From NCBI GenBank assembly GCA_964482515.1, contig CAYZXT010000009.1, positions 16,251-80,250 of the forward strand: a stretch of DNA of 64,000 bases, given 5' to 3'. Position 1 is the first letter of the stretch; the number at the start of each line of letters is the position of its first letter. The position numbers were made by a program, and so were the translations under genes. Shown here piece by piece: positions 1-64,000 of the stretch. The stretch comes from an uncultured Elusimicrobia bacterium (GTDB lineage: Bacteria; Elusimicrobiota; Elusimicrobia; FEN-1173). Under the pieces are notes generated by a model. The model ran no database searches, had not been told where the DNA came from, and was given only the letters and a program-made list of their open reading frames with translations.

Positions 1-842
1 TTCTCCGACGGCGTAAAGGGGACTTCCTTGCCGTTCAAGATGGTGGTGGAGACCTGGTCGCGCCGCACGGGCGTGCCGGGGATGGAGAGCACCGTCTTGA
101 TGTGCCTTTTGACGAGGTTGGCCGATTCCGCGGCGATGTCCGCGCGGTCCGCGAAGTCGTCGGCCGTCCGCATCGGGGTCAGCATGTCGTAGGAAAAGAA
201 AGTCTCCGTGGAGATGTTCACGGCGGAGTCGATGTTCAGCCGCTTGCTGGAGGCCCAGACGTATTCCCGGTAATTGTAGCGCCGCAGCTCTTTCTTGGTC
301 CTCTTGTCGCGGCAGACCATCTTGGTGTTGACTTTGTAAAGCTGGACGGTCCGGTTGTTGACCTGGACCAGGGGGCCCGGCCCGTTAATGTCGGTGCGCG
401 ACTGGCACTCGCTCCGCTTCGTGGATTTGGCGGCGCTCTTCGCGGGGACCACCTTCTTCAGCGCCTTCGGGATCGGGCGTTCCGTGAAGGTCTTGGTTTT
501 CGGGTCAAGCCGGAATATCGTTTGCAGGTCGTGGCGGTGGATCTCGATCTGGATCGAGCTGTTCTCCTCAAGTTCGGAAAGGGTCTCGATCCGCTTGTTG
601 CCGCCCTGGAGGCTCCGGGCGATGGTGGTCACGTCGAGCCCGTCCGCGTTGAAGGAGTGCACGCGCGTGATCAGGGAGACGGCCTTGGCCGTGTCCGTGG
701 AGGCGGGGATGTCCGAGAGGTGGACCTGGGCTTCGGCGTCCTGGACGTCGGGGCGTATCCGGGAATGGCAGCCGAGAGCGATAAGAAGCGGCAAAAGGAG
801 CGCGGATGTTCGCGTGAAGAACGGCATGGAACGTTTCTGCAT
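1..842 (-). CDS. Putative lipoprotein of unknown function (C-terminus lies beyond the window start)
   Basis: Manual minus-strand translation from ATG at 842-840 gives MQKRSMPFFTRTSALLLPLLIALGCHSRIRPD..., with a lipobox-like LIALGC. The frame stays open to position 1, so it is missing from the ORF track (no stop in the window). Track ORFs 102..1736(+) and 355..846(+) are antisense to it. Confidence 0.6.
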   Translation of the reverse strand, partial: MQKRSMPFFTRTSALLLPLLIALGCHSRIRPDVQDAEAQVHLSDIPASTDTAKAVSLITRVHSFNADGLDVTTIARSLQGGNKRIETLSELEENSSIQIEIHRHDLQTIFRLDPKTKTFTERPIPKALKKVVPAKSAAKSTKRSECQSRTDINGPGPLVQVNNRTVQLYKVNTKMVCRDKRTKKELRRYNYREYVWASSKRLNIDSAVNISTETFFSYDMLTPMRTADDFADRADIAAESANLVKRHIKTVLSIPGTPVRRDQVSTTILNGKEVPFTPSE

Positions 843-935
843 ATAGGCAGATTATACAACCTTTTCTTTTTCCGCAAGGCCCGGAGGTCCTTTGAAATGC
901 GTGAAATCTCGACTGAAAAAATAAACAAAAACGCG

Positions 936-1193
936 CTATTTCGTGGAGCTCAGCCATTCGCGCATCAGGCGTTTGATCTGCGTCTGGTAGGGCGTGTCCC
1001 GCAAGCGGCAGCGTTCCCGGAAGGTCCGGAGCAAATCCTCCTCCACCTTGAGGCTGATCAGGCGGGTCTTCGCTTTTCCCGGGGCCGCGTGCAACCGGCG
1101 GAACTCGTCGAGGAAAACGGCCACCTGGAACGGCGTCATCTTCCGGCATTGCTCCAGGTATTCCTTGGAAAAATATTGGACGGGCCGCGTCAT
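936..1193 (-). CDS. BrnA/CopG-like ribbon-helix-helix protein (antitoxin-like)
   Basis: This is the C-terminal 85 aa of track ORF 936..1667(-): MTRPVQYFSKEYLEQCRKMTPFQ...TRLISLKVEEDLLRTFRERCRLRDTPYQTQIKRLMREWLSSTK. The tail matches the RHH/BrnA pattern (beta strand, then helices, then YQT.I...L). Its ATG overlaps the upstream stop in an ATGA at 1190-1193. Confidence 0.6.
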   Translation of the reverse strand: MTRPVQYFSKEYLEQCRKMTPFQVAVFLDEFRRLHAAPGKAKTRLISLKVEEDLLRTFRERCRLRDTPYQTQIKRLMREWLSSTK

Positions 1194-1648
1194 AGGCTCT
1201 CCAGCGCCTTGACGTCTTCCAGGTCCTGCGGGCGTCCGGCGGCGCGTTTCATGCGGATCAGATCGGGGACCGACAGCACCGGCAGCGACGCGCCTCCCAA
1301 CGGGAGGCGCATGACGGCCATGGACTTCAGGTCGTGGGTGATGATGACGTCGACCAGCTGCGACGGGTCGCTTGGGTTCACGAAGGACCAGGCGACCATG
1401 TTCCGCCGTTTGACGTACTCCTCGCGGAAATTGAACACGTCGGCGGCGGTCACGGGCAGGCGCGGGCGCAGGTTCAGGGAAGCGAGGGCCTTCTCCGCCG
1501 CCAGGAAGTTGTTCTTCGTCACGAGCAGCACCAGGTCCACGTCCACCGTTCCGCGGACGGCCCCGTGTAGGGCCACGGCGCAGCCGCCGGCGACGGCGTA
1601 TTTGACGCCGAAGCTCTTCAGCGCTTTGTCCAGTTCCAGTAAGAGCAT
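1190..1648 (-). CDS. Nucleotidyltransferase-fold protein (DUF2204/DUF6036-like)
   Basis: MLLLELDKALKSFGVKYAVAGGCAVALHGAVRGTVDVDLVLLV... carries a GG...(x)n...DVDLVL Pol-beta-type NTase signature. The start is taken at ATG 1648-1646; the track starts at a TTG at 1684. Confidence 0.65.
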   Translation of the reverse strand: MLLLELDKALKSFGVKYAVAGGCAVALHGAVRGTVDVDLVLLVTKNNFLAAEKALASLNLRPRLPVTAADVFNFREEYVKRRNMVAWSFVNPSDPSQLVDVIITHDLKSMAVMRLPLGGASLPVLSVPDLIRMKRAAGRPQDLEDVKALESL

Positions 1649-1655
1649 ATATACC

Positions 1656-1684
1656 AGTATATACCACCGGGCCCGGCTTGGCAA
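1656..1684 (-). promoter_or_regulatory. Sigma70-like promoter of the NTase-RHH pair (TTGCCA-17 nt-TATACT)
   Basis: The minus strand reads TTGCCA (1684-1679), a 17-nt spacer, then TATACT (1661-1656). The -10 ends 7 nt before ATG 1648, which implies a leaderless mRNA. The region contains the tandem repeat TGGTATATA-C-TGGTATATA. Confidence 0.45.
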
Positions 1685-1722
1685 GGGGCTTTGGCCGTCG
1701 TCGGAAAATAGGCTTCTGGACC

Positions 1723-1748
1723 GGTGCCGGAGTTGACAGTCTGACCTT
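1723..1748 (+). repeat. Copy 1 of the GT(G/A)CCGGAGTTGACA-N2-3-TGAC motif
   Basis: GGTGCCGGAGTTGACAGTCTGACC. Near-identical strings occur at 22009-22035 and 23142-23167, always just downstream of one gene and upstream of the next + strand cassette. Confidence 0.7.
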
Positions 1749-1784
1749 CTGACATCACATCCGGGTTCTCGCTCCCCGCCCCCG

Positions 1785-1838
1785 AATTCTTCATCCTCCT
1801 TTCAGCGTTTCTTCAGACCCAAGATGTAGTCTCTTCGC
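1785..1838 (+). promoter_or_regulatory. Conserved ORF6N leader, copy L1
   Basis: AATTCTTCATCCTCCTTTCAGCGTTTCTTCAGACCCAAGATGTAGTCTCTTCGC abuts ATG 1839. It aligns with 24249-24303 and 26288-26344 over the shared blocks TCTTCATCC, TTCTTCAGA and A(A/G)A(A/T)GTA. Confidence 0.7.
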
Positions 1839-2375
1839 ATGACGATCCAATCGATCAACGATATCCACCGGATGATTTACCTGATCCGCGGGCGGAAGGT
1901 GATGCTCGACCGCGACTTGGCCGCGCTCTACGGCGTTCCCGTGAAACGGCTGAATGAGCAGGTCCGGCGGAATCGAAAGCGATTTCCGTCCGATTTCAAG
2001 TTTCAGCTCTCAAGGGAAGAGGCGGGTTTTCTAAGGTCGCAAATTGCGACCTTAGAGCCGGGGCGGGGCAAATACAGTAAATATGTGCCGGATGCATTCA
2101 CCGAACATGGGGCCGTCATGTTGGCCAGCGTTTTAAGCAGCCCGCGCGCCATTCAAATGAGTGTTGATGTTGTCCGGGCCTTCATTGAAATGAGGCGAAT
2201 CATTTCTGCAACCCAAGGGTTGGAGGAGAAAATGGCGGCACATGAGAAGAGCATAATTGGCTTAACGAATGACTGCGAAATTTGTTCGAACTTCTCAAGC
2301 CGTTGCTGGAGGCGCCGCCCAAAACACCGGGCACTGTCGGCTTCCGCTAGTTCGGTGCCGGCGTTGATTTATTAA
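1839..2375 (+). CDS. ORF6N (KilA-N-related) DNA-binding domain protein, copy 1; the C-terminal tail appears frameshifted
   Basis: MTIQSINDIHRMIYLIRGRKVMLDRDLAALYGVPVKRLNEQVRRNRKRFPSDFKFQLSREEAGFLRSQIATLEPGRGKYSKYVPDAFTEHGAVMLASVLSSPRAIQ is the classic ORF6N pattern. After about 2279 the +1 frame (NLFELLKPLLEAPPKTPGTVGFR*, stop 2348-2350) matches paralog 2 (MFDLLQPLLDGPTKKPGKIGFG), whereas the annotated frame does not. Confidence 0.8.
   Translation: MTIQSINDIHRMIYLIRGRKVMLDRDLAALYGVPVKRLNEQVRRNRKRFPSDFKFQLSREEAGFLRSQIATLEPGRGKYSKYVPDAFTEHGAVMLASVLSSPRAIQMSVDVVRAFIEMRRIISATQGLEEKMAAHEKSIIGLTNDCEICSNFSSRCWRRRPKHRALSASASSVPALIY
2031..2055. repeat. Perfect 25-nt palindrome inside ORF6N copy 1 (12-bp arms)
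   Basis: CTAAGGTCGCAA-A-TTGCGACCTTAG, checked base by base. It encodes LRSQIATL. Confidence 0.9.
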
Positions 2376-2448
2376 CGGGAATTTTCATGATCTAAGTCAT
2401 CCCCCTTTATTCCCTCAATAGTATGATCCGGCCAAATAGGGGGTTGCC

Positions 2449-3063
2449 ATGAAAAATCGCACGCGGCGGGGCGCTTTAATGGCTTTGTTCCTGTTGGGTT
2501 CCACCGGGTTCTTCCAGGCGGCGTGGGCGGGAGGGGCCGATCCGCGGGTCGCGCTCGCCCTCCTGCTGGGGAAGAAGGATCTAAGCACCGCCGACTGGGG
2601 CGTCGTGCTGGACGAGCATGCTTTAGCCGGTTTCGAGTCGGAGTTCTACCTGCGCCGTTATCCCTTCAACCTGGTGGCGGACTACCGGGTGAGCGACGAC
2701 TCCGCCGTCCTCGGCCTGGGGGTGGAAGCGGACACGCGGGAAATCAGCCTGGGCGTGCGGAAACGCTGGCCGCGGGAGGCGAGCTGGTGGGGCGCGCACC
2801 TTTCCGCGGGGCCGGCCTGGGTGGAGGGCCGCCTGCAAACGGCCCGGTTGAACTTCAGCGGGGCGACAATCAATTCGGTGACCGTGGAAGACAAGGACGC
2901 GGCCCCGGGGGTTTGGCTGGGGAGCGGGGCGGAAGTGTATATCGCCAAGACGGTCTTCCTGGGACTGGATCTGCGGTACAGCTACGCCAAGGTCAAACTG
3001 TTCGGCACGGCCGCGAAAGCCGGCGGAACGAGTTACGCCGTGAAGACGGGGGTCCGGTTCTGA
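2449..3063 (+). CDS. Outer-membrane beta-barrel protein (OmpW/porin-like)
   Basis: It has a signal peptide (MKNRTRRGALMALFLLGSTGFFQAAWA), alternating beta-strand pattern, and a terminal ...YAVKTGVRF with C-terminal Phe. Confidence 0.65.
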   Translation: MKNRTRRGALMALFLLGSTGFFQAAWAGGADPRVALALLLGKKDLSTADWGVVLDEHALAGFESEFYLRRYPFNLVADYRVSDDSAVLGLGVEADTREISLGVRKRWPREASWWGAHLSAGPAWVEGRLQTARLNFSGATINSVTVEDKDAAPGVWLGSGAEVYIAKTVFLGLDLRYSYAKVKLFGTAAKAGGTSYAVKTGVRF

Positions 3064-3077
3064 CGCGGTCCGGGAAA

Positions 3078-3115
3078 TAAAAAACGGCGGCCGACCGCTC
3101 CGCCGTCTTTTCTTT
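3078..3115. terminator. Bidirectional intrinsic terminator
   Basis: AATAAAAA-ACGGCGG-ccgaccgct-CCGCCGT-CTTTTCTTT lies between convergent genes 2449..3063(+) and 3133..4569(-). Confidence 0.7.
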
Positions 3116-3132
3116 GTGTGAGCGAGGGGATG

Positions 3133-4569
3133 TTATTTCGACGGGGGAGCCTCCGCCGGGACGCTTGTTCCCGACGGCGATGACCCCGTCTTCGGGGCCG
3201 TGGACAGCGCCGCCAATATCCGTTTCTGCGCCGCGGCCGCTTCCTGGGTGCTCACGCCTTCCAGCCCGACGCGGCATTCCCGCAGCGCCGTTTCGTAATC
3301 GCCCAGCCCCTCGTAGGACAGTCCCTTCTGGAAATGGAAATAGGCGATGTCCTTCCGCAGCTCCTCCACCCGCTTGGCCTTGTCCGCCGAAGATGCGTCT
3401 TTTTCCAGGGCGTCCTGGGCGGCGTTGAAGTCCGCGGTGACGATCTTGATCAGGGAATCGTAGCTGTCGATGGCGGACTGGAAATTCTTGTCGTGGAACT
3501 GCGCCAGCGCCAGTCCCTTCCGCACGTCGAACATGTTGGGGTTCCTCGTCAGGGCCTTCTCGAACTCCACGCTCGCTTCGGTGAAATGCCCGAGCATCAG
3601 GTGGGCATGCCCCAGCTTGGCCTGGAGGGCTTCCTTGTTCAGGAAAGTTTTGGAGATTTCGACCTGGAGGAGCTCGATCGCCTTCGTCGCGTCCTTCTTC
3701 GCCTCCTCGGTCTTTCCGAGGGCGGCGTAGATCTGGGCCTCCTTGAAAAGGATGTCGCTGTTGTTCGGGGCGAGGGCCACGGCCTGTTTGATGCTGTTGA
3801 GCGCCTCGGCGTTGTTCCCCTGCTGCTGATAGATCAGCGTGAGGTCCAGGTGAGCGTCCACGACGACGGGCGATCCGGTGTAGTTGGAGGCGACATCTTT
3901 GTATATAGGTACGGCTTTGTCCGACTGGCCGGAAAGCCGCAGTCCCTTCGCTTGGGCGTAGCGGCACCTGGCCGTGTCGGCGAGGCTCACGGACGCGGAC
4001 CAGGCGAAATCCAGCAGGCGCTGGGCCGCCTCGTATTTCCCCAGGGCGACGCCCTCTTCGCCCGCGGCCAGGAGGTCCGCCGAGAGTTTGGAAAGCATCT
4101 TGTCGATTTCCGCGCCGAGGGATTCGTTGCCCGCGAGAAGCTTCTTCATGTCCTTGGCCTGGGCGATGACATCGCCGTACTTTTTGGCTTCGATCAGGTC
4201 CTGGGACAGCTGCAGCTGGGCCGCCACCATCAGTTTGGCGGCGGGGCCGGCGGAGGGCGTGTCGTGGAATTCGTTCAGGACGGCCTGGGCTTTGTCCCTG
4301 GCGGCGGCGAAATCGCCCGCGTCCAGGGTCAGCTTGGCCTGGGACAGCGTAAGAGCGGCCATGCCTTCGCGCCCTTCCTTGACCAGGGCGGGCTCGCGGG
4401 CGGGGTCCTTCTCCATGAGCTCTTTATAGATTTGTTTGGCGTCCTCCACCTTGCCCGCGGCGGCGAGTTTCTCGGCTTTCTTGGCTTTGGAGCTGAGCTC
4501 CGCCCGGGCGGCGGGGACGATCAAGGCGAACAGCATGACGAGGGCGAGCGACTTTTTCAAACCGGGCAT
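3133..4569 (-). CDS. Exported TPR-repeat protein
   Basis: It has a signal peptide (MPGLKKSLALVMLFALIVPAARA). Repeated A/L/Y-rich TPR-like helices run throughout, e.g. GNNAEALNSIKQAVALAPNNSDILFKEAQIYAALGKTEEAKKD. Confidence 0.75.
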   Translation of the reverse strand: MPGLKKSLALVMLFALIVPAARAELSSKAKKAEKLAAAGKVEDAKQIYKELMEKDPAREPALVKEGREGMAALTLSQAKLTLDAGDFAAARDKAQAVLNEFHDTPSAGPAAKLMVAAQLQLSQDLIEAKKYGDVIAQAKDMKKLLAGNESLGAEIDKMLSKLSADLLAAGEEGVALGKYEAAQRLLDFAWSASVSLADTARCRYAQAKGLRLSGQSDKAVPIYKDVASNYTGSPVVVDAHLDLTLIYQQQGNNAEALNSIKQAVALAPNNSDILFKEAQIYAALGKTEEAKKDATKAIELLQVEISKTFLNKEALQAKLGHAHLMLGHFTEASVEFEKALTRNPNMFDVRKGLALAQFHDKNFQSAIDSYDSLIKIVTADFNAAQDALEKDASSADKAKRVEELRKDIAYFHFQKGLSYEGLGDYETALRECRVGLEGVSTQEAAAAQKRILAALSTAPKTGSSPSGTSVPAEAPPSK

Positions 4570-4772
4570 AGATCCTCCTGAAAATATGTGTGATTATGCC
4601 CAAGGATAACCGCCCATGGCCCAAGATGCAAGGCCAAAAAAGGGGGGTGGCGGGCCTCCACAATAATACCCTTTTTCCGTCTGAAAATGCTATCCTCCTG
4701 CTTCCCCGAAGAGCAACGAACTCAATCTAAAATCCAATTTTCGCAGCGGACTTTCTGAAGGATCGGTGAATT

Positions 4773-5738
4773 ATGAGCGCTTCAATTACGGTCATCATGC
4801 CGACGCACAACAACGCCCCCTATCTGGCCGAAGCCGTCGAATCGGCCGCCAGCCAGGGCGTGCCCGGACTGAAGATCATCATCGTCGACGACGGGTCGAC
4901 GGACGATACGCCCCGGGTCGCGGCCGAACTGGTCAAGAAACACGGGCCGGCGACGGTCCATTACCTCCGCAAGGAACAGGGGGGCGTGGCGGCCGCGCGA
5001 AACAGCGCGAGGGCCTTCTGCGACGGGAAATACGTGGCCTTCCTGGACGGGGACGATGTTTGGCTGCCGGGGTCCCTCCGGGTGCGGATCGATTTTTTGG
5101 AAAAAACCCCCGAGGCCGGGTTGGTTTGCGCGGACGCCGAGACGTTCAACGAGAGAGGGATAATCGACGCCTCTTTCTTTGAATCCCGGAAGAGGTTCCG
5201 GAGTTTCGCGGAAGCGGGATTCAAGATCCTCGACATCTTCAACCACATCGTCAGGGTCTGTTTCGTCCTGACCTCGACCGTCGTGGTCCGCCGGGAATGC
5301 CTGGACGCCGTCGGCTGGTTCGATGAATCGCTCAAGGTGGGGGAAGACAAGGAGATGTATTTCAGGATCGCGCGGAAGTTCCGCATCATGGGCCTGCCGG
5401 AGAAAGTCGTGCGGCGGCGCATCCACGGACATAACCTGACCGCCGACCAGGTGCTGTCGCGCACGACCTATGTCGGACTGGTGGAGATGATCCGGAAGAA
5501 GGACCCTGCTTTCTACGAAGAGAACCGGACAAGGTTCCGCCACTGGCTCGGGGCGTTGCACCACGAGTTGGGCTACCAGATGCTGGGAAAGCGCCGTTTC
5601 GCGGAAGCGGCGTCGCGGCAGATCCAGAGCCTTTATTTCCGCCCGTCGGGCCGCGCCGCCTATTATTTAGGCGTGAGCATGGTGGGCCTCCTCGCCGGCG
5701 GAAACATCCTGGAGCGGTTTAGAGTCAGGCCCAATTGA
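4773..5738 (+). CDS. Family 2 glycosyltransferase
   Basis: SITVIMPTHNNAPYLAEAVESAASQGVPGLKIIIVDDGSTDDT...AARNSARAFCDGKYVAFLDGDDVW carries the GT2 DxD and nucleotide-sugar-binding motifs. Confidence 0.85.
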   Translation: MSASITVIMPTHNNAPYLAEAVESAASQGVPGLKIIIVDDGSTDDTPRVAAELVKKHGPATVHYLRKEQGGVAAARNSARAFCDGKYVAFLDGDDVWLPGSLRVRIDFLEKTPEAGLVCADAETFNERGIIDASFFESRKRFRSFAEAGFKILDIFNHIVRVCFVLTSTVVVRRECLDAVGWFDESLKVGEDKEMYFRIARKFRIMGLPEKVVRRRIHGHNLTADQVLSRTTYVGLVEMIRKKDPAFYEENRTRFRHWLGALHHELGYQMLGKRRFAEAASRQIQSLYFRPSGRAAYYLGVSMVGLLAGGNILERFRVRPN

Positions 5739-5780
5739 TCCGCCCCGCCCGAGACGGCGGAAAACGGCGGCGATTTAAAT

Positions 5781-5817
5781 AAAAAGACGGCGGTCGCGCT
5801 GACCCGCCGTCTTTTTG
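5781..5817. terminator. Bidirectional intrinsic terminator
   Basis: AAAAA-GACGGCGG-tcgcgctgac-CCGCCGTC-TTTTTG lies between convergent 4773..5738(+) and 5835..6410(-). Confidence 0.75.
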
Positions 5818-5834
5818 TCCGCTCGGAGAATCTT

Positions 5835-6410
5835 TTATTCGAAGCTGACCTTGGGCGCGGCCTTGGCCGTTTCCTCCGCCTCGAAGTAGGCGTCGGATTT
5901 CTCAAAGCCGGCGATGCCGGCGATGACGTTGGTCGGGAAGCGCCGCACCGTCACGTTATAGTCGCGGATGACCTGGTTGTAGCGCCGGCGCTCCACGGCG
6001 ATGCGGTTCTCGGTGCCCGCCAGCTCGTCCTGCAGCCGGAGGAAGTTCTCGTTGGCCTTCAGGTCCGGGTAGCGCTCCACCACGATCATGAGGCGGGACA
6101 GCGCGCCTTCCAGTCCCTGGGCGGCCTGGATCTTCGCCTGGGGGGTCTTGGCTTCGCCCCACTGGCTGCGCAGCCGCGTGACTTCCGTCAGGACTTCCTG
6201 TTCATGCTTCGCGTAGCCCTTCACCGTGTTGACCAGGTTCGGGATCAGGTCGTAGCGCCGCTGCAGGACGTTCTCCATCTGCGCCCAGGACTCGGGCACC
6301 GCTTCGTTGAGCGTCACCAGCCGGTTGTATCCCGAAACGCCGCAGCCTCCCAGCAAAACCAGAACGAACAGAATCGATCCCAGGACGATCCAAGACTTCT
6401 TCATTTTCAT
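5835..6410 (-). CDS. lemA: LemA family protein
   Basis: It has an N-terminal anchor followed by GYNRLVTLNEAVPESWAQMENVLQRRYDLIPNLVNTVKGYAKHEQEVLTEVTRLRS...RYPDLKANENFLRLQDELAGTENRIAVERRRYN. Confidence 0.9.
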   Translation of the reverse strand: MKMKKSWIVLGSILFVLVLLGGCGVSGYNRLVTLNEAVPESWAQMENVLQRRYDLIPNLVNTVKGYAKHEQEVLTEVTRLRSQWGEAKTPQAKIQAAQGLEGALSRLMIVVERYPDLKANENFLRLQDELAGTENRIAVERRRYNQVIRDYNVTVRRFPTNVIAGIAGFEKSDAYFEAEETAKAAPKVSFE

Positions 6411-6422
6411 TTCCTCCGTAAT

Positions 6423-7139
6423 TTAGTTGGTCCGGCCCACCCAGGCGTCCACCGCGTCAACCACCGTTTCCACGGACTTCAGGTAGCGGGCGAACAGCCC
6501 GAGGGCGTCCAGCCCCTTGTCTTTCTTGCCTTGCCTCATTTCATCAATCAGGCGAAATACTTCGTCGTCGAATTCGACGCGCTTCCTCAGCTCCGCCAGC
6601 GCTTCCAGTTTCTTGGCCGGGGGCGTTCCGCCGTGCAGCCGCAGCGCGGCGCGGAACAGCACCAGGAACGTGGAGAGGGAATTCATCAAAAGTTCGCGGA
6701 CCTTGTCTTCCTTGCCCTCCGTCAGGAGGAAGCGCTCCCGCAGCTGCAGCAGCTTGCCCTTGAGCTCGTGCTCCAGCTCGGCACGGAGATGTGCCGGGTT
6801 GATCACGGTGTCGGCCAGCGGATCTTCGCCGAAGAGAATGCGCCGCGTGTCGCGGATGTCGGCCAGCTCGATGGGGAACACGTCCGCCGACGCCCTGAGC
6901 CGGTCCCGGGTGAAGAGCAGGGGCGGCGGGTTGCCGTCCTTGGCCCAGCGGGCCGCGACCTTGGTGATGGACGTCAGCTCCTCCATGCCGAGCTTGTTGA
7001 GCACCGCGAGGATGTTGAAGTTGGACTTCCCGGCCACGTGGTCGCCCGCGGCCGCCGATCCGTACAACACCACGGACCGCAGATTGTTTCCGGCGGCGGC
7101 CCGCAGTTGCTCTGAAAGTTCTTCCGGCGTAAGCGTCAT
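6423..7139 (-). CDS. Nucleotidyltransferase-domain protein with substituted catalytic acidic pair
   Basis: VVLYGSAAAGDHVAGKSNFNILAVL fits the G-S-x11 pattern, but it is followed by N-F-N where Pol-beta NTases have D-x-D. A helical C-terminal domain follows. Confidence 0.6.
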   Translation of the reverse strand: MTLTPEELSEQLRAAAGNNLRSVVLYGSAAAGDHVAGKSNFNILAVLNKLGMEELTSITKVAARWAKDGNPPPLLFTRDRLRASADVFPIELADIRDTRRILFGEDPLADTVINPAHLRAELEHELKGKLLQLRERFLLTEGKEDKVRELLMNSLSTFLVLFRAALRLHGGTPPAKKLEALAELRKRVEFDDEVFRLIDEMRQGKKDKGLDALGLFARYLKSVETVVDAVDAWVGRTN

Positions 7140-7163
7140 CGTCTATCCTCCATGAATAAAATC

Positions 7164-7910
7164 CTACCAGCCGCGGCCGGCGCCCCCGCCTCCGGAGCCG
7201 CCCCCGCCGAACCCGCCGAAGCCCCCGCCGAACCCGCCGTCGCCGAATCCACCGCGCCCGCCCCGTCCGCCGCTCAGGAGCAGCAACAGCAGGAACGGGT
7301 TGCGGATGATGACCGGCGCCAGCACCAGCAGCAGGGCGATGAACAAAAGGTTGGAGAGCCACCCGCCGCGCTTGGATTGCCGGCCCGCCGGCACGCCGCC
7401 GGTGAGCTCGACGCCCCTGTCCCGCGCCACGATCGACGCCACGGCCGACGCGCCCCGCAGGACGCCGCCGGTGTAATCGCCCTTTCTGAAAAAGGGCACC
7501 ATGTGCTTGTCCAGAATTTCGCCGGCGAGCCCGTCCGGCAGGACGCCCTCCAGGCCGTAGCCGGTTTCAATCCGGGCCCGGCGGTCGTCCACGGACACCA
7601 GGATCAAGGCGCCCCGGTCCGTGGCTTTATTGCCGATGCCCCATTTCTCGTAGAGCCCGGCGGCGTAGCTTTCGGGGTCGCTGCCGCCCAGGTCCTTCAC
7701 CGTGACCACGGCGACCTGCGCGTCCGCCTTGGCTTCCAGTTCGGATAAAAGCCCCGAGAGCGCGGCGGCGGCCCGGCCGTCCAGCACCCCGGCCGCGTCG
7801 GTGACGTAGCCCCGCGGGGCGGGATATTCGTCCGCGCGCGCGCCCTCCGCCGGAAAGAATCCGGCGAGGGCGAGCCCTAATAGCGCGGCCGTGAGTTTTT
7901 TGCGGGGCAG
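7164..7910 (-). CDS. TPM-domain (YgcG-like) membrane protein with a Gly-rich tail; probable CTG start
   Basis: The TPM core is YVTDAAGVLD...QVAVVTVKDLGGSDPESYAAGLYEKWGIGNKATDRGALILVSVDDRRARIETGYGLEGVLPD, followed by a TM segment and a GGFGG tail. The track starts at GTG 7787. The same frame upstream encodes a textbook signal peptide (M)PRKKLTAALLGLALAGFFPAEGARA if CTG 7910-7908 is the start. Confidence 0.75.
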   Translation of the reverse strand: MPRKKLTAALLGLALAGFFPAEGARADEYPAPRGYVTDAAGVLDGRAAAALSGLLSELEAKADAQVAVVTVKDLGGSDPESYAAGLYEKWGIGNKATDRGALILVSVDDRRARIETGYGLEGVLPDGLAGEILDKHMVPFFRKGDYTGGVLRGASAVASIVARDRGVELTGGVPAGRQSKRGGWLSNLLFIALLLVLAPVIIRNPFLLLLLLSGGRGGRGGFGDGGFGGGFGGFGGGGSGGGGAGRGW

Positions 7911-7931
7911 GTCGATTTTGCTACCGGCTTT

Positions 7932-8459
7932 CTATCGCGGTTTTCCGGGTTTGTCCGGATGCATGGGCCGTTCCACGTTGGACCGGACGGGTCGTTCCGT
8001 CTTCATCCGCTCGGGGCGCTCCATCTTTTCCATCCGCTCGCGCTTCTCGATCCTTTCGCGCTTCGGATGGTCGACGTTCTTCGCGTTCCGGTCCACGGCG
8101 CGTATTTCCTTGTTCAGCTCGCCGAGGCTGAGATCGTATTTCTTTGCGATCTCACCCCAGCCCATGCCGTCGTTACGCAGGGCCATGATCGTGTCCGTGG
8201 TCTGGCCGGACTTCTGGGAGATCGCCAGCAGGTGCGACGCCTCGCCCCAGCCCATTCCCGACGCGCGAAGGTCCTCCACCGTCTTTTTCTCCACGCCGAA
8301 GCGGGTGGACAGTTTCTCCACCTGCTTTTCGGTGATGGCGGGCTCTTGTTTCAGGGTTTCGTCTTTCACGGCGTCGTCGCTCCGGGCGGGCGCGGTCGAA
8401 AGCATGGTTCCCAACAGCAGGAACGAAAACATCACAGCCCGTTTGGTCTTTGAGATCAT
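7932..8459 (-). CDS. Exported protein with duplicated GMGWGE motif and a charged ER(M/I)EK repeat tail
   Basis: It has a signal peptide (MISKTKRAVMFSFLLLGTMLSTAPARS), two copies of (S/D)GMGWGE(A/I), and a C-terminal KRERIEKRERMEKMERPERMKTERP. I recognise no family. Confidence 0.55.
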   Translation of the reverse strand: MISKTKRAVMFSFLLLGTMLSTAPARSDDAVKDETLKQEPAITEKQVEKLSTRFGVEKKTVEDLRASGMGWGEASHLLAISQKSGQTTDTIMALRNDGMGWGEIAKKYDLSLGELNKEIRAVDRNAKNVDHPKRERIEKRERMEKMERPERMKTERPVRSNVERPMHPDKPGKPR

Positions 8460-8563
8460 AGGTCATTCTCCTTTGGTTCGGGCATTCCCGAGAATCTTTA
8501 TCCTAGCTATAAGACACCCGAGACCGCAATAAGGTAATTCATTTGATAGGATAGGAAGTCTCC

Positions 8564-9322
8564 ATGAATCGTAGAACAACCATTTCATCCTGTATTAACG
8601 GTCTTATTTTCGTTGCGGTTTTTTTTAGCCCGCTCCGTGGGGAAGAGATGAAGCTCACGCCCAGCCTGGGCTACGAATACGTCACCGGCCTGCACGGTTA
8701 CTACTCCCACGGCGCTACCGGCGGCCTGGCCTTCGCGCTGCCGAACCGCGACCGTTTCTCGGCCTACTTCTCCGTCCTGAAGGACCGGGACTACAGCCGG
8801 ATGCATTCCTTCAACTTCCAATATAAGAAGCGCATGGACCCGGACTGGAAGATCGGCGCTGGGCTGCTGCGCTCCAGCGGAAAAATAAAAGGGAGCGACG
8901 ACGACGGCGATTCGACCTCGCTCGATCTGAAATCCATCCACGCGCTGACGGACGCGATCGAGGGCACTTTGGGGTACCGCTACACGCGCGGTGTCCTGAC
9001 TGTTTTCCAGATGCGCGAAGTCGCGACCGGCGTGTCGGGGACGCGGATCGAGCCCTTCGAGGACCAAAACAAATTCAAGTCCCACACCTTCTCCGGCATT
9101 CTGGACCATTGGGCGCTTCTGGGGACCCGCAGCCTGTTCAGCGCCGTCACCCTGTCCGCCACCTATCACGGCTACGACGATTCCTGGACGCTGACCGAGG
9201 GGATTGAAGCTTCCTACGAATGGATGAAGGATTTGTTCGGAGGCGTCGCCTACACGCTGGCCCAGAACAAGGAGCGCGAAGAGGGCCGGTACGTCAGCTT
9301 CTCTCTCACGAAATACTTTTAG
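8564..9322 (+). CDS. Outer-membrane beta-barrel protein, unknown function
   Basis: It has an N-terminal hydrophobic signal, alternating aromatic/Gly strands, and ends ...RYVSFSLTKYF (C-terminal Phe). Confidence 0.55.
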   Translation: MNRRTTISSCINGLIFVAVFFSPLRGEEMKLTPSLGYEYVTGLHGYYSHGATGGLAFALPNRDRFSAYFSVLKDRDYSRMHSFNFQYKKRMDPDWKIGAGLLRSSGKIKGSDDDGDSTSLDLKSIHALTDAIEGTLGYRYTRGVLTVFQMREVATGVSGTRIEPFEDQNKFKSHTFSGILDHWALLGTRSLFSAVTLSATYHGYDDSWTLTEGIEASYEWMKDLFGGVAYTLAQNKEREEGRYVSFSLTKYF

Positions 9323-9491
9323 TTCCCGACGGGGTTTTTCCGCAAAAAGCCGATCCGTCTCTTTCGTCCATGAAACCTTCGCGCGTTCGGCCGGAAGACC
9401 GACCTTCTGGATTTGGATTAGGGGTAAGGCGGGCGCCCTACCTTTGAAGCTGCGTTTGAACGTCGCGGAACGGAACGTCCTGCGGCGTTTT

Positions 9492-11012
9492 TTATTTTTG
9501 GGGCTTCTTGAGGATGATGTAGGAAACGGCGCAGCGGTTGCGGCGGCGTCCGGCTTCCGTGTCGTTGCCGGCGAGAGGACGTTTTTCGCCGAAGCCCTTG
9601 GCCACCAGGCGCTTCGGGTCGATCTTGTAGTTGTTGATGAGATATTTCCGCACCACGTTGGCGCGGTGGCGCGAGAGCCTCATGTTGAAGCCGGCGGGAC
9701 CGTCGCTGCTGGCGTGGCCCTCGATGAAGGCCTTCGCCTCCGGGTGGGCCTTGAGGAAGGCTGCGATCTTCTTCAAATGGTCGTGCCACTCCGGCCGGAT
9801 CTTGAACTTGTTCTTTTCGAACTGCACGTAGAGGACGGCCTGCGTGCCGGCCGCCTTGACGGCGGTCCAGCCGGCGGGCGGCGAGAGCGTGGGCTTGGGC
9901 GCCGGTTTTGACGGCGCCGCTCCAGGCGGGGGCGTCGCGGGCGCGGGCGGGGCGAAGCCGGGGATGGTCCGCACGGGCGCGGTGGAAATGGCGGGTTCCT
10001 CTTCGTCTCCCATCGCTTCTTCCAGGGCGGCGGCGCTTGCCGTGGACGTTTCGATCATCTCCATGCCGTTCGCGGCGGCGGTGGATTCCGCGATTTCCTC
10101 CGGCTCGGGTTCCTCCTTGACCTGCTTCTTCCTGTAGCCGAAACGGTGGGCGACGAAAACGCTTGTGGCCAGGGCGTGCCATTCGCTCTTGCCCGCGCCC
10201 GCTTTCGCGAAATAGAAATAATCGCCGGACAGCCCGACGGAAAGGTGCCGCGTGACGAAGGACTCGATCCCCAGTCCGGCGCGCCCGGAAATGTTCTTGA
10301 GCGACTTCGAATCCGGGCCGCTCCCGGTCCCGAGCCCGAAGGACACCAGCGGCGTCCACTTCTCCCAGGGCTGCAGCACGCGCGTCGCCGCGAGGTGCAC
10401 GGCCTTGGCGCGGGCCGAACCTTTCATAGAAAGTTCGGCGTAGGAAACCCCGGCGCGCCAGCGCGGGGCCGTCGCGTAGGTGAACCCGCCCTGCCACTGG
10501 GTCTTGCCGTTGGTCGTGCGCTGGACCGCGCGGGGCCCGACGACGCTGACGGCGCCGCCCCCGATCCAGGTCCGCCACTTCGCGTTCGACGGCGGCTCCC
10601 ACTCCGGTTTTTCTTCCTTCCGCTTTTTCTTCTTCGCTTCCAGCGCGGCTTTCTTCTTGGCCTTCGCCGCGGCTTCCTCTTCCTTGCTGAGCGCGGGTTT
10701 CTCCGGCGCGACCGCTTCCTTCTTCACGGGAACCGCGGTTTGCTCCGGCGCGGGAGCATTGTTTTTCTGGAGATCTTTTTTCGCGGGGACCGGGGTCTTC
10801 TCTTGCACGGCGGGAGCGGCCTGGGCGGGCGCGGGCTCCTCGGGCTGTTCGACATCGTCCACCAGGGGCGCCGCGTCCCCGTCCGACGGGTCGAACCATT
10901 CCTCGCCGGTGATGGGCACGTCGAAGGAATCGGATTCGGCGGCGCGGAGCCCGGCGCAGGCGAAGACCGCCAGCAACATTAAGAGGACCGCGCGGCGGAG
11001 GAGGGCTACCAC
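9492..11012 (-). CDS. OmpA-like protein: signal peptide, Lys/Glu/Pro-rich spacer, small beta-barrel, Pro-rich linker, OmpA_C peptidoglycan-binding domain
   Basis: The C-terminus reads FEKNKFKIRPEWHDHLKKIAAFLKAHPEAKAFIEGHASSDGPAGFNMRLSRHRANVVRKYLINNYKIDPKRLVAKGFGEKRPLA. The start is reassigned to GTG 11012-11010 ((M)VALLRRAVLLMLLAVFACAGLRA), which overlaps the PorV-like stop. The track ORF start at 11294 lies inside the upstream gene. Confidence 0.8.
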   Translation of the reverse strand: MVALLRRAVLLMLLAVFACAGLRAAESDSFDVPITGEEWFDPSDGDAAPLVDDVEQPEEPAPAQAAPAVQEKTPVPAKKDLQKNNAPAPEQTAVPVKKEAVAPEKPALSKEEEAAAKAKKKAALEAKKKKRKEEKPEWEPPSNAKWRTWIGGGAVSVVGPRAVQRTTNGKTQWQGGFTYATAPRWRAGVSYAELSMKGSARAKAVHLAATRVLQPWEKWTPLVSFGLGTGSGPDSKSLKNISGRAGLGIESFVTRHLSVGLSGDYFYFAKAGAGKSEWHALATSVFVAHRFGYRKKQVKEEPEPEEIAESTAAANGMEMIETSTASAAALEEAMGDEEEPAISTAPVRTIPGFAPPAPATPPPGAAPSKPAPKPTLSPPAGWTAVKAAGTQAVLYVQFEKNKFKIRPEWHDHLKKIAAFLKAHPEAKAFIEGHASSDGPAGFNMRLSRHRANVVRKYLINNYKIDPKRLVAKGFGEKRPLAGNDTEAGRRRNRCAVSYIILKKPQK

Positions 11013-11932
11013 AGGCGCTGCCTCCCGAACCGGAGCGTGAGCGAAAGCCGGTGCGTTTGCCCCGCGTCGAAATCGCCCATGGGCACCCAGGCGTAATCCA
11101 TGTCGAAGGTTTCCCAGCGCCAGCCCCAGCCGGCGCTGATCCCCAAAGTGTTGGAGGTCTTCTCGGTGCGCGTGAGGTAGCCGGCGCGGAGGAAGAAGGC
11201 GCCGCGCACGCTGGAGAAGACCTTGTATTCCGAGCCGAGGCTGAAGGCGTTGCCCGCTTCCTGGGAGACGTCGGCGTCGAGGGCCACGATCCACGGCAGC
11301 TTGGGCCGCCAGGACGATCCGATCCGCAGGCTGCGGGGCAGCGGGCTGGCTTCGCGGTCGAACTGCAGCGCCTGGCCCACGTTGCGCACCGACAGCGCCG
11401 CGCCCCAGCGCAGCCGCTGATAGGAAATCCCCGCGTCCGCGGCCATGGCGGCGGCGGTGTCGACGATCTTGGACTGCACCATCTTCCCGGCCACGCCGAA
11501 GGCCAGCCTTCGCCCGAGCGTGTGGCTCCAGCCCACGGCGTAGGCCGTGTCGACGGGGGAGAAGCGCCCGAGCTCCCGGCCCGTGTCATCGGTCCGGCGG
11601 ATGGACGGATAAATCAGGGTCTGGGCGGAGAGCCCGAAGGTCCCGAGGCCCGTGGGGGCCGCGATGGAAAGGGATTGCTGCTGCAGCGAGGCGACGTATG
11701 CGCCGTACATGAAGGAGGCGGAGGGGCTCTTCATGCGGGCCAGCCCCGCCGGGTTCCAGAACATGGCGTTGGAATCATCGACGACGGCGGCCGCGGTCTG
11801 GCCCATGGCCACGTAGCGCGCGCCGACCCCCATGGTCAGGAATTCGAGGGAGGTGGACCCGGCCCCGCCCGCCGCCCGGACGGAGTCCGCCGCGAAGAGC
11901 AGGACGGCGAGGGCGAGGGAAAGGCGGCGCAT
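11006..11932 (-). CDS. PorV/PorQ-family outer-membrane beta-barrel
   Basis: Signal peptide MRRLSLALAVLLFAADSVRA, then LEFLTMGVGARYVAMGQTAAAVVDDSNAMFWNPAGLA (characteristic N-terminal motif of the family), ending ...LSLTLRFGRQRLW. Confidence 0.7.
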   Translation of the reverse strand: MRRLSLALAVLLFAADSVRAAGGAGSTSLEFLTMGVGARYVAMGQTAAAVVDDSNAMFWNPAGLARMKSPSASFMYGAYVASLQQQSLSIAAPTGLGTFGLSAQTLIYPSIRRTDDTGRELGRFSPVDTAYAVGWSHTLGRRLAFGVAGKMVQSKIVDTAAAMAADAGISYQRLRWGAALSVRNVGQALQFDREASPLPRSLRIGSSWRPKLPWIVALDADVSQEAGNAFSLGSEYKVFSSVRGAFFLRAGYLTRTEKTSNTLGISAGWGWRWETFDMDYAWVPMGDFDAGQTHRLSLTLRFGRQRLW

Positions 11933-11935
11933 CGG

Positions 11936-12868
11936 TTACCTTTGCACGGCGAGCTGCGTCGTGTGCTTCTCGCCGCCGCTGCGCAGGATCGCCAGGTAGA
12001 TGCCGCTGGCGACGAGGGTGCCTTCGTCGTTCCGCGTGTCCCACACCGCGAGCCCGGACGAGTCCGCGGTGAGCTCGCGCACCGCCCGGCCCGTGATCGT
12101 GTAGATTTCAATCTTGGCGCCGGCCGGGATGTTCGTGATCCGCATGATCGTGTCGCCGTTCTTCGGCATGAAGGGGTTGGGGTAGACGAAGGGATCGCCC
12201 ACGCCCGCGCCCGGCAAAACTTCCAGCGCGCGCAGGATCCCGACGGCGGGGGTCTTGACGGTGATCGTATCCGCCGCGGCGTCCCGCGTCGCGTTGTCGA
12301 AGGCGAGCCAGCGCGTTTCCTCCGGCAGGTAGCGCTGCAGGGACAGCCGCGACTCGTCCGTCACGCCGCCCAGCGCGGAGGCGTTGTAGAAGAACTCGTA
12401 GGTGATGGCGCGGCCCGGCGTGGCGACCGGCACGGTCCGGGTGCGGACGCCGATGGGCGTGCCGATGATCTGGTTCGTCCGTGAGACCGCGTCGGGGTAC
12501 GTCGCGGGGATGTCGGCGAGGAAGGTGACGCTCTGGGAGTAGGTCCCCGCCGGGACCGTGATGCAGACGCGGCCGAAGGTACGCTCCAGGCAGAAATAGT
12601 TGTCGACCGTGTTGTCCAGGTCGATGATGTCCGTCGAAATGGATTCGAAGCCGAGCAGCGCCTGCATGAACCCGACGCCGAGGACGTAGTTCCCGGTGGA
12701 GAGTAGGTTGGCGGAAGCGGGCTGGCTGACGCTCGCCGTCAGGCGGTAGGACGCCGACGCCGCCGCTCCGCCGCCGGCTCCCGCGTTCAGGGCGGGCTTG
12801 TTGTCGGCCGCGAAGGCGGGCCCGAACATCAGGGCCGGGAGAATCAGGATCAGAAATAATTTCTTCAT
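11936..12868 (-). CDS. Secreted protein with a T9SS-type (FlgD-Ig-like) C-terminal sorting domain
   Basis: It has a signal peptide (MKKLFLILILPALMFGPAFA). The C-terminus reads FVYPNPFMPKNGDTIMRITNIPAGAKIEIYTITGRAVRELTADSSGLAVWDTRNDEGTLVASGIYLAILRSGGEKHTTQLAVQR. Confidence 0.7.
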   Translation of the reverse strand: MKKLFLILILPALMFGPAFAADNKPALNAGAGGGAAASASYRLTASVSQPASANLLSTGNYVLGVGFMQALLGFESISTDIIDLDNTVDNYFCLERTFGRVCITVPAGTYSQSVTFLADIPATYPDAVSRTNQIIGTPIGVRTRTVPVATPGRAITYEFFYNASALGGVTDESRLSLQRYLPEETRWLAFDNATRDAAADTITVKTPAVGILRALEVLPGAGVGDPFVYPNPFMPKNGDTIMRITNIPAGAKIEIYTITGRAVRELTADSSGLAVWDTRNDEGTLVASGIYLAILRSGGEKHTTQLAVQR

Positions 12869-12890
12869 GAAGATCCTATGAAGCGGTCGT

Positions 12891-14150
12891 TTACTTTCCC
12901 GCCGCTTTTTCCAGTTCCGCGACCCGCGCGGAAAGTGCGTCGTGCTCCGCGCTCAGTTCCTTGATCGCGTTCAGCATGCTCCACAAAATCGGATCGCTCC
13001 CGAGGGTCAGGTAGCCGTTGGACGTGGTGCGCACCGCTTCCGGGATCACCTTCTGCACGTCCTGGGCGATGAACCCCACGTTTTCCGCGTCGCTCGGGAT
13101 GCGCAGGGGGTTGTCCGCCTTGTAGCGGTAGCGGACCGGGTTCAGCTGGAGGACTTCCCGCAGGCCGTAGGTGAAGGGCCCGGTGACGTCTTTCAGCCGC
13201 GCGTCGGAAAAGGTCTGCCAGGTCCCGCCGCCCGCCTTGCTGGCGTCGCCGTTGACGCTCAGCGCGAAGTCGGGCGAGACCGTGCCGATGCCGACCCGCC
13301 GGTTGGTGATGACGAAGGTGTCGTCGCCGATGGTCACGTAGGGGTCCGCGCCGTCGATGATGAACCCGCCGGAGCTGATGTGCAGCTTGGCGGCGGGCGT
13401 TGGCGTGCCGATCCCCACCATGCCGCCGGTCACCACGAAGGTGCTGAGCCCGACGCTCATGGCGCTGCCCTGCACCGTGAGGGTGGAAGCGCCCACGAGC
13501 GTCAATTGGGTCGCGTCCACGGGAGGCAGCAGGACGCCCGGCAAAAGCCGGACGAGCTGGTCGGGGCCGTTGAAGGTGTTGCCCTGCATGGTGAAGGTGT
13601 CCGTGTCGATGTCCACGTCCACGCCGTCGGGGTCCGCGCTGACCACGACCTTGAAGCGGTTGGTGAAGTTGATGAAGCTGACGTCCGGGTGGACGTTGCC
13701 GCCGTTCAGCCGGATCCCCAGGGGGTTCAGGAGCCCGGGCAGCGTGGTGACGGAGGAGGGGATGTCGGCGATCTTGTCCCACCGCACCGACAGGGCGCTG
13801 GGGGCCGACGACAACGGGTAGCGCGGTGAGATCACCTGGCCCTCGATGGCCACCTGCAGCCACTTGTCGTCGGAGAAATCGATGGTGCCGAGGGCCTGGT
13901 TGACGGAGCCGAGGAGCACGCTGTAGACGCCGTTCTCGTCCGGCGTCACGGTCTGGGTCTCGGTGAAAAGGGCCGTTCCGCCCGTGGCCGCGCCCCAGAG
14001 GGTGAAGACCACGGACGTGGGCGCCGTGATCGGAATGCCGTCGCCGTCGACCAGCCGGCCCTGGAAGTTGAAGGTCTCCAGCAGCGCGTGGGCGGGCAGC
14101 GCCGCGGCGAAGAGCAGGGAAAAGAAAAGCAGGGATTTGGATAGTCTCAC
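12891..14150 (-). CDS. Tail-fibre-domain protein with an intramolecular chaperone (peptidase S74-like) C-terminus, paralog 2
   Basis: Signal peptide MRLSKSLLFFSLLFAAALPAHA, then an N-terminal FNFQGRLVDGDGIPI...NGVYSVLLG module. The C-terminus reads WQTFSDARLKDVTGPF...NPVRYRYK...VGFIAQDVQKVIPEAV...ILWSMLNAIKELSAE followed by a coiled coil. Confidence 0.8.
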   Translation of the reverse strand: MRLSKSLLFFSLLFAAALPAHALLETFNFQGRLVDGDGIPITAPTSVVFTLWGAATGGTALFTETQTVTPDENGVYSVLLGSVNQALGTIDFSDDKWLQVAIEGQVISPRYPLSSAPSALSVRWDKIADIPSSVTTLPGLLNPLGIRLNGGNVHPDVSFINFTNRFKVVVSADPDGVDVDIDTDTFTMQGNTFNGPDQLVRLLPGVLLPPVDATQLTLVGASTLTVQGSAMSVGLSTFVVTGGMVGIGTPTPAAKLHISSGGFIIDGADPYVTIGDDTFVITNRRVGIGTVSPDFALSVNGDASKAGGGTWQTFSDARLKDVTGPFTYGLREVLQLNPVRYRYKADNPLRIPSDAENVGFIAQDVQKVIPEAVRTTSNGYLTLGSDPILWSMLNAIKELSAEHDALSARVAELEKAAGK

Positions 14151-14164
14151 GAAACGGCCTCCGT

Positions 14165-15451
14165 CTAACGATTTCTCAAAAGTTCAAGTTGCGCGATCCG
14201 GGCCTTCAGAGCCTCGTTGCGCGCGCTCATCTCTTTGATCGCGTTCAGCATGCTCCACAAAATGGGGTCGCTCCCGAGGGAGAGATAACCGTTCGGGGCG
14301 TCGCGCACCGCCTCGGGGACCACGTCCCGCACGTCCTGGGCGATGAACCCGATGTTGTCTTTGTCGGACGGCAGGTTCAGGGGGTTCCCCGCCTTGTAGC
14401 GGTAGCGGACGGGGTTCAATCGGAGGACGTCGTCCAGGGAATGGGAAAATGGCCCCGTGACGTCTTTCAGCCGCGCGTCGGAAAAAGTCTGCCAGGTCCC
14501 GCCGCCCGTCTTGCTCGCGTCCCCGTTGACGGCGAGGGTGACGTCCGGCGACGCGGTGCCCATGCCGACGCGCCGGTTGGTGACCACGAAGGTCTGGTCG
14601 TTGATGTTCACGAAGGGATCGGCGCCGTCCAGGATGAACCCGCCGGAGCTGATGTGCAGTTTCGCCAAGGGCGCGGTTCTCCCGACCCCCACCATGCCGC
14701 CGCGCACCGTGAAGTCGTCCCCCGCCACGCTCATGGCGGCGCCCCGCACCGTGAGGGTGGACGCCAGCAGCGTCAGCGACTGCGCGTTCAGGGAAGGCAG
14801 GGCGCCGGCGCCGTTCAGTTGCAGGAGTTGGTTGGACCCGTTGAACGTGTTTCCCTGCAGGGTCGCCGAGGACGAGTTCATCTCAATGTCGATGGTCCAG
14901 TAGGGCGGCCCGAGCGGAGAGGTCTGCGGCGAGAAGATGGTGGAGAAGTTGAGGAACCCAGGGTCCAGGTGGACGGTGGCGCCGTTCAGCTGGACGTAGA
15001 CGTCCCGCTGCAGTCCCGATCCGTAAAGGTGTTGAGGGGGAACGCCCGAGACGGCCTGCCATTCGGCGGAGAGGGCGTTGGGGACCGACGACAGGGACAG
15101 CCGCGGGGCGAGGACCTCTCCCTCCACGTTCACCTCGAGCCAGGTGTCCGATCCGAAGTAGACGCCCGTCAGCGTTTGGTTGAGGGACCCGATGAGGGCG
15201 GTGTAGACCCCGTTGGCGTCGGGGGCGACGGTGTGGGTCTCCGTGTAGACGGCGAACTCCTCCTTTTGCAGCGAAACCTCCGCCGTCGACGACTTCCAGA
15301 GGCTGAAGATCACGGTCCGCGGGGTCGAGACCGGGTCGCCGGCGCTGTCGGTCAGGCGGCCCTGGAAATTGAAATGGGGCGTAAAGGCGGCGGAGGCGGG
15401 GACGGCGAGGGCGAAAAGCGCGAAGAACAACAGCGATTTGGAAATTTTCAA
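14165..15451 (-). CDS. Tail-fibre-domain protein with an S74-like C-terminus, paralog 1
   Basis: It has the same architecture as 12891..14150: FNFQGRLTDSAGDPV...; WQTFSDARLKDVTGPF...IGFIAQDVRDVVPEAV...ILWSMLNAIKEMSAR. The start is placed at TTG 15451 ((M)KISKSLLFFALFALAVPASA) by analogy with the paralog; the track uses TTG 15475. Confidence 0.8.
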   Translation of the reverse strand: MKISKSLLFFALFALAVPASAAFTPHFNFQGRLTDSAGDPVSTPRTVIFSLWKSSTAEVSLQKEEFAVYTETHTVAPDANGVYTALIGSLNQTLTGVYFGSDTWLEVNVEGEVLAPRLSLSSVPNALSAEWQAVSGVPPQHLYGSGLQRDVYVQLNGATVHLDPGFLNFSTIFSPQTSPLGPPYWTIDIEMNSSSATLQGNTFNGSNQLLQLNGAGALPSLNAQSLTLLASTLTVRGAAMSVAGDDFTVRGGMVGVGRTAPLAKLHISSGGFILDGADPFVNINDQTFVVTNRRVGMGTASPDVTLAVNGDASKTGGGTWQTFSDARLKDVTGPFSHSLDDVLRLNPVRYRYKAGNPLNLPSDKDNIGFIAQDVRDVVPEAVRDAPNGYLSLGSDPILWSMLNAIKEMSARNEALKARIAQLELLRNR

Positions 15452-15622
15452 GACGGTATCTCCGGTGTCGCGCAAAGTGTGGTCCCCCGGGAAAGCGCCG
15501 GACGGGCGGTTGCGGGGCGAGCTGTATAAATATGTGCCTAGAAATGAATAAATTCAACGATTTGTTGATTTTGTTTGGGGGAGGGGGGCGGCGGGTTCGT
15601 GAATTCGGGAACGAACGGCGGA

Positions 15623-16669
15623 TTACTTTTTTATGTAGACCTGGATTCCTTCGGAGAGGGCGGAGAAGAGGATTTGGAGGGCGTAGCTGAGCAGGGCGAT
15701 CACCACGATCACGATCAGCGTCATCAACTGTTCCATGCCGGCGTAGTTCGACACGAAGATCAACAGGGAAACGAACCCGGCGATCAGGCCCGTGGCCGCC
15801 GACAGCCGGCTGAGGAACCGCAGCATCTCGCTGACCTGCTGCAGGGTGCCGAAGGGGGAGAGGTTCAGCTTCTCGGGCGGGGCGGATTCCTGCAAAACGC
15901 TGCCGCAGGACGTGCAATACCAGGACGCCAGCCCGTTGTTGGCGTGGCAGCGGTCGCAGGTCTTGTGGTCGAGCTTGCCCACGAAGCGGCGCCGGAAGAT
16001 GAAGAAGCGCTCCGCCGTCGCGATGGCCGACCAGAGCGACAGTCCGATGATCCCGCCCAGCACGGCCTCGCTCAGCCGCCGCAGGACCCAGGAATCCATG
16101 GCCACGGTCTGGATCAAATAAACGTGGAACGAGGACCCGAGGTAGGCGCCGATGCCCCCGCCCAGAAACCCGCTGGCCACGCCCCAGAAGATTTTGTCCG
16201 CCCGCTTCTCCCACCAGGCGCTCACGGTGCCGATGGCCGCGCCCGCGATGGCCCAGTAAAGGAAGATCAGCCAGGGGATGAAGTCCGGCCCCAGGCGCGT
16301 CTGCAACAGTTGGAAGATCAGCCCGCCGGCGAGCCCGCCCAGTCCGCCTACCAGCGCGCCCCGGACGGTCTTCGGCGTGGACTCCTCCACCATGCCGTCC
16401 ACCGAACCCAGGAACGCCCCGCCCATGAGCCCCGTCAACCCGTAGATCGAATAGCCCGAGCCCGTCTGCGACAGGATGCGGGCCACCATGGGGATGAAGA
16501 ACCAGGCGATGACGCCGGCGGTCGAGCCCGCGCAGGCGCGGCGCAGGATCCAGTGCAGGTGGCCGCGGAACTTGGCGGCGGCGAAGGAGACGGGGTTGAA
16601 GGCCATGCGGCAGCGGCCGCAGTAGTTCAGCTGGATCGGGTTTTCATGGTCGCAGGAGGGGCATTTCAT
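15623..16669 (-). CDS. Polytopic membrane protein with two zinc-ribbon motifs
   Basis: MKCPSCDHENPIQLNYCGRCRM (CxxC-x11-CxxC) at the N-terminus; several Gly-zipper-like TM segments (GALVGGLGGLAGGLIF); a second ribbon HKTCDRCHANNGLASWYCTSCG; and further C-terminal TM helices. Confidence 0.65.
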   Translation of the reverse strand: MKCPSCDHENPIQLNYCGRCRMAFNPVSFAAAKFRGHLHWILRRACAGSTAGVIAWFFIPMVARILSQTGSGYSIYGLTGLMGGAFLGSVDGMVEESTPKTVRGALVGGLGGLAGGLIFQLLQTRLGPDFIPWLIFLYWAIAGAAIGTVSAWWEKRADKIFWGVASGFLGGGIGAYLGSSFHVYLIQTVAMDSWVLRRLSEAVLGGIIGLSLWSAIATAERFFIFRRRFVGKLDHKTCDRCHANNGLASWYCTSCGSVLQESAPPEKLNLSPFGTLQQVSEMLRFLSRLSAATGLIAGFVSLLIFVSNYAGMEQLMTLIVIVVIALLSYALQILFSALSEGIQVYIKK

Positions 16670-16716
16670 CTCGAAGGATTTTTATCATATGCGTTGCCGC
16701 CAGGCAACGTGCCGGT

Positions 16717-16785
16717 CCTTGTCCGCTAGGCATGGTCCCGGTCTGTCGGATGGGATTGTCGGATGGCACAGGCCACGGGACAATT
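16717..16785 (+). repeat. Dispersed island repeat, copy A
   Basis: Core CCTTGTCCGCTAGGCATGGTCCCGGTCTGTCGGATGGG plus a second block TGGCACAGGCCACGGGACAATT. Homologous copies lie at 19005-19088 (same orientation), 22131-22201 and 23809-23845 (inverted). Confidence 0.75.
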
Positions 16786-16789
16786 GGTA

Positions 16790-16818
16790 AAATTGTGCAG
16801 CAAGTTGCTGCACAATTT
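16790..16818. promoter_or_regulatory. Perfect 29-nt palindrome upstream of the YhcG-like gene
   Basis: AAATTGTGCAGCAA-G-TTGCTGCACAATTT (14-bp arms, checked base by base) ends 38 nt before ATG 16857. A second, imperfect palindrome TGCCACAGCTTGCGGCA follows. Confidence 0.6.
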
Positions 16819-16856
16819 AAAACTGCCACAGCTTGCGGCAGAATTAGGTGAACATT

Positions 16857-17942
16857 ATGCCGCGTCAGAAAAAATCCCATCCAATAGTGAAACAAGCTGC
16901 TTCATCATTTCCGATGCCCGTTGATTTGTTGTCGGACATTCGAGGGTTTATTGAGACAACCCGTTCCCGGACGGCGCAGGCCGTCAATGCCGCATTGGTC
17001 ATGCTCTATTGGCGCATCGGGCGGCGTATCCAAGACGATGTTCTTAAAAACAAGCGGGCCGGTTATGGGGAAGAGATTGTGCAGACACTGTCGACACAAT
17101 TGGTCCCTGAATTCGGGGAGGGATTTGGCAAGCGGGTTCTTTTTCGGATGATTCGGTTCGCCGAGGCTTTCCCGGACGAACAGATTGTGTCGACGCTGTC
17201 GACACAATTGGGATGGTCTCATTTTGTGGAAATCATTCCCTTGGACGATCCGCTCAAGCGGAATTTCTACGCCGAGATGTGTCGGCTGGAGGGCTGGAGC
17301 GTGCGGAAGTTGCGGGAGAAAATCAGCGGGATGCTTTTTGAGCGGACGGCCCTTTCTAAGAAACCCGCCAAACTCGCTGAGTTGGAGCTGAAGAAGCTTC
17401 GCGAAGAGGACAAGCTCACGCCGGACCTGGTTTTCCGGGACCCTTATTTCCTGGATTTTCTCGGTCTTAAAGGTGTGTATCTGGAAAAGGATTTGGAAGC
17501 CGCGATCTTGCGGGAGATGGAGACGTTCATCCTGGAGTTGGGGGCCGGTTTTTCCTTCGTCTCTCGGCAAAAACGCATCCAGATCGGCGGAGAGGATTTT
17601 TATTTGGACCTTTTGTTCTATCACCGTAAACTGCGCCGCCTCGTCGCCGTGGAATTGAAATTGGGGAAGTTTAAACCCCAGTTCAAAGGCCAGATGGAGC
17701 TTTACCTTCGCTGGCTGGACAAGCACGAACGGCAGTCCGGCGAAGAAGCGCCGCTCGGACTCATCCTTTGCGCGGACAAGTCCGACGAACAGGTGGAGTT
17801 GTTGCAACTTGAAAAGAGCGGCATTCGCGTTGCTCAATATATGACTGCCTTGCCGTCTCGAAAGGTATTGGAAAATAAACTCCACCAAGCCATCCGCCAT
17901 GCGCGGGAACGCTTGGAAACCATAAAAGAATCCGGCGATTAG
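16857..17942 (+). CDS. YhcG/DUF1016 family PD-(D/E)xK nuclease
   Basis: The DUF1016_N region has the duplicated IV(Q/S)TLSTQL and WSHFVEIIPL motifs. The C-terminal nuclease core is GEDFYLDLLFYHRKLRRLVAVELKLGKFKPQFKGQMELYLRWLD. ATG 16857 is preceded by AGGTG; the track starts at GTG 16848. Confidence 0.85.
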   Translation: MPRQKKSHPIVKQAASSFPMPVDLLSDIRGFIETTRSRTAQAVNAALVMLYWRIGRRIQDDVLKNKRAGYGEEIVQTLSTQLVPEFGEGFGKRVLFRMIRFAEAFPDEQIVSTLSTQLGWSHFVEIIPLDDPLKRNFYAEMCRLEGWSVRKLREKISGMLFERTALSKKPAKLAELELKKLREEDKLTPDLVFRDPYFLDFLGLKGVYLEKDLEAAILREMETFILELGAGFSFVSRQKRIQIGGEDFYLDLLFYHRKLRRLVAVELKLGKFKPQFKGQMELYLRWLDKHERQSGEEAPLGLILCADKSDEQVELLQLEKSGIRVAQYMTALPSRKVLENKLHQAIRHARERLETIKESGD

Positions 17943-18011
17943 TGACCCCGTTGGCCCGTTTCTTTGGTTACTTTCTTTCGGGCACGCGAAAGAAAGTGAC
18001 ATAATGTCCGC

Positions 18012-18983
18012 ATGCCACCCCCGTGGAAACCGATATTACTTGTCGGGCTATGCCTGATATCCACCGGCGCGGCGCATCCCTGGTCCCGCGCCGGGCATGA
18101 AGCCTCCGCCCTCATCGCCGAAGGCCGCCTCGACCCCGCCACCCAAGCCAAAATCCGCGCGCTCCTCGGGCCCGGCGTCGGGCTGGACGACATCGCCCTC
18201 TGTTCCGACGCCATCAAGCGCCGCTCCGTGAACTGCGCCGGCGCCTTCTTCGTCAAGCGCGCGCCCCACACCAAGGCCTGGCATTACATCGACATCCCCA
18301 TTTCCGACGAACCCGCCGCCGGCGGCCTGCAGCAGTATTGCCCCAACGACGATTGCGTGACGGACCGCATCGCCGACCAAACCAAGGTCCTCAAAGACCC
18401 CGCCGCCCCGCGGCTGGAGAAGCAGGTCGCGCTCATGCACCTGGTCCATTTCGTGGGCGACCTGCACCAGCCGCTGCACTGCGCCGACGACAGGGACGCC
18501 GGCGGCAACGGCAAGAAGGTCTGGTTCATGGCGGGTCCCCGCGCCCGGAAGCCCGCCACCCTCCACCAGCTCTGGGACAACATGGTGGAGAAGGATTCCG
18601 TGCACGACAGGCTGGACGTCCGCGGCCTGGCCCGGTCCCTGGACGGCGCGATCACGGAGGAGGAAGCCGCGGCCTGGGCCAGGGGCTCCACCCACCAATG
18701 GACGATCGAAAGCCACCGCATCGCCCGGAACACGATCTATCCGCAGTACGCGCGGGACAAGGGGAAGGATTTGGGCAAGGACTACCAGGACGCCATGCGC
18801 CCCATCGCCCATGAACAGGTTCAAAAGGCCGGCGTCCGGCTGGCGGTGCTGCTGGACAAGACCCTGGCCGGCGTCACGGTGGAAGACCTCACCCGCGAAG
18901 CCCCGAAGCGGAAGGCGACGCCCGTTCCCACCGGACAAAAACCGCCCAAAGGCGGCGGCCCCATCCCCCTGCCGGGAAGATAG
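18012..18983 (+). CDS. Exported S1/P1-family nuclease
   Basis: Signal peptide then ...HPWSRAGHEASALIAE, WHYIDIPI, ALMHLVHFVGDLHQPLHC and LHQLWD (zinc ligand motifs of the S1-P1 family), with a Pro/Lys-rich tail. Confidence 0.8.
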   Translation: MPPPWKPILLVGLCLISTGAAHPWSRAGHEASALIAEGRLDPATQAKIRALLGPGVGLDDIALCSDAIKRRSVNCAGAFFVKRAPHTKAWHYIDIPISDEPAAGGLQQYCPNDDCVTDRIADQTKVLKDPAAPRLEKQVALMHLVHFVGDLHQPLHCADDRDAGGNGKKVWFMAGPRARKPATLHQLWDNMVEKDSVHDRLDVRGLARSLDGAITEEEAAAWARGSTHQWTIESHRIARNTIYPQYARDKGKDLGKDYQDAMRPIAHEQVQKAGVRLAVLLDKTLAGVTVEDLTREAPKRKATPVPTGQKPPKGGGPIPLPGR

Positions 18984-19004
18984 GTTTTTGATGTCATTCC
19001 GGCG

Positions 19005-19088
19005 CCTTGCCGCTAGGCATGGTCCCTCTTTGTAAGAAGGGGGGTAGGGTGAGGGTGGGCATTTATCGTGGCACAGCCCGGCCAAATT
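19005..19088 (+). repeat. Dispersed island repeat, copy B
   Basis: CCTTGCCGCTAGGCATGGTCCCTCTTTGTAAGAAGGGG ... TGGCACAGCCCGGCCAAATT. It starts 22 nt after the S1/P1 stop. Confidence 0.75.
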
Positions 19089-19190
19089 TCCTAATATGGC
19101 GAAGTGGTTTTCAGACGGAAACAGCGAGGGCGTCTTGAGGGAATCATGGGGCGCGTGAGGTTTGTTTTGGGAAATGATTAGGAGGATTGT

Positions 19191-21977
19191 TTGCCTTTAA
19201 GTTGGAATGAGATTCGTCATCGAGCTATTGGATTTTCACGCGAATGGGCAACGGCTGTGCGTGAAAGATCGGAATCCCAAACTTTTTGGAATGAATTTTT
19301 CCTGGTCTTTGGCTTCCCGCGGAAGAAAGTCGCCCTCTTTGAGGAACCAGTAAAGAAGTTGTCTGGGGAATATGGGTATATCGATCTCATCTGGCCGGGA
19401 ACGTTGTTGGTTGAACATAAGAGTTTCGGTCAAGACTTAAGCAAGGCTGAGTCTCAAGCTTTCCGCTATGCCAGGAGTTTGAACCAAGAGGATTCTCCCC
19501 GCTACATCATCGTTTCGGATTTCGCCCGCATCTCTCTCCACGATTTGGAAGAGGACAAAAGTATTACCTTTCCACTGACTGACTTTCATAAACACATCCA
19601 CGACTTCGCATTTATGTCCGGGTATCAGCAGCATACCTTTCAAGATCAAGATCCTATCAATATCGAAGCCGTCGAAATCATGGGTAAACTCCATGATGTT
19701 CTTGGGGACGGTGGCTACAGCGGCCATAAACTGGAGCGGTTTCTAGTCCGCATTCTTTTTTGCCTCTTCGCAGAGGATACGGGTATTTTCGAACGTGAGG
19801 AATTTCACTTCTTTATACGGAACAGCACCTCCGAGGATGGCTCAGATTTAGGGAACCATCTTGCCCGACTGTTTGACGTCCTAAACACACCAAAAGAAAA
19901 ACGCCAAAAGAACCTCGATGAATCCCTTGCAGATTTACCTTATGTAAATGGGGAACTGTTCGCGGAGAACCTTGGTTTCGCGGACTTCAATAGCGATATG
20001 CGCAATGCGCTTTTGGCCTGCACGCGGTTTGATTGGTCCAAGATATCTCCAGCCATCTTCGGCTCTCTATTCCAAGCGGTAATGGAACCGAAAGAGCGCC
20101 GCCAAATCGGAGCACACTATACCAGCGAGAGGGATATATTGAAAGTTGTTCGGAGTCTATTTCTTGATGATCTCCGCGTAGAATTTGAGGGTATCAAGAG
20201 ATCCACTGGTCAAAGTCGTAAATCTGGATTGAAACGCTTCCATGAAAAAATCTGCGCTTTACGTTTTCTTGATCCGGCCTGTGGTTGCGGTAATTTTCTT
20301 GTTATTACCTACCGTGAACTCCGTGAATTGGAATTGGAAACATTACGGGAGTTGCATCTTACAGGCACCGGTGAGGCAAAAGGATTCCAGCAGGAATTAA
20401 CGCTTGAGGAAGTAAACAGACTATCACTTGTTGATGTGGACCAACTATACGGCATTGAATTGAAGGAATGGCCCGTAAGAATCGCCGAAGTGGCTCTTTG
20501 GTTAATGGATCATCAAATGAACATCAAGGTTTCCGAGACCTTCGGCCAATTGTATCAAAGGCTTCCTCTGAAGAAACGTCCCAACATCGTGCAAGGTAAC
20601 GCTTTACGAATGGATTGGAAAGAAGTCATTCCCCCAGAGAAATGCAGTTACATCCTTGGGAACCCGCCATTTGTGGGGGCCATGTATATGGAGCCAGAGC
20701 AACGGCACGATATGCTGCTTGCAGCGAATAATTTAAATGGTGTTGGTGTTTTGGATTATGTTTCGGCATGGTATTTTGTCGCTTCGGGCTATGTAACGGG
20801 GACAAAAATAAGAGTTGGTTTTGTTTCAACCAACTCGATTACACAAGGCGAGCAGGCGGGAATTTTATGGTCTGAACTGTTTAATCGGGGAGTGAAGATT
20901 CATTTTGCACATCGGCCATTCGCCTGGGATAGTGAGGCCAGAGGAAAGGCTCATGTTCACGTTGTGATAATAGGATTTGGTGTTTTCGACATCCCGGCAA
21001 AAATAATATTTGATTATGATGCTAATCCCGGGAAACCAATCTTGTCGCAGGTTCGTAATATTAATCCTTATTTAGTTGAGGGCATGGACATTTGCATTCG
21101 TAATCGAAGTGAGCCGATTTGTAATGTTCCCAAAATGGCTTGGGGAAGCCAGCCTCGGGATGGGGGAAATTTCCTGATGAGTTCCGAGGGAAAAAAGGAT
21201 CTATTACGTAAGGAACCTGCTGCAATAAAATGGATTAGACCATTCATGGGGGCTGAAGAGTTTTTAAATGGCGTAGAACGATGGTGCCTTTGGTTGGTGG
21301 GTATTCAGCCGCAAGAACTTAACAGCCTTGTTGAAGTCAAAAATAGAGTTGAAGGTGTAAAGCAAATGCGTCTTTCTAGTAAAGCGGAAGCGACCCGAAA
21401 AAAAGCGAGCACACCAACATTATTTGCCCAAATTGCACAGCCAAACTCTGATTATCTTCTGGTCCCATTGGTAAGTTCTGAACGCCGTTCAATTATTCCA
21501 TTTGGCTTCATGTCCAAAGAGGTTATTGCCAGCAATCTTTGTTGCATAGTTTCGGATGCTACGCCATATCATTTCGGAATACTCTCATCGTCTATGCATA
21601 TGGCCTGGGTTCGTCAGATTTGTGGTAGGCTCGAATCTCGTTACAGGTATTCAAAGGATATCGTCTACAACAATTACCCTTGGCCGCAAAATCCGACGGA
21701 CAAACAGAAAGTCGCGGTGGAAGAGGCGGCGCAAAACGTCTTGGACGTCCGAAAGGAATATTCAAAATCCACGTTGGCCGATCTTTACGATCCACTGTCC
21801 ATGCCGCCGAAGCTTGTCAAGGCTCACGCGAACTTAGACCGGGTTGTTGACCTTTGCTATCGCAAGGAATCGTTCACCAGCGAACGCCAGCGCGTGGAAT
21901 ATCTTTTCAATTTATATGAGCGATTGACCGAACCGTTGGTTGCTATGTCTAGTCGGAAAAAGCGAACCAAGACTTAG
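19191..21977 (+). CDS. MmeI-family type IIL restriction-modification enzyme (single-chain endonuclease plus N6-adenine methyltransferase)
   Basis: The N-terminus reads SWNEIRHRAIGFSREW...ESQTFWNEFFLVFG...YGYIDLIWPGTLLVEHKS (D...ExK). The SAM motif is RFLDPACGCGNFLV and the catalytic motif is LGNPPFVG. It is 928 aa with a TTG start preceded by AGGAGG, and is clearly AT-richer than the flanks. Confidence 0.85.
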   Translation: MPLSWNEIRHRAIGFSREWATAVRERSESQTFWNEFFLVFGFPRKKVALFEEPVKKLSGEYGYIDLIWPGTLLVEHKSFGQDLSKAESQAFRYARSLNQEDSPRYIIVSDFARISLHDLEEDKSITFPLTDFHKHIHDFAFMSGYQQHTFQDQDPINIEAVEIMGKLHDVLGDGGYSGHKLERFLVRILFCLFAEDTGIFEREEFHFFIRNSTSEDGSDLGNHLARLFDVLNTPKEKRQKNLDESLADLPYVNGELFAENLGFADFNSDMRNALLACTRFDWSKISPAIFGSLFQAVMEPKERRQIGAHYTSERDILKVVRSLFLDDLRVEFEGIKRSTGQSRKSGLKRFHEKICALRFLDPACGCGNFLVITYRELRELELETLRELHLTGTGEAKGFQQELTLEEVNRLSLVDVDQLYGIELKEWPVRIAEVALWLMDHQMNIKVSETFGQLYQRLPLKKRPNIVQGNALRMDWKEVIPPEKCSYILGNPPFVGAMYMEPEQRHDMLLAANNLNGVGVLDYVSAWYFVASGYVTGTKIRVGFVSTNSITQGEQAGILWSELFNRGVKIHFAHRPFAWDSEARGKAHVHVVIIGFGVFDIPAKIIFDYDANPGKPILSQVRNINPYLVEGMDICIRNRSEPICNVPKMAWGSQPRDGGNFLMSSEGKKDLLRKEPAAIKWIRPFMGAEEFLNGVERWCLWLVGIQPQELNSLVEVKNRVEGVKQMRLSSKAEATRKKASTPTLFAQIAQPNSDYLLVPLVSSERRSIIPFGFMSKEVIASNLCCIVSDATPYHFGILSSSMHMAWVRQICGRLESRYRYSKDIVYNNYPWPQNPTDKQKVAVEEAAQNVLDVRKEYSKSTLADLYDPLSMPPKLVKAHANLDRVVDLCYRKESFTSERQRVEYLFNLYERLTEPLVAMSSRKKRTKT

Positions 21978-22008
21978 ATCAAAAAGGTGTTTTTATGAAA
22001 AAGAAACC

Positions 22009-22035
22009 GGTACCGGAGTTGACAGATTGACAATC
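22009..22035 (+). repeat. Copy 2 of the GT(G/A)CCGGAGTTGACA motif
   Basis: GGTACCGGAGTTGACAGATTGACAATC, 32 nt after the MmeI-like stop. Confidence 0.7.
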
Positions 22036-22076
22036 AGGTTCAGTACTAGATTTGATTTGTTGAAGGAGCCCCCGCA

Positions 22077-22223
22077 ATGAAAACCAAAAAGCCCCTCTGC
22101 CAAGCCATCAACACGAAAGGGAAGAAGTGCATTGTCCCTGCCGTGCCCGGCAGCAAATTCTCACCTTCCTACAGACAGGTGCCACGGCTAGCGCCGACGG
22201 GTTTCCGACATAAGAAGAAATAA
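22077..22223 (+). CDS. 48-aa basic protein with a short Cys motif (possibly degenerate)
   Basis: GAAGGAG lies 9 nt upstream of the ATG. The product is MKTKKPLCQAINTKGKKCIVPAVPGSKFSPSYRQVPRLAPTGFRHKKK. It is too short for the ORF track, and its 3' half is made of island repeat copy C. Confidence 0.4.
   Translation: MKTKKPLCQAINTKGKKCIVPAVPGSKFSPSYRQVPRLAPTGFRHKKK
22131..22201 (-). repeat. Dispersed island repeat, copy C (inverted)
   Basis: The reverse complement reads CCCGTCGGCGCTAGCCGTGGCACCTGTCTGTAGGAAGGTG ... GGCACGGCAGGGACAAT. Confidence 0.7.
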
Positions 22224-22369
22224 CTGTCCTTTTCTCCCGTTATTCCCAGCCCGTTTCCCTAAAACTTCAGATTAAATCCCGCTAAGCTCCAGATTCTTCC
22301 TCTATGATGAGGTGAGATATGGTTCTTGATGGTCGTTCACATATATGTTAACCTTGAGGAGATGGCGGC

Positions 22370-22792
22370 GTGAGCACTCATTCTGAGAAGCGGAATTGCG
22401 TGCTTTATTCCGGCCGGTTCTATTCGGCCGAATGGTATTACAGGGAGGACGGCGGGATGCCGGCTCTCGAATATTATCGGGAACTCCCTATCCATGATCG
22501 AGTGCGGCTATTACAGATCATTAAGCACCTGTGCGACGCTCCCTACGGGACAATCCTTCCCGTGACGCTTTACAGGATCGAAGATCGGGAAAACAAGATT
22601 TACGCGTTTAAGCCGAGGGACGAGCGATTCTTCAGTTTTACGATGGAGGGCGCAAGGGTCATCGTTACGAACGCTTACCGCAAGCATTCACAACAGATGA
22701 CCAAGGCGGATCTGGAGTCCTTGAAAACAGCTGTTCGCTATCGGAACGATTATTTGAGGCGCCTGAAAGAGGGGACATATTATGAAGGCTAA
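22370..22792 (+). CDS. RelE/ParE-superfamily toxin (Gp49/DUF891-like)
   Basis: ...KIYAFKPRDERFFSFTMEGARVIVTNAYRKHSQQMTKADLE. The GTG start is preceded by GAGGAG, and the gene overlaps the downstream HTH gene by 11 nt. Confidence 0.65.
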   Translation: MSTHSEKRNCVLYSGRFYSAEWYYREDGGMPALEYYRELPIHDRVRLLQIIKHLCDAPYGTILPVTLYRIEDRENKIYAFKPRDERFFSFTMEGARVIVTNAYRKHSQQMTKADLESLKTAVRYRNDYLRRLKEGTYYEG

Positions 22793-23132
22793 AAAGAAAA
22801 TCAAAAAGGCAAAGAGCACCTTTGATCGGGAAATGGAAAACCCGGAATTCAGGAATCTTTTCGAGGAATCTTGGCCCGCCTTCCAAGTGGAAGTCCAGCT
22901 GCTGAAAGCCTTGGAAGGCAAGCAATGGTCCTATTCCGACCTCGCGAAGGTATTGCACACGCAGAAGAGCGCCATTTCGCGCGACCTGAAAGGCGGCGGC
23001 ATTCGGTCTGCTTCCATCACGCGGATCGCGAAGATGGCGGAAGCCCTGGGAATGAGATTTATCCCGTTCTGCGTCTCCGAGAAGAAGGCGAGGGAAATTC
23101 TTCCCGCTATCAAGAAACTCCTGGCCGCGTAA
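22782..23132 (+). CDS. HTH (XRE-like) antitoxin
   Basis: WSYSDLAKVLHTQKSAISRDLKGGGIRSASITRIAKMAEALGMRF is a helix-turn-helix pattern. The gene is small and translationally coupled to the toxin gene. Confidence 0.65.
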   Translation: MKAKKKIKKAKSTFDREMENPEFRNLFEESWPAFQVEVQLLKALEGKQWSYSDLAKVLHTQKSAISRDLKGGGIRSASITRIAKMAEALGMRFIPFCVSEKKAREILPAIKKLLAA

Positions 23133-23141
23133 TAGGGATTC

Positions 23142-23167
23142 GTGCCGGAGTTGACACGTTGACAATC
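23142..23167 (+). repeat. Copy 3 of the GT(G/A)CCGGAGTTGACA motif
   Basis: GTGCCGGAGTTGACACGTTGACAATC, 10 nt after the antitoxin stop and 32 nt before ATG 23199. Confidence 0.7.
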
Positions 23168-23198
23168 GACCAGCCTATTCTTTAAGTACAATACCTCC

Positions 23199-24242
23199 AT
23201 GCCGAAAGAATCCATCCCCTCGGTCGCCCATCCCGCCTACGCCAAGCTCCGTTCCGCCGTCCACAAAACCCTCCTCCTCGGTCAGAAACAAATCGAACAA
23301 GCCAAAGTCCGTACCTACTACGAAACCGGAAAACACATCCAAGAACATATCGCCCGCTACGGTTCGCGCTCCGAGCATTACGGCGCTCAAGTGGTGGAGA
23401 AGCTTTCGGTTGATTTGGGGATTAGCACCCGGGTCTTGCGGCAGTGTGTGCAGTTCGCCCGGAACTTCAAGATTGTGAACGCGCGTTCACAATCTTTGCC
23501 GGCCCAATTGCCTTGGACGCATTACCGTCAACTGATGACCATTCCGGATGAGGACGCGCGGATTTCCCTGATGAAAAGGGCCGAGAAGTCCGAATGGAGC
23601 GAACGCCAGCTGGCGGAGAAGATCCGCCTTGAGGTGCGAGAAGCAAAGTCCCCGTCAACCAACGGCGGGCATAGTTCAATGGTAGAAAAGAAGTATCCCA
23701 AGCTCATTCCCAAGCGCGGCGAGCTTTACACGTACCGCCTCATTGCGCCGGAAGCGGTTGATGGCGAAGCGGGTCTGTGGATTGATTTGGGTTTCCAGGT
23801 GCGGCGCACCTTTCCACAAACAGGTGCCATGGCTAGCGCCAAGGGCGGACAGATCGTGGAATCCAAAAAGACGGGGGAAATCTATTCCGCGGTCCCGTCC
23901 AAGCGGACGGAGGCGGACTTGTTCACCTTCCAGGCGCCGGTGGAGCGGGTGGTGGACGGCGACACGCTGATCGTGAACGTCGACCTGGGGTTCGACACGG
24001 GCGTGCGGCAATACCTGCGGTTGCGCGGCATCAATTGCCCGGAGCTGGACACGCCGGAGGGCAAGCGGGCCAAGGCCTTCGTGGAAAAGGAATTGGGGAA
24101 AGCGCGGCGGATCATCCTGACGAGCTCCCGGTCCGACAAGTACGACCGCTACCTGGCGGACGTGTTTATTGAGTCCACCAACGGCGAACGATATCTGAAC
24201 CAGGCGCTGCTGGACGAAGGCCTCGCGGTCCGGATGGAATAG
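23199..24242 (+). CDS. DUF1016_N domain fused to a staphylococcal-nuclease (SNase)-like domain
   Basis: The N-terminal 150 aa parallels the YhcG N-domain (…WTHYRQLMTIPDEDARISLMKRAEKSEWSERQLAEKI). The C-terminus reads VVDGDTLIVNVDLGF...YLRLRGINCPELDTPEGKRAKAFVEKEL...DKYDRYLADVFI...YLNQALLDEGLAV. Confidence 0.75.
   Translation: MPKESIPSVAHPAYAKLRSAVHKTLLLGQKQIEQAKVRTYYETGKHIQEHIARYGSRSEHYGAQVVEKLSVDLGISTRVLRQCVQFARNFKIVNARSQSLPAQLPWTHYRQLMTIPDEDARISLMKRAEKSEWSERQLAEKIRLEVREAKSPSTNGGHSSMVEKKYPKLIPKRGELYTYRLIAPEAVDGEAGLWIDLGFQVRRTFPQTGAMASAKGGQIVESKKTGEIYSAVPSKRTEADLFTFQAPVERVVDGDTLIVNVDLGFDTGVRQYLRLRGINCPELDTPEGKRAKAFVEKELGKARRIILTSSRSDKYDRYLADVFIESTNGERYLNQALLDEGLAVRME
23809..23845 (-). repeat. 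Dispersed island repeat, copy D (inverted, inside a CDS)
   Basis: The reverse complement reads CCCTTGGCGCTAGCCATGGCACCTGTTTGTGGAAAGG. On the + strand it encodes TFPQTGAMASAKG in the linker of the DUF1016_N-SNase protein. Confidence 0.65.
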
Positions 24243-24248
24243 CCCTCC

Positions 24249-24303
24249 CAATCTTCATCCCTCCTTCAGTCGTTCTTCAGACTTAAAAAGTAATCTCTCC
24301 TCC
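24249..24303 (+). promoter_or_regulatory. Conserved ORF6N leader, copy L2
   Basis: CAATCTTCATCCCTCCTTCAGTCGTTCTTCAGACTTAAAAAGTAATCTCTCCTCC, followed by an ATG (24304) that hits a stop after 4 codons. Confidence 0.7.
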
Positions 24304-24334
24304 ATGAATTGTGCATGATGAATGGGAGGACTAG

Positions 24335-24359
24335 AGGTGGTCGCAAATTGCGACCGCCT
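24335..24359. repeat. Near-perfect palindrome in the ORF6N-2 5' region, sharing a 17-nt core with the copy-1 in-gene palindrome
   Basis: AGGTGGTCGCAA-A-TTGCGACCGCCT has one T:G mismatch. The core GGTCGCAAATTGCGACC (24339-24355) is identical to 2035-2051. Confidence 0.8.
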
Positions 24360-24386
24360 TCGACCACTCAAATTCTTGGAGGTTTT

Positions 24387-24914
24387 ATGCGAGCTGTAAT
24401 GAAAACCGAACACATTCAATCGATGATATTCCTGATTCGCGGGCGCAAGGTCATGTTGGACCGTGATTTGGCGGCGCTTTATGGCATTGCCACAAAGGTC
24501 CTTAAGCAGGCTGTTAAGCGGAATCATTTGCGATTCCCGGAGGATTTCATGTTTGAACTGTCTGCGGAAGAGCAGTCAAATTGGAGGTCACAATTTGTGA
24601 CCTCCAATTCTTCCCTGAATAAGGGACTCCGGTGGCGTTCAATGGCATTCACTGAGTATGGTGTGGCCATGCTTTCCGGCGTTCTGAAAAGTGAAAGGGC
24701 CGTTCAGGTTAATATCGCCATCGTTCGGGCATTTATCGACATGCGGCGGATGATTTCGGAAACACGAGGGTTGGCGGAGAAATTGGCGGAGCATGAGAAA
24801 AAGATCGGGGGACTGGCGAACGATGTCCGGCATATGTTCGACCTGCTACAGCCGTTGCTGGATGGACCCACTAAAAAACCCGGGAAGATCGGGTTCGGAA
24901 TGCGACAGATTTAG
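24387..24914 (+). CDS. ORF6N domain protein, copy 2 (apparently intact)
   Basis: MRAVMKTEHIQSMIFLIRGRKVMLDRDLAALYGIATKVLKQAVKRNHLRFPEDFMFELSAEEQSNWRSQFVTSN...[35 protein letters not shown] lies 4 nt before ATG 24387; the frame is open from 24309. Confidence 0.85.
   Translation: MRAVMKTEHIQSMIFLIRGRKVMLDRDLAALYGIATKVLKQAVKRNHLRFPEDFMFELSAEEQSNWRSQFVTSNSSLNKGLRWRSMAFTEYGVAMLSGVLKSERAVQVNIAIVRAFIDMRRMISETRGLAEKLAEHEKKIGGLANDVRHMFDLLQPLLDGPTKKPGKIGFGMRQI
24579..24609. repeat. Perfect 31-nt palindrome inside ORF6N copy 2 (15-bp arms)
   Basis: AATTGGAGGTCACAA-T-TTGTGACCTCCAATT, checked base by base. It encodes NWRSQFVTSN. Confidence 0.9.
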
Positions 24915-25570
24915 CGGGCGATGAGGGCGTTGTACGCCCGGATGGCGGCGTAGGCGTCGTTGGCGGCGTAGAGGAGTTGCAGTTCGCTGAGGATCGGGAG
25001 CCCCCAGTTGGACGTGCCCTGCTTTTTGGATTTGAGGAAGCGTTGTTTGAAGAGCAGCGCGATGCCCACCTTGGAGCCCACGCCGCGGCCGAAGCCCTTT
25101 TCGGCGAAGAGCGTTTCGAGGTCCACCACGCCGTGGGGCTCGACGCGCAGTTTCTTGCGGATGCGCGACAGGTCGTCCCCCAGGCCGAAACCCACTTTTT
25201 TGAGGCTCTTAAAAGAGATGAGTTCGGCGGCGGCCTGGCGGCATTCCGGCTGGTTCAGCATGAACACGTAGCCGCGCGTGGCGGTGGCGAACTGGACGAC
25301 GTGGGGGCCGGTGGAGACCTGTCCTTTATGGAAGGTGGGTTTGGATTCGGTGTCGAAGCCCACCACGCTTTCGGCCGCGAGCTCCTTGAACGCCCGCTGC
25401 GCGAGGGCCGGCGTGTTCACCGCGAGGATGTCCCCGCGGCGCAGGGCGTGGAACGGCGGAAGGGCCGCCATTTCCTCGCGCGTGGGCCAGTGGGCCGGGC
25501 GCTGGCGGTTCGGGACGCGCGGCGGCGCGGAGGGTTTGAACAGTTTTTTGAGCCAGCGGCGGATGACCAA
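24911..25570 (-). CDS. 3'-5' exonuclease, DEDDy (RNase D / WRN-exo-like) family
   Basis: VVGFDTESKP (DxE), KKVGFGLGDDLSRI and LLYAANDAYAAIRAY (Yx3D). Confidence 0.75.
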   Translation of the reverse strand: MVIRRWLKKLFKPSAPPRVPNRQRPAHWPTREEMAALPPFHALRRGDILAVNTPALAQRAFKELAAESVVGFDTESKPTFHKGQVSTGPHVVQFATATRGYVFMLNQPECRQAAAELISFKSLKKVGFGLGDDLSRIRKKLRVEPHGVVDLETLFAEKGFGRGVGSKVGIALLFKQRFLKSKKQGTSNWGLPILSELQLLYAANDAYAAIRAYNALIAR

Positions 25571-25576
25571 GGGGGA

Positions 25577-26212
25577 TTACGGTTTCCGGAACAGCGAGGC
25601 GTCCACCGGGCCGGGGGTGAACTCGACGGCTTCCTCGGTCCGCCGGAAGACGGTGGTGTTGGCCTGGGAGGAGTGCAAAACGATTTCGGCCTTCAGGACC
25701 GCGCCCGTCTCGGCGTCCACCCAGGCGTCGACGCTGCGCACGGAGTCCGGCAATTTCACCTTGGCGTGGTAGCGCCGGGCCTTGCGGCCCGCCACTGTTT
25801 CGGTCTCGCCCGCCTCGCCGGTGTAGGCCTTCCGCCAGAAGCGGATCTCGTGGAGCTCCGCCTCCGTGGGTTTGTGGGAATACTCGGAGGGCTCCGTGGC
25901 GTGCGCGCCGTCGGGCGAAGGGGCGTAGACGATCTTTTCGAACAGGGTCTCGCCGTCGAAGAACCGCGTCACCTTGTATTCGGCGGGGGGCGCCATGAAG
26001 CGGTCCTCCCGCGCGTCGGCCTCGGTGCGGAAGCGCTTCCCGTCGGTGTGGATCCTGACGCGCTCCGCGGTTTTCGTGCCGGCCGTTTCGTTCTCCCGGA
26101 TGACCGTCCAGGTGCCGCTGAAGGGCGAGTCCTGGACGCGGCTGGGCGAGCATTTCTTGAGCAGGAAAGCGAAGGCGGCGACGGCGAGGACGGCCAGGAG
26201 CAGGTTCTTCAT
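25577..26212 (-). CDS. Exported or anchored protein of unknown function
   Basis: It begins MKNLLLAVLAVAAFAFLLKKCSPS and is soluble and beta-rich afterwards. There is a 6-nt gap to the downstream exonuclease gene. Confidence 0.5.
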   Translation of the reverse strand: MKNLLLAVLAVAAFAFLLKKCSPSRVQDSPFSGTWTVIRENETAGTKTAERVRIHTDGKRFRTEADAREDRFMAPPAEYKVTRFFDGETLFEKIVYAPSPDGAHATEPSEYSHKPTEAELHEIRFWRKAYTGEAGETETVAGRKARRYHAKVKLPDSVRSVDAWVDAETGAVLKAEIVLHSSQANTTVFRRTEEAVEFTPGPVDASLFRKP

Positions 26213-26287
26213 GGCCTGATTGTAAGAAACAACCGCCGCCGGTTCAAGGGCGGAGATTCACCCGACCCGCTTCCGAGGCCTTCCTCC

Positions 26288-26344
26288 CAATCTTCATCCT
26301 CCCTCCCGCGGTTCTTCAGAATCAAAAAGTAACCTTTCCTGCGG
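26288..26344 (+). promoter_or_regulatory. Conserved ORF6N leader, copy L3
   Basis: CAATCTTCATCCTCCCTCCCGCGGTTCTTCAGAATCAAAAAGTAACCTTTCCTGCGG is fused directly to mid-gene ORF6N sequence. Confidence 0.7.
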
Positions 26345-26551
26345 TTCCCGGAAGATTTCGCATTTCGCCTGAATAAAGAGGAATATGAGTCTTTAAGATT
26401 CCAAACTGGAATCTTAAAGAGAGGACAGCACGCCAAGTATCTGCCATTGGTATTCACTGAGCAAGGCGTTGCCATGCTCTCGAGCGTTCTCCGGAGCAAA
26501 CAGGCGGTTCAAGTGAACATCGCCATCATGCGAGTTCCCCTACTCCCTTGA
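26333..26551 (+). pseudogene. ORF6N relic (copy 3), lacking both the N-terminal and C-terminal parts
   Basis: A frame without a start codon reads ...[64 protein letters not shown], then PLLP*. The IRG.KVMLD.DLA..YGV N-terminal segment is missing. Confidence 0.8.
26390..26420. repeat. Perfect 14-bp-arm palindrome inside the ORF6N relic
   Basis: TCTTTAAGATTCCA-AAC-TGGAATCTTAAAGA, checked base by base. It encodes [11 protein letters not shown]. Confidence 0.9.
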
Positions 26552-26577
26552 TAGTAAGTAGCTTATAAACTACACTT

Positions 26578-26925
26578 ATGGAGGCCGGGTTGGAAATCAA
26601 ACCCCTGAAGATTGAATATTATTACGCGAGGGATGGCCGGGTTCCCTATAGGGAATGGTTTTATTCCTTGAAAGATATGAAAACCCGGCAGATTATCATT
26701 GCACGCTTAACGCGGGTGGAGCGGGGATTGTTGGGAGATTCTAAGTCCATTGGTTCGGGCGTTCATGAACTCCGGATTGATAAAGGACCAGGATATCGTA
26801 TTTATTTTGGACGACAGGGCGATCACGTCATCCTGCTTTTATTAGGCGGCACTAAGAGCAGCCAAAGGAAAGACATTGAAAAAGCCCATGATTATTGGGT
26901 GGATTATTTAAGGAGACAAGGATGA
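26578..26925 (+). CDS. Addiction-module killer protein (RelE/HigB-like, COG3657-type)
   Basis: ...DGRVPYREWFYSLKDMKTRQIIIARLTRVERGLLGDSKSIGSGVHELRIDKGPGYRIYFGRQGDHVILLLLGGTKSSQRKDIEKA. Confidence 0.8.
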   Translation: MEAGLEIKPLKIEYYYARDGRVPYREWFYSLKDMKTRQIIIARLTRVERGLLGDSKSIGSGVHELRIDKGPGYRIYFGRQGDHVILLLLGGTKSSQRKDIEKAHDYWVDYLRRQG

Positions 26926-27236
26926 AGAAGCCCACGTACCATGAAGATCTCATTGAAAGCTTGAAGGACCCTAAATACGCCTTGGGGTATCTGAACGCCT
27001 GTTTGGAAGATGAGGACGAAGGGGTGTTCCTCCTGGCATTGAAGCATGTGGCCGAAGCCCATGGCGGGTTGAGCGGACTGGCGAAGAAAACGGGATTGAA
27101 CCGGGAACATCTTTTTCGAATGTTGTCCAAGAACGGGAATCCGCGCCTGGAAAACCTGCGGCAGGTGGCCGGCGCGTTCGGGTGGAAGATCCGCTTCGTG
27201 GAGATGAAATCCCCGAAACTGCGCCGCGCCGCTTAA
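26922..27236 (+). CDS. Addiction-module antidote protein (HigA-family HTH)
   Basis: MKKPTYHEDLIESLKDPKYALGYLNACLEDEDEGVFLLALKHVAEAHGGLSGLAKKTGLNREHLFRMLSKNGNPRLENL. It has an ATGA start/stop overlap with the toxin gene. Confidence 0.8.
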   Translation: MKKPTYHEDLIESLKDPKYALGYLNACLEDEDEGVFLLALKHVAEAHGGLSGLAKKTGLNREHLFRMLSKNGNPRLENLRQVAGAFGWKIRFVEMKSPKLRRAA

Positions 27237-27253
27237 GCCCCGCCCGGTTTCCG

Positions 27254-27451
27254 TCAGATTTCGAACTTGTGCCGTCCCACCAGCACGCTCTCCGCGTGCT
27301 CGATCCGGTAGGCCCCCGGGTCCCGCAGGAATTCCGCCTTGCACTCCGGGCTGCAGAAATAAACCGTCCAGCCGCCGGAGAGCGTTTGTTCCGTGTGCAG
27401 CGCGAAATCGAGCTGTCGTCCGCAAACAGGGTCTTTGACCATGGCGATCAC
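27254..27451 (-). CDS. YHS/TRASH-type small metal-binding domain protein
   Basis: VKDPVCGRQLD...YFCSPECKAEFLRDPGAY. Confidence 0.55.
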   Translation of the reverse strand: MIAMVKDPVCGRQLDFALHTEQTLSGGWTVYFCSPECKAEFLRDPGAYRIEHAESVLVGRHKFEI

Positions 27452-27604
27452 CTCTGGAAAAAAATCGAAGGGGGGTCCTGTTGATTGGTGGGAAAGCGTG
27501 GGGGCGTCTCTACTTCTAGTTTAGCAAACCCGCCGGGGGATTGGTCGCCTGGACATAAGTTGTTTTCCGGGCAAGACTTATCCGCGAGTTCTATAATACT
27601 CCCC

Positions 27605-28528
27605 ATGCCCTCGAGCCGCACGTTTCAAAGGATGGTTTTGCTGGCCGCTTTCTTCGCGTCCGCGCCCGGATTTGTCTTCGCGGCGCCGGAGGAAGCGTCG
27701 ACCGCCGAACGGCAGCGGCACCACCAGCTGGGCGTCGACGTGGGGTCCGACGTCGATCCCGACATCCTGTCGCCCTCCGCGCCCCAGGGCCTCGACCGCC
27801 GCTTCGAGTGGGACTACCGCTTCGTGATCAGGGAAGATCGGGCGGGCGTCAACGCCCAATACCACAATCCCAAACGCCTTCAAAAACTCAGCTTCAGCTA
27901 CCGCCAACGCATGGACTTCCCCAGTCGCGCGGGGCTGGGCCCGACGCGAAACCGCCTGTACAAATCCCTCGGCCAGAAGACGCGCTCGCGGGACGTGAGC
28001 GGCTACGTGGCGGGATCCGCCTTGGTGTTGAACCCCTATTGGGGGATCAGCCTGGTGCACGACGAATATGTGAAAGACAACGCCAACGAGCTTTTCAACC
28101 AGCACGCCACGACCCTTGGGCTGGGCTACAGTCCCCTGGGCGACAACCGGGGCCGGCCCTGGAGCTACACCATTGATCCTTCCGTGACCTACGCGCGGTT
28201 CCACGGGCTCAAACCGGTGCCCAACCAGCATTGGGAAAGCTTCGGCTATTCCCTCGGATCAAGCTTCTATTACGGCCTCGACTGGGTCCGCGTTCCCCTC
28301 GGGCGGTCGTTCAAATTGGACCGCCTGAAGCTGAGCGTGTCCGTGTCCGACGCCGAGGTTTCGGACTTCGCGATCAACGGGGGCGTCGACCTGACGGCCT
28401 ACGCCACCCGCCACATCAAGCTGAAGCTGGGCGTCGAAAACAGCTACACGCCCGAAACGGGGAAGCATTCCTTCCGCCTGCGCGCGGGGCTGAGCCTGCG
28501 GCTGACCTGGTCCGACCTGAACTTCTGA
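27605..28528 (+). CDS. Outer-membrane beta-barrel protein, unknown function
   Basis: Taken from the internal ATG: MPSSRTFQRMVLLAAFFASAPGFVFAAPEE (signal peptide). It ends ...LSLRLTWSDLNF. Confidence 0.55.
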   Translation: MPSSRTFQRMVLLAAFFASAPGFVFAAPEEASTAERQRHHQLGVDVGSDVDPDILSPSAPQGLDRRFEWDYRFVIREDRAGVNAQYHNPKRLQKLSFSYRQRMDFPSRAGLGPTRNRLYKSLGQKTRSRDVSGYVAGSALVLNPYWGISLVHDEYVKDNANELFNQHATTLGLGYSPLGDNRGRPWSYTIDPSVTYARFHGLKPVPNQHWESFGYSLGSSFYYGLDWVRVPLGRSFKLDRLKLSVSVSDAEVSDFAINGGVDLTAYATRHIKLKLGVENSYTPETGKHSFRLRAGLSLRLTWSDLNF

Positions 28529-28542
28529 CGATAAACACTGTT

Positions 28543-28562
28543 GCCGCATCGTGCGGCTTTTG
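28543..28562 (+). terminator. Intrinsic terminator
   Basis: GCCGCA-tcg-TGCGGC-TTTTGG, 15 nt after the stop at 28528. Confidence 0.55.
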
Positions 28563-28634
28563 GTATCTTTCCTCCGTGCCGTCCATCCCCGGCCCGACTC
28601 TCCCCACTCAAAAGAAAATGGAACCCATCTAAAC

Positions 28635-29531
28635 ATGCAAAACCGACACCAAGACGATAACGAACGCCGGTTCTACGCCGGACAAGCCGTCGATCCCTCG
28701 CCCCGCATCCGCCTCGAAGACGGCAGCTCGGAGCTGACCATGCGCGCCATGGACCTGGTGAGCCCCATCGGCATGGGGCAGCGCGGCTACATCGTCGCGC
28801 CGCCGGGTTCCGGCAAGACCACTTTCCTCAAGCACATCTGCAACGCCGTGGCGAAGTCCCACCCGGAGATCAAGCTTTACTGCCTGCTGATCAACGAGCG
28901 GCCGGAGGAAGTGACGGACTTCAAGCGGAGCGTGACGGCCGAAGTGCGGGCGTCGTCCTCCGACGAGAGCTACGAGCACCACGCGCAGATGGCGGACGCG
29001 CTGATGCGGCAGGCCATCCGCGAGGCGGGCGAGGGGAAAAACGTGATGATCGTGATCGATTCGCTGACGCGGCTGGCGCGGGTGCACAACGCGCAGCGGC
29101 ATTCCAGCGGGCGCACCATGTCCGGCGGCCTGGACTCCGGGGCGCTGGAAATCCCGCGGCGGATCTTCGGCGCGGCGCGGAAGATCGAGAACGGCGGTTC
29201 CCTGACGATCCTGGCGACGGTGCTCGTGGAGACCGGCAGCCGAATGGACGACGTGATCTTCGAGGAGTTCAAGGGCACGGGCAACATGGAAATATTTCTG
29301 TCGCGGGAGATGTCCAGCCTGCGGATCTTCCCGGCGGTGGACATCGCCAAGAGCGGCACCCGCAAGGAAGAGCTGCTGTTCGACGCCGACGAGCTCGACG
29401 CGGTGCGGAAACTGCGCCGGGCGCTGTCCCAGATGAAGCCCGTGGACGCGGCGCGGGAGCTCGTCGACCAGTTGAAAAGCTATCCCACCAACAAGGCGTT
29501 CCTCGCCGCGGTCAAAAGCTCCGGGATTTAA
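28635..29531 (+). CDS. Rho-like RecA-type ATPase lacking the N-terminal primary RNA-binding domain
   Basis: MQNRHQDDNERRFYAGQAVDPSPRIRLEDGSSELTMRAMDLVSPIGMGQRGYIVAPPGSGKTT (Walker A), VMIVIDSLTRLARVHN (Walker B), a Q-loop-like RHSSGRTMSGGLDSGAL, an R-loop-like TGSRMDDVIFEEFKGTGN, and FPAVDIAKSGTRKEELL. It is only about 298 aa. The sequence upstream in frame is not NTD-like. Confidence 0.8.
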   Translation: MQNRHQDDNERRFYAGQAVDPSPRIRLEDGSSELTMRAMDLVSPIGMGQRGYIVAPPGSGKTTFLKHICNAVAKSHPEIKLYCLLINERPEEVTDFKRSVTAEVRASSSDESYEHHAQMADALMRQAIREAGEGKNVMIVIDSLTRLARVHNAQRHSSGRTMSGGLDSGALEIPRRIFGAARKIENGGSLTILATVLVETGSRMDDVIFEEFKGTGNMEIFLSREMSSLRIFPAVDIAKSGTRKEELLFDADELDAVRKLRRALSQMKPVDAARELVDQLKSYPTNKAFLAAVKSSGI

Positions 29532-29554
29532 CCCTCCGAAACGGCAAACCTGCC

Positions 29555-30085
29555 ATGGAACTCAAAAGCGTCGCGGCAACCCTGAAGCGATGGGGGATGA
29601 TCGTCCTCGGCGCGTCGGTCATATTTTCATTTTGCGCGGGCATCGTGACGATGCTCGGCGCGGTCAACGAATTGCGCCTGATGAAGGCGGCCCGCTCCTG
29701 GGAAGGGCGTCCCGGGATCATCCGGGTGTCCTACGCGCGCGAACTCCGGGGCCCCGCCGTCAAGAAACCCCGTTGGAAGGTGGAAGCGGCGGGGGATTAC
29801 GCCGACGGATCGGGGTCCTTCGCCGTCATGCGTTTGGCGTACGGGTTCGGCAACGGCGGCGGCACGCGGAGGCGCGGCGCGGAAGCGGCGGCGAAGCGTT
29901 ATCCTCCGGGGACGGAACTGACGGTCTATCCCGCGCCCGGACGTCCGAAATGGGTTGTCCTGGACAACGACCCGCCCGCGCGGCTCACGTACGCCGGGCT
30001 GTTGGCGGGGTTCGCGGGGGCGCTGCTGCCTTTTATTTTGTTCTTCCTGGGAACTTTCCGGCGCCGGGCCCGTTCTCAGGGATGA
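29555..30085 (+). CDS. Two-TM membrane protein (DUF3592-like)
   Basis: It has an N-terminal TM (MIVLGASVIFSFCAGIVTMLGAV), a beta-rich middle, and a C-terminal TM (YAGLLAGFAGALLPFILFFLGTF). Confidence 0.45.
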   Translation: MELKSVAATLKRWGMIVLGASVIFSFCAGIVTMLGAVNELRLMKAARSWEGRPGIIRVSYARELRGPAVKKPRWKVEAAGDYADGSGSFAVMRLAYGFGNGGGTRRRGAEAAAKRYPPGTELTVYPAPGRPKWVVLDNDPPARLTYAGLLAGFAGALLPFILFFLGTFRRRARSQG

Positions 30086-30115
30086 TATACCTCACATTCT
30101 AATTTAGGTATTCTC

Positions 30116-30144
30116 TTGACAAGAATAATGTTTCCTGGTATAAA
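30116..30144 (+). promoter_or_regulatory. Sigma70-type promoter (TTGACA-17 nt-TATAAA)
   Basis: TTGACA 30116-30121, a 17-nt spacer, TATAAA 30139-30144, and AGGAGG before ATG 30169. Confidence 0.65.
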
Positions 30145-30168
30145 ATAACCGTCGCCAGGAGGCGGGCC

Positions 30169-30501
30169 ATGGGCAGGGTCGCGGTCTATTCGGTTTCGGT
30201 GGTCAAGCGGGAGAGGAACACTCCGGTCTACAACATCGGCGTGATGTCGCGGCTGACCGGGCTTCCCGTGCACACGCTGCGGTGGATCGAGCAGCAGGGG
30301 CTGATCTCCCCGTTCCGGACCGACGGAAACCAAAGGCTCTTTTCGGAGGAGGATGCGGACTTGATCCAGCGGATCCGCGAGTTGATGGACCAGCACGTCA
30401 ACCTGCCGGGGATTCGGATCATCCTCCAGCTGAAGACGGGAAAAGCCGGGGCTTCCCGGCCGGCGCAGAAAACAAAACGGCCAGCCCGACCGCCCAAGTA
30501 G
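30169..30501 (+). CDS. MerR-family transcriptional regulator (heat-shock HspR-like context)
   Basis: YNIGVMSRLTGLPVHTLRWIEQQGLISPFRTDGNQRLFSEEDADLIQRIRELM. It lies directly upstream of two hsp20 genes. Confidence 0.8.
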   Translation: MGRVAVYSVSVVKRERNTPVYNIGVMSRLTGLPVHTLRWIEQQGLISPFRTDGNQRLFSEEDADLIQRIRELMDQHVNLPGIRIILQLKTGKAGASRPAQKTKRPARPPK

Positions 30502-30526
30502 GGTCTATATTTTTTTACCGCATAAA

Positions 30527-30551
30527 TGGCACTCGCGTCGCGTGAGTGCCA
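30527..30551. promoter_or_regulatory. Inverted repeat between the merR-like gene and hsp20 (operator or RNA hairpin candidate)
   Basis: TGGCACTCGCG-tcg-CGTGAGTGCCA (11-bp arms, one G:T position), 7 nt upstream of the AAAGGAGG SD of hsp20. Confidence 0.45.
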
Positions 30552-30573
30552 GAACAAAAAGGAGGTAACCGCC

Positions 30574-31005
30574 ATGCTGTTAGCAGAACTCACCAACAAA
30601 ATCTGGGATCCGCTTGAGGCCGTCAGCCAGATCCGCAACGAGATGAACCGGATGTTCCGGGAGAGGACCGGGTTCCCGGCCTTCCCCGCCTTGAACATTT
30701 GGGCGGGCGAAAACCAGGCCGTCGTCACGGCCGAGATGCCGGGCGTCGATCCCCAGGACATCGACATATCCGTGGAGGAGAACGTCCTCTATTTGTCGGG
30801 CTCCCGGAAATGGGACGAGCCGAAGGCGGAAGACGTCGTCCATCGGGTCGAATGTCCCAACGGTTCTTTCAGCCGCACGCTGAAGCTGCCGTTCCGCGTG
30901 GACGCGGATCGCATCCAGGCGACCTGTTCCAAGGGCGTCCTCACCGTCGTCTTGCCGCGCGCGGAGCAGGACAAGCCGAAAAAAATCCAAGTGAAAGCGG
31001 CCTAA
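30574..31005 (+). CDS. Hsp20/alpha-crystallin small heat-shock protein
   Basis: ...PALNIWAGENQAVVTAEMPGVDPQDIDISVEENVLYLSGSRK...FSRTLKLPFRVDADRIQATCSKGVLTVVLPR. ATG 30574 is preceded by AAAGGAGG. Confidence 0.9.
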   Translation: MLLAELTNKIWDPLEAVSQIRNEMNRMFRERTGFPAFPALNIWAGENQAVVTAEMPGVDPQDIDISVEENVLYLSGSRKWDEPKAEDVVHRVECPNGSFSRTLKLPFRVDADRIQATCSKGVLTVVLPRAEQDKPKKIQVKAA

Positions 31006-31028
31006 AAGCCGGAAGGAGGAGATGAGTT

Positions 31029-31421
31029 ATGTCCAACAATATGACCGTGCAGCAAAGCCAGGAAACCCAGCCCGTCCGGGCGGAGCGGAAGGTGTTCGTG
31101 CCCGCCGTGAACATCTACGAGACGAAGGAAAACATCGTGCTCATGGCGGACATGCCGGGCGTGGATGAAAACAGTGTCGACATCACGCTGGAGAACGACG
31201 TGCTGACCGTGCAGGGACGGTCGTCGGTGGAGGCGCCCCGGGGGCTTGAGCCGGCCTACGCCGAGTATTCCTCGGGCGACTACCGCCGCTCCTTCACGCT
31301 CTCGGCGAACCAGATCAACCGGGACGGCATCGAGGCCGCGCTGAAGAACGGCGTGCTGAAGGTGACGCTGCCCAAGACCGAGGCCGTGAAGCCGAAGAAG
31401 ATCGCGGTGAGGGTGGAATAG
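31029..31421 (+). CDS. Hsp20/alpha-crystallin small heat-shock protein
   Basis: ...PAVNIYETKENIVLMADMPGVDENSVDITLENDVLTVQGR...YRRSFTLSANQINRDGIEAALKNGVLKVTLPK. Confidence 0.9.
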   Translation: MSNNMTVQQSQETQPVRAERKVFVPAVNIYETKENIVLMADMPGVDENSVDITLENDVLTVQGRSSVEAPRGLEPAYAEYSSGDYRRSFTLSANQINRDGIEAALKNGVLKVTLPKTEAVKPKKIAVRVE

Positions 31422-31448
31422 GGCCCGCGCGCCGGCGCCAAAAGAAAA

Positions 31449-31480
31449 GACCCCGCTGCCGAGGCACGGGGTCTTTTTTT
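31449..31480. terminator. Intrinsic terminator (bidirectional context)
   Basis: AAAAGAAAA-GACCCCG-ctgccgaggca-CGGGGTC-TTTTTTT lies between hsp20(+) and 31528..31935(-). Confidence 0.8.
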
Positions 31481-31527
31481 ATAAGCGGCGCTTCAACGAA
31501 TCTTTATGGCGACGGGCGGTTTGACGC

Positions 31528-31935
31528 TCAGGGGCCGTAGACGGTCCTGATCCGGCAGCGGAGCTCGAAGCCGCAGGGTTCCTTGGAGCCGTCGAACAGG
31601 GTCTCCATGCAAGTGCCCCGGCTTTCCGAAGAGGTCTCTCCGCCCTCGATGACGGACTTGATCTTGCCGGCGAGGTCGAAGGACCCGTGCCCGCAGCGTC
31701 CGGGGCAGGGGACGGTGAAATCGCACTGGTCCCCGGGAGTGTAGACGCGCGTCTGGTTGTCCATCAAATGTTGCTGCGGCGTGCGGAACTCCAGGTCCAC
31801 GGTCAATTTCTGGACGGAGGGATACCGCTCGCGGAGCGGTCCGATGGAGCGCGCCATCTTCTCGCGCATCACCTTCTGCTCGTTCTTGTTGGGGCCGGCG
31901 GGGGCCCGGCGTTTCTTTTTAAACGGTTGCGCCAT
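31528..31935 (-). CDS. Cys-rich hypothetical protein with a basic N-terminus
   Basis: MAQPFKKKRRAPAGPNKNEQK...DQCDFTVPCPGRCGHGSF...GTCMETLFDGSKEPCGFELRC. It starts 27 nt after the DEAD-box gene stop on the same strand. I recognise no family. Confidence 0.5.
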   Translation of the reverse strand: MAQPFKKKRRAPAGPNKNEQKVMREKMARSIGPLRERYPSVQKLTVDLEFRTPQQHLMDNQTRVYTPGDQCDFTVPCPGRCGHGSFDLAGKIKSVIEGGETSSESRGTCMETLFDGSKEPCGFELRCRIRTVYGP

Positions 31936-31962
31936 GTCTCGTGTCTTCCTATCTCTTGAGTT

Positions 31963-33207
31963 TTACTTCCACCGTCGCCGGTGTTGTTGTGGTTTCTGGT
32001 GCTGATGGTGTCCGTGGGAAGAATGCCGGTTGTGGTGCTGCCCCGGGCGGCTGGAGGACGCGTTCACGGGCAGCCTGGGCGGGTTGTTGTACCGGAAGTC
32101 CGGCACCACGGCCCGCGGGAAGACGACCCGGATGAACCGCTCGATGGCCTTCAGGAAACTTTCCTCCGACGGATCGTAGAGCGTGATGGCGTCGCCCACG
32201 CCGTAGGCCCGGGCGGTGCGTCCGACCCGGTGGACGTAGTCCTCGGGGTGGCGGGGCACGTCGAAGTTCACCACGTGGCTGATGTGGCGCACGTCGATGC
32301 CGCGCGCCGCGATGTCGGTGGCCACCAGGATCTGCGTGCGGCCGTGGCGGAAATCCTCCATGGCGGTGACGCGCTGGTTCTGGGACCTGTTGGAGTGCAG
32401 CGTGCCGACGCGGTAGCCCTTTTGCTGGAGCCGCTTCGCCACCTTGTCCGCGCCGTGCTTGGTCCGCATGAACACCAGGACCGATTTCATTTCCGTGGAA
32501 GACAGCAGCGTTTCCAAGAGCTCGAACTTCTGCGATTGGATCACGGGGTAGGCGATCTGGGCGATGCCCTCGGCCACCGTGGTCGGCTTGGAGATCTGGA
32601 TGCGCAGCGGGTTGTGCATGGCGAAGGCCGCGATGCGCTCGATCTCGTCGTGGAGCGTGGCGGAGAAAAGCTGCGTCTGCCGCTGTTTCGGGACGCGGCC
32701 CAGGATGGCCTTGATGTCCGGCAGGAAACCCATGTCGAGCATGCGGTCCGCTTCGTCGAGGATCAGGTGTTCCACGCGGTCCAGGTTGAAACTGCCGCGC
32801 TTCAGGTGATCGAGGAGGCGTCCGGGCGTGGCGACCAGAATGCCGGCGCCGTGCCGAACCGCCGAGACCTGGGGCCCGTATCCCACGCCGCCGATGACCA
32901 CGGCGACTTTCATGTGGGTGAACTTGGCGCATTCCCTCACCGTCTGCTCGACTTGCGCCGCGAGCTCCCGCGTGGGGACCAGGATCAGCGCCCGGAGCCC
33001 GGGCTTCGGGTTCTTGAGGAGATGGTTCAGGAGGGGGAGCGTGAAGGCCGCGGTCTTTCCGCCGCCGGTCTGGGCGCAGCCGAGGATGTCGCGGCCTTCC
33101 AGCGCCGACGGGATCGCCTGCGTTTGGATGGGGGTCGGTTCCTTGAACCCCATGGCGCCGACGGCGCGCACGAGGTCGTGATGAAGTCCTAGTTTTTGAA
33201 ATGGCAT
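31963..33207 (-). CDS. DEAD-box ATP-dependent RNA helicase (RhlE-like)
   Basis: Q-motif GFKEPTPIQ, AQTGGGKT, PTRELA, DEAD (ILDEADRMLDMGF), SAT, ARGIDV and HRVGRTAR, with a His/Gln/Arg-rich tail. Confidence 0.95.
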   Translation of the reverse strand: MPFQKLGLHHDLVRAVGAMGFKEPTPIQTQAIPSALEGRDILGCAQTGGGKTAAFTLPLLNHLLKNPKPGLRALILVPTRELAAQVEQTVRECAKFTHMKVAVVIGGVGYGPQVSAVRHGAGILVATPGRLLDHLKRGSFNLDRVEHLILDEADRMLDMGFLPDIKAILGRVPKQRQTQLFSATLHDEIERIAAFAMHNPLRIQISKPTTVAEGIAQIAYPVIQSQKFELLETLLSSTEMKSVLVFMRTKHGADKVAKRLQQKGYRVGTLHSNRSQNQRVTAMEDFRHGRTQILVATDIAARGIDVRHISHVVNFDVPRHPEDYVHRVGRTARAYGVGDAITLYDPSEESFLKAIERFIRVVFPRAVVPDFRYNNPPRLPVNASSSRPGQHHNRHSSHGHHQHQKPQQHRRRWK

Positions 33208-33231
33208 AGTGTCTGTGTGTTGGACCGGGGC

Positions 33232-33723
33232 CTACCAGCGCTCGGATCCACCTCCGTCGTTGCCGCCGCGTCGTCCGCCGTCCCGCCGCCCGCCGCGTCC
33301 GCCTCCGCGTCCACCGCGACCGCCTCCGCGTTCGCCGCCGCCGAACCCGCCGAAGCCACCGCCGCCCTGGCCGCCGCGATCGCCGAAGTCGCCGCCTTGT
33401 CCGCCGCGCCCTCCGCCGAAACCGCCGCCACCACCGCGTCCGCCGCCGAACCCGCCCCCGCCGCCGAAGCTGCGCTTCTCCATGGGACGGGCCTCATTGA
33501 CCACCAGGGTCCGCGATCCCATGGGGCTGCCGTGCATTTTTTGGATGGCCGTCGCCGCGTTTTCGTCCGACGTGATTTCCACGAACCCGAAGCCCTTGGA
33601 GCGCCCGGTCTCACGGTCCATGATCAGCTGTACTTTTCCCAACGGGCCAAATGGTTTAAACATCTCGAGCAGCTGGTCTTCGGTCACGTCGTAGGGCAGG
33701 CTGCCGACAAATAATTTTTTCAT
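33232..33723 (-). CDS. RRM-type RNA-binding protein with a Gly/Arg-rich tail
   Basis: RNP2 KLFVGSLPY, RNP1 KGFGFVEI, then GGGGFGGGRGG repeats. Confidence 0.9.
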   Translation of the reverse strand: MKKLFVGSLPYDVTEDQLLEMFKPFGPLGKVQLIMDRETGRSKGFGFVEITSDENAATAIQKMHGSPMGSRTLVVNEARPMEKRSFGGGGGFGGGRGGGGGFGGGRGGQGGDFGDRGGQGGGGFGGFGGGERGGGRGGRGGGRGGRRDGGRRGGNDGGGSERW

Positions 33724-33869
33724 TTAATTCTCCTTTAAAAACGAAAACCGCAAAGGCCAAGGCCGTCGCGGTTGGTCCAATCCTATTTTTTAATGTGAGC
33801 GGCCAAGGCCGCCTTGTCTTTCACGGGGACATTCTAGCTTTTAAGTCGGAGGTCCGATAGGGGAGCGGA

Positions 33870-35024
33870 TTAATAGGCGAAGGCGATGCCGGCGCCGAGG
33901 TAGCGCACGTCGAGCTGGTAAAACTGTCCGTGTGGGTAATGGCCTTCGTAATATTCCAGCAGCACCTGGAAGGAGCGGGTTTCCTTGTAGGGACTGGTGA
34001 ACATCATCCCGGCCTTGACGCTGAAGTCCTGGTCCCAGCCCGTCTCTTCCCAGGATTGGACGCCGGCGCCGGCGATGAAACGGGCCCGCCGCCAGCCGGC
34101 CGGCGCTCCGCGGTATTCGATCCCGTATTGGTAGCGGTCTCGCCCGAGCGGCGTCTGCGACGAAACGATGCGCGACGGACCGCCGTAGGCGCGCAGGCCT
34201 TTCCAGTCGTAGGAGAGCAGGGTCTCCAGCTCCTCGTAGCTGATGTTGATCCGGGGCCCGACGGAGATGGGCTGGGGCAGGAGGAGGAATTCGTCCCCGA
34301 GGTGTGACGACTGGTGGAAGATCCGCGCGCGGGCGGACCATCCCCGGCGGCGGACGCTGAGCGGGAAGCCGACGATGTAGTCCGCGTTGAGCAGGTCCTT
34401 CGAGTAGGTGTGCATGTTGAAGATCGCGAAGACCGCGGCGCTGACGCCGAACTGCACGCCGTCCCCTTCGTGGCGGCGGCTGCGGAGACGGACCAGGCCG
34501 AAATTCTCGCCGAACCCCACCGCCGCGAAATTGAAGGAGCCGAAACCGGTGCGCAGCCGCTGCATCGTGGTGTGGAAGCGCGGCTGCTTCGGGTCGGCCA
34601 GGGGCGCGAGGAAAACGTCTCCGCGGGGAAAACCGATCCAGCGCTTTCCGGGACGCGCCTCGTTCCAGTCGGCCCAGGAGCTCCATCGGGAATATTTTTT
34701 CGGGTTGACGACAAGGAGGTCGACCACGTCTTCGACGCCGTCGAAGGATTCGATCTCCTTGGCGATCGCGCGGCCGACCTGCTCGGACTCCACGGTGCCC
34801 GTGAGAGTGACCGTGCCGTCGTCCGCCTTCACTTCGATCTGGCCCGGGGCGACGGCGCGGGAATGCCGCAGCCACGATTCGACGTACCCGCGGATGTAGC
34901 CGTCGGAATAATCGACGGATTTATTTTTTTGCGCGGCCGAAGATATGGACGGGAATGTCCCGCAGAGGAGCAAAGACAAAACGATGCTCGCCGAAACGAA
35001 AAGGATTGCTTTGATCCTGTTCAT
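33870..35024 (-). CDS. Exported BON-domain plus DUF1207-like protein
   Basis: Signal peptide, then a BON-like IEVKADDGTVTLTGTVESEQVGRAIAKEIESFDGVEDVVDLL, then FPRGDVFLAPLADPKQPRFH... (DUF1207-like), ending GAGIAFAY. Confidence 0.6.
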   Translation of the reverse strand: MNRIKAILFVSASIVLSLLLCGTFPSISSAAQKNKSVDYSDGYIRGYVESWLRHSRAVAPGQIEVKADDGTVTLTGTVESEQVGRAIAKEIESFDGVEDVVDLLVVNPKKYSRWSSWADWNEARPGKRWIGFPRGDVFLAPLADPKQPRFHTTMQRLRTGFGSFNFAAVGFGENFGLVRLRSRRHEGDGVQFGVSAAVFAIFNMHTYSKDLLNADYIVGFPLSVRRRGWSARARIFHQSSHLGDEFLLLPQPISVGPRINISYEELETLLSYDWKGLRAYGGPSRIVSSQTPLGRDRYQYGIEYRGAPAGWRRARFIAGAGVQSWEETGWDQDFSVKAGMMFTSPYKETRSFQVLLEYYEGHYPHGQFYQLDVRYLGAGIAFAY

Positions 35025-35198
35025 GCGGATCCTCCGATGGAAATCCTAGCTTAATAAAAACCGCTTGGTCGAGGCGTTTTTAATTCCGCAAAATATTTCG
35101 CGCAAAAAATGATTGATGTGGAGTAAAATGTTTTTTTAATGATAAGATCATGTGAGAAGCGAATATTCTCAATGCCGAAAACCAAGGAGGCTCAGTTC

Positions 35199-35258
35199 AT
35201 GGCAAAAAAGAAAGCAAAATCGAAAAAGAAAAAGAAATCCGGAAAAAAACGTAAATAG
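35199..35258 (+). CDS. 19-aa poly-lysine micro-ORF (candidate small protein or leader peptide)
   Basis: AAGGAGG lies 8 nt upstream of the ATG. The product is MAKKKAKSKKKKKSGKKRK*, encoded by A-runs (A6, A5, A5, A7). It is too short for the ORF track. Confidence 0.35.
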   Translation: MAKKKAKSKKKKKSGKKRK

Positions 35259-35270
35259 CTATTTTCTTCT

Positions 35271-35325
35271 CCGTCGGGGACGGGCCGGAGCGGCGGCGTT
35301 CGTCGCTCCGCCCGTCCTTGGACGG
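35271..35325 (+). other. Long GC-rich hairpin immediately after the micro-ORF
   Basis: CCGTC-GG-GGACGGGC(C)GGAGCG-loop-CGCTCCGCCCGTCC-TTG-GACGG forms about 14 + 5 bp with one bulge, by manual pairing. There is no clean U-tract. Confidence 0.5.
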
Positions 35326-35680
35326 AAGTTTTGATCCCGCCCCGTTCATTCTTCGCTCGATATAGTCCCGAACCGATTTCCATGAAATGATTTCCCCTTT
35401 CGCCTTTATGCCGGCGCGCCCGTCCCATTTTATCGGCGATGAGCCCGGTCGCGAATGACACCGAGGGGCGCCGTGAACCGGGACATCACTCAGGGTCGCT
35501 GGAAACGGCGGATGCGAGATGGGGAAAACCGCCGATCATGAAAGCCGTTCCGCCTCGGCGCGGAGTGGTTTTTTGACTTGGAACCAATCCGCTCCTCTCG
35601 CTGTTACCTATATAAGGACCACTTCAGATGGGGGAATTCAGCGGCCCTTTCCTGATATCTCAAAATAGAAGGAGAACACA

Positions 35681-36334
35681 ATGTCCCAAGCCTTGCAGAA
35701 TGCCTACGCCTCCTATAAAGTCCGGCAGGACCTTAAGCCGAAAGGGTTGGATGGATTGTCGGAAAAACTGATCGACCAGCATTGGAAACTCTATGAGGGG
35801 TACGTGACCAACACGAACCTTCTCAATAAATTGATATGGGATGCGGCGGACGCGAACGAGGAATTGAACAACGCGAAGCACGCCGAGATCCAAAGGCGCC
35901 TCGGGTTCGAATACAACGGGATGGTCCTGCATGAATATTATTTCGGCGCGCTGAAGAAAGGCGCCGGGGAGAGGCCCTCCTCTTCCGCGGCGTCGAAGTT
36001 CGCGGAGGATTTCGGCGGGTTCGACCGCTGGAAGAAGCAGTTCACCGAGATCGGCAAAATGAGGGGCGTGGGTTGGGCCGTCTTGAATTACGACCCGTCC
36101 CTGGGCCGGCTGAACAATTTCTGGATAACGGACCATGAGGTGGGAAACATCGCAGGGTTCGTTCCCATCCTGGTCATGGACGTGTGGGAACACGCCTACG
36201 TGCTGGATTACGGAGCGTCCGCCGCGCCGGGAGCGGGAAGGGCGGCGTATTTGGAGGCGTACTTCAGGAACATAGACTGGGAGACGGTCGCGGCCCGGCT
36301 CGAGGCCGCTCGCGCGCAAAAGCCGTCGCGATAG
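35681..36334 (+). CDS. Fe/Mn-family superoxide dismutase
   Basis: ...LSEKLIDQHWKLYEGYV...EYNGMVLHEYYF...GWAVL...LVMDVWEHAYVLDYG... carries the DxWEHAY signature. The ATG is preceded by AAGGAG. Confidence 0.85.
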   Translation: MSQALQNAYASYKVRQDLKPKGLDGLSEKLIDQHWKLYEGYVTNTNLLNKLIWDAADANEELNNAKHAEIQRRLGFEYNGMVLHEYYFGALKKGAGERPSSSAASKFAEDFGGFDRWKKQFTEIGKMRGVGWAVLNYDPSLGRLNNFWITDHEVGNIAGFVPILVMDVWEHAYVLDYGASAAPGAGRAAYLEAYFRNIDWETVAARLEAARAQKPSR

Positions 36335-36480
36335 AGATAGGGCCCCGCGCCGGCGGAAAGTTTCATCCAGGCCGTGGAATCCCTGGACCCCGCGAAGGAT
36401 TCGGCGATCGCCAGATGAAGGTTCTCCCGCCCGGCGCGTCGTTCCGCGAGGGATGTCCGCCAATAAGTTAAAATAACCGC

Positions 36481-37581
36481 ATGGATCCCAATCCCGCCGG
36501 ATCGAAGTGGAAAATCATCCAGCTGCTGCGCCGCTATCACAACGTCGCGCTGTTCCTCGGCGGGTTCATCTTCGACGCCGTGACGATCGTGCGCATCGAC
36601 TCCTGGCTGGACATCATGCTGCAGTTCGTGTATCTGCTGGCCTTGACGATAATCCTCGTCCTTCAATACCGTGAAAGCAAAGACGCCTGGCGTCCCAAGC
36701 GCTTCTTCTCGCGGATCTGGCGGTACAACGTCGAGGTACTGCATTTTCTGTACGGCGGTTTGCTGAGCGCCTACACGATCCTCTACTTCAAGAGCAGTTC
36801 CGGCTCTCGCCCCATCGTCTTCTTCCTGCTGATCGTCATCCTGCTCATCGTCAACGAAATGCCCCAGATCCGGAAATACGGCCACCGGCTGCGGCTGGGG
36901 CTTTACGCCTTTTGCCTGGCCTCTTACATGATCTACCTGGTGCCGATCCTGGTCGGCAGCATGGGCCCCTTCGTTTTTGTTTTGTCCCTGGCCCTGGCGG
37001 GGATCATGGTCTGGATCGTGGCCGGGATCCTGGCGCGGGGAACGGAAGACGCCCATCAAACGCGGGGACGGCTCTTCGCGCCCGCCGGCGCGGTCCTGGT
37101 CCTCATCGCCTTGTTTTACATGTTCCGGTTGATTCCGCCCGTGCCCCTCTCCGTCCAGTTCGCCGGGATTTACCACGCGGTGGAAAAGTCGCCGGAAGGA
37201 TACGTGCTTAAGACGCCCCGTCCGCCCTGGTACCGGTTCTGGCGGAAGCAGTCGCGGCCGTTCCTGGCGAGGCCGGGGGATTCGATCATGTACTTCGTGA
37301 GGATCTACGCGCCCTCGCGCTTCCGCCACAACGTGCGGATCCGCTGGCTGTACCGGCAGAACGGGAAGTACGTCACGAGCGACGTCATGCCGCTGTCCGT
37401 CATCGGAGGGCGGATGGCGGGCTTTCGCGGCTACGCGGGCAAGGCGAATTACAGTCCGGGGAAATGGCGCGTGGTGGCCGAAACCGACGACGGCCGCGCC
37501 ATCGGTTCGGTGTCGTTCCTGGTGGAGCCGGACGGGAGCGTCCACGAGAGGGAGTGGCTCGTCCTTCGGGACAGGAGCTGA
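36481..37581 (+). CDS. Polytopic membrane protein with a C-terminal DUF2914-like domain
   Basis: It has about 8 TM helices, then ...GDSIMYFVRIYAPSRFRHNVRIRWLYRQNGKYVTSDVMPLSVIGGRMAGFRGYAGKANYSPGKWRVVAETDDGRAIGSVSFLV. Confidence 0.55.
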   Translation: MDPNPAGSKWKIIQLLRRYHNVALFLGGFIFDAVTIVRIDSWLDIMLQFVYLLALTIILVLQYRESKDAWRPKRFFSRIWRYNVEVLHFLYGGLLSAYTILYFKSSSGSRPIVFFLLIVILLIVNEMPQIRKYGHRLRLGLYAFCLASYMIYLVPILVGSMGPFVFVLSLALAGIMVWIVAGILARGTEDAHQTRGRLFAPAGAVLVLIALFYMFRLIPPVPLSVQFAGIYHAVEKSPEGYVLKTPRPPWYRFWRKQSRPFLARPGDSIMYFVRIYAPSRFRHNVRIRWLYRQNGKYVTSDVMPLSVIGGRMAGFRGYAGKANYSPGKWRVVAETDDGRAIGSVSFLVEPDGSVHEREWLVLRDRS

Positions 37582-37791
37582 TTATTTTATTTCGAAGGTG
37601 ACGTAGGCCCAGCGAAAGGCGAGGACGGCGAGGCCGAGCATGAAGGCCGCCAGTAGGACCGAGAGGAAAGACATCCAGGCGCGGCAGCGGGAGCAGTAGG
37701 GCAGGGACAATTCCTGCCAGAGCCACATCCCCGCGTGGAACGGCCCCAGCGCCATGGCGCCGGGAAGTTTAATAAAAACAGGGACCCTGCG

Positions 37792-37818
37792 ATCCTCGCC
37801 TGCGGCGAGGATTTTTTT
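37792..37818 (+). terminator. Intrinsic terminator-like hairpin
   Basis: ATCCTCGCC-tgc-GGCGAGGAT-TTTTTTT. It lies about 210 nt after the stop at 37581 and 42 nt below the 3' end of the minus-strand gene 37860..38219. Confidence 0.5.
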
Positions 37819-37859
37819 ACAGCGTCCGCATATGTTTATGGCATGGGCCTCGGTCGTTG

Positions 37860-38219
37860 TCAGGCCTCGACGATGGTGGAAAATCCGCCGTAGGTCATGC
37901 GGTTCACGTCGAAGGGCATTTCCTTCATGTCCCCCATTTTCTCCATCTCCTTCATCACTTTGGCGTTGACGCGGTCGCGGTGTGCCCGCGATTTGTAAAC
38001 GATGTAGGCGAAGATCACGGTTTCACCGGGCTTGGCCTTCGCCAGGCGGGGGAACGGAAGACCGCACCCCGGCTGCACCCTAAAGTCTTCGCCGACGCAC
38101 TCCTTGTAATCCAGCGCGCCGTGTTTCATCCACGCTTTTTTACCAAACTCTGCCATGCGCTTGTAGGCTTTCAGGTTTTTCCTGGGAATGGGAATGACGA
38201 ATCCATCGACGTATGACAT
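37860..38219 (-). CDS. DUF1428 family protein
   Basis: MSYVDGFVIPIPRKNLKAYKRMAEFGKKAWMKHGALDYKECVGEDF... is the typical family N-terminus. Confidence 0.75.
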   Translation of the reverse strand: MSYVDGFVIPIPRKNLKAYKRMAEFGKKAWMKHGALDYKECVGEDFRVQPGCGLPFPRLAKAKPGETVIFAYIVYKSRAHRDRVNAKVMKEMEKMGDMKEMPFDVNRMTYGGFSTIVEA

Positions 38220-38255
38220 GGGAATCCCTCCGATCAGTTAATTGAGGCCAATTCT

Positions 38256-38663
38256 CTAATTGGTTGCTTTCTTCCGCCGCATCAACGCGTCGAGGCTCCA
38301 GGCGCCGCCGCCGTGGGCCGCGTAGAGGAGGAATATGAAGCAGAACAGGACCGCCGGTTCGCCCTGGTTCTGGATCGGCCAGAAGCCGCTGGGCTGGTGG
38401 AACTGGAAATAGGCGACGGCCATTTCGCCGGAGATGATGAAGGCGACGGGCCGCGTGAAGAGCCCGAGAAGCAACATTGCGCCGCCGACCAGCTCCAACA
38501 GTCCGCCGATCCCCATCTGGGACATCAGCGCGGGCTTTCCCCCGAACTGCGCGGGGACGCCGCCGAACCAGTTGAGGACCTTCATGCCGCCCGCCTGCAT
38601 GAACAAAAGCCCGGAAACGAAGCGCAGCAGGAAGAACGTGATTTTATTCGCTTTTTCCATCAT
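38256..38663 (-). CDS. DoxX family membrane protein
   Basis: FLLRFVSGLLFMQAGGMKV...GGLLELVGGAMLLLGLFTRPVAFIISGEMAVAY...GGGAWSLD. Confidence 0.7.
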   Translation of the reverse strand: MMEKANKITFFLLRFVSGLLFMQAGGMKVLNWFGGVPAQFGGKPALMSQMGIGGLLELVGGAMLLLGLFTRPVAFIISGEMAVAYFQFHQPSGFWPIQNQGEPAVLFCFIFLLYAAHGGGAWSLDALMRRKKATN

Positions 38664-38719
38664 GATTGACTTCTCCTTGTGGGGATGGTATTTACCGCCG
38701 TTCGTGGGAACGCTGCGGC

Positions 38720-39262
38720 TTACGACCGCTCTGCGCCGGATTCCACCAGCGTTTTCATCTGGGCCAGGCCCTTATCGAAATCGCCGCCGACCATCTTGTC
38801 CATGTCCATGACCAGGTGGACGGCCTTCGCCATGAAGTTGTTTTTTCCGGACATGGCCCAGGTCACGACGGTTTGGTTGCCCTCGGGGACGAAGGTGAAT
38901 TCCGTTTCGTTGCTGGCGGAGAAGGGCTTCAGAAATACGAGCCGGATGCGGACGAGCTCGGGCGCGCGGCTTTCCGTGATCGTCATGCTCCCTTCTCCGA
39001 CCTTTTTGTTGCCGGCCCAGGCGTAGGACGCGCCCACGCCGGACTCCGGGCCGGTGAAGGTTTTCTTCATGCCCGGGTCCAGCTTCTCCCAGGGCGACCA
39101 GCCGGCCCAATTCCGAAAATCGTTCACTTGTTCGAACACCGCTTCCGGCGGGGCGGATATCGTCGTGGCGCGCGCGACCCGGAACTCGTCGGGCTGCAGC
39201 CTTACGATTATGGTGATGATGGCGGCGATCACCAGGAGGGCGATCACTATTTTTTTAAACAT
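38720..39262 (-). CDS. SRPBCC (START/polyketide-cyclase-like) protein with an N-terminal anchor
   Basis: It is taken from the internal ATG 39262 (GGAGG upstream): MFKKIVIALLVIAAIITIIV...ISAPPEAVFEQVNDFRNWAGWSPWEKLDPGMK.... The upstream part of track ORF 38720..39733 is R/P/A-rich and non-coding-like. Confidence 0.6.
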   Translation of the reverse strand: MFKKIVIALLVIAAIITIIVRLQPDEFRVARATTISAPPEAVFEQVNDFRNWAGWSPWEKLDPGMKKTFTGPESGVGASYAWAGNKKVGEGSMTITESRAPELVRIRLVFLKPFSASNETEFTFVPEGNQTVVTWAMSGKNNFMAKAVHLVMDMDKMVGGDFDKGLAQMKTLVESGAERS

Positions 39263-39392
39263 GGAGCCTCCATATTTTATGGATGAGATTTTTGCGCAAA
39301 TTATCAGCCCGGACCCATTGACGTGGCCAACCTCGACTATGATACTCAAGAATTGCGGGGGGCCGAAAGAGGGAATTAGGTAGAATGCTGCC

Positions 39393-40253
39393 ATGCCTTC
39401 GTTTCCGGGAATGAGATATGTTTTTCGATGGACGCTTTTAGGCGCATTGGTCGTTTTTGCGGCGGCCGGTTTGGCCGGAGGCGGAGAGCTGAGCGTGGCG
39501 TTCATCGATTGCGGCCGCGGCGACGCGATCCTCATCCGGACGCCGGCGGGGGAGAATGTTTTGCTGGATGCCGGCCCGTCTCCCCAACAGGCCCGCCGCG
39601 AGGGCCGTCCCGGGGCGGTGCGGAAGTATCTCCGCAAAGCGGGCGTCAGGCGTTTGGACGCGGCCATCCTTTCGCACGGACACCCCGACCACGCCGGCGG
39701 ATTTTCCTCCGTCATCCGGTCCTTTCCCGTCAAAAACTTCTACGAGTCCGGGCGCGCGGACGTTTCTCCCGAGTATCGAGGCCTTCAGCGTACTCTGCGG
39801 CGAAAAGAGATCCGGCGCGTCCTGGTCAAAGCGGGCGACGTCGTCAATTTGGACACATCCGTCGACATCCAGGTGCTTTGGCCGGACGAGACGCCTCCGG
39901 GCGGCGACCTGAACGACAATTCCCTCGTGATCAGGCTGACCTACGGGGAGACGTCCGTCCTTTTTCCGGGGGACGTGGGCGCTGGAGCGGAGGAAGCGTT
40001 GGTCCGGCGGTACGGCGAATCTTTGGAAAGCGGGGTCCTGAAAGTCCCCCATCACGGGCTGGGTTCCTCCGCCTCGGCCGGTTTCCTCCTGAGCGTCAAA
40101 CCGGAAATCGCGGTCATCTGCATCGGCGGCGGAGTCCAGCCGGACGCGGCGATTCTGGAACGTTTGAGTGAATCCGGCGCGCGGGTTTATCGGACGGACC
40201 AGGCAGGGACGGTCCGGGTCGTCTCCGACGGAAAAACTTGGGAGGTCCGGTGA
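39393..40253 (+). CDS. MBL-fold metallo-hydrolase (ComEC C-terminal-domain-like)
   Basis: FIDCGRGDAILIRTP...LDAAILSHGHPDHAGGF...NDNSLVIRLTYGETSVLFPGDVG...LKVPHHG. Confidence 0.8.
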   Translation: MPSFPGMRYVFRWTLLGALVVFAAAGLAGGGELSVAFIDCGRGDAILIRTPAGENVLLDAGPSPQQARREGRPGAVRKYLRKAGVRRLDAAILSHGHPDHAGGFSSVIRSFPVKNFYESGRADVSPEYRGLQRTLRRKEIRRVLVKAGDVVNLDTSVDIQVLWPDETPPGGDLNDNSLVIRLTYGETSVLFPGDVGAGAEEALVRRYGESLESGVLKVPHHGLGSSASAGFLLSVKPEIAVICIGGGVQPDAAILERLSESGARVYRTDQAGTVRVVSDGKTWEVR

Positions 40254-40777
40254 CGCCGGAGCGCCGTTCGCTTTTTTTCGCCTGGGCGGCGGCCGGTTAC
40301 CTCGCCCTGATTTATTCGACGCTGGGCGCGATGCGGGATATTCAGCTGGTTTTTCAGAAAACGGCCGGCGCGCTGGCGTCTTCGATCATCAACGCCGCGA
40401 TCCTTTTGTGCGGAGGGATCCTGTTGTGGGGGCGGCGCGTGGTTCTCCGGTCTCAACGGCGGTGGATCTGGGCGCTGCTGGTGGGGGCGGGTTATATCGC
40501 CGCGTCGCGATGGCTCCCCGTTTCGGAGGAGAAGTTTCACTTGGTCCAGTACGGTTTTTTGTCGTTCCTCGTCACGGAGTCCCTTCGGGGACGCGCCGCG
40601 CCCTGGGCCCGGCACGCGATGTCCTTTGCGATCGTATGCCTCGCCGGGACCCTGGACGAAGCTATCCAGTATTTCCTTCCGAACCGCGTCGGCGACGTCC
40701 GCGATGTGATCATTAATTTCGTGTCCGCCGGGCTGGCCCAGGGGGCCCTGGCGATTTTGGATTCCGATAAAAAATAA
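40250..40777 (+). CDS. VanZ-like membrane protein
   Basis: ...EKFHLVQYGFLSFLV...LDEAIQYFLPNRVGDVRDVIINFVSAGLAQG. GTG 40250 forms a GTGA overlap with the upstream stop; the track starts at TTG 40238. Confidence 0.6.
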   Translation: MTPERRSLFFAWAAAGYLALIYSTLGAMRDIQLVFQKTAGALASSIINAAILLCGGILLWGRRVVLRSQRRWIWALLVGAGYIAASRWLPVSEEKFHLVQYGFLSFLVTESLRGRAAPWARHAMSFAIVCLAGTLDEAIQYFLPNRVGDVRDVIINFVSAGLAQGALAILDSDKK

Positions 40778-40872
40778 TTTAGCGACACGGTTTTACCGAC
40801 GGAAAACAGGGTATAATACCTGTTCTTTGTGCAGAATAAATCCGATGTAACGGGAATCCTCAAAGAGGCGTC

Positions 40873-41940
40873 ATGCTAATGAAGGCGGATCAAACCAATC
40901 CTTCCGTTGACCTTGAGTGGGAACAGGCCATAGAAAACTGTTCCTACGCGACATTTTTCCATACCCGCGCCTGGGCGCGCATTTTGGTGGCTGGTTTCGG
41001 CCGGTTGTTCCACCCCTCGCCGAAAATCATTCCGCTGGGGCAGGGGAAGCGCGGCATTCTTCCGTTGATGGAGACCGAGTATCAAGGGAAAGGTTTTTTC
41101 CGGGCTCTTCACGCCGGCGCCCTGGGTGTGTATGGCGGACCCCTTTTGCCTGACGGCGGTGCTCCGAGGGTCGTAAAAGAAATACTCTCCGGGTTACATT
41201 CCGCACAAACGTCAAACGTGTTTATTTTTGGAAACCCATACGCGCCCAGTGAATTTCAAAATCTCTGGGAAGATCCGCGCCGAGTTGTCCAATTCACGCA
41301 GATTGTCGATTTTCAAGGCATGCGAGACGAAAATGACCTCTTTTCCATCTATTCCAAGAGCGTGAGGAAGAGGATCCGGGCGGTTCCTGAGACCCGCTAC
41401 GTGGTGCGCCCGGCGGCGTCAATCGAAGACGTGCGCTCCGTGGAACGAATATATCGAGAGAGGTTGGCTCAATGGGGCGATCGCGCCACGAATTCTCATC
41501 CACTCAGCCTATTCGAAGCTATTTATAATTTGGGCGGGGAAGCCGCCAGGATTTGGATCGTTGAGAGCGGCGGTGAAATCGTGGCCGGCAATGTCAATTT
41601 TTATTTCCGAAACACCTGCGTCGATTGGCTTCATATTTGCAATAAAGATCACCTCCCGATGGGCTTAAGTCATTATTTTACCCATTGGTTGGTCCGGGAC
41701 GCCTGGTCCCGCGGTTATTCTGTTTATGATTTCAATCCCAGCGGTGGCCATGAGGGCGTGGTTGCTTTCAAGCGCAGCTTCGGTGCTGTTGAAAAACCGT
41801 TCAGCGGATATTCGTGGGGGGGAAGTTACTTGTACCAAATGTTTAATAAGATGTCGTTTCTGCGGACTCGCTACCTGGCCTCGGCGATTCCCTACGTCGG
41901 TGAAGATTTAGGGGTCTTTCAGTTGCTCACAATGGGATAA
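40873..41940 (+). CDS. FemAB/GNAT-like acyl- or aminoacyl-transferase
   Basis: It is about 355 aa. ...SYATFFHTRAWARIL...; a C-terminal GNAT-like block reads WIVESGGEIVAGNVNFYFRNTCVDWLHICNKDH...FNPSGGHEGVVAFKRSFGA. Confidence 0.5.
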   Translation: MLMKADQTNPSVDLEWEQAIENCSYATFFHTRAWARILVAGFGRLFHPSPKIIPLGQGKRGILPLMETEYQGKGFFRALHAGALGVYGGPLLPDGGAPRVVKEILSGLHSAQTSNVFIFGNPYAPSEFQNLWEDPRRVVQFTQIVDFQGMRDENDLFSIYSKSVRKRIRAVPETRYVVRPAASIEDVRSVERIYRERLAQWGDRATNSHPLSLFEAIYNLGGEAARIWIVESGGEIVAGNVNFYFRNTCVDWLHICNKDHLPMGLSHYFTHWLVRDAWSRGYSVYDFNPSGGHEGVVAFKRSFGAVEKPFSGYSWGGSYLYQMFNKMSFLRTRYLASAIPYVGEDLGVFQLLTMG

Positions 41941-41960
41941 AAGATTCAAGCGACCGTAAA

Positions 41961-42000
41961 ACAAAAGGCGTCCCCCGCGAGGAGGACGCCTTTTGTTTTA
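41961..42000. terminator. Bidirectional intrinsic terminator
   Basis: AAAACAAAA-GGCGTCC-cccgcgagga-GGACGCC-TTTTGTTTT lies between convergent 40873..41940(+) and tpx(-). Confidence 0.8.
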
Positions 42001-42011
42001 ATACGCTTGTG

Positions 42012-42521
42012 TTAAGCCGGCTGTTTGAGCGCGTTCAGTGCGGCGTCGTAGTTGGGCTCCTGGGTGATTTCCGGGACCTGTTCGGTGTAGACGACTTTGC
42101 CGCTCTCGTTGAGTATGACCACGGCACGGGACAGGAGCCCCGCCATGGGGCCGTCGGCGATGCGCGCGCCGTAGGCCGTTCCAAAGGAAGAATCGCGCAG
42201 CTCGGACGTCGTGATCACGTTGTTAATGCCTTCGGCGCCGCAGAACCGCTTCAGCGCGAAGGGAAGGTCGCGGGAGACCCCGAGGATGACGGTGTTGTTC
42301 AGCTTCGCGGCCTCCTGGTTGAACTTGCGCACGGACGCGGCGCAGACGCCGGTGTCGATGCTGGGGAATATGTTCAGGATGACCTTCTTGCCGGCGAAGT
42401 CCTTCAAGCTGACGTCGGACAGGTCGGCCTTGGTGAGTCTAAAGTCGGGCGCCGCGGATCCGGTCGCGGGAAGGTTCCCGGCGGTGTTGATCATGTTTCC
42501 TTTGAGTTTGATCTGGGCCAT
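42012..42521 (-). CDS. tpx: Thiol peroxidase (atypical 2-Cys peroxiredoxin)
   Basis: ...[45 protein letters not shown]...[14 protein letters not shown].... Confidence 0.9.
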
Positions 42522-42565
42522 ATTTTCTCCTTGGGGATGAGGTAACTTTACCTGAATTATATACT

Positions 42566-43171
42566 TTGCGGACCGGCGGCGTAAGCGGCTTTGGAAAGTG
42601 TTTTTTTATATATGATATGCCCATGGACGTACTAATATTTTCTTCGGAAAGCGGCATGCGGACGCTGGGCGTCTTGCCGCTGCTTTTTTTTGCGGCCATG
42701 GTATGGACCCATTGGCGAAAGGGAAAGATCTCGGAGTGTCTGTGGATGTGCCACGTCTCGAACCTCCTCCTGGCCGCGGGGATGCTGTTCGATCAGCCGG
42801 TTTTGATCCAGGCGGCCACGCCGTGGCTCATCCTGGGCGTCCCTCTCTGGATTTTGGACATGCTCTTTTCCCGCTCCCTGATCCCCGCTTCGGTCGTGTC
42901 CCACGCCGGCGGGACGGCGGTGGGCCTGTTCGCCCTCAGCCACGCCGGCGCCCGTCCTTCCATGTGGCTGTCCTCTTTTGTTTTTTATCTCGCCATGCAG
43001 CTTGTTTCCCGCTGGCTGACCCCGCACCACCTCAACGTCAATCTCTCGCAGCGGACCTATGATGAAGTCCGGGGATATTTCCCGAATTACGGCGTTTTTT
43101 GGGTTTCCGCCACCGGCCTGACGGCGGTCGTCCTTTGGGGCCTTTCCTATGTATTGAACCGTTGTTTCTGA
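42566..43171 (+). CDS. Hypothetical polytopic membrane protein
   Basis: There are five or six hydrophobic helices ([33 protein letters not shown], ...). The start is uncertain and I recognise no family. Confidence 0.45.
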
Positions 43172-43184
43172 TGGGGAAAGTTCG

Positions 43185-43640
43185 GTGACCCGGAACCCCT
43201 ATAAACGCGACCCCGGCGAGACGCCCTATACCCCGCCGGGCGGGCTCCCCTCCGTGACCCCGCCTTCCGCCGACATCTACGCGGCCATGGGGGAGGACAA
43301 CATCTTCCGCTTGTGCGAGGATTTCTATTCCGCCCTCGAAAAGACCGAGATCCGCCCCATGTTCCCGGAGGACATGAAGGAAGCGTCGAAGAGGCTGGCG
43401 GCGTTCCTGGTTTTCCGTTTGGGCGGGCCGCCCCTCTACCAACAACGCCACGGCCAGCCCATGCTCCGGGGGCGGCACATGCCCTTCCGGATAGATGAAA
43501 AATCCCGCCTGATCTGGCTGACGGCTTTTCGGGAGATATTGGTCGTCGCACAGGAAAAATATAAATTCCCCAAGGAACACCTGCCCGGATTCCTGGATTT
43601 CCTGGAGAAATTTTCCTTCTGGATGGTGAACGCCGCCTAG
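43185..43640 (+). CDS. Truncated (2-on-2, group II/YjbI-like) globin
   Basis: IYAAMGEDNIFRLCEDFYSALEKTEIRPMFPEDMKEASKRLAAFLVFRLGGPPLYQQRHGQPMLRGRHMPFRIDEKSRLIWL. Confidence 0.7.
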   Translation: MTRNPYKRDPGETPYTPPGGLPSVTPPSADIYAAMGEDNIFRLCEDFYSALEKTEIRPMFPEDMKEASKRLAAFLVFRLGGPPLYQQRHGQPMLRGRHMPFRIDEKSRLIWLTAFREILVVAQEKYKFPKEHLPGFLDFLEKFSFWMVNAA

Positions 43641-43728
43641 CTGAAAACGGTGTAGGATTTCTCGAATAAAAAAAGGCTGTGCCGCCCGAAGCGACACAGC
43701 CTTTTATATTGAACGGCGGCTTGTTGAA

Positions 43729-45651
43729 TTAGAAGGACGCCCTGACGCCGAGGGTGACGGTGCGGCCCGCGGTTCCGTAGCTGAACACCTGCTGATATTC
43801 TTTGTCGGCCAGGTTTTCGACGCGCCCGAACAGCCGGAGATAGGGAAGGACTTGATAGGACGTCCCCAGGTTTATGAGGGTGTAGGAACCGAGCACGACC
43901 CTTTGGGACGGGAAGCCGGTGAAGTCCGTATCGAAACGGCGTCCCACGAAGACGCCATCGAGGTGGACGTTCCCTTTGGTGGAAAAATCATAATCCACGG
44001 AAGCGCCGGACTGGTTCCGCGGGCGGCGGATCAGCCGGTCGCCCGTGGAGACGTCCTCCGCGTGGGTGATGGTGTGGTTGGCCCGCAGCGTGAGCCCGTC
44101 CATGGGGCGGCAGCGTGCCGTGAACTCCCATCCGCGGGTCATGGCCCTGTCCCGGTTCGCGTATTGGCCCAAACCGCCCAGAGCCGCGGCGTCGAAGTCG
44201 ATGAGGTCTTCGAAGTCATTGCGGAAGAACGTCGCGCCGATGGAGCTACGCCCGCCGTAGAATTCCTGCTCTACGCCGGCGTCCCATCCTTTGCTTCTCT
44301 CCGGATCCAGGTTTGCGTTCCCGTAGAGAGAAAACAACTGGTAGAGGGACGGCGCTTTGAAGCCCGTTCCGTAGGTGCCCTTCACTTTCGTGTATTGAAG
44401 GGGCCAGTAAGCCGCGGTGGCGCGATAGGTCCCGACGGAACCGAAGCGGCTGTGTTTGTCCACGCGGCCCCCCACCGTGCCGAAGAAGGAATCGCCCACT
44501 TTGAGCTGGTCCTGTGCGTAGAAGCCGTTGGTGTACGCCGTTTCCCGGTCGAAGCTGCTGACGAAGGGGCCGAAGAAACTGGTGGAGACGGAATCGAACC
44601 GGCCGATCTCCTGTTCGAGGTCCGCGCCCAGGGTCAGCGTGTTGAACTTCACGAAGCGGAAGTCGTGCTGCCAATCCTGCTTGATGATGCTGCTTTTGTA
44701 GGCGGCGTGGAGCGAGTCCAGCGGGTGCGCCGCGTCGGTGAAGTCGTCATAGTTCCGGTCGTGGTGCGTGATGGAAAACCCGATCTTCTGGTCCCAGATG
44801 TCATCGAACAGAGACAGTTGTCCCTGGCCGCGGGCAAAGATCTCGCGCACGTCGGCGACATAGTTGGGATCGTCCTGCCCGGAGCTGTCGTCAAGATTAT
44901 TGTGAGACGCGTTGTAGCGCGACGTGAAGTCGATGGATGAGTTTTTCGTAGGGACGAAGCCGAGCCGCGCTGAGGCCGACGTGTTGCCGTAGCGGTCCGT
45001 CTCGCTGTTGCCGCGGGAGTCGTCGGCTTGGGAAAAACCGGCGGTATCGAAGCGGGACGCCTGCACGGCGTAGTTCACTTTCTCGGTGCCGCCTCTGATG
45101 CCTGCCTGCTCGCGGGAGGTCTGGTAGGTCCCGCCCTCATACTGGACGAACCCCTGCGGAGCGCCCACGCCTTTCTTGGTGATGATGTTGATCACGCCGC
45201 CCATGGCGTCGGAGCCGTACAGGGTGCTCTGGGGGCCGCGAATGATTTCGATCCTCTCGATGTTGTCCACGCTCAGGTGCGCGAGGTCGAAGAAGCGGCT
45301 GGTGGTGCTGGGGTCGCCGGTTTCGATGCCGTCGATCATGATCAGTGTGTGGCCCGAGTCGGCGCCGCGGATGAAGACGGAAGAGGGGCTGCCCACTCCG
45401 CCTGACTGGACCGTGTTGAGGGCGGGTTGAATGCGGAGCAGGTCGAGGACGTGGGTCTTCTGGCTGTTCTGGATGTCTTTTTGGTCGATGACGCTTACGG
45501 CGCTGGCGATATCCCGTTCCGAGGTCTCCAGCCGCGTGGCGGAGACGAGCAGGGCCGCGCTGACGATCGTGGGATCGAAGGCGTGGCTGGGAGCGGATAG
45601 GGCGAGAGTGATGGCTACGGATAGGATGGCGGAAAGTCTTTGACGGCGCAT
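43729..45651 (-). CDS. TonB-dependent receptor (BtuB-like, riboswitch-controlled)
   Basis: It is taken from the internal ATG 45651: MRRQRLSAILSVAITLALSAPSHA. The plug reads DIQNSQKTHVLDLLRIQPALNTVQSGGVGSPSSVFIRGADSGHTLIMIDG. The terminal strand is VTLGVRASF. Confidence 0.9.
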   Translation of the reverse strand: MRRQRLSAILSVAITLALSAPSHAFDPTIVSAALLVSATRLETSERDIASAVSVIDQKDIQNSQKTHVLDLLRIQPALNTVQSGGVGSPSSVFIRGADSGHTLIMIDGIETGDPSTTSRFFDLAHLSVDNIERIEIIRGPQSTLYGSDAMGGVINIITKKGVGAPQGFVQYEGGTYQTSREQAGIRGGTEKVNYAVQASRFDTAGFSQADDSRGNSETDRYGNTSASARLGFVPTKNSSIDFTSRYNASHNNLDDSSGQDDPNYVADVREIFARGQGQLSLFDDIWDQKIGFSITHHDRNYDDFTDAAHPLDSLHAAYKSSIIKQDWQHDFRFVKFNTLTLGADLEQEIGRFDSVSTSFFGPFVSSFDRETAYTNGFYAQDQLKVGDSFFGTVGGRVDKHSRFGSVGTYRATAAYWPLQYTKVKGTYGTGFKAPSLYQLFSLYGNANLDPERSKGWDAGVEQEFYGGRSSIGATFFRNDFEDLIDFDAAALGGLGQYANRDRAMTRGWEFTARCRPMDGLTLRANHTITHAEDVSTGDRLIRRPRNQSGASVDYDFSTKGNVHLDGVFVGRRFDTDFTGFPSQRVVLGSYTLINLGTSYQVLPYLRLFGRVENLADKEYQQVFSYGTAGRTVTLGVRASF

Positions 45652-45685
45652 TGGAATTCTCCTTGTTCCCCCCGAGGGGATATGA

Positions 45686-45925
45686 AATAAAAAACCCACT
45701 TCCAACGCGGAAATGGGTAACGGAGAATCAAACGCCGTAGATGCCGGCGGCCTCCCTATAAATAGGAACAACGCTACCGGCGAGCCCTTCCCGCGAAGGA
45801 AAATCTACCTTTTAGTCGACCGGACTTAGACGCGTTTGCGCGCGCCCATTACCGTTGCGGGGCAGTCCCGGAATCACACCGGGTTCCTCTAAAAGGGAGT
45901 GAGCGAAAGAACTGGCCTGAGTATG
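45686..45925 (-). ncRNA. Cobalamin riboswitch with a terminator expression platform
   Basis: The minus strand reads ...AGAGGAACCCGGTGTGATTCCGGGACTGCCCCGCAACGGTAATGGG...AAGTCCGGTCGAC...GCGGGAAGGG... (the conserved AGGGAA/GGTG.GA.TCC/CCCGC.AC.GTAA core plus a B12-box-like segment). It is followed by CCCATTTCC-gcgt-TGGAAGTGGG-TTTTTTA, and then the receptor gene. Confidence 0.75.
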
Positions 45926-45948
45926 AGAAATTAATCGGCGGGTGTAAA
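45920..45948 (-). promoter_or_regulatory. Candidate promoter for the riboswitch-receptor transcript (TTTACA-17 nt-CATACT)
   Basis: Minus strand: TTTACA (45948-45943), a 17-nt spacer, CATACT (45925-45920). Confidence 0.45.
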
Positions 45949-46001
45949 GTAAAAATAATTGGAACTGTTTTGTGGATAGGGGCGTTCCCTTAATTTCAAG
46001 C

Positions 46002-46031
46002 TTGACAGGTGGCGCGGCTGACTTCTATAGT
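46002..46031 (+). promoter_or_regulatory. Sigma70-type promoter of the TolC-RND operon (TTGACA-18 nt-TATAGT)
   Basis: TTGACA 46002-46007, an 18-nt spacer, TATAGT 46026-46031. It is divergent from the riboswitch promoter. Confidence 0.6.
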
Positions 46032-46088
46032 AGTGTTTCGTTTCTTCCACTGAATGAGACGCTAAAACCCGTTCACTCATAACAACAC

Positions 46089-47408
46089 ATGAAGCAATCC
46101 CCCATGGCGCACGCGCGTACAATATATGGATTCGTCATTTTACTTGCCCTTTTGGGAGCGGCGTCCTTTGGGTTCGGGGCTGCTCCGGCGGGTCCGTCCC
46201 CGGTCACGCTCCGCCAATGTTACGAATGGGCGAAGGCGCGGAACGAGGACCTCAAGATCCGGCAGGAAGACATCGTCCAGTCCAAGGCCCGCGCCCGCGC
46301 GGCCCTGGGCGGCGCCTATCCCAGCGTGGACTGGAAATGGACGGACACCTGGCAGGACCCCAAGGGCGTGGACAAGCTCGAGTCCCGGGGGTTCAGCGGG
46401 TTCGTGGAAAAGAGCCAAATCGATTCCCGGTTTTCCGTCAACCAGCCGATTTTCTCCGGGTTGAGGGAATTTTCCGCCTACAAGGGGTTCAAGCGGGAAA
46501 GCGCCAAGAACGCGCTGCTGCTGGAAAGGGCCGACAAAGAACTTTTCGCCAGGACGGCCGACGTTTTCTACACGGTGGTGCTGCATGAGACCGACCGGGA
46601 AAACACCGAGGCCTCGCTCCGCCTGGCCCAGGACCGCGTCAAGGACCTGGGCCGGTTCAAGCGCCTGGGCAAGGCCCGGGACAGCGAAGTGTTCACGGCC
46701 GAGGCCCACGCCGCCGCGCTCAAGGCCCGCCTGCAGCAGATCCAGTCCCGCCTCGGCTCCGCCCGCGAGGAGCTTTCCTATTTAACCGGCCAGGACCTCT
46801 CCACCCTTCCGATTTTGGACGAAATCCCCAACCCGCCGGACGTCAGCGACCTGGACGCATTCCTGGTCCAGGGGAAGAACCGCACGGACCTGCAGGCCCA
46901 GCGGGAAGACGTCGCCGCGCGCCGGCTCCGGATCCGGTACGAGAAGGGGTCCTATTGGCCGAGCGTGGACGTGACCGGGAATTATTACACGCAGCGGGCC
47001 ACCTTCCTCGAAGACATTCAGTGGGACGTGATCCTGGCGCTGGAGGTCCCGCTTTTCCAGGGGGGAGCGGTTTCGGCCCGCGTGAAGGAAGCCACCGCCG
47101 CCTATCGCCAGTCGATCCTCACGCTGCAGGCCATGGAGCGCGAAGTCTATCACTCCATCCGGCAGACCCACGGCGAACTCCTTGCCGCCATGCGGGAAAC
47201 CCAATCCTTGGAAGAGGCCTCCGCGGCCGCGCAAAAAAGTTATGACGCGCTGCTGGACGAATACAAGCTGGGCCTGGTCACGAACCTGGACGTCCTGCAG
47301 GCCCTCGACCTGTTGCAGGCCCAGAACAGCGCCCGCGACGCGGCCCGCGTCAACATGAAGATGTTGTTCATCCGGCTCAACGTCACCGTGGAGAAAATGG
47401 CGTCATGA
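46089..47408 (+). CDS. TolC-family outer-membrane efflux protein
   Basis: Signal peptide, LRQCYEWAKARNEDLKI, two repeated halves with ...QPIFSGL... / ...VPLFQGGAVSARV..., and YKLGLVTNLDVLQA. Confidence 0.85.
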   Translation: MKQSPMAHARTIYGFVILLALLGAASFGFGAAPAGPSPVTLRQCYEWAKARNEDLKIRQEDIVQSKARARAALGGAYPSVDWKWTDTWQDPKGVDKLESRGFSGFVEKSQIDSRFSVNQPIFSGLREFSAYKGFKRESAKNALLLERADKELFARTADVFYTVVLHETDRENTEASLRLAQDRVKDLGRFKRLGKARDSEVFTAEAHAAALKARLQQIQSRLGSAREELSYLTGQDLSTLPILDEIPNPPDVSDLDAFLVQGKNRTDLQAQREDVAARRLRIRYEKGSYWPSVDVTGNYYTQRATFLEDIQWDVILALEVPLFQGGAVSARVKEATAAYRQSILTLQAMEREVYHSIRQTHGELLAAMRETQSLEEASAAAQKSYDALLDEYKLGLVTNLDVLQALDLLQAQNSARDAARVNMKMLFIRLNVTVEKMAS

Positions 47409-50400
47409 GACTTTCCGACATATCCATCAAGAACCCCGTCTTCGCCTGGATGCTGATGATCGGCATGATCCTGTTCGGGATCATCGGCTTCACGCAGATC
47501 GGCAAGAGCATGCTGCCGGACGTGGATTTCCCGGTGCTCACCATCTCCACGAAATGGGAAGGCGCCTCGCCCGAGGTGATGGAGACGGAAGTGGTGGACA
47601 CGATCGAAGACTCCATGACGTCGGTGAAGGGCGTCAAGAAGATTTCGTCCGTCACCCGCCAGGGCCAGGCCATGATCACCATCGAGTTCGAGCTCAAGAC
47701 CGACGTGGACGTGGCGCTCCAGGAAGTGCAGAGCAAGATCTCCCAGACCCAGTACGAGCTTCCCAAGGACATGGACCCGCCGATCATCAGCAAGATCAAC
47801 CCCGACGACCAGCCGTTCATGTGGATCTCCCTCTCCGGCGACCGCCCGGTGCGGGACATGATGGAGTACGTCAACGACGACCTGAAGGACAAGTTCACCA
47901 CCATCCCGGGCGTGGGCGACATCTTCCTGGGCGGGTTCATCGAACCGTCCGTCCGCGTCTGGCTCGATCCGGAAAAGATGCGCCAGCGCGAGATCACCGT
48001 GGACGACGTCCTCGCCGCTCTGCGCAACGAGCACACCGAGCTTCCGGCGGGATATCTGGCCACCCAGGAAAAAGAATGGAACCTGCGGGTCATGGGCGAA
48101 GCCCAGAGCCTCGAAGATTTGGAGAACCTCATCATTTCGGACCGGAGCGGCCGGCCCATCTACACGCCGTTCCGCTTGAAGGACGTCGCGGAGATCGAGG
48201 ACGGGCTGTCCGATCCCCGCGGCATGTCGCGTGTCAACGCGCGCCCGGCGGTCGGGCTCGGGATCCTGAAACAGCGCAACGCGAACATGGTGGACGTGGG
48301 CACGCGGGTCAAGGCGCGGGTCGAGGAACTGCAAAGCACCCTGCCCAAGGGGATGATCCTGGCCGTCAACTACGACGGGACCAAGTTCGTCGAAGACTCG
48401 ACCGAGGAACTGAACTTCAACCTCATCCTGGCCGCGGTCCTCACGTCCCTCATCTGCTGGCTGTTCCTCGGGTCCTGGAGCTCGGCGGTCAACATCATCC
48501 TGGCGATCCCCACGTCGATCCTGGCGACCTTCATCGTCCTCTATTTCCTCGGCTACACGCAGAACACCTTCACGCTGCTCGGGCTGACGCTCGTCATCGG
48601 CATCGTGGTGGACGACGCCATCATGGTGCTGGAGAACATCGTGCGCCACCGCGAGGAGGGGGAGTCCCAGGTCCACGCCGCCCTCCTGGGCGCGCGGGAG
48701 ATCTATTTCCCGGCCATGGCCGCGTCCGTGGCCATCCTGGCGATCTTCGTGCCGGTGCTGTTCGTCAAAGGCGTGATCGGCAAATACTTCATGCAGTTCG
48801 GCGTCACGATCTCGGCGGCCGTCATGTTCTCGCTGCTGGAGGCGCTGACGCTGGCGCCCATGCGCTGCGCGCAGTTCCTGAAGGTCGGCGAGCACCGCGG
48901 GCCGTCGAAATGGGTGGACAACGCCGTGGAGTGGATGACCGTGAAGTACAAGCAGGTCCTGTCCTGGATATTCGATCCGGCCGCCGCCGGCCACGGGCCC
49001 CGGAACGTCCCGACGAAGACGTATTCGTTCTTCATGACGCTCGTCCTGGCCGCCATCGCCCTCGGCGCCGGTCTGGCGTTGAACGCCGGGATCTTCATGG
49101 CCGGGCTGAAACTTTTCCACGTCGAAAAACCGATGCCGTGGGCCGTGGGCCTGGCCGTGGCACACATGATGTTCTGGCCGGTCTTCGTTTCCTGGAGGCA
49201 CCATCGCTTCAGCCTCTGGAAGCCCTACTGGGGTTTCTTCACCGCGATCTATCGCCACATGACGGACCGCCCAGTCGTGATCGTGACCGCGGCATCGTTC
49301 ATCTTCCTCGCGTCGCTGTCGCTCTTCGGGGTCATTAAAAAGGAACTGATGCCGTCCCAGGACCAGAGCATGCTCCTGGTCTCGCTCGAAACGCCCGTGG
49401 GGTCGTCCCTCCAATTCACCGACGATACCTTCAAGAAAGCCGAGGACTACATCCTGAAGCGCGGCGAGGTGGAGCGCTACTACACGGCGGTGGGCGGTTT
49501 TGAGGGCGGAGAGATCAACTCCGGCATGATCTTCGTCACTTTGAAGCAGCCGAAGGAACGCCCGGTCCCGCAGGGGCGCAAGAAGCCGTTTTCCCAGTCG
49601 GAACTGATGGCCGAGTTCCGGCGCGACCTGGGCGCGATCCAGGGCGTTTCGAAGGCGTTGTTGATCGACCTTTCGCAGGGCGGCAATGACGCGGGCAGCG
49701 GTTTCCCCGTCGAGTTCACCCTTCAGGGGCGCGACTGGGGCCAGCTGGCCGACCTCAGCGAAAAGTTGCAGGAAAAGATGAAGGCGTCGGGCATGATGGT
49801 GGACGTGAACTCGAACTACAAGCTCGGCATGCCGGAGGTGCAGATCTGGCCCGACCGGCAGGAAGCCGCGCTCCGCGGCGTGAGCGTCGCCTCCATCGGC
49901 AACGCGGTGAACGCGACCCTGGGCGGCGTCCGCGCCGGAAAGTTTTCCAAGGGCGGCCACCGCAACGACATCCGCGTGCGCTTCAAGCCCGTCGACCGGA
50001 CGAAGAAGGAAGACATCGGCAAGATTTTGGTCCGGAACAACCGCGGCCAGGTCGTGCCGCTGCCTCAGGTCGTGAACGTGACCGAGAAGCAGAGCCTGCT
50101 CAGCATCACGCGGCAGAACCGTTCCCGCGCCATCACGCTCTACGCCAACGTCGCCCCGGGGAAATCCCAGGCCGAGGCACTGGCGGCGGTGAAGCAGATG
50201 GGGAAGGAGCTTCCCGAGGGCGTCCGGCTCGTCCCGTCGGGCGCGGCCGAGACGTTCCAGGAGGCCTTCGTGGGCCTCGTGTTCGCGCTGGTCCTGGGGG
50301 TCATCGTGGCCTACATGGTCCTGGGCGCGCAGTTCAACAGTTTCATCCACCCCGTTTTGGTTTTGATCGCCCTGCCCTTCAGCGTCACGGGCGCGGTTCT

Positions 50401-50821
50401 GGCCCTGGTGATCGGGAACCAGTCCCTCAACATGTTCAGCATGATCGGCCTCGTGCTTTTGATGGGCATCGTGAAGAAGAACTCCATTTTGCTGGTGGAC
50501 TTCACCAACGAGCGGCGGAAGAAAGGCCTTTCCGTCACGGACGCTTTGGTCGACGCCTGCCCGATCCGGCTGCGGCCCATCGTCATGACCTCCGTCGCGA
50601 CGATCTCCGCCGCCATACCGCCCGCCCTGGCGCTCGGCCCCGGCGCCGAGACCCGCGTGCCCATGGCGCTGGTGATCATCGGGGGCGTGGCCGTCTCCGC
50701 GTTCCTCACTCTCTTCGTCGTCCCCTGCGCCTACAGCCTCATGGCCCACCTGGAATCGCACAAACACGACAAGCAGCTGAAGGAAGCCCTACGCGAACTG
50801 GGCGAGCTCCCGCCCGCCTAG
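47405..50821 (+). CDS. RND-superfamily efflux transporter (AcrB/HAE1-like) with an extra hydrophobic insert in the central cytoplasmic linker
   Basis: MRLSDISIKNPVFAWMLMIGMILFG...; it has the typical RND TM and porter pattern, and an ATGA overlap with the TolC-like stop. At 1138 aa it includes an extra segment of roughly 90 aa (about 48970-49265) with two hydrophobic stretches. Confidence 0.9.
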   Translation: MRLSDISIKNPVFAWMLMIGMILFGIIGFTQIGKSMLPDVDFPVLTISTKWEGASPEVMETEVVDTIEDSMTSVKGVKKISSVTRQGQAMITIEFELKTDVDVALQEVQSKISQTQYELPKDMDPPIISKINPDDQPFMWISLSGDRPVRDMMEYVNDDLKDKFTTIPGVGDIFLGGFIEPSVRVWLDPEKMRQREITVDDVLAALRNEHTELPAGYLATQEKEWNLRVMGEAQSLEDLENLIISDRSGRPIYTPFRLKDVAEIEDGLSDPRGMSRVNARPAVGLGILKQRNANMVDVGTRVKARVEELQSTLPKGMILAVNYDGTKFVEDSTEELNFNLILAAVLTSLICWLFLGSWSSAVNIILAIPTSILATFIVLYFLGYTQNTFTLLGLTLVIGIVVDDAIMVLENIVRHREEGESQVHAALLGAREIYFPAMAASVAILAIFVPVLFVKGVIGKYFMQFGVTISAAVMFSLLEALTLAPMRCAQFLKVGEHRGPSKWVDNAVEWMTVKYKQVLSWIFDPAAAGHGPRNVPTKTYSFFMTLVLAAIALGAGLALNAGIFMAGLKLFHVEKPMPWAVGLAVAHMMFWPVFVSWRHHRFSLWKPYWGFFTAIYRHMTDRPVVIVTAASFIFLASLSLFGVIKKELMPSQDQSMLLVSLETPVGSSLQFTDDTFKKAEDYILKRGEVERYYTAVGGFEGGEINSGMIFVTLKQPKERPVPQGRKKPFSQSELMAEFRRDLGAIQGVSKALLIDLSQGGNDAGSGFPVEFTLQGRDWGQLADLSEKLQEKMKASGMMVDVNSNYKLGMPEVQIWPDRQEAALRGVSVASIGNAVNATLGGVRAGKFSKGGHRNDIRVRFKPVDRTKKEDIGKILVRNNRGQVVPLPQVVNVTEKQSLLSITRQNRSRAITLYANVAPGKSQAEALAAVKQMGKELPEGVRLVPSGAAETFQEAFVGLVFALVLGVIVAYMVLGAQFNSFIHPVLVLIALPFSVTGAVLALVIGNQSLNMFSMIGLVLLMGIVKKNSILLVDFTNERRKKGLSVTDALVDACPIRLRPIVMTSVATISAAIPPALALGPGAETRVPMALVIIGGVAVSAFLTLFVVPCAYSLMAHLESHKHDKQLKEALRELGELPPA

Positions 50822-50935
50822 CCGGCTTCCCATCCATTACGGGCCGCGACGCCTTTCCGACGGAGGTTTGACATCGTCGACGGAAAGCTGTCTAATGTAC
50901 TGGACAAAGGTTCGACCTATTCGCCGACAAGAACG

Positions 50936-50972
50936 CCCAGGGAGGTGGTTTGTCCTGGGTTTGTTTTATTTT
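50936..50972 (+). terminator. Intrinsic terminator after the RND gene, or attenuator ahead of the pelD-like gene
   Basis: CCCAGGG-loop-(T)CCTGGG followed by TTTGTTTTATTTT. Confidence 0.55.
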
Positions 50973-51005
50973 CAGGCGGCGGAACAATTTGATGCGGAGG
51001 AATGA

Positions 51006-52400
51006 ATGCGTCCCTTTCGGATGAGAAGTCTGCTCGACAGCCTGTTGTTTCTGGGGATCGCCACCGCCCTCAATTACGCCTGGCTGATCAACAACCCCGC
51101 TTTCCGCGATTGGCCCTGGCACCCGTACCTGATGATCATCGCCCTCATCGGTTTGTTCTACGGCTTCTGGGAAAGCCTCGCCTGTCTCTGCCTCTGCGCC
51201 CTGTTCTATACCACGCAGTTGACGGTCCTGGGCATGCCTCTGGAGGCGATCTTCGCCGGCCAGGACGCCCGGAACCTTTTCGCTTTCCTTCTGGCTTCTC
51301 TTTTCTTCGGCGAAACGGGCGAGCTTTACAGACGGAACATCGAAATGTCCCGCGAACGCGCCCTCGCGGCCGAGGCCGCGAAGAACAAAACCGCCGACGA
51401 GAACCAAAGCCTTTGGGAAGTCAACCGCGAGCTGCAGGAGCGCGTGCGTTTCATGGAGTCCCACCTGACCACGCTGCGGGAGACGTCGGACCGGCTTCAG
51501 TCGCTTGACGAGCGGAATGTCCTGGACGGCGCGCTGGAATTCCTGATGAAGATGACCGGGGCCGAGGGCGTGTCCCTGTATCTGCTGGACGGGAAGAACA
51601 ACGCTTTCTGGCGGCAGGCATCTATCGGCAAATCCCCTGAGCCGGCGAACCCGGTTTCCGTCCCCGCCGATGCGTTCCCGTTCAACCGGCTCATGCAGAA
51701 GCCGGCCGTCTATTCCGTGCGCGAAAAACCGGACCGCGCGGGCGGCGGGTCCGCATTGAGGTGGATGGCCGCCATGCCGCTGCTGCGGCGGGGCATGCCG
51801 GAAGGCGTCTTCTTCGTGGAGACCATGCCGCTCCTCCGTTTGACCGAGCAGCTTTTACAGGACATGGAAGCCGTTTCCGAGGTCGTCAACCGCTGCGTGG
51901 CCAACGCGCAGGTCTTCCAGGCTAAGACCGAGTCCGCCCCGGCGGGCGGCGTGCTTGTGTCCGGGGACCTGTTCCGCGATCTCGTCGATAAGGAACTGAT
52001 GCGGACCCGCCGCCATAAATCCGCGGCCAGCCTTTTGAGTTTCCGGATCAACGGTTACGAAGGCCTGCGCGAAAGGATGGGCGAGGACGTGGCGCGCTTC
52101 ATCCTCGACCGCGTCATTCAGATCGCCGGCAGGAACAAACGACAGACCGATGTGCTTTGCCACCTCGGCGCGGGACAATTTTCCATGCTCATGCCACACA
52201 CATCGCCGGACCAGATCCATCCCTTCATTTACCGGACGCGGGAAGAAACGGCCCAGCTCCCCCTGGACGGTTCATCCGAAGAGCGCGTCGGCCTTTCCTT
52301 CGGCGTCTACGGCCTGGACGAAAAAACCAGCGACGCCGTGGACGTCATCCAGGGCGCGGAGCGCATGCTGAAGGAATCCTTCGAAGGCGGGAACAACTAG
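51006..52400 (+). CDS. pelD: PelD-like c-di-GMP receptor: TM segments, coiled coil, GAF-like domain, degenerate GGDEF domain with intact I-site
   Basis: There are four N-terminal TM helices. The GGDEF-fold C-terminus has GAGQF in place of GG(D/E)EF, and RQTD lies exactly 5 residues upstream (RQTD-VLCHL-GAGQF), i.e. RxxD I-site geometry. It sits at the head of a Pel-like gene set. Confidence 0.65.
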   Translation: MRPFRMRSLLDSLLFLGIATALNYAWLINNPAFRDWPWHPYLMIIALIGLFYGFWESLACLCLCALFYTTQLTVLGMPLEAIFAGQDARNLFAFLLASLFFGETGELYRRNIEMSRERALAAEAAKNKTADENQSLWEVNRELQERVRFMESHLTTLRETSDRLQSLDERNVLDGALEFLMKMTGAEGVSLYLLDGKNNAFWRQASIGKSPEPANPVSVPADAFPFNRLMQKPAVYSVREKPDRAGGGSALRWMAAMPLLRRGMPEGVFFVETMPLLRLTEQLLQDMEAVSEVVNRCVANAQVFQAKTESAPAGGVLVSGDLFRDLVDKELMRTRRHKSAASLLSFRINGYEGLRERMGEDVARFILDRVIQIAGRNKRQTDVLCHLGAGQFSMLMPHTSPDQIHPFIYRTREETAQLPLDGSSEERVGLSFGVYGLDEKTSDAVDVIQGAERMLKESFEGGNN

Positions 52401-52415
52401 AAGGCCAATTCATCC

Positions 52416-53081
52416 ATGACGGCCCAAACCCCCACCCTTAAAACCCATAAAAAGATGGGATTGGACATCCTGCCCTACCGGATCCTCGTGCGGCACTGGA
52501 GCCCGAAAGAGCGCATGCGTTTGAACCAGGCGCTTTACGACAGCGGCCACGCCGAGGCGAGTCGGATCCTGCACGAATCCCTGGGCGCGCGGGAAGAGCC
52601 GGTCCGTCTGTTCGCGGCCCAGGCCCTGGAGTTCATCTCGACGCGGCGCTTCGCGGCCATCGAGTCCCTGCGCGCGGCGCTGCGCAAGACGCCGAACGAC
52701 GCGTCCCTTCGCCTGGAGATCGCCGACCGGTTGAAAGAGTACGCGGAGGAAGGCGTTTTCGTGGATTCGATCCGCCACCATTTTTTCCGCGAAGCCGCGG
52801 AGCATTTGTCTTTGGCCCTGGCGAAATCGCCGGAGGCGCCGGCTTTCCTGTTCCGGCTCGGAGAGCTCCATTTCCTTTTGGGCGAGAACGCGGCGGCCGC
52901 GGAACCGCTGGAAAAAATCCTCCCCGACGCCGATGAATATCCCCGGGCCCGCTGGCTGTTGGCGGAGATCGCGTTTAAAGAGGGTCGGATCGATGCTGTC
53001 CGGGCCGAATGCGCGCGGCTGTCCGGTTTCGCGATGCCGCCGGAGATCCATCGGGCGGTTCAGCATTGGAAGGCCCAATGA
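52416..53081 (+). CDS. TPR-like helical-repeat protein (PelE- or PelB-TPR-like)
   Basis: All-helical repeats: ...FLFRLGELHFLLGENAAAAEPLEKILPDADEYPRARWLLAEIAFKEGRIDAV.... The stop overlaps the next start (ATGA). Confidence 0.5.
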   Translation: MTAQTPTLKTHKKMGLDILPYRILVRHWSPKERMRLNQALYDSGHAEASRILHESLGAREEPVRLFAAQALEFISTRRFAAIESLRAALRKTPNDASLRLEIADRLKEYAEEGVFVDSIRHHFFREAAEHLSLALAKSPEAPAFLFRLGELHFLLGENAAAAEPLEKILPDADEYPRARWLLAEIAFKEGRIDAVRAECARLSGFAMPPEIHRAVQHWKAQ

Positions 53082-54298
53082 GCGGCTCCTTCGCCCGCCA
53101 ACGCCGCTGGATCGGTTTTTCCGCGTTCTTCGCCGCGAGCCTGCTGCTTCCCTGGTCCCTGCGCACGCTTTTCTCCCAGCCGTCCGGTCCGCTCGCGGAG
53201 CGGCGGGAATTCCCGCCCGAGCAACCCGTCTGGGGCGATCCTTCCGGCGACGCCGAATCCGTCCGCGCGCGAAATTTCGAAAACAATCTGGCCTGGGTCC
53301 GCGGCGGCACGACCGAGGTCCCGTACGATGGGATCATCGGTCCGCCGGGCGATGGGGCGGAGGATGGATCCGCCGATGCGTCCGGGGCGGCGGACCCCGC
53401 CGTCGCGGAAGTCCTCTCCCCGGGGATATACGCCGCCTACATGCGATCCTGGGACAGCCTGGACATCGTCCGCCGGCGCGACGAGCTGGGGATCTATATT
53501 TATCCGTCTCCCCGGACGCGCCTGGAAGCTTACGTCAGCCGCCACCGTTTCACCGACGACGCCGACGCGATCGAAGGGCACGGCGGCGGGCTGCGGGCGG
53601 CGCAGATCGTCGGCGACCGCGTCTTCCTGGAAGAGGGGATCGGCGTCAACGGCTACGACGGGATCCGCCGGTCGGTCGAAGGGTACGCGCGGGCCGGCTA
53701 TTCGCCGCGGGAAAACCTTTTCCTCAGTTTGGACGCGCGGGTGGAGGACGTGTGGGAGCGCCTGCCCAATATCCGCGACGGGCTCCGTTTGTGGAGCGTC
53801 TCTCCCTATCTGTATTTCTCCTTCCTGACGAACTATTGGGTTTCCGGCTATTGGTCCCTGGGGTATTTCAGCGACCACAACTTCCGCCAGGTGCTCGAGG
53901 GCGAGCTGGGGCGTTTCCTTTCGCGCAAGATCGGGCTCAGCGTTTCGGGCGGCGTGCAGACCTACCAGTTCCGCGAGCCGCGCGGCACCTATTGGACGCC
54001 GTCCTATTACCAATATCTTTTCGGCCGCGTGCGCCTGTCGAAGAATTTCGAAAGCGACATCTGGGAACGCCGCGCGCGGGAGAACTTCCCTCGCCGGATC
54101 GGCTACCTGGCCGAGTACACCGCGGGCACGACCGAAAACCGCGACTTCGACCAGACCCTCCGCGGCGGCCTCTCCTTCCGCCTGTTCGACCGTTGGATCC
54201 TGCGGGCCGAGGCCTACCATCTGAACGCCAACGCGCGGTTCACGTCGGACAACTATTATGAGAACCGCATCGACGGGAGGATCGATTTTGAGTTTTAG
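53078..54298 (+). CDS. Outer-membrane beta-barrel (candidate Pel export porin, PelB-C-terminal analogue)
   Basis: It is taken from ATG 53078: MSGSFARQRRWIGFSAFFAASLLLPWSL.... The second half has alternating aromatic strands, ending ...NRIDGRIDFEF. Confidence 0.5.
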   Translation: MSGSFARQRRWIGFSAFFAASLLLPWSLRTLFSQPSGPLAERREFPPEQPVWGDPSGDAESVRARNFENNLAWVRGGTTEVPYDGIIGPPGDGAEDGSADASGAADPAVAEVLSPGIYAAYMRSWDSLDIVRRRDELGIYIYPSPRTRLEAYVSRHRFTDDADAIEGHGGGLRAAQIVGDRVFLEEGIGVNGYDGIRRSVEGYARAGYSPRENLFLSLDARVEDVWERLPNIRDGLRLWSVSPYLYFSFLTNYWVSGYWSLGYFSDHNFRQVLEGELGRFLSRKIGLSVSGGVQTYQFREPRGTYWTPSYYQYLFGRVRLSKNFESDIWERRARENFPRRIGYLAEYTAGTTENRDFDQTLRGGLSFRLFDRWILRAEAYHLNANARFTSDNYYENRIDGRIDFEF

Positions 54299-54334
54299 AA
54301 ATCAGGGACTAAGAGAATTTTATCCGCTCCTGCT

Positions 54335-54357
54335 CCCTCTCCCTGGAGGGGAGAGGG
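54335..54357. repeat. GC-rich hairpin of the CCCTCTCCC...GGGAGAGGG type
   Basis: CCCTCTCCC-tggag-GGGAGAGGG followed by TCGGGGTGAGGGG. It would translate as PLPGGERVGVRG if read in the track ORF that starts at 54258. Confidence 0.6.
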
Positions 54358-54362
54358 TCGGG

Positions 54363-56531
54363 GTGAGGGGAGTCTTACGGGCGGTCCTTGGTATCGTATT
54401 GCTTGTCTCATTCTTAACCGCACGTGTCGACGCTTTTCCCTCCTCCCCCGACGGATGGCAGGAGATCAAGCGCCGCGTGCTCGTCCTCTACAAAAGCTCC
54501 GAAGGCGATCGTCCGGACTTCAACCGCGCCGCCGGATTGCTGGAGCAGCCCCTCGACAGCCTGGGCCTCGTGGCGGATTATTACGATATCGACGCCGGGT
54601 TCCCGTCGGAGGAAGCGATGTCGCCCTACCGCGGCGTGGTGACCTTCTTCAACGGTCCGTCGATGAAAAATCCGGAAGCCTACGCGGACTGGTTCGCCGG
54701 GCAGGTCCGCGCCGGCCGGCGCATGGTCGTCTTCGGCGATTACGGCGCGTTCACGGACCGCGGGACGGACCGCTTCATCGCGCACAAGGACGTCAACCGG
54801 GCCTTCGGCGCCCTCGGGCTGGAGTATGACGGCTTCTGGGAAGAGCGGACGGGGAACCTCGTGCTGCGGAGCGTCGACAACGAATTCATGGCCTTCGAAG
54901 AGCCCGTCCACGAGAAGGAGCTGAACGAATACATCCTGGTCCGTTCCCGGAACCCGGCCAACCGCGTTTTTCTCTCGGTCGCCCGCGCCGACATGGACGA
55001 CAGCGACAGCGCCTTGGCCGTGGCCACGCCCTGGGGCGGTTATGCCTTTTCGCCGCTCATGCTTTATGACTACCGTCAGGGCGACGTCGCCAAGCAGCGC
55101 TGGCATCTGGACCCCTACAAATTCCTCGCGGAAGCGCTCGGCCTCGGGGACGAGCCGCGGATGGACGCGGCGAGCCTGAACGGCCGCCGGCTGTGGATGG
55201 CGCAGGCGGACGGGGACGGGTTCACGACCTCCGCGCCGGCCAACCGGTTGGCGTCGGAGAACATTCTGGCGGTCCTGAAAAAATATTCGCTGCCCGTCAC
55301 GGCTTCCGTCATCACGGGCGAGCTGGAGGACAATCCCAGGGCCAGGGACGTGGCCCGCGCCGTGTTCGCGCTGCCGAACGCGGAACCGGCGAGCCATTCC
55401 GAGACGCACCCCGTGGATTGGCTGGCCGAGGGCGTCGATCTGAAAAAGGAAATCACGGGTTCCGTCGAAAAGATCGAGACGGACCTTTTGCCAGAGGAGA
55501 AAGAAGTCCGCGTCTTCGCTTGGACCGGCTGGTGTAATCCGGGGATTGAAGCCATGAAAACGGCCCAGGCCGCGGGTCTGGTCACCATGAACGGCCTGCA
55601 AACCACCAACGGGTTCGTGAACCGCTTCGACGCGCTTTATCCGTCCCGCACCTACCTTTCCCCGCTCGTCCGCCGGGTGGGGGATTTCATTCAGTTGAAC
55701 CACCGCGCCGTGAATGATTACGACCTTGCACGGGAATGGAAGAGCCCGGGCGAATACCGGCACATCATCGAGACTTTCCAGGGGACCGTCCGCAACCCGG
55801 AGATCCCCGTCCACGTTTATTTCCACTGGTACAGCGGGGCCGACGTCGCGTCGCTCGCCGCCTTGGACCGGGTATTCCGCTGGAGCGCTTCCCAGGAGAT
55901 CAGCCCCGTCTTCGTCTCGGACTATGCCGACATCGTGACGGACTTCCGTGGCGCGCGGATTTGGCGTTCCGGCCCGGGGCGGTTCATCGTCCGCAACAAC
56001 GGCCATTGCCGCACCGTGGTGTTTTCATCCACGACCTCCGCTGTCGACATGGAACGGTCCAGAGGCGTCCTGGGTTATGCGCCGCGCTTCGGCCAGCTGT
56101 ATGTTTTCCTGGACGAAGGCCGCGAGCATGAGATCGTTCTGACGGAAGAGGAAACGTCCGCTCCGCGCGTGGTATCGGCCTCGGGCTGGCTGGAGAATTG
56201 GAAAGTCGACGGCAGCCGTTATTCTTTCGACATGAGGGCCTACGGTCCGGCGACCGTGACGCTTGCAGGCTTGAACGGTTATTATACGGTGAGCGTCCGT
56301 CCCGAAAAGCGGGCCAAGTCCGTTTCCTATCAAAGGTTCACGCGTAAGACGGAGGACGGCCTTCTCGTTTTGGAATTTTCCGCCGCCGGGCTTTCGCACA
56401 TGACGGTGGAACCGACGGGCGCCGTTTATGCCATGGCGCAGGTGGCGAGCGTCCCCCTGGTGGCGGGGTTCACGTCGATCTACGCGTTTTGGTTTTTATG
56501 GCTGGCGAAGAAACGGCGGAGGGGCCTGTGA
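54363..56531 (+). CDS. Exported polysaccharide deacetylase-like protein (CE4-type motifs) with a C-terminal TM anchor; PelA-deacetylase analogue
   Basis: GTG 54363 gives (M)RGVLRAVLGIVLLVSFLTARVDA (signal peptide). The mid-protein has QADGDGF and ASHSETHP (the D-D and H-S-x-x-H CE4-like motifs). The tail TM is VPLVAGFTSIYAFWFLWLAKKRRRGL. Confidence 0.55.
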   Translation: MRGVLRAVLGIVLLVSFLTARVDAFPSSPDGWQEIKRRVLVLYKSSEGDRPDFNRAAGLLEQPLDSLGLVADYYDIDAGFPSEEAMSPYRGVVTFFNGPSMKNPEAYADWFAGQVRAGRRMVVFGDYGAFTDRGTDRFIAHKDVNRAFGALGLEYDGFWEERTGNLVLRSVDNEFMAFEEPVHEKELNEYILVRSRNPANRVFLSVARADMDDSDSALAVATPWGGYAFSPLMLYDYRQGDVAKQRWHLDPYKFLAEALGLGDEPRMDAASLNGRRLWMAQADGDGFTTSAPANRLASENILAVLKKYSLPVTASVITGELEDNPRARDVARAVFALPNAEPASHSETHPVDWLAEGVDLKKEITGSVEKIETDLLPEEKEVRVFAWTGWCNPGIEAMKTAQAAGLVTMNGLQTTNGFVNRFDALYPSRTYLSPLVRRVGDFIQLNHRAVNDYDLAREWKSPGEYRHIIETFQGTVRNPEIPVHVYFHWYSGADVASLAALDRVFRWSASQEISPVFVSDYADIVTDFRGARIWRSGPGRFIVRNNGHCRTVVFSSTTSAVDMERSRGVLGYAPRFGQLYVFLDEGREHEIVLTEEETSAPRVVSASGWLENWKVDGSRYSFDMRAYGPATVTLAGLNGYYTVSVRPEKRAKSVSYQRFTRKTEDGLLVLEFSAAGLSHMTVEPTGAVYAMAQVASVPLVAGFTSIYAFWFLWLAKKRRRGL

Positions 56532-57943
56532 GGAAAAAGATTTGCTTGATCCTGGAGGGGACCTATCCCTACGTGCGCGGCGGCGTGGGCATGTGGGCCC
56601 ACGACCTGATCCGCCGCTCGCCGCAGCATGACTTCACGGTCGTGGCCGTGACGGATTCGCCCAAGGGTCCGCGGGATGTCCTCTACGAGCTTCCGCCCTA
56701 CGTGCTTGACGTCGTCACAGTGAACCTGAACAAAAAGCTGCCTTCGACCTTGACGGCGACGGCCGCCCCGCGCACTTCCGACAGCGGGCGCTTGGCCCTC
56801 GGCATCGTGGAGACGCTCAAGGAAATGGAAGCGGGCGATTTCAGCGGGCTGGAACGCCTCGTCCAGGAGTGCGACCGGACGACCTTCGCGTTCGCGGACC
56901 TCCTTTTCAACGAAGCGCTCTGGAAGCAATTCGTCGGATACGCTTCACGGCTGGACGGGGAAAACCCCTTCGCGGGATTGTTCTGGACCTGGCAGGTCCT
57001 CTTCGAGACCACGGCGCGGCTGCTGCGCGCGCCCATTCCGGAGGCGGACGTCTACCACAGTGCGTCGACGGGCTACGCGGGGCTGCTCGCCTGCCTGGCG
57101 AAGGTCCGGACCGGCAAGCCCTTCGTCCTTTCCGAGCACGGGCTCTATCTCCAGGAGCGCCAGATGGAACTGGCTTTCCACGGCGTCCTGCGCGGCGCCC
57201 AACGGGAGTTCGTCGAAGGATTTTTCTCCGGCGTGAGCCGCTGGTGCTACGGGCTGGCGGACGAGATCACCTCGCTCTGCGGACCGATCCGCGAGCACCA
57301 GATTTCCCTCGGCGCGGCCCCCGCGAAGACGTTCATCGTCCCCAACGGGATCAACGTGCAGCGCTTCGCTTCCCTGCCGCGCGTCGCGCACGAAGGTTTC
57401 CACATCGGCTTGGTGGGCCGGGTGGCGCCGGTGAAGGACGTGAAGCTGCTCATCTTCGCGGCCAAGGAGCTTTTGTCGCGGATCCCGGAGCTGCGCGTTT
57501 CCATCGCGGGCCCCTCCGCGGACCCCGGCTATTTCCGCGAATGCCAGGAACTGGTTGCGCGGCTCGGCTTGGAGCGCGTGGTGCGCTTCCTGGGTTTCGT
57601 CGACGCGGCGCGGCTCTATCCGGAGCTGGACATGCTGGTGCTCTGCAGCCTGAAGGAAGTGCAGCCCCTGGCCGTTTTGGAAGCCATGGCCGCGCGCATC
57701 CCGGTGGTGGCGACCCAGAGCGGCGGCATTCCGGAGATCCTGGGCGGCATCGGCGCGCTCGTGCCGCCCCGGAACCTGGACGCGCTGGTGAAAACCATCC
57801 GGCGCGTGTACGAGGACAAGGCGATGCGCGAGGTGATGGTGCGCCTGGGCTTCGAGCGGGTCTCCTCGACCTACGCGCACGAAAAAAGTTTGGACCAGTT
57901 CCACCGTTTCTACGCGGCGACGGAACCCGTGGTCCGGGGATAA
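56528..57943 (+). CDS. pelF: PelF-like GT4 glycosyltransferase (DUF3492 N-domain)
   Basis: GTGA overlap start. (M)RKKICLILEGTYPYVRGGVGMWAHDLI is the characteristic PelF N-terminus. The C-terminal GT4 EX7E region is ...SLKEVQPLAVLEAMAARIPVVATQSGGIPEIL. Confidence 0.8.
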   Translation: MRKKICLILEGTYPYVRGGVGMWAHDLIRRSPQHDFTVVAVTDSPKGPRDVLYELPPYVLDVVTVNLNKKLPSTLTATAAPRTSDSGRLALGIVETLKEMEAGDFSGLERLVQECDRTTFAFADLLFNEALWKQFVGYASRLDGENPFAGLFWTWQVLFETTARLLRAPIPEADVYHSASTGYAGLLACLAKVRTGKPFVLSEHGLYLQERQMELAFHGVLRGAQREFVEGFFSGVSRWCYGLADEITSLCGPIREHQISLGAAPAKTFIVPNGINVQRFASLPRVAHEGFHIGLVGRVAPVKDVKLLIFAAKELLSRIPELRVSIAGPSADPGYFRECQELVARLGLERVVRFLGFVDAARLYPELDMLVLCSLKEVQPLAVLEAMAARIPVVATQSGGIPEILGGIGALVPPRNLDALVKTIRRVYEDKAMREVMVRLGFERVSSTYAHEKSLDQFHRFYAATEPVVRG

Positions 57944-57952
57944 GGGGACACC

Positions 57953-59383
57953 ATGGCGGGCGTCGGCATCGAACTGCAGGCATCGTTCCTGAAGCGGCGG
58001 AGTTATCTCCGACTCCTGAAAATTTTCGGCTACGCCACCTCTCTGGCCGGCGGGCCGTGGCTGGTGGCCAGCATCACGGTGGCGCTGCTCTGCGTCTTCG
58101 GGATCAAGCAATATTCCTGGCATGAGATGACGCTCTTCGCCGTGGTCGTGATGTACGCCTTCGCGGGCTCGGTCCTCTTCGTCAGTCCCTTCGCCCTTTC
58201 CTTCGGGCGCTACCTGGCGGACCAGACCTTCGTCGGGCGGCTGAACCAGCGGCGGATGTTCCTGCTGCTCGAGGCCGTGATCGTGCCGCTCGCGGCGGTG
58301 ACGGGGTACTTCGCGGCGCGGCATTTCCTGCCGGACAGCGTGGTCCACGCCAGCGCTTACCGCCTCCTGGCCGCGGCGCTCTTCACGTTTCTCGCGGGGC
58401 TTTGGCCGGTGATGACCTACCTTGATTTCCGGCGTCGGCTGTCGCATCCGATGATCGCCTTCGTGGCCGGATCGCTTGCCGCCCTGGCGAGCTCCTGGTG
58501 GTTCCGGCGATACCTCGACTCCACCGGCTACATGGCCGGGTTCACGTTGGGCATGGGCCTGATCTACGCCGCGCTTTTCTTTTCCGCGCTTCACCGCCCG
58601 GTGGGAGCCGCCCGCGATCTGAAAGCCGAAAAACCTTATCTCGAGGCGGCGCGGCCCAAGTTCGCGGCCCTGATCCTCATCGGCGTCTTCTACAACCTCG
58701 GCATCTGGATGGATAAGTTCGTGATCTGGTCCACGCGCGGGACCGTCGTGTGGCCCGAGAGCCCGCTGCGCGTCCTGCACGTCTACGACATCGCCACCTT
58801 CATGGCCTACCTGCTCCTGATCCCGGGCATCGCCTATTTCCTCCTGGTGGTGGAATCTTCCTTCTACGAAAAATTCCGCGAATACCTCGCCGGCCTGGAG
58901 AGCGATCCCTATCATGAGGTCGAGGAAAAGCGGGCCGGCCTGGTGCGCGGCTTGTTCCGCCAGGCGGCGTACCTCGCCGAACTGCAGGCCATCCTAACGG
59001 TGATCGCGTTTTTCATCGGGCCCGCGCTCTTCCGCACGCTCGGATTACCCGCGGAGGGCGTCCCGATCTACCGCGTGCTCATCTGGGCCGCGTCGTTCCA
59101 GGTGATGTTGTGGATGGGGATCCTCCTGTTGCTTTATTTCGAGTTCCGGCGCGAGGCGTTGCTCGCGGCGGTCGGTTTTTGTTTCGCCAACACCGTTTTG
59201 ACATATGCCAGTCTGAATTCTCCCGGCTGGGTTTTAGGCTGGGGGTACGCGTTGTCTGCGCTGGCCGCCGGCGTCTTCAGCCTATGGGCGCTGCACGTAC
59301 GTCTTAAGGACCTCCACCGGCATATTTTCCGGCTGCACTTCGTGGAGCCCCCGCCGGTCCTCGATGAGAGCGCGCAAGGCTAA
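57953..59383 (+). CDS. pelG: PelG-like polysaccharide export membrane protein
   Basis: MAGVGIELQASFLKRRSYLRLLKIFGYATSLAGGPWLV..., about 12 TM helices, 476 aa. Confidence 0.75.
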   Translation: MAGVGIELQASFLKRRSYLRLLKIFGYATSLAGGPWLVASITVALLCVFGIKQYSWHEMTLFAVVVMYAFAGSVLFVSPFALSFGRYLADQTFVGRLNQRRMFLLLEAVIVPLAAVTGYFAARHFLPDSVVHASAYRLLAAALFTFLAGLWPVMTYLDFRRRLSHPMIAFVAGSLAALASSWWFRRYLDSTGYMAGFTLGMGLIYAALFFSALHRPVGAARDLKAEKPYLEAARPKFAALILIGVFYNLGIWMDKFVIWSTRGTVVWPESPLRVLHVYDIATFMAYLLLIPGIAYFLLVVESSFYEKFREYLAGLESDPYHEVEEKRAGLVRGLFRQAAYLAELQAILTVIAFFIGPALFRTLGLPAEGVPIYRVLIWAASFQVMLWMGILLLLYFEFRREALLAAVGFCFANTVLTYASLNSPGWVLGWGYALSALAAGVFSLWALHVRLKDLHRHIFRLHFVEPPPVLDESAQG

Positions 59384-60314
59384 ACTCGCCGCGGCGTTCC
59401 TGTTTTGCGCTTCGCACCTCGCGGCGGCGCATCCGGCCGCCTCAACTCCTACCCAAAACGCCCCGTCCGACAAACCGGGACCACGACTAGCGTCGACGGC
59501 CTTCGCCTGTTATTACGGCTACGGCCGCCTCGAGGAACTGAAAAATTACCGCCTCGTCGTCCTCCAGCCCTCCGCCTATAATCCGTCCGATATCGCCGCG
59601 CTCAAAGAAGCGGGCGTCACCGTGCTCGCGTACATTTCCCTCGGCGAGGACGAGGAGCTGCGCCGCGGCAACGGGCGCGGCCCCGGCGGCTGGGCGGATT
59701 GGTATCTGGACGAGTTCAAGGGGGCCGGGTTCGCGTACCCGGGCCCGGACGGACAGCCGGACAAGCACGCCGCCTGGGGCTCCTACTACGTGGACCCATC
59801 CCGTTCCGGTTGGAGGAAGCGCGCGCTTCAATCGGCCGAACGATTTAAATCCGTATTTGGGTTCGACGGTCTTTTCTTGGACACGATGCTTCTCCCGCGG
59901 GACGCCTTCCGCGAAAAGACCGAGCGGCGGATGGACAAGGGAATGAAGCGCCTGCTGGCGGAGCTGCGGCGGGATTGGCCCGGCGGATACTTTTTGGGGA
60001 ACAATGCCTGGGAGTTTTTAGAACAGGAGAAGTTGCTCAACGGCGTCATGCTGGAGAGCGCCCTGGGGGAAGACCCCTCCGGCTTCCAAAAGATCGGCCG
60101 TCTGGTCAAAGAGGTTCAGCAATTGAGGCCCTTGGACGCGTTCCTCCTGGAAACAATTTCTCCCGGAGCGGGGGCGAAGGCGGACGCCGTCTGCGCGACT
60201 GCCGATCTCCTGGGTTTTTCGGCCGCCCTCTACTCAGACGACGAGGCAGGCCGGTCGCTGACTGTTTTTCCGTGGAAGACGTGCGGCCCGGGTCCATCCG
60301 CGTTAAAGCGGTGA
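59364..60314 (+). CDS. Exported TIM-barrel glycoside hydrolase (GH114 / PelA-hydrolase-like)
   Basis: Signal peptide MRARKAKLAAAFLFCASHLAAAHP. ...YRLVVLQPSAYNPSDIAALKEAGVTVLAYISLGE...YYVDPSRSGWRKRALQSAERFKSVFGFDGLFLDTM.... It overlaps the pelG-like 3' end by 20 nt. Confidence 0.55.
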   Translation: MRARKAKLAAAFLFCASHLAAAHPAASTPTQNAPSDKPGPRLASTAFACYYGYGRLEELKNYRLVVLQPSAYNPSDIAALKEAGVTVLAYISLGEDEELRRGNGRGPGGWADWYLDEFKGAGFAYPGPDGQPDKHAAWGSYYVDPSRSGWRKRALQSAERFKSVFGFDGLFLDTMLLPRDAFREKTERRMDKGMKRLLAELRRDWPGGYFLGNNAWEFLEQEKLLNGVMLESALGEDPSGFQKIGRLVKEVQQLRPLDAFLLETISPGAGAKADAVCATADLLGFSAALYSDDEAGRSLTVFPWKTCGPGPSALKR

Positions 60315-60434
60315 CGCTATCTCATTCACTGTAACCGGTCGGCTTTACGAGGGTCATATCACTGTATAATAAAAGGATCGAGAAAGTTTTTTTCGAACAC
60401 TAAACCTTGTGCGGTTCACCCGTTCAAGCGTTTT

Positions 60435-61088
60435 GTGTTGTTTCCTATGAGAGGAATTGTGGACATTTCTGACATAAAAGACGTCTCCGATAAGCAGTTA
60501 GTGGCCGAGGCTCAAAACGGCCAAGAGAGAGCTTTTAGCCGTTTGCAGCAAAGATATCAGGCATCGCTCTTCATTATGGTTTTTCGCCATCTCGGACATC
60601 GGGAAGAGGCGGAAGACGTCGTACAACAGTCCTTCTTGAAAGCCTATCAGCACATCAACGATTTCCGCGGCGAATCTAAATTTTATACATGGCTGTACAC
60701 CATCGCGTTGAACCTTAGCCGCAACCACATACGCCAGCGCCACAGCCGCCGGACGGTTTCTTTGGACGATATGAGTTCCCAGTATGACGGTCCTCCGCCT
60801 CAGTGGATCGAAAAAGGGCCTACTCCGGAAGAGGAAGCCGACCGCCATGCCGACCTTGAAGCCATCCGGGATTCCTTGGAGTGTTTGGGGGAGGAGCAAA
60901 GGACGATCTTCGTTTGGCATTATTTCCAGCAGCTTTCGTTGGATGAGGTCGCCCGGCGCCTCGGCCGTCCCGTGGGGACCGTCAAGGTCTATCTCCATCG
61001 GGCCCGTAAGACAATTTATAAGGCCTTGACCGGCAATGGAGGGAACAAGAAATTTAAAAGCATTCTGTTTGTTGAAAGGACATCTTAG
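60435..61088 (+). CDS. ECF-type sigma-70 family factor
   Basis: Region 2: AEDVVQQSFLKAYQHINDFRGESKFYTWLYTIALNLSRNHIRQ. Region 4: LSLDEVARRLGRPVGTVKVYLHRARKTI. The exact start is uncertain (GTG 60435 or ATG 60447). Confidence 0.85.
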   Translation: MLFPMRGIVDISDIKDVSDKQLVAEAQNGQERAFSRLQQRYQASLFIMVFRHLGHREEAEDVVQQSFLKAYQHINDFRGESKFYTWLYTIALNLSRNHIRQRHSRRTVSLDDMSSQYDGPPPQWIEKGPTPEEEADRHADLEAIRDSLECLGEEQRTIFVWHYFQQLSLDEVARRLGRPVGTVKVYLHRARKTIYKALTGNGGNKKFKSILFVERTS

Positions 61089-61153
61089 TCCCATAGATGT
61101 AATTTTATCGTCGCAGGCGTGTCGAATAAACGGGTTTCAAGGAGCGTATTCGG

Positions 61154-61306
61154 ATGAGTCGAGTCTGGATCATAAGTTTCCTCGCCCTGATCGCCGTCTT
61201 TTTGCCGGTATGGTCGTACAGCCAGAATTGGGGTTATCAGGCCAGCGCCGGTATCGGAGCAATTTTTCTTATCTTCCTGCTCTTGAACAAGTTTCACGTT
61301 ATATGA
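61154..61306 (+). CDS. 50-aa two-TM membrane protein (possible anti-sigma or accessory peptide)
   Basis: AAGGAG lies 8 nt upstream of the ATG. The product is MSRVWIISFLALIAVFLPVWSYSQNWGYQASAGIGAIFLIFLLLNKFHVI*. It is too short for the ORF track. Confidence 0.45.
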   Translation: MSRVWIISFLALIAVFLPVWSYSQNWGYQASAGIGAIFLIFLLLNKFHVI

Positions 61307-61326
61307 CGCTATTTTAGGACGATATC

Positions 61327-63306
61327 ATGAATGGACTTTCTCCCCTAACCGAACGGCCAAGCAACCCGATCTCCTCCCCGCTGCTTCAAAAAAGCCTTTC
61401 CGGGTTTTTATTGAAGCCCATCCTGCGATCCGCGGCGCTGTCGAACCGTTTGACCACGACCGGAAGCTCTCTGGCCGTGGGCGTGAGCGTCGCTGTTCTG
61501 ATCGGGCATGCTTTGCCGACGTATTGGCAAACGTTCATCTGGTGGATAGGCCGGCCGACGGTTTTGTCCTCGATAGCTTTCATCCTTCTTGGCTTAACGC
61601 TTATTCTTGAGAATAAGCGGTTGGTTCGGCGTGATTTTTTGCTCGTCGGCGTGGGGACCTTCGTCAGCGGTTTTGTTTTTCTGCATCCATGGCTCAGGAC
61701 GTTGGCTCAAAACGGGTCGCTGCCGGGCTGGGAAAAATATTTTTACCCTGGAGCGTTGACCTACAAACTCGCTGAAAGCTATTTTTCCGTCGCGGCCCTT
61801 TTCCTGTTCGGCCTTTGTCTGGCGCTTTGCCGCATGGTCACGCGTCGCCATACCCGGTTGGGGGACTACATGGGCGCGGTGCTTGTGTGCCTCGGCATGA
61901 TCCATACCCTTTTCTTCCTTGGGTATTTATACGGAAAGCCGTCCTTCATCGGGGGGAATTTAGTGGCGCCGCCTTTTCCAAGCGTGTTATCGACGGGCTT
62001 CTTGACTTTGGCCCTCTTGGGGCGGCTCGGCCCGGGCTATTTCCCCATGCGGCCTATGGTGGGCCCCACCATCCCCGCCGTTCTTCTCCGTAAGTTTCTT
62101 CCCGTCACGCTGGCCGCGGTCCTCATATACTCGTTTTCCCGGGAAAGCCTTTTGGTGTTTCTGTCTCCCGCTGTCGCCACGTTCATCACTCTGCTTCTTT
62201 CCCTGATGATCGTTGTTTTCCTCGTGATGAAGTCTTCCGCCGTTCTAAGCGCCGAGCTTGGGGACGCGTTGAAGGAAACGGAGCAAAGGTTCAGGCATTT
62301 GGTCAGCAGCCTGAAAGATCACGGCATGTCGTTGACGGACCAGTACGGGCAGATCCTTTTGTGGAACGTCGGAGCGGAGCGATTGACGGGATACGACGCT
62401 TCCGAAGTCGTGGGGGAACAGCTTACCCGCCTGTTGCGGAGCCCGGGCCACGCGCTGGAAAGCGCGCTGGCGCGCGCCCGGGAAAATAAAAGCTCGATGA
62501 TCCAAAGCTGGATCGAACGGAACGACGGAACGTTGTTTTGGGCGGAAATCATGATCAGCGCCTTGCCAGACGAGGAGGGGCAAACGCAGGCGTACTCCGT
62601 GGTGATCCGTGATTTTACGGAGCGGAAAAAAGCGGACGAGAAGCTTCAGGCGTCGTTGCGCGAGAAAGAAGCCATGCTCAAGGAAATACACCACCGCGTC
62701 AAAAACAACCTGCAGGTGATCTCCAGCCTGCTGCGCCTGCAGTCGGAAAAAGCCCACGATAAGGAAACATTGGCGCTTTTCCAGGACAGCCAGGAGCGCG
62801 TCCGGTCCATGGCCATGGTCCACGAATATCTCTATCAGTCCAACGATCTGGCCAGGATCGATTTTCGGGGATATGTCACCAGTTTGGTCCGAAATCTGTG
62901 CCGCTCCTACGGGTATACAACGGTCGATGATAGGTTTCAGATCCATGTCGATGAGGCGCTATTGAATTTGGACATCGCGGTTCCCTGCGGACTCATTTTG
63001 ACTGAATTGGTTTCCAACGCTTTGAAGTATGCGTATTCAAGCGATAAGCAAGGCCCGATCCGTGTGAGCTTCCGCAACATATCGGACAACGCCTATGAGT
63101 TGACGGTGGCGGACGAAGGCGTTGGTTTGCCGAAAGAATTCGACATGGAAAACGCTTCATCCCTGGGCTTGCGGTTGGTCCACATCCTGACGGAGCAGTT
63201 GCATGGCCAGATACGGCTGGGAACCGGCAATGGGACGAAATTTATCATCTCGTTCAAGAGACCTGAGGAAAACATTGAGAGTCTTGGAGGAAATAAAAAT
63301 GCCTGA
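61327..63306 (+). CDS. Sensor histidine kinase, HisKA_2/HWE-type, with a polytopic N-terminal sensor and a PAS domain
   Basis: It has about 8 TM helices and a PAS domain (...GMSLTDQYGQILLWNVGAERLTGYDASEVVG...). The H-box is KEIHHRVKNNLQVISSLLRLQ, and the ATPase motifs include NALKYA and DEGVGLP. Confidence 0.85.
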   Translation: MNGLSPLTERPSNPISSPLLQKSLSGFLLKPILRSAALSNRLTTTGSSLAVGVSVAVLIGHALPTYWQTFIWWIGRPTVLSSIAFILLGLTLILENKRLVRRDFLLVGVGTFVSGFVFLHPWLRTLAQNGSLPGWEKYFYPGALTYKLAESYFSVAALFLFGLCLALCRMVTRRHTRLGDYMGAVLVCLGMIHTLFFLGYLYGKPSFIGGNLVAPPFPSVLSTGFLTLALLGRLGPGYFPMRPMVGPTIPAVLLRKFLPVTLAAVLIYSFSRESLLVFLSPAVATFITLLLSLMIVVFLVMKSSAVLSAELGDALKETEQRFRHLVSSLKDHGMSLTDQYGQILLWNVGAERLTGYDASEVVGEQLTRLLRSPGHALESALARARENKSSMIQSWIERNDGTLFWAEIMISALPDEEGQTQAYSVVIRDFTERKKADEKLQASLREKEAMLKEIHHRVKNNLQVISSLLRLQSEKAHDKETLALFQDSQERVRSMAMVHEYLYQSNDLARIDFRGYVTSLVRNLCRSYGYTTVDDRFQIHVDEALLNLDIAVPCGLILTELVSNALKYAYSSDKQGPIRVSFRNISDNAYELTVADEGVGLPKEFDMENASSLGLRLVHILTEQLHGQIRLGTGNGTKFIISFKRPEENIESLGGNKNA

Positions 63307-64000
63307 TGAAAAAATATTTATCGTGGAAGATGAAAGGATAGTCGCGGAGGATTTAAAAAGAATGCTCGAGCGGCTCGGGTATAAAGTGGTCGGCAGCGCG
63401 GTCAATGGGGCGGACGCCATTCGTCAGGTTGAAGCGAGCAGGCCGGATCTGGTCCTCATGGATATCCGGATCCAGGGCGCCATGGACGGTATTGAAGTGG
63501 CCGAACACATCTACACGCATTTCGATATCCCCGTAAGCTATCTAACCGCTTACGCTGACGAAACGACGCTGGAGCGCGCCAAAGCCACCATGCCCTTTGG
63601 ATATATATTAAAGCCGTTCGAAGAGCGGAATCTAAAAACAACCATCGAGCTGGCCCTGTATAGGCACCAGATGGACTCGATGTTGAAAGGGCTGGAGAAT
63701 TGGCACGCGGCCGCCTTGCAGGACTTGAGTGAAGCCGTTGTTGCGGCGGATACTCAGGGGCGAATAATGTTTATAAACAGGGAGGCGGAAACCTTGATGG
63801 GGCGTTCGCTGGATCAGGTGTACGGAAAATTTTTAGACCAGTTCGTGACATTCCGCGGGACCGGCGGGGCAGAATCGGAAGCTTTGGTTGAGCGGTCGGG
63901 CCGGAAGATCGTTTTGCGGGCCACTTGCACAACGATCAAAGCCGCCAACGGGCGCGCGACAGGTTCTGCCTGGGTTATTAAGGAAGCGGCCCCGTCCGTT
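63299..64000 (+). CDS. Response regulator (REC domain) fused to a PAS domain; 3' end lies beyond the window
   Basis: Manual translation: MPDEKIFIVEDERIVAEDLKRMLERLGYKVVGSAVNGADAIRQVEASRPDLVLMDIRIQGAMDG...YILKPF..., then a PAS-like AVVAADTQGRIMFINREAETLMG. It overlaps the kinase stop by 8 nt and the frame is open to 64000 (absent from the track). Confidence 0.8.
   Translation, partial: MPDEKIFIVEDERIVAEDLKRMLERLGYKVVGSAVNGADAIRQVEASRPDLVLMDIRIQGAMDGIEVAEHIYTHFDIPVSYLTAYADETTLERAKATMPFGYILKPFEERNLKTTIELALYRHQMDSMLKGLENWHAAALQDLSEAVVAADTQGRIMFINREAETLMGRSLDQVYGKFLDQFVTFRGTGGAESEALVERSGRKIVLRATCTTIKAANGRATGSAWVIKEAAPSV

What the first reader, a model, noticed from the sequence alone, without database searches (positions are those of the whole stretch)
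28635..30085. Headless Rho: a Rho ATPase-domain protein without the N-terminal RNA-binding domain, paired with a DUF3592-like membrane protein
The roughly 298-aa product aligns with Rho from the linker onward. It retains Walker A and B, Q-loop-like and R-loop-like segments and the C-terminal FPAIDI..SGTR motif. The roughly 125-aa NTD (primary RNA-binding OB/CSD fold) is absent, and the upstream in-frame sequence is unrelated. A terminator lies about 70 nt upstream. A two-TM DUF3592-like gene follows after 23 nt.

Without the primary binding site, such a hexameric motor could not load on rut sites in the usual way. It may be a specialised translocase recruited by another partner, or a paralog with regulatory or defence function. 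Whether a full-length rho exists elsewhere in the genome is unknown from this window.
Basis: partly seen in the sequence, partly recalled or inferred. Interest (0 to 1): 0.55.

Follow-up and report, generated by a model that had tools for sequence, protein, structure and literature searches.

The report
Rho paralog lacking its RNA-binding head
This gene encodes only the motor half of the bacterial transcription terminator Rho; it belongs to a large, tightly conserved and apparently unstudied family of such "headless" Rho proteins, which in at least one related genome appears to sit alongside a normal full-length Rho.

Summary
Window 28635-29531 (+) encodes a 298-aa protein that matches Rho only from the NTD-CTD connector onward (Rho model positions 131-412). 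Walker A/B, the catalytic Glu/Arg, the Arg finger and the Q- and R-loops are intact. No Rho N-terminal domain is found anywhere in the 64-kb window.

It is not a truncation artefact. More than 120 database proteins (71-86% identical) and GTDB loci from Omnitrophota, Elusimicrobiota and one cultured gammaproteobacterium share the architecture. Many carry a short Arg-rich or RGG-like tail instead of the NTD.

These proteins form one clade (NJ bootstrap 97/100), separate from the canonical Rho of the same phyla. They never lie in the canonical coaE-rho-rpmE-prfA context. In one Omnitrophota case a headless and a canonical Rho both report the same longest contig, 521,238 bp.

The gene is therefore best read as an accessory Rho paralog: probably a rut-independent ring RNA translocase. 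Its function is inferred, not shown.

The "pairing" with the DUF3592-like gene is not conserved in any of 21 related loci. There is no support for a defence role. Whether this particular genome also has a canonical rho remains untested.

The parts
28543..28565 (+). Terminator-like hairpin (GCCGCA-TCG-TGCGGC plus TTTTGG) ending the upstream gene (27485-28528). It separates that gene from the headless rho transcription unit.
   Evidence: It lies 15 nt after the upstream stop codon. The count of such sites in the region is not above shuffles.
28566..28634 (+). C-rich, G-poor leader of 69 nt (29 C, 9 G) before the start codon. It looks rut-like, but the feature is not conserved in relatives.
   Evidence: the C-G excess is in the top 0.4% of 70-nt windows of this window. 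Leaders of L081, L082, L084 and L086 are not C-rich.
28635..29531 (+). Headless Rho gene: 298 aa comprising the connector and the Rho C-terminal ATPase/translocase domain, with no NTD.
28665..28733 (+). Conserved connector motif RRFYAGQAVDPSPRIRLEDGSSE (residues 11-33), the family's N-terminal signature. It aligns to E. coli Rho residues about 130-155.
   Evidence: F13, P21 and E28 invariant; P23, R24, R26 and L27 at least 90% conserved.
28800..28823 (+). Walker A / P-loop PPGSGKTT (E. coli K181 is Gly here; K184 and T185 are kept).
28896..28901 (+). Catalytic Glu and Arg valve (E88/R89, equivalent to E. coli E211/R212).
   Evidence: invariant in 120 of 120 family members.
29046..29063 (+). 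Walker B (MIVIDS; D142 is equivalent to E. coli D265).
29097..29135 (+). Q-loop of the secondary RNA-binding site (RHSSGRTMSGGLD; E. coli K283 is Arg and T286 is Ser here).
29229..29243 (+). R-loop of the secondary RNA-binding site (ETGSR; E. coli K326 is Arg here).
29331..29372 (+). PAVDIAKSGTRKEE motif (residues 233-246; F232 precedes it) containing the Arg finger (R243, equivalent to E. coli R366).
29555..30085 (+). Adjacent two-TM DUF3592-like gene, 23 nt downstream and probably co-transcribed. It is not a conserved partner of the family.
   Evidence: searches (22.2 bits, below the cut-off; two hydrophobic segments), (absent next to relatives).

Best explanation
The gene encodes a member of a distinct, strongly conserved paralog family of Rho. 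The protein consists only of the NTD-CTD connector plus the C-terminal RecA-type ATPase/translocase domain.

Shown:
- The fold, all catalytic residues and both secondary-site RNA loops are those of Rho.
- The whole N-terminal domain is absent, here and in every family member examined. That domain comprises the helix bundle and the OB-fold primary RNA-binding site.
- The family is one clade, apart from canonical Rho, including canonical Rho of Elusimicrobiota and Omnitrophota.
- It occupies different genomic contexts from canonical rho.

Strongly indicated: the family co-exists with a canonical Rho. One Omnitrophota headless Rho and one canonical Rho report the same 521,238-bp longest contig. 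A copy also occurs in a cultured gammaproteobacterium, a group in which canonical Rho was found in every surveyed species.

Inferred:
- The protein assembles into a Rho-like hexameric ring.
- The ring takes single-stranded RNA into its central channel through the Q- and R-loops and translocates 5'->3' on ATP.
- Lacking the primary binding site, it cannot select rut sites. It therefore acts as a sequence-independent accessory RNA translocase/helicase beside the housekeeping Rho, for example in clearing RNA-protein or RNA-DNA complexes, or in RNA surveillance or decay.
- In many relatives an Arg-rich or RGG-like N-terminal tail probably supplies non-specific RNA affinity. The protein in this window has almost no tail, so it would depend on the central channel alone or on an unidentified recruiter.
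For: Identity as a Rho CTD:
- PRK09376 383 bits, model positions 131-412
- E 7.5e-90 to PDB Rho
- pLDDT 94, top 50 structural hits all Rho

Active-site and RNA-loop conservation in 120 of 120 family members.

NTD absent:
- in the window:
- in relatives: N-termini of 120 proteins; L001-L009, L018; no Rho_RNA_bind even in maximal ORFs

Distinct clade: tree; 97/100 bootstrap for the headless clade. Twenty signature positions separate the family from canonical Rho.

Different context: coaE-rho-rpmE-prfA-prmC is found at canonical loci L030, L058, L046 and L171 but at none of 22 headless loci.

Co-occurrence:
- Headless P0069 and canonical P0207 both list a longest contig of 521,238 bp. They are only 51% identical over the CTD.
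- Canonical Rho is widespread in both phyla.
- L002 is from the isolate Gilvimarinus polysaccharolyticus YN3. All 1045 Pseudomonadota surveyed in PMC11347177 had a functional Rho.

Basic tails: 37 of 120 members have tails longer than 30 aa with 19% Arg and 31% R+K+H. L004-L009 carry RGG/Q-rich tails.

RNA-metabolism neighbours in several subclades:
- RNase R adjacent in L081
- RNase E/G nearby in L005-L009
- a DEAD-box helicase adjacent in L002 and 2.4 kb away in the window
Against: - No biochemical data exist for any member. Hexamer formation, RNA-dependent ATPase activity and translocation are all inferred from conservation.
It is shown for the Omnitrophota sister clade, not for this genome.
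- The neighbour hints toward RNA metabolism differ between subclades and could be chance.
- This protein lacks the basic tail that would make PBS-independent RNA capture easy to imagine.
- The invariant Walker-A K181-to-Gly change and 20 family-specific substitutions could alter activity in unknown ways.
Confidence: 0.55

Rival explanations
1. It is the organism's only, housekeeping Rho: a minimal termination factor that has dispensed with the primary RNA-binding site and terminates transcription by some PBS-independent route (for example direct recruitment to RNA polymerase).
For: No canonical rho or Rho NTD occurs in the 64-kb window. The family is very strongly conserved, at 71-86% identity across MAGs assigned to two phyla. 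The gene has core-like codon bias. NCBI's PRK09376 cut-off is passed, so pipelines name it Rho.
Against: The family is a separate clade from the canonical Rho of the same phyla. Canonical Rho is common in Elusimicrobia, including high-GC lineages, and in Omnitrophota. A headless and a canonical Rho share a 521,238-bp longest contig. Headless genes never sit in the coaE-rho-rpmE-prfA locus. A copy exists in a gammaproteobacterial isolate. A 64-kb window is a small fraction of a genome.
Confidence: 0.17
2. It is a modulatory subunit. It co-assembles with canonical Rho into mixed hexamers or caps Rho rings, which dilutes primary binding sites and so tunes or inhibits rut-dependent termination.
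For: It co-occurs with canonical Rho. The whole CTD, which carries the hexamer interfaces, is retained, as is the connector.
Against: It is only 51% identical to the co-resident canonical CTD, with 20 family-specific fixed substitutions. Full conservation of catalytic and RNA-loop residues is what an autonomous motor needs, but it is also compatible with this rival. Nothing here tests the interfaces.
Confidence: 0.15
3. It is a split Rho: the N-terminal RNA-binding domain is encoded by a separate gene elsewhere and docks in trans on this CTD.
For: NTD-only Rho-like proteins are reported in some bacteria (PMC11347177).
Against: There is no NTD gene in the window or in any of 21 related loci within up to 10 kb. 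Many relatives have replaced the NTD with unrelated basic tails. A full-length Rho appears to co-reside in at least one genome.
Confidence: 0.05
4. It is a two-gene module with the DUF3592-like membrane protein, possibly an anti-phage or membrane-associated system.
For: The two genes are 23 nt apart with no terminator between them. A defence/mobile island ends 1.4 kb upstream. There is a weak PADLOC mad8 hit of 31.9 bits over the P-loop region.
Against: The neighbour is absent from all 21 other headless loci. The gene's GC3 of 0.87 matches core genes, not the island at 0.56-0.69. Only 17 relatives (mostly about 50% identical) turned up in 2.9 million viral contigs. The PADLOC match is partial and generic.
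Confidence: 0.04
5. It is a truncated pseudogene or an assembly/frameshift artefact of a normal rho.
For: None beyond the missing NTD.
Against: The upstream DNA is occupied by a different gene and a hairpin, and an in-frame stop lies at 28518. No NTD remnant is found in any frame. The same architecture occurs in more than 120 independent sequences from many assemblies. All catalytic residues are intact.
Confidence: 0.01

Closest known systems
Canonical transcription termination factor Rho (E. coli, T. thermophilus; TIGR00767, PRK09376)
   Same: The C-terminal domain has the same fold and motifs: P-loop, catalytic Glu/Arg, Walker B, Arg finger, Q- and R-loops and the connector. It is about 48% identical to E. 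coli Rho over 283 aligned positions and superposes at 1.2-1.5 A.
   Different: The entire NTD (about 130 aa: Rho_N helix bundle plus the OB-fold primary RNA-binding site) is missing. The protein falls in a separate clade, has 20 fixed family-specific substitutions, and lies in a different genomic context with no coaE/rpmE/prfA neighbours. It scores below the TIGR00767 cut-off (367 vs 509 bits).
Short Rho paralogs: 'Group B' (D'Heygere 2013) / Type 4 Rho (Moreira et al. 2024, PMC11347177) / NCBIfam NF041509 'Rho, short form'
   Same: These are also second, shorter Rho copies that co-occur with a full-length Rho. One OB-only Rho (L042) groups with the headless clade in the tree (98/100 for headless + L018 + L042).
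   Different: Those proteins lack only the Rho_N helix bundle and keep the OB-fold RNA-binding domain. This protein lacks both. It aligns to NF041509 positions 78-359 only and scores 330 bits against a 628-bit cut-off.
'Rho-like' single-domain sequences noted by Moreira et al. 2024 (PMC11347177)
   Same: That paper set aside proteins with only one Rho domain as 'Rho-like' and non-functional by definition. ATPase-only proteins such as this one would fall in that bin.
   Different: They were described only in supplementary material, which is not held here. That survey covered complete RefSeq genomes and does not mention Omnitrophota or Elusimicrobiota in its main text. No family, phylogeny or function was proposed in the text I could read.
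Rho factors with intrinsically disordered basic insertions (Type 2: Bacteroides, Mycobacterium, Micrococcus)
   Same: Many headless relatives carry Arg-rich or RGG-like disordered N-terminal tails. These resemble in composition the disordered regions described for atypical Rho. PMC11347177 reports that the Bacteroides fragilis Rho insertion raises RNA affinity.
   Different: In Type 2 Rho the disordered region is added to an intact NTD. Here it replaces the NTD, and the protein in this window has essentially no tail (about 10 residues).
FliI / type III secretion ATPases and F1-ATPase alpha/beta subunits (nearest non-Rho relatives)
   Same: They share the RecA-type ATP-synt_ab nucleotide-binding fold (PF00006).
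   Different: Scores are 89 bits or less against cut-offs of 380-750 bits. The Rho-specific Q-loop, R-loop and C-terminal motifs are present here.

Membership tests
Transcription termination factor Rho (canonical, 'functional Rho' = RNA-binding domain + ATPase domain) | Rho-type RecA ATPase domain with Walker A/B, catalytic Glu, Arg valve and Arg finger | tested here: met
   K184, T185, E211, R212, D265, R269 and R366 equivalents are all present and invariant in 120 relatives. K181 is Gly.
Transcription termination factor Rho (canonical, 'functional Rho' = RNA-binding domain + ATPase domain) | Secondary RNA-binding site: Q-loop and R-loop | tested here: met
   both loops are present, with conservative K283R, T286S and K326R changes that are fixed or nearly fixed in the family.
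Transcription termination factor Rho (canonical, 'functional Rho' = RNA-binding domain + ATPase domain) | OB-fold/CSD primary RNA-binding domain (PF07497, Rho_RNA_bind) | tested here: not met
   There is no Pfam hit. The alignment to Rho models starts at position 131. No NTD is found in any frame of the window.
Transcription termination factor Rho (canonical, 'functional Rho' = RNA-binding domain + ATPase domain) | N-terminal helix bundle (PF07498, Rho_N) | tested here: not met
Transcription termination factor Rho (canonical, 'functional Rho' = RNA-binding domain + ATPase domain) | Curated whole-protein HMM cut-offs | tested here: inconclusive
   PRK09376 scores 383 bits against a cut-off of 315 (passed). 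TIGR00767 scores 367 bits against a cut-off of 509 (failed).
Transcription termination factor Rho (canonical, 'functional Rho' = RNA-binding domain + ATPase domain) | RNA-dependent ATPase, 5'->3' translocation and termination of transcription | not testable with these tools
   This needs biochemistry or genetics.
Rho short form / Group B / Type 4 (NF041509 paralog_Rho2) | Lacks Rho_N but retains the OB-fold RNA-binding domain; NF041509 score of at least 628 bits | tested here: not met
   the score is 329.8 bits, aligned only to model positions 78-359 of 360. The OB domain is absent.
Headless (CTD-only) Rho clade defined here | Protein begins, after at most a short or disordered tail, at the connector motif (R/K)F(Y/F/L)AGxA(V/I)DPSPRIRLE | tested here: met
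   The window protein carries residues 11-33, RRFYAGQAVDPSPRIRLEDGSSE.
Headless (CTD-only) Rho clade defined here | Falls inside the clade separated from canonical Rho; carries signature residues (G181, Y205, C206, F219, V273, R298, I300 in E. coli numbering) | tested here: met
   (97/100 for the clade; 97/100 for the subclade P0001/2/8/13/26). for the signature residues.
FliI / T3SS ATPase and F1-ATPase families | Curated NCBIfam cut-offs (380-750 bits) | tested here: not met
   the best score is 89 bits.
Known anti-phage defence proteins (PADLOC-DB v2) | Full-length match to a defence-system component | tested here: not met
   only a partial match to mad8 (31.9 bits, residues 33-134, the P-loop region). 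The neighbours give no hits.
DUF3592 (the downstream neighbour, 29555-30085) | Pfam PF12158 gathering score; TM - beta domain - TM layout | tested here: inconclusive
   the score is 22.2 bits against a cut-off of 25.3, over half the model; two hydrophobic segments flank the central region.

The most novel reading that the evidence does not exclude
Bacteria of at least two candidate-rich phyla (and sporadically others) keep a second Rho motor with no primary RNA-binding site. This would be a rut-blind ring translocase that either provides a sequence-independent termination or RNA-surveillance pathway parallel to canonical Rho, or mixes into Rho hexamers to set how rut-dependent termination is. 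Either case would mean the NTD is not obligatory for a biologically useful Rho ring.
Probability: 0.3. Interest if true: 0.7.

Novelty: new variant of a known kind. Interest (0 to 1): 0.5.

Why it matters
Current work defines a functional Rho by the presence of both the RNA-binding and the ATPase domains, and treats the primary binding site as the entry point for RNA (PMC11347177; PMC12360218). Here a large family is 71-86% identical across MAGs assigned to two phyla, keeps every catalytic and central-channel residue, and has shed the whole NTD. That pattern argues that a Rho ring can be useful without rut recognition.

The family offers a natural minimal Rho for asking how the ring opens, loads and closes without PBS allostery. 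It also raises the question of what a second Rho does in a cell. One carrier, Gilvimarinus polysaccharolyticus YN3, is cultured, which makes this testable.

In practice, annotation pipelines name these proteins "transcription termination factor Rho". Presence/absence surveys of Rho in uncultured phyla can therefore be misled.

Tried and rejected
1. Direct display of the 521,238-bp contig carrying P0069 and P0207. The look-up of encoding contigs collapses similar places and showed other contigs. The co-location therefore rests on identical longest-contig lengths.

2. Metagenome scan with P0207 to find it on the JGI contig that carries P0069.

3. Near-equal contig lengths (P0088 281,628 vs P0215 280,929). 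The look-ups returned different records, so nothing was learned.

4. Third protein search with a high-GC Elusimicrobia canonical Rho. Co-occurrence in this window's own subclade is therefore untested.

5. The GTDB scan with the single protein was saturated by exact-peptide matches in canonical Rho. Only about 10 headless loci were recovered, and not this genome.

6. NusG-dependence idea. I tried to obtain the Rho residues that contact NusG-KOW, but the papers are not held and reviews give no residue list. The substitutions at E. coli positions 203, 205, 228 and 232 (K, Y, R, S) lie, as I recall, near that pocket. This is memory, not a test.

7. C-rich leader as a conserved rut-like attenuator. 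It is not conserved in relatives.

8. A conserved partner gene. All-against-all comparison of neighbours in 14 loci found none shared across subclades.

9. Defence and phage association. Both were negative.

10. Literature. I found no paper describing CTD-only Rho as a family.
Full report
**What is in the sequence**

Window 28635-29531 (+) is an intact 298-aa ORF that starts at ATG. The reading frame is closed upstream by TGA at 28518-28520. The only longer start is GTG 28551, which lies inside a terminator-like hairpin (28543-28557 plus TTTTGG). That hairpin follows the stop of the preceding gene, 27485-28528.

The product matches Rho and nothing else at family level:
- NCBIfam PRK09376 scores 383 bits, aligned to model positions 131-412 of 413.
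- PDB phmmer matches T. thermophilus Rho residues 148-425 (E 7.5e-90) and E. coli Rho residues 142-417.
- FliI/T3SS and F1 ATPase models reach at most 89 bits against cut-offs of 380-750.
- An AlphaFold2 model built with 43 aligned sequences has mean pLDDT 94.2. Its 50 best Foldseek matches in the PDB are all Rho chains (TM 0.92 on the query, rmsd 1.2-1.5 A over about 283 columns).

Pfam finds only the generic ATP-synt_ab domain, with no Rho_N or Rho_RNA_bind. tblastn with the NTDs of E. coli, an Elusimicrobia and an Omnitrophota Rho finds nothing in any frame of the 64-kb window (best E 0.48). There is no second Rho CTD either. That gene's Pfam hit is 22.2 bits, just under the 25.3 cut-off.

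**Is the motor intact?**

I aligned the protein with E. coli Rho and 120 relatives. The protein keeps the following (E. coli numbering in parentheses):
- the P-loop Lys/Thr (K184, T185)
- the catalytic Glu and Arg valve (E211, R212)
- Walker B (D265)
- R269
- the Arg finger (R366)
- E334 and G337
- the Q-loop and the R-loop

The only changes in the RNA loops are K283R, T286S and K326R, fixed or nearly fixed in the family. K181 of the P-loop is invariably Gly. Twenty positions are fixed in the family and essentially absent from canonical Rho, for example Y205, C206, F219, V273, R298 and I300. This is the pattern of an active enzyme under strong purifying selection, not of a decaying fragment.

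**It is a family, not an accident**

The protein database returned 8000 Rho-like proteins. The best 120 are 71-100% identical to the query and 285-376 aa long. All carry PF00006 only and all begin at the same place. After a variable tail comes the motif (R/K)F(Y/F)AGxA(V/I)DPSPRIRLEDGS, which aligns with the NTD-CTD connector of E. coli Rho.

Half of the 120 have tails of 12 residues or fewer, like the window protein. Thirty-seven have tails longer than 30 residues, rich in Arg (19%), Pro, Ser, His and Asn. Named members come from Elusimicrobiota and Omnitrophota MAGs.

A scan of one genome per GTDB species recovered further headless genes:
- Omnitrophota (L001)
- an unclassified MAG (L003)
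- six Elusimicrobiota MAGs with long RGG/Gln-rich tails (L004-L009)
- one unclassified MAG with a long Arg/Gly-rich tail (L018), which falls outside the 97% clade
- the cultured gammaproteobacterium Gilvimarinus polysaccharolyticus YN3 (L002, 318 aa, 67% identical)

Even the maximal ORFs of the long-tailed forms show no RNA-binding domain.

**Paralog or sole Rho?**

Four lines of evidence point to a paralog.

First, the phylogeny. In a neighbour-joining tree of CTDs, all headless proteins except L018 form one clade (97/100 bootstraps). The canonical Rho of Elusimicrobia (L011, L030, L058) and Omnitrophota (L046) sits among the canonical Rho of other phyla. An OB-only Type 4 Rho (L042) and L018 are the nearest outgroups (98/100 for the larger group). 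This hints that the family arose within the known short-paralog lineage by further loss of the OB fold.

Second, the genomic context. Canonical rho of both phyla lies in the classical coaE-rho-rpmE-prfA-prmC arrangement (L030, L058, L046, L171). None of the 22 headless loci, the window included, has any of those neighbours.

Third, distribution. Canonical Rho with all three Pfam domains is abundant in both phyla, including high-GC Elusimicrobia.

Fourth, co-location. The headless Omnitrophota protein P0069 (HOW58464.1, 334 aa) and the canonical Omnitrophota Rho P0207 (472 aa) both list a longest contig of exactly 521,238 bp. Among roughly ten contigs per list in the 10^5-bp range, a chance match of exact lengths is very unlikely, so they are almost certainly on one contig. 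Over the CTD they are only 51% identical.

Gilvimarinus adds an independent case. Moreira et al. found a functional Rho in all 1045 Pseudomonadota they surveyed (PMC11347177), so the headless copy there must be an extra one. An IS-type transposase lies 4 kb upstream of it.

I could not show that this window's own genome has a canonical rho. The window is 64 kb of a 91-kb contig, and my attempts to reach the rest failed.

**Neighbours**

The DUF3592-like gene is not next to any relative. It is adjacent and probably co-transcribed here, but it is not a partner of the family. No gene is shared across subclades.

Within subclades the neighbours are ordinary chromosomal genes:
- An HI0933-like flavoprotein recurs in the window's subclade.
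- The RGG subclade has RNase E/G - murI - headless rho - ridA.
- The Omnitrophota example has DUF981 upstream and a 77-aa ORF overlapping the stop codon.

RNA-metabolism genes turn up repeatedly. RNase R is immediately downstream in L081 and 3 kb away in L084/L085. RNase E/G is nearby in L005-L009. A DEAD-box helicase is adjacent in L002, and one lies 2.4 kb downstream in the window (the two are 42% identical). The gene differs each time, so I treat this as a hint only.

A defence/mobile island lies at 16.8-27.2 kb and ends 1.4 kb upstream. It holds an MmeI-type RM enzyme, nucleases and toxin-antitoxin pairs. Its GC3 is 0.56-0.69, whereas the headless rho has the core-genome value of 0.87. PADLOC gives only a partial P-loop match. 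Only 17 Rho relatives appear in 2.9 million viral contigs, the closest at a contig end. There is no support for a defence role.

**How it most likely works**

Shown: a Rho CTD with an intact ATPase site and intact central-channel RNA loops, no primary binding site, and membership of a conserved paralog clade.

Inferred from the established Rho mechanism (PMC12360218):
- The CTD carries hexamer cohesion, ATP hydrolysis and translocation.
- RNA entry into the secondary site is what closes and activates the ring.
- The NTD provides rut recognition and tethering.

A CTD-only ring should therefore still be able to close on RNA and translocate 5'->3', but without sequence selection or tethered tracking. 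I propose a rut-independent accessory RNA translocase working beside canonical Rho. In many relatives the Arg-rich or RGG tails would give non-specific RNA affinity. This is analogous to the disordered insertions of atypical Rho; one of these, in Bacteroides fragilis, is reported to raise RNA affinity (PMC11347177).

The window protein has almost no tail. It must rely on the channel alone or on a recruiter not identifiable here.

Rival readings cannot be excluded with these tools. They are scored in the rival list: the sole minimal Rho, a subunit that mixes into canonical Rho rings, and a split Rho with the NTD supplied in trans.

**Comparison with what is known**

The published classifications recognise Rho with three domains, with insertions or extensions, and short paralogs that lack only the Rho_N helix bundle. 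The short paralogs are called Group B, Type 4, or NCBIfam NF041509. The window protein fails that last model (330 vs 628 bits, aligned from position 78) because the OB fold is missing too.

Moreira et al. define proteins with a single Rho domain as "Rho-like", exclude them from "functional Rho", and describe them only in supplementary text that I could not read. The 2025 review of Rho does not mention such proteins. I found no paper treating CTD-only Rho as a family.

Annotation pipelines call them "transcription termination factor Rho" because the PRK09376 cut-off (315 bits) is passed by the CTD alone.

I therefore rate it as a new variant of a known kind. It is real, widespread and conserved, but its function is unproven.

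Noticed in passing
window 16848-27236: A low-GC3 defence/mobile island. It contains a YhcG/DUF1016 PDDEXK nuclease (16848-17942) and an S1/P1 nuclease (18012-18983). It also has a complete MmeI-family type IIL restriction-modification enzyme (19191-21977, 928 aa, all five MmeI Pfam domains). Further genes are a toxin-like ORF plus HTH antitoxin (22370-23132), a DUF1016_N-SNase fusion (23199-24242), an ORF6N protein (24309-24914) and a 3'-5' exonuclease (24911-25570, minus strand). A HigB(Gp49)/HigA-like pair (26578-27236) closes the island.
   Followed up: partly
L004-L009 and L018 (GTDB Elusimicrobiota and unclassified MAGs): A second subclade of headless Rho. Here the NTD is replaced by 40- to over 100-residue RGG/Gln/Gly-rich low-complexity tails that include runs such as RRRRRR. 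In L005-L009 the gene sits in a conserved RNase E/G - murI - rho - ridA arrangement.
   Followed up: partly
L002:9935-10891 (Gilvimarinus polysaccharolyticus YN3, NZ_LFIJ01000002.1): A cultured gammaproteobacterium carries a headless Rho (318 aa, 67% identical). A DEAD-box helicase lies convergently adjacent (10917-12134) and an IS-type transposase sits 4 kb upstream. This is probably a horizontal acquisition and gives an experimentally tractable carrier.
   Followed up: partly
window 31963-33207 (-): A RhlE-like DEAD-box RNA helicase lies 2.4 kb downstream of the headless rho. It is 42% identical to the helicase adjacent to the headless rho in Gilvimarinus. This may be coincidence.
   Followed up: partly
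window 28566-28634: The leader of the headless rho is unusually C-rich and G-poor (29 C, 9 G in 69 nt; top 0.4% of the window). This resembles a rut site, which would allow attenuation by a canonical Rho. It is not conserved in the leaders of relatives.
   Followed up: yes
window 30169-31421: A MerR-family regulator is followed by two Hsp20/alpha-crystallin genes (36% identical to each other). This is a compact heat-shock operon immediately downstream of the DUF3592-like gene.
   Followed up: no
window 45762-45922 (-): A cobalamin riboswitch (Rfam RF00174, 32.7 bits, just above the gathering score) lies directly upstream of a TonB-dependent receptor gene (43729-45771, minus strand).
   Followed up: no
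window 53009-60314: A Pel-like exopolysaccharide gene cluster. It includes a DUF3492-GT4 glycosyltransferase (56489-57943, PelF-like), PelG (57953-59383) and two large ORFs without Pfam hits (53009-56531).
   Followed up: no
window 12891-15475 (-): Two adjacent proteins carry the Peptidase_S74 (endosialidase chaperone) domain typical of phage tail fibres. Their GC3 of about 0.9 matches the host core genome.
   Followed up: no
L086:9005-9238 (Omnitrophota, also L087/L088): A 77-aa ORF without Pfam hits starts at the stop codon of the headless rho, suggesting translational coupling in that subclade. It is absent from the window.
   Followed up: no

What the first reader, a model, noticed from the sequence alone, without database searches (positions are those of the whole stretch)
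51006..60314. Rearranged Pel-like exopolysaccharide locus with split PelB-like and PelA-like functions
Seven consecutive + strand genes are coupled by overlaps (ATGA, GTGA, 20 nt):
- a PelD-like receptor (TM, GAF-like, GGDEF fold with GAGQF and an intact RxxD I-site 5 residues upstream)
- a TPR-like protein
- a separate OM beta-barrel
- a CE4-like deacetylase with signal peptide and tail anchor
- PelF-like (the LEGTYPYVRGGV N-terminus)
- PelG-like
- an exported TIM-barrel hydrolase

Relative to the Pseudomonas pelABCDEFG paradigm, the order is D-E-(B porin)-(A deacetylase)-F-G-(A hydrolase). The PelA activities are on two proteins, PelB appears split into TPR and porin parts, and no PelC-like lipoprotein is evident. 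This would be a distinct architectural variant of the Pel system in a diderm.
Basis: partly seen in the sequence, partly recalled or inferred. Interest (0 to 1): 0.5.

Follow-up and report, generated by a model that had tools for sequence, protein, structure and literature searches.

The report
Pel-type biofilm sugar operon, minimal exporter
This is a real seven-gene operon for a Pel-type biofilm polysaccharide in a double-membraned bacterium. It replaces the usual large PelB/PelC outer-membrane exporter with one small stand-alone pore protein, a rare variant seen in a few relatives, two of them from the phylum Elusimicrobiota.

Summary
Seven tightly packed + strand genes (51006-60314) form one operon, and the same gene order recurs in three complete loci and two contig-truncated ones at 30-46% protein identity.

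- **Core:** PelF and PelG pass curated family thresholds.
- **Split PelA:** the 722-aa protein is PelA without its hydrolase domain (CE21 deacetylase, E 1e-51 to Burkholderia PelA). It has a signal peptide and a conserved C-terminal membrane anchor. The last gene is a separate PelA-hydrolase-like enzyme.
- **Receptor:** the first gene has a 4-TM, GAF and degenerate GGDEF layout (GAGQF) with an invariant RxxD I-site.
- **TPR/HEAT protein:** it has no signal peptide or TM helix, and it aligns to the cytoplasmic C-terminal domain of PelE. It is therefore not a detached PelB TPR part.
- **Missing parts:** no PelC and no periplasmic TPR scaffold were found.

The barrel family is very rare: five strong representatives among 1.84 billion. 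I rate this a new variant of a known system. No function has been tested experimentally.

The parts
51006..52400 (+). PelD-like c-di-GMP receptor (464 aa). It has about 4 N-terminal TM helices, a coiled coil, a GAF domain and a degenerate GGDEF domain. The I-site R379-Q-T-D382 lies at 52140-52151; GAGQF, in place of GGDEF, lies at 52167-52181.
   Evidence: Pfam GGDEF 46.6 bits, GAF_3 27.6 bits, weak DUF4118. Alignment to the diguanylate cyclase 3ign places RQTD/GAGQF on RQSD/GGEEF. KRxxD is invariant and the GGDEF motif is degenerate (GAGQF, GNGRL, GSGRF) in three orthologues. hhalign to the Cetobacterium PelD-like TM-GAF protein gives 97.4%, E 1e-11. hhalign to Burkholderia PelD gives 56%, E 1e-4, over the full length with the I-sites aligned.
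52416..53081 (+). PelE-like soluble TPR/HEAT protein (221 aa), predicted cytoplasmic. It lacks the two N-terminal TM helices of proteobacterial PelE.
   Evidence: Pfam TPR_16 and TPR_19 above threshold, HEAT_2 below. No hydrophobic segment in the Kyte-Doolittle scan. Conserved at 31-40% identity in five other loci. hhalign to residues 156-329 of Burkholderia PelE gives 76%, E 2e-5.
53078..54298 (+). Stand-alone outer-membrane porin (406 aa). It has a signal peptide, an acidic periplasmic extension (residues ~36-114, 53183-53419) and a 16-stranded beta-barrel (residues ~115-406, 53420-54295) that ends in Phe.
54363..56531 (+). PelA-type deacetylase without a hydrolase domain (722 aa; alternative ATG at 54258). 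It has a signal peptide, a mixed alpha/beta domain, a CE21 deacetylase domain, a beta-rich domain and a C-terminal TM anchor followed by KKRRR (about 56409-56528). DGD lies at 55209-55217 and H345..H349 at 55395-55409.
   Evidence: The only PDB hit is full-length PelA 9cgy, E 3.7e-40. BLASTP to residues 258-857 of Burkholderia PelA gives 27% identity, E 1e-51. D283, D285, H345, H349 and H488 are invariant in seven homologues; by position they correspond to PaPelA D528, D530, H600, H604 and H761 (PMC12022489). The C-terminal tail is conserved in the window, L003, L006 and L010. There is no BLASTP similarity to a Fusobacteriota DUF2194 protein.
56528..57943 (+). PelF, a GT4 glycosyltransferase and the putative polymerase (471 aa, GTG start).
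   Evidence: NCBIfam NF038011 PelF 276.4 bits (cut-off 100); Pfam DUF3492 208.6 bits plus Glycos_transf_1. tblastn to Burkholderia PelF gives E 2e-63.
57953..59383 (+). PelG, a polytopic inner-membrane protein (476 aa).
   Evidence: Pfam PelG PF16933 298 bits over the full length. About 11-12 hydrophobic segments. tblastn to Burkholderia PelG gives E 1.5e-35.
59364..60314 (+). Exported hydrolase like the PelA hydrolase domain (316 aa, GH114/GH166-like TIM barrel). Putative catalytic D173 is at 59880-59882 and E231 at 60054-60056.
   Evidence: The best PDB hits are the PelA hydrolase domain 5tcb/5tsy (E 2e-11) and full-length PelA 9cgy. Pfam GH114 scores 26.4 bits, just under its cut-off of 27. 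The DT motif is invariant, and the Glu of the (V/M)(L/I)E motif is kept in the four orthologues and the Burkholderia stand-alone enzyme.

Best explanation
This is a complete, probably c-di-GMP-gated, synthase-dependent system for a Pel-type (GalNAc/GalN-like) exopolysaccharide, built for a two-membrane cell with a reduced export apparatus.

Proposed mechanism, all of it inferred:
2. That protein, the soluble PelE-like TPR protein, PelF and PelG form the inner-membrane synthase. PelF polymerises the sugar and the complex moves it across the inner membrane.
3. In the periplasm, a PelA-type CE21 deacetylase partly deacetylates the chain. It is tethered to the inner membrane by a C-terminal anchor, not docked on a PelB TPR scaffold.
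4. A stand-alone 16-stranded porin of the PelB/PgaA/BcsC structural class carries the polymer across the outer membrane. It works without fused TPR repeats and without PelC. Its conserved acidic N-terminal extension may take over the role of attracting the cationic polymer.
5. A separate exported hydrolase like the PelA hydrolase domain trims the polymer or regulates its amount.

Shown here: the gene content, the homologies, the conserved catalytic and I-site residues, the predicted fold and the conserved gene order.
Against: Nothing was tested experimentally. The polymer is unknown and no GalE-type epimerase lies in the locus. The barrel has no sequence similarity to PelB, and its role rests on a predicted structure built from only 12 sequences. 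The PelD-like GGDEF domain resembles ordinary GGDEF domains more than PelD: Pfam PelD_GGDEF is not hit, and solved PelD structures do not appear even at E<=10. The links to Burkholderia PelD and PelE are only moderate (56% and 76% hhalign probability). The His thought to activate the catalytic base in PelA (PaPelA H526) is Gln in this protein. The role proposed for the acidic extension is speculation.
Confidence: 0.8

Rival explanations
1. The operon makes a polysaccharide that is not Pel. The PelF/PelG-like synthase and the PelA-like modifying enzymes have been recruited for a chemically different polymer, such as another amino-sugar glycan.
For: Identity to characterised Pel proteins is only 25-32%. 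The locus holds no UDP-GalNAc epimerase. The CE21 motif 1 His is replaced by Gln. Published work already cautions that some pel-like loci may make unrelated polymers (PMC7112168, section 6).
Against: Both modifying enzymes have PelA as their closest solved relative. PelF passes the NCBIfam equivalog cut-off. B. cereus and P. aeruginosa, which are far apart, make cross-recognised Pel with similarly divergent proteins (PMC7112168).
Confidence: 0.12
2. The barrel is not the polysaccharide exporter. It is a general porin or other outer-membrane protein that merely travels with the operon, and the polymer leaves by another route or stays periplasmic or cell-bound.
For: There is no sequence match to any exporter family. 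Beta-barrels of equal strand number can resemble each other structurally without sharing a function. Other diderms with pel loci (Cetobacterium) show no obvious barrel gene in the locus.
Confidence: 0.15
3. The first gene encodes an active or regulatory diguanylate cyclase rather than a PelD-type receptor.
For: The generic GGDEF profile and solved cyclases (WspR, 3ign) match better than PelD does.
Against: The catalytic GG(D/E)EF signature is degenerate in all three orthologues (GAGQF, GNGRL, GSGRF), while RxxD is invariant. The TM-GAF module is homologous to PelD-like proteins of other pel loci. The gene occupies the pelD position.
Confidence: 0.05

Closest known systems
Pseudomonas aeruginosa pelABCDEFG (canonical Gram-negative Pel system)
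   Same: PelF and PelG are clear homologues. The deacetylase is homologous to PelA residues ~258-857 (alpha/beta, CE21 and beta-rich domains). The hydrolase resembles the PelA N-terminal domain. The receptor has the PelD layout with an I-site. The host has two membranes and a 16-stranded export barrel.
   Different: The gene order is D-E-porin-A(DA)-F-G-A(H). PelA is split into two proteins, and the deacetylase carries a C-terminal membrane anchor. There is no PelC and no ~19-repeat periplasmic TPR domain. The barrel is unrelated to PelB_C by sequence. The PelE-like protein lacks TM helices. The GGDEF domain is closer to canonical GGDEF than to Pfam PelD_GGDEF.
Gram-positive pelDEA(DA)FG plus separate pelA(H) (Bacillus cereus ATCC 10987; PMC7112168, PMC7890745)
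   Same: The core order D-E-A(DA)-F-G is the same. The hydrolase is a separate protein. The deacetylase is membrane-tethered. PelD has a degenerate GGDEF domain with an RxxD motif.
   Different: The host is a diderm, and a porin gene sits between pelE and pelA(DA). By sequence the deacetylase is of the proteobacterial PelA type, not the DUF2194 type: no BLASTP match to a DUF2194 protein, and PF09960 is not reached at E<=0.01. The tether is C-terminal rather than an N-terminal helix. The hydrolase gene is co-transcribed at the operon end rather than divergent.
PgaA, BcsC and PelB porin domains (outer-membrane exporters of synthase-dependent exopolysaccharides)
   Different: There is no fused periplasmic TPR domain; a ~80-residue acidic, mostly disordered extension takes its place. 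No detectable sequence homology: Pfam PgaA_barrel, BCSC_C and B-barrel_PelB_C are not hit.
Published 'pelB fission' and rearranged pelA operon clades (Bundalovic-Torma et al. 2020, PMC7112194)
   Same: Diderm pel loci in which the export and modification genes are rearranged or split.
   Different: There PelB is described as split, so a TPR part remains. Here no periplasmic TPR protein is encoded in the locus. Elusimicrobiota are not mentioned in that paper, and no paper in the library pairs Elusimicrobia with PelF.

Membership tests
Pel system core (PelF) | GT4 glycosyltransferase with a DUF3492 N-terminal domain that reaches the NCBIfam PelF equivalog cut-off | tested here: met
   NF038011 276.4 bits against a cut-off of 100; PF11997 208.6 bits
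Pel system core (PelG) | Full-length match to Pfam PelG PF16933 above the gathering score | tested here: met
   298.1 bits against 29, residues 1-459
PelD | TM region, GAF domain and degenerate GGDEF domain with an intact RxxD I-site | tested here: met
   Pfam GAF_3 and GGDEF; GAGQF with RQTD five residues upstream; I-site invariant in three orthologues
PelD | Sequence membership: Pfam PelD_GGDEF PF16963, or similarity to solved PelD | tested here: not met
   PF16963 is not hit at E<=0.01, while Burkholderia PelD hits it at 133 bits. No PelD chain appears in the PDB searches, even at E<=10. hhalign to Burkholderia PelD is only 56%, but 97.4% to the TM-GAF part of the Cetobacterium PelD-like protein.
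PelD | Binds c-di-GMP and is required for polymer production | not testable with these tools
   Needs ITC/DRaCALA and genetics
PelE | Inner-membrane protein with two N-terminal TM helices followed by a cytoplasmic TPR-like domain | tested here: not met
   No hydrophobic segment in the 221-aa protein, and none evident in the alignment of its five orthologues. The ORF cannot extend upstream. Only the C-terminal domain aligns to PelE 156-329 (hhalign 76%, E 2e-5).
PelA (CE21 deacetylase) | Catalytic base Asp, metal triad Asp-His-His and catalytic acid His | tested here: met
   D283, D285, H345, H349 and H488 are invariant in seven homologues, and DGDGF and HSxxHP align to PelA. Roles are taken from PMC12022489; H488 is assigned to the catalytic-acid position from its motif context, not from a residue-numbered alignment to PaPelA.
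PelA (CE21 deacetylase) | Motif 1 His (PaPelA H526) proposed to activate the catalytic base | tested here: not met
   The window protein reads QADGDGF, and P0005 also has Q; the other five homologues have H.
PelA (full-length, Gram-negative type) | Hydrolase and deacetylase domains on one soluble periplasmic polypeptide | tested here: not met
   Homology begins at PelA residue ~256. The hydrolase is a separate gene at 59364-60314. A C-terminal TM anchor is present.
PelB | Pfam B-barrel_PelB_C PF24604 and a long periplasmic TPR domain | tested here: not met
   No Pfam hit even at E<=5, whereas Burkholderia PelB scores 226.7 bits. hhalign probability is 0.8%. No secreted TPR protein is encoded in the locus.
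PelB/PgaA/BcsC structural class of exopolysaccharide porins | 16-stranded outer-membrane barrel encoded in a synthase-dependent exopolysaccharide operon | tested here: met
PelC | Small outer-membrane lipoprotein encoded in the pel locus | tested here: not met
   The seven genes leave no room for another. tblastn of Burkholderia PelC against the whole 64-kb window finds nothing at E<=1. It is also absent from L003, L006 and L010.
Gram-positive pelDEA(DA)FG type | Core gene order D-E-A(DA)-F-G with a separate PelA(H) | tested here: met
   The order is kept apart from the inserted porin gene (PMC7112168).
Gram-positive pelDEA(DA)FG type | DUF2194-type PelA(DA) with an N-terminal TM tether, in a monoderm host | tested here: not met
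   PF09960 is not reached at E<=0.01 for the window protein; homologues show only weak hits. BLASTP to the Cetobacterium DUF2194 protein finds nothing. The N-terminus looks like a cleavable signal peptide and the tether is C-terminal. Outer-membrane proteins are encoded nearby.
Pel polysaccharide | Product is partially deacetylated alpha-1,4 GalNAc | not testable with these tools
   Needs chemistry, lectin binding or enzyme sensitivity

The most novel reading that the evidence does not exclude
These bacteria, whose named relatives are Elusimicrobiota, export Pel across the outer membrane by a minimal route that needs neither PelC nor a TPR scaffold. A stand-alone 16-stranded porin with an acidic periplasmic arm replaces PelB plus PelC. 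A C-terminally tail-anchored CE21 deacetylase replaces the docking of PelA on the PelB TPR. Because the locus combines the Gram-positive gene order with proteobacterial-type PelA sequence, it could be an intermediate or ancestral arrangement that links the two published Pel operon types.
Probability: 0.35. Interest if true: 0.65.

Novelty: new variant of a known kind. Interest (0 to 1): 0.47.

Why it matters
In Pseudomonas, Pel export is thought to need a PelC ring, and PelA is thought to be recruited by the PelB TPR domain. A natural system lacking both would show which parts of the outer-membrane machinery are truly required. It also offers a compact seven-gene Pel system for reconstitution. 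The locus extends Pel-type biofilm capacity to a little-studied diderm lineage. Its mix of Gram-positive gene order and Gram-negative-type PelA bears on how the two operon types are related. The porin family has no annotation in Pfam or NCBIfam and could now be labelled.

Tried and rejected
- A word-index homology search with the barrel alone found nothing. A three-sequence profile was needed, then the exhaustive search.
- The first AlphaFold run, with four sequences, was unusable (pLDDT 34). Only the 12-sequence alignment gave a usable model.
- A profile search of the barrel family against PDB sequences gave no hit at E<=10. hhalign against Burkholderia PelB gave 0.8%.
- The search for related loci with the nine-sequence alignment failed for lack of conserved stretches. 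The three-sequence run found only two Elusimicrobiota MAG loci.
- The afdb50 fold library was unavailable.
- Rejected: 'the TPR protein is the detached PelB TPR'. It has no export signal and it aligns to PelE.
- Rejected: 'the deacetylase is the Gram-positive DUF2194 type'.
- Considered: a regulatory attenuator in the leader. A hairpin followed by a U-tract lies ~30 nt upstream of the pelD-like start. It is not found upstream of the L003 or L010 loci, and the fold is no more stable than shuffled sequence. It is most simply the terminator of the upstream efflux genes.
- The taxon of the window itself could not be determined. Elusimicrobiota is known only for two relatives (L007, which is the L003 contig, and L008).
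Full report
**Observation.** The interval 51006-60314 holds seven + strand ORFs. The junctions are tight:

| Junction | Spacing |
|---|---|
| PelD-like to TPR | 15-nt gap |
| TPR to barrel | ATGA overlap (barrel starts at 53078) |
| Barrel to deacetylase | +64 nt with GTG 54363; -41 nt with ATG 54258 |
| Deacetylase to PelF | GTGA overlap (PelF starts at GTG 56528) |
| PelF to PelG | 9-nt gap |
| PelG to hydrolase | 20-nt overlap |

The GTG at 54363 follows GGAGGGGAGAGG and is the start called for the identical database protein P0001. Upstream, the locus is separated from an OEP/AcrB efflux pair by 185 nt. That spacer contains a GC-rich hairpin followed by a U-tract. Downstream come an ECF sigma factor and a histidine kinase, and GC content drops.

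The genes are not chance ORFs. The same seven genes in the same order occur complete in L003/L007, L006 and L010. They also occur on contig-truncated fragments in L009 and L012. Protein identity is 30-46%.

**Core synthase.**
- PelF scores 276 bits on the NCBIfam PelF equivalog (cut-off 100) and has the DUF3492 N-terminal domain.
- PelG matches Pfam PelG over its full length at 298 bits.
- Both are found by tblastn with Burkholderia thailandensis and Cetobacterium Pel proteins.

**PelD-like protein.** It has about four N-terminal hydrophobic helices (weak DUF4118 match), a coiled coil, GAF_3 and GGDEF.
- Alignment with the cyclase 3ign puts RQTD and GAGQF on RQSD and GGEEF.
- In three orthologues KRxxD is invariant, while the catalytic motif is always degenerate: GAGQF, GNGRL or GSGRF. 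That is the signature of a c-di-GMP receptor of the PelD type (PMC7112168).
- By sequence, however, the GGDEF domain is nearer to ordinary cyclases. Pfam PelD_GGDEF is not hit, although Burkholderia PelD hits it at 133 bits. No solved PelD appears even at E<=10.
- Profile comparison gives 56% probability (E 1e-4) over the full length of Burkholderia PelD, with the I-sites aligned. It gives 97.4% (E 1e-11) to the TM-coiled coil-GAF part of the PelD-like protein in the Cetobacterium pel locus.
- I therefore treat it as a PelD counterpart with a less eroded GGDEF domain.

**TPR/HEAT protein.** The 221-aa protein passes TPR_16 and TPR_19. It has no hydrophobic segment or signal peptide, and its ORF cannot be extended upstream. 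It is conserved in five other loci. Its profile aligns to residues 156-329 of the 330-aa Burkholderia PelE (76%, E 2e-5), including a shared DPxExIRL motif and a C-terminal Trp. It is therefore a PelE-like cytoplasmic protein without PelE's membrane helices. It is not a periplasmic fragment of PelB.

**The barrel.**
- *Sequence:* the 406-aa protein has no Pfam, NCBIfam or PDB sequence match. It does not align to PelB.
- *Rarity:* an exhaustive HMMER search of 1.84 billion representatives found only five strong relatives plus four weak ones. Every strong relative whose context I could read lies in the same position of the same operon.
- *Weak relatives:* one of the four is a short barrel protein with a subthreshold PgaA_barrel hit. 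Two are TPR-plus-C-terminal-barrel proteins, one of which sits beside a GT2 synthase. The fourth, P0018 (2974 aa), was not examined.
- *Model:* with 12 sequences AlphaFold2 gave mean pLDDT 73, about 90 across residues 115-406, with 16 strands.
- *Foldseek:* the same four structures come first.
- *Other features:* the protein ends in Phe and has an N-terminal signal sequence. It has a roughly 80-residue, poorly predicted periplasmic extension that is net acidic in all nine family members.
- I conclude that it is a stand-alone member of the structural class of synthase-dependent exopolysaccharide porins. It lacks the fused TPR domain that PelB, PgaA and BcsC all carry.

**Split PelA.**
- The 722-aa protein's only PDB hit is full-length PelA 9cgy (E 3.7e-40). 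BLASTP to Burkholderia PelA covers residues 258-857 at 27% identity (E 1e-51). That span is everything except the N-terminal hydrolase domain.
- The catalytic base, metal triad and catalytic acid are invariant in seven homologues. Residue roles come from PMC12022489, which defines the family as CE21.
- One difference: the motif 1 His (PaPelA H526) is Gln here.
- The N-terminus is a signal peptide. The C-terminus carries a conserved tail, (V/I)xP(T/A/V)(G/T), then a ~20-residue hydrophobic stretch, then an Arg/Lys cluster. It is present in the window, L003, L006 and L010 and absent from more distant homologues. This predicts a periplasmic enzyme anchored in the inner membrane.
- It shows no BLASTP similarity to a bona fide DUF2194 protein. 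So by sequence it is not the Gram-positive PelA(DA) type, even though DUF2194 gives weak hits to some orthologues.
- The last gene encodes an exported TIM-barrel enzyme. Its best solved relatives are PelA hydrolase domains (E 2e-11). The DT motif and the candidate catalytic Glu are conserved.
- A fused version, GH114 plus the deacetylase part (987 aa, P0005), exists elsewhere.

**What is missing.** There is no PelC. The genes leave no space for one, and tblastn of Burkholderia PelC and PelB against the whole window finds nothing meaningful. No secreted TPR protein is encoded in the locus.

**Host.**
- The window encodes a TonB-dependent receptor, an outer-membrane efflux protein and AcrB, so the host is a diderm.
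- The two relatives found in named genomes are Elusimicrobiota MAGs.
- The window's own genome appears to be in NCBI, but I could not retrieve its name. Its phylum therefore remains inferred.

**Comparison with the literature.**
- The order D-E-A(DA)-F-G with a separate hydrolase is the published Gram-positive core (PMC7112168, PMC7890745). Full-length PelA is described as typical of Gram-negatives (PMC12022489).
- 'pelB fission' and pelA rearrangements have been noted in some diderms (PMC7112194).
- PelC is described as an essential ring around PelB in Pseudomonas (PMC12141448).
- Other diderms (Fusobacterium, Cetobacterium) carry DUF2194-type pel loci without an obvious porin gene. Selenomonas is reported only to have PelF and PelG homologues.
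- I found no paper that describes this arrangement or links Elusimicrobia with PelF.

**Verdict.** This is a genuine, conserved Pel-type operon and a new architectural variant.
- The 'split PelA' reading is right.
- The 'split PelB' reading is wrong: the TPR protein is PelE-like, and the PelB scaffold and PelC are absent altogether.
- The mechanism is inferred from homology and a predicted structure. Nothing has been tested experimentally.

Noticed in passing
window 56409-56528; also L003 ~11130-11255, the last ~120 nt of L006 3307-5445, and the last ~120 nt of L010 3738-5882: The deacetylase ends in a conserved three-part tail: (V/I)xP(T/A/V)(G/T), a ~20-residue hydrophobic stretch containing a Trp, then an Arg/Lys cluster. 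The layout recalls sortase or exosortase sorting signals, but no PEP-CTERM or similar model matched. It occurs only in loci that also carry the barrel.
   Followed up: partly
window 55203-55223: CE21 motif 1 reads QADGDGF. The His proposed to activate the catalytic base in PelA (PaPelA H526) is Gln here and in the fused homologue P0005, but His in the other five homologues.
   Followed up: partly
window 36481-37581 (+); L006 9234-10349; L003 15934-17016: A DUF2914 membrane protein in the window is 52% identical to the one directly downstream of the pel-like locus in L006; L003 also has one nearby. In the window it lies 14 kb upstream, so the TonB receptor and efflux genes may have been inserted between them.
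   Followed up: partly
window 50868-50975: A perfect TTGACA box lies ~65 nt upstream of a GC-rich hairpin plus U-tract, which itself ends ~30 nt before the pelD-like start. That leaves no room for a promoter downstream of the terminator-like element. Either transcription reads through it or it acts as a leader. It was not found upstream of the L003 or L010 loci.
   Followed up: partly
window 43729-45922 (-): A cobalamin riboswitch (Rfam RF00174, 32.7 bits) lies directly upstream of a TonB-dependent receptor gene. This is an ordinary B12-uptake arrangement.
   Followed up: no
window 46089-50821 (+): An outer-membrane efflux protein gene overlaps an AcrB-family RND pump gene (1138 aa) by 4 nt. 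No membrane-fusion protein gene lies between or immediately around them.
   Followed up: no
window 16848-21977 (+): A YhcG/DUF1016 PDDEXK nuclease gene and a complete MmeI-family type IIL restriction-modification gene (928 aa) sit in a patch of low GC content (0.45-0.58, against ~0.62 elsewhere). This suggests a horizontally acquired defence island.
   Followed up: no
window 60435-63306 (+): Directly downstream of the operon lie an ECF sigma factor, a 93-aa ORF (possibly an anti-sigma factor) and a PAS/HisKA_2 histidine kinase. GC content drops to ~0.53-0.55. A regulatory link to the pel-like operon was not examined.
   Followed up: no
L005 4913-17063; P0004 context: More distant homologues of the deacetylase sit in different pel-like layouts with large TPR proteins (594-755 aa), a response regulator and a 647-aa HEAT protein upstream of PelF. 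Several further diderm Pel architectures therefore exist in metagenomes.
   Followed up: no
L013 3785-13019 (Cetobacterium somerae plasmid p1): A Fusobacteriota (diderm) pel locus has a hydrolase, a GAF-only PelD-like protein, a DUF2194 protein, a 292-aa unknown, PelF, a 703-aa extended PelG and a 305-aa unknown. No recognisable porin is present, so how such diderms export the polymer is open.
   Followed up: partly
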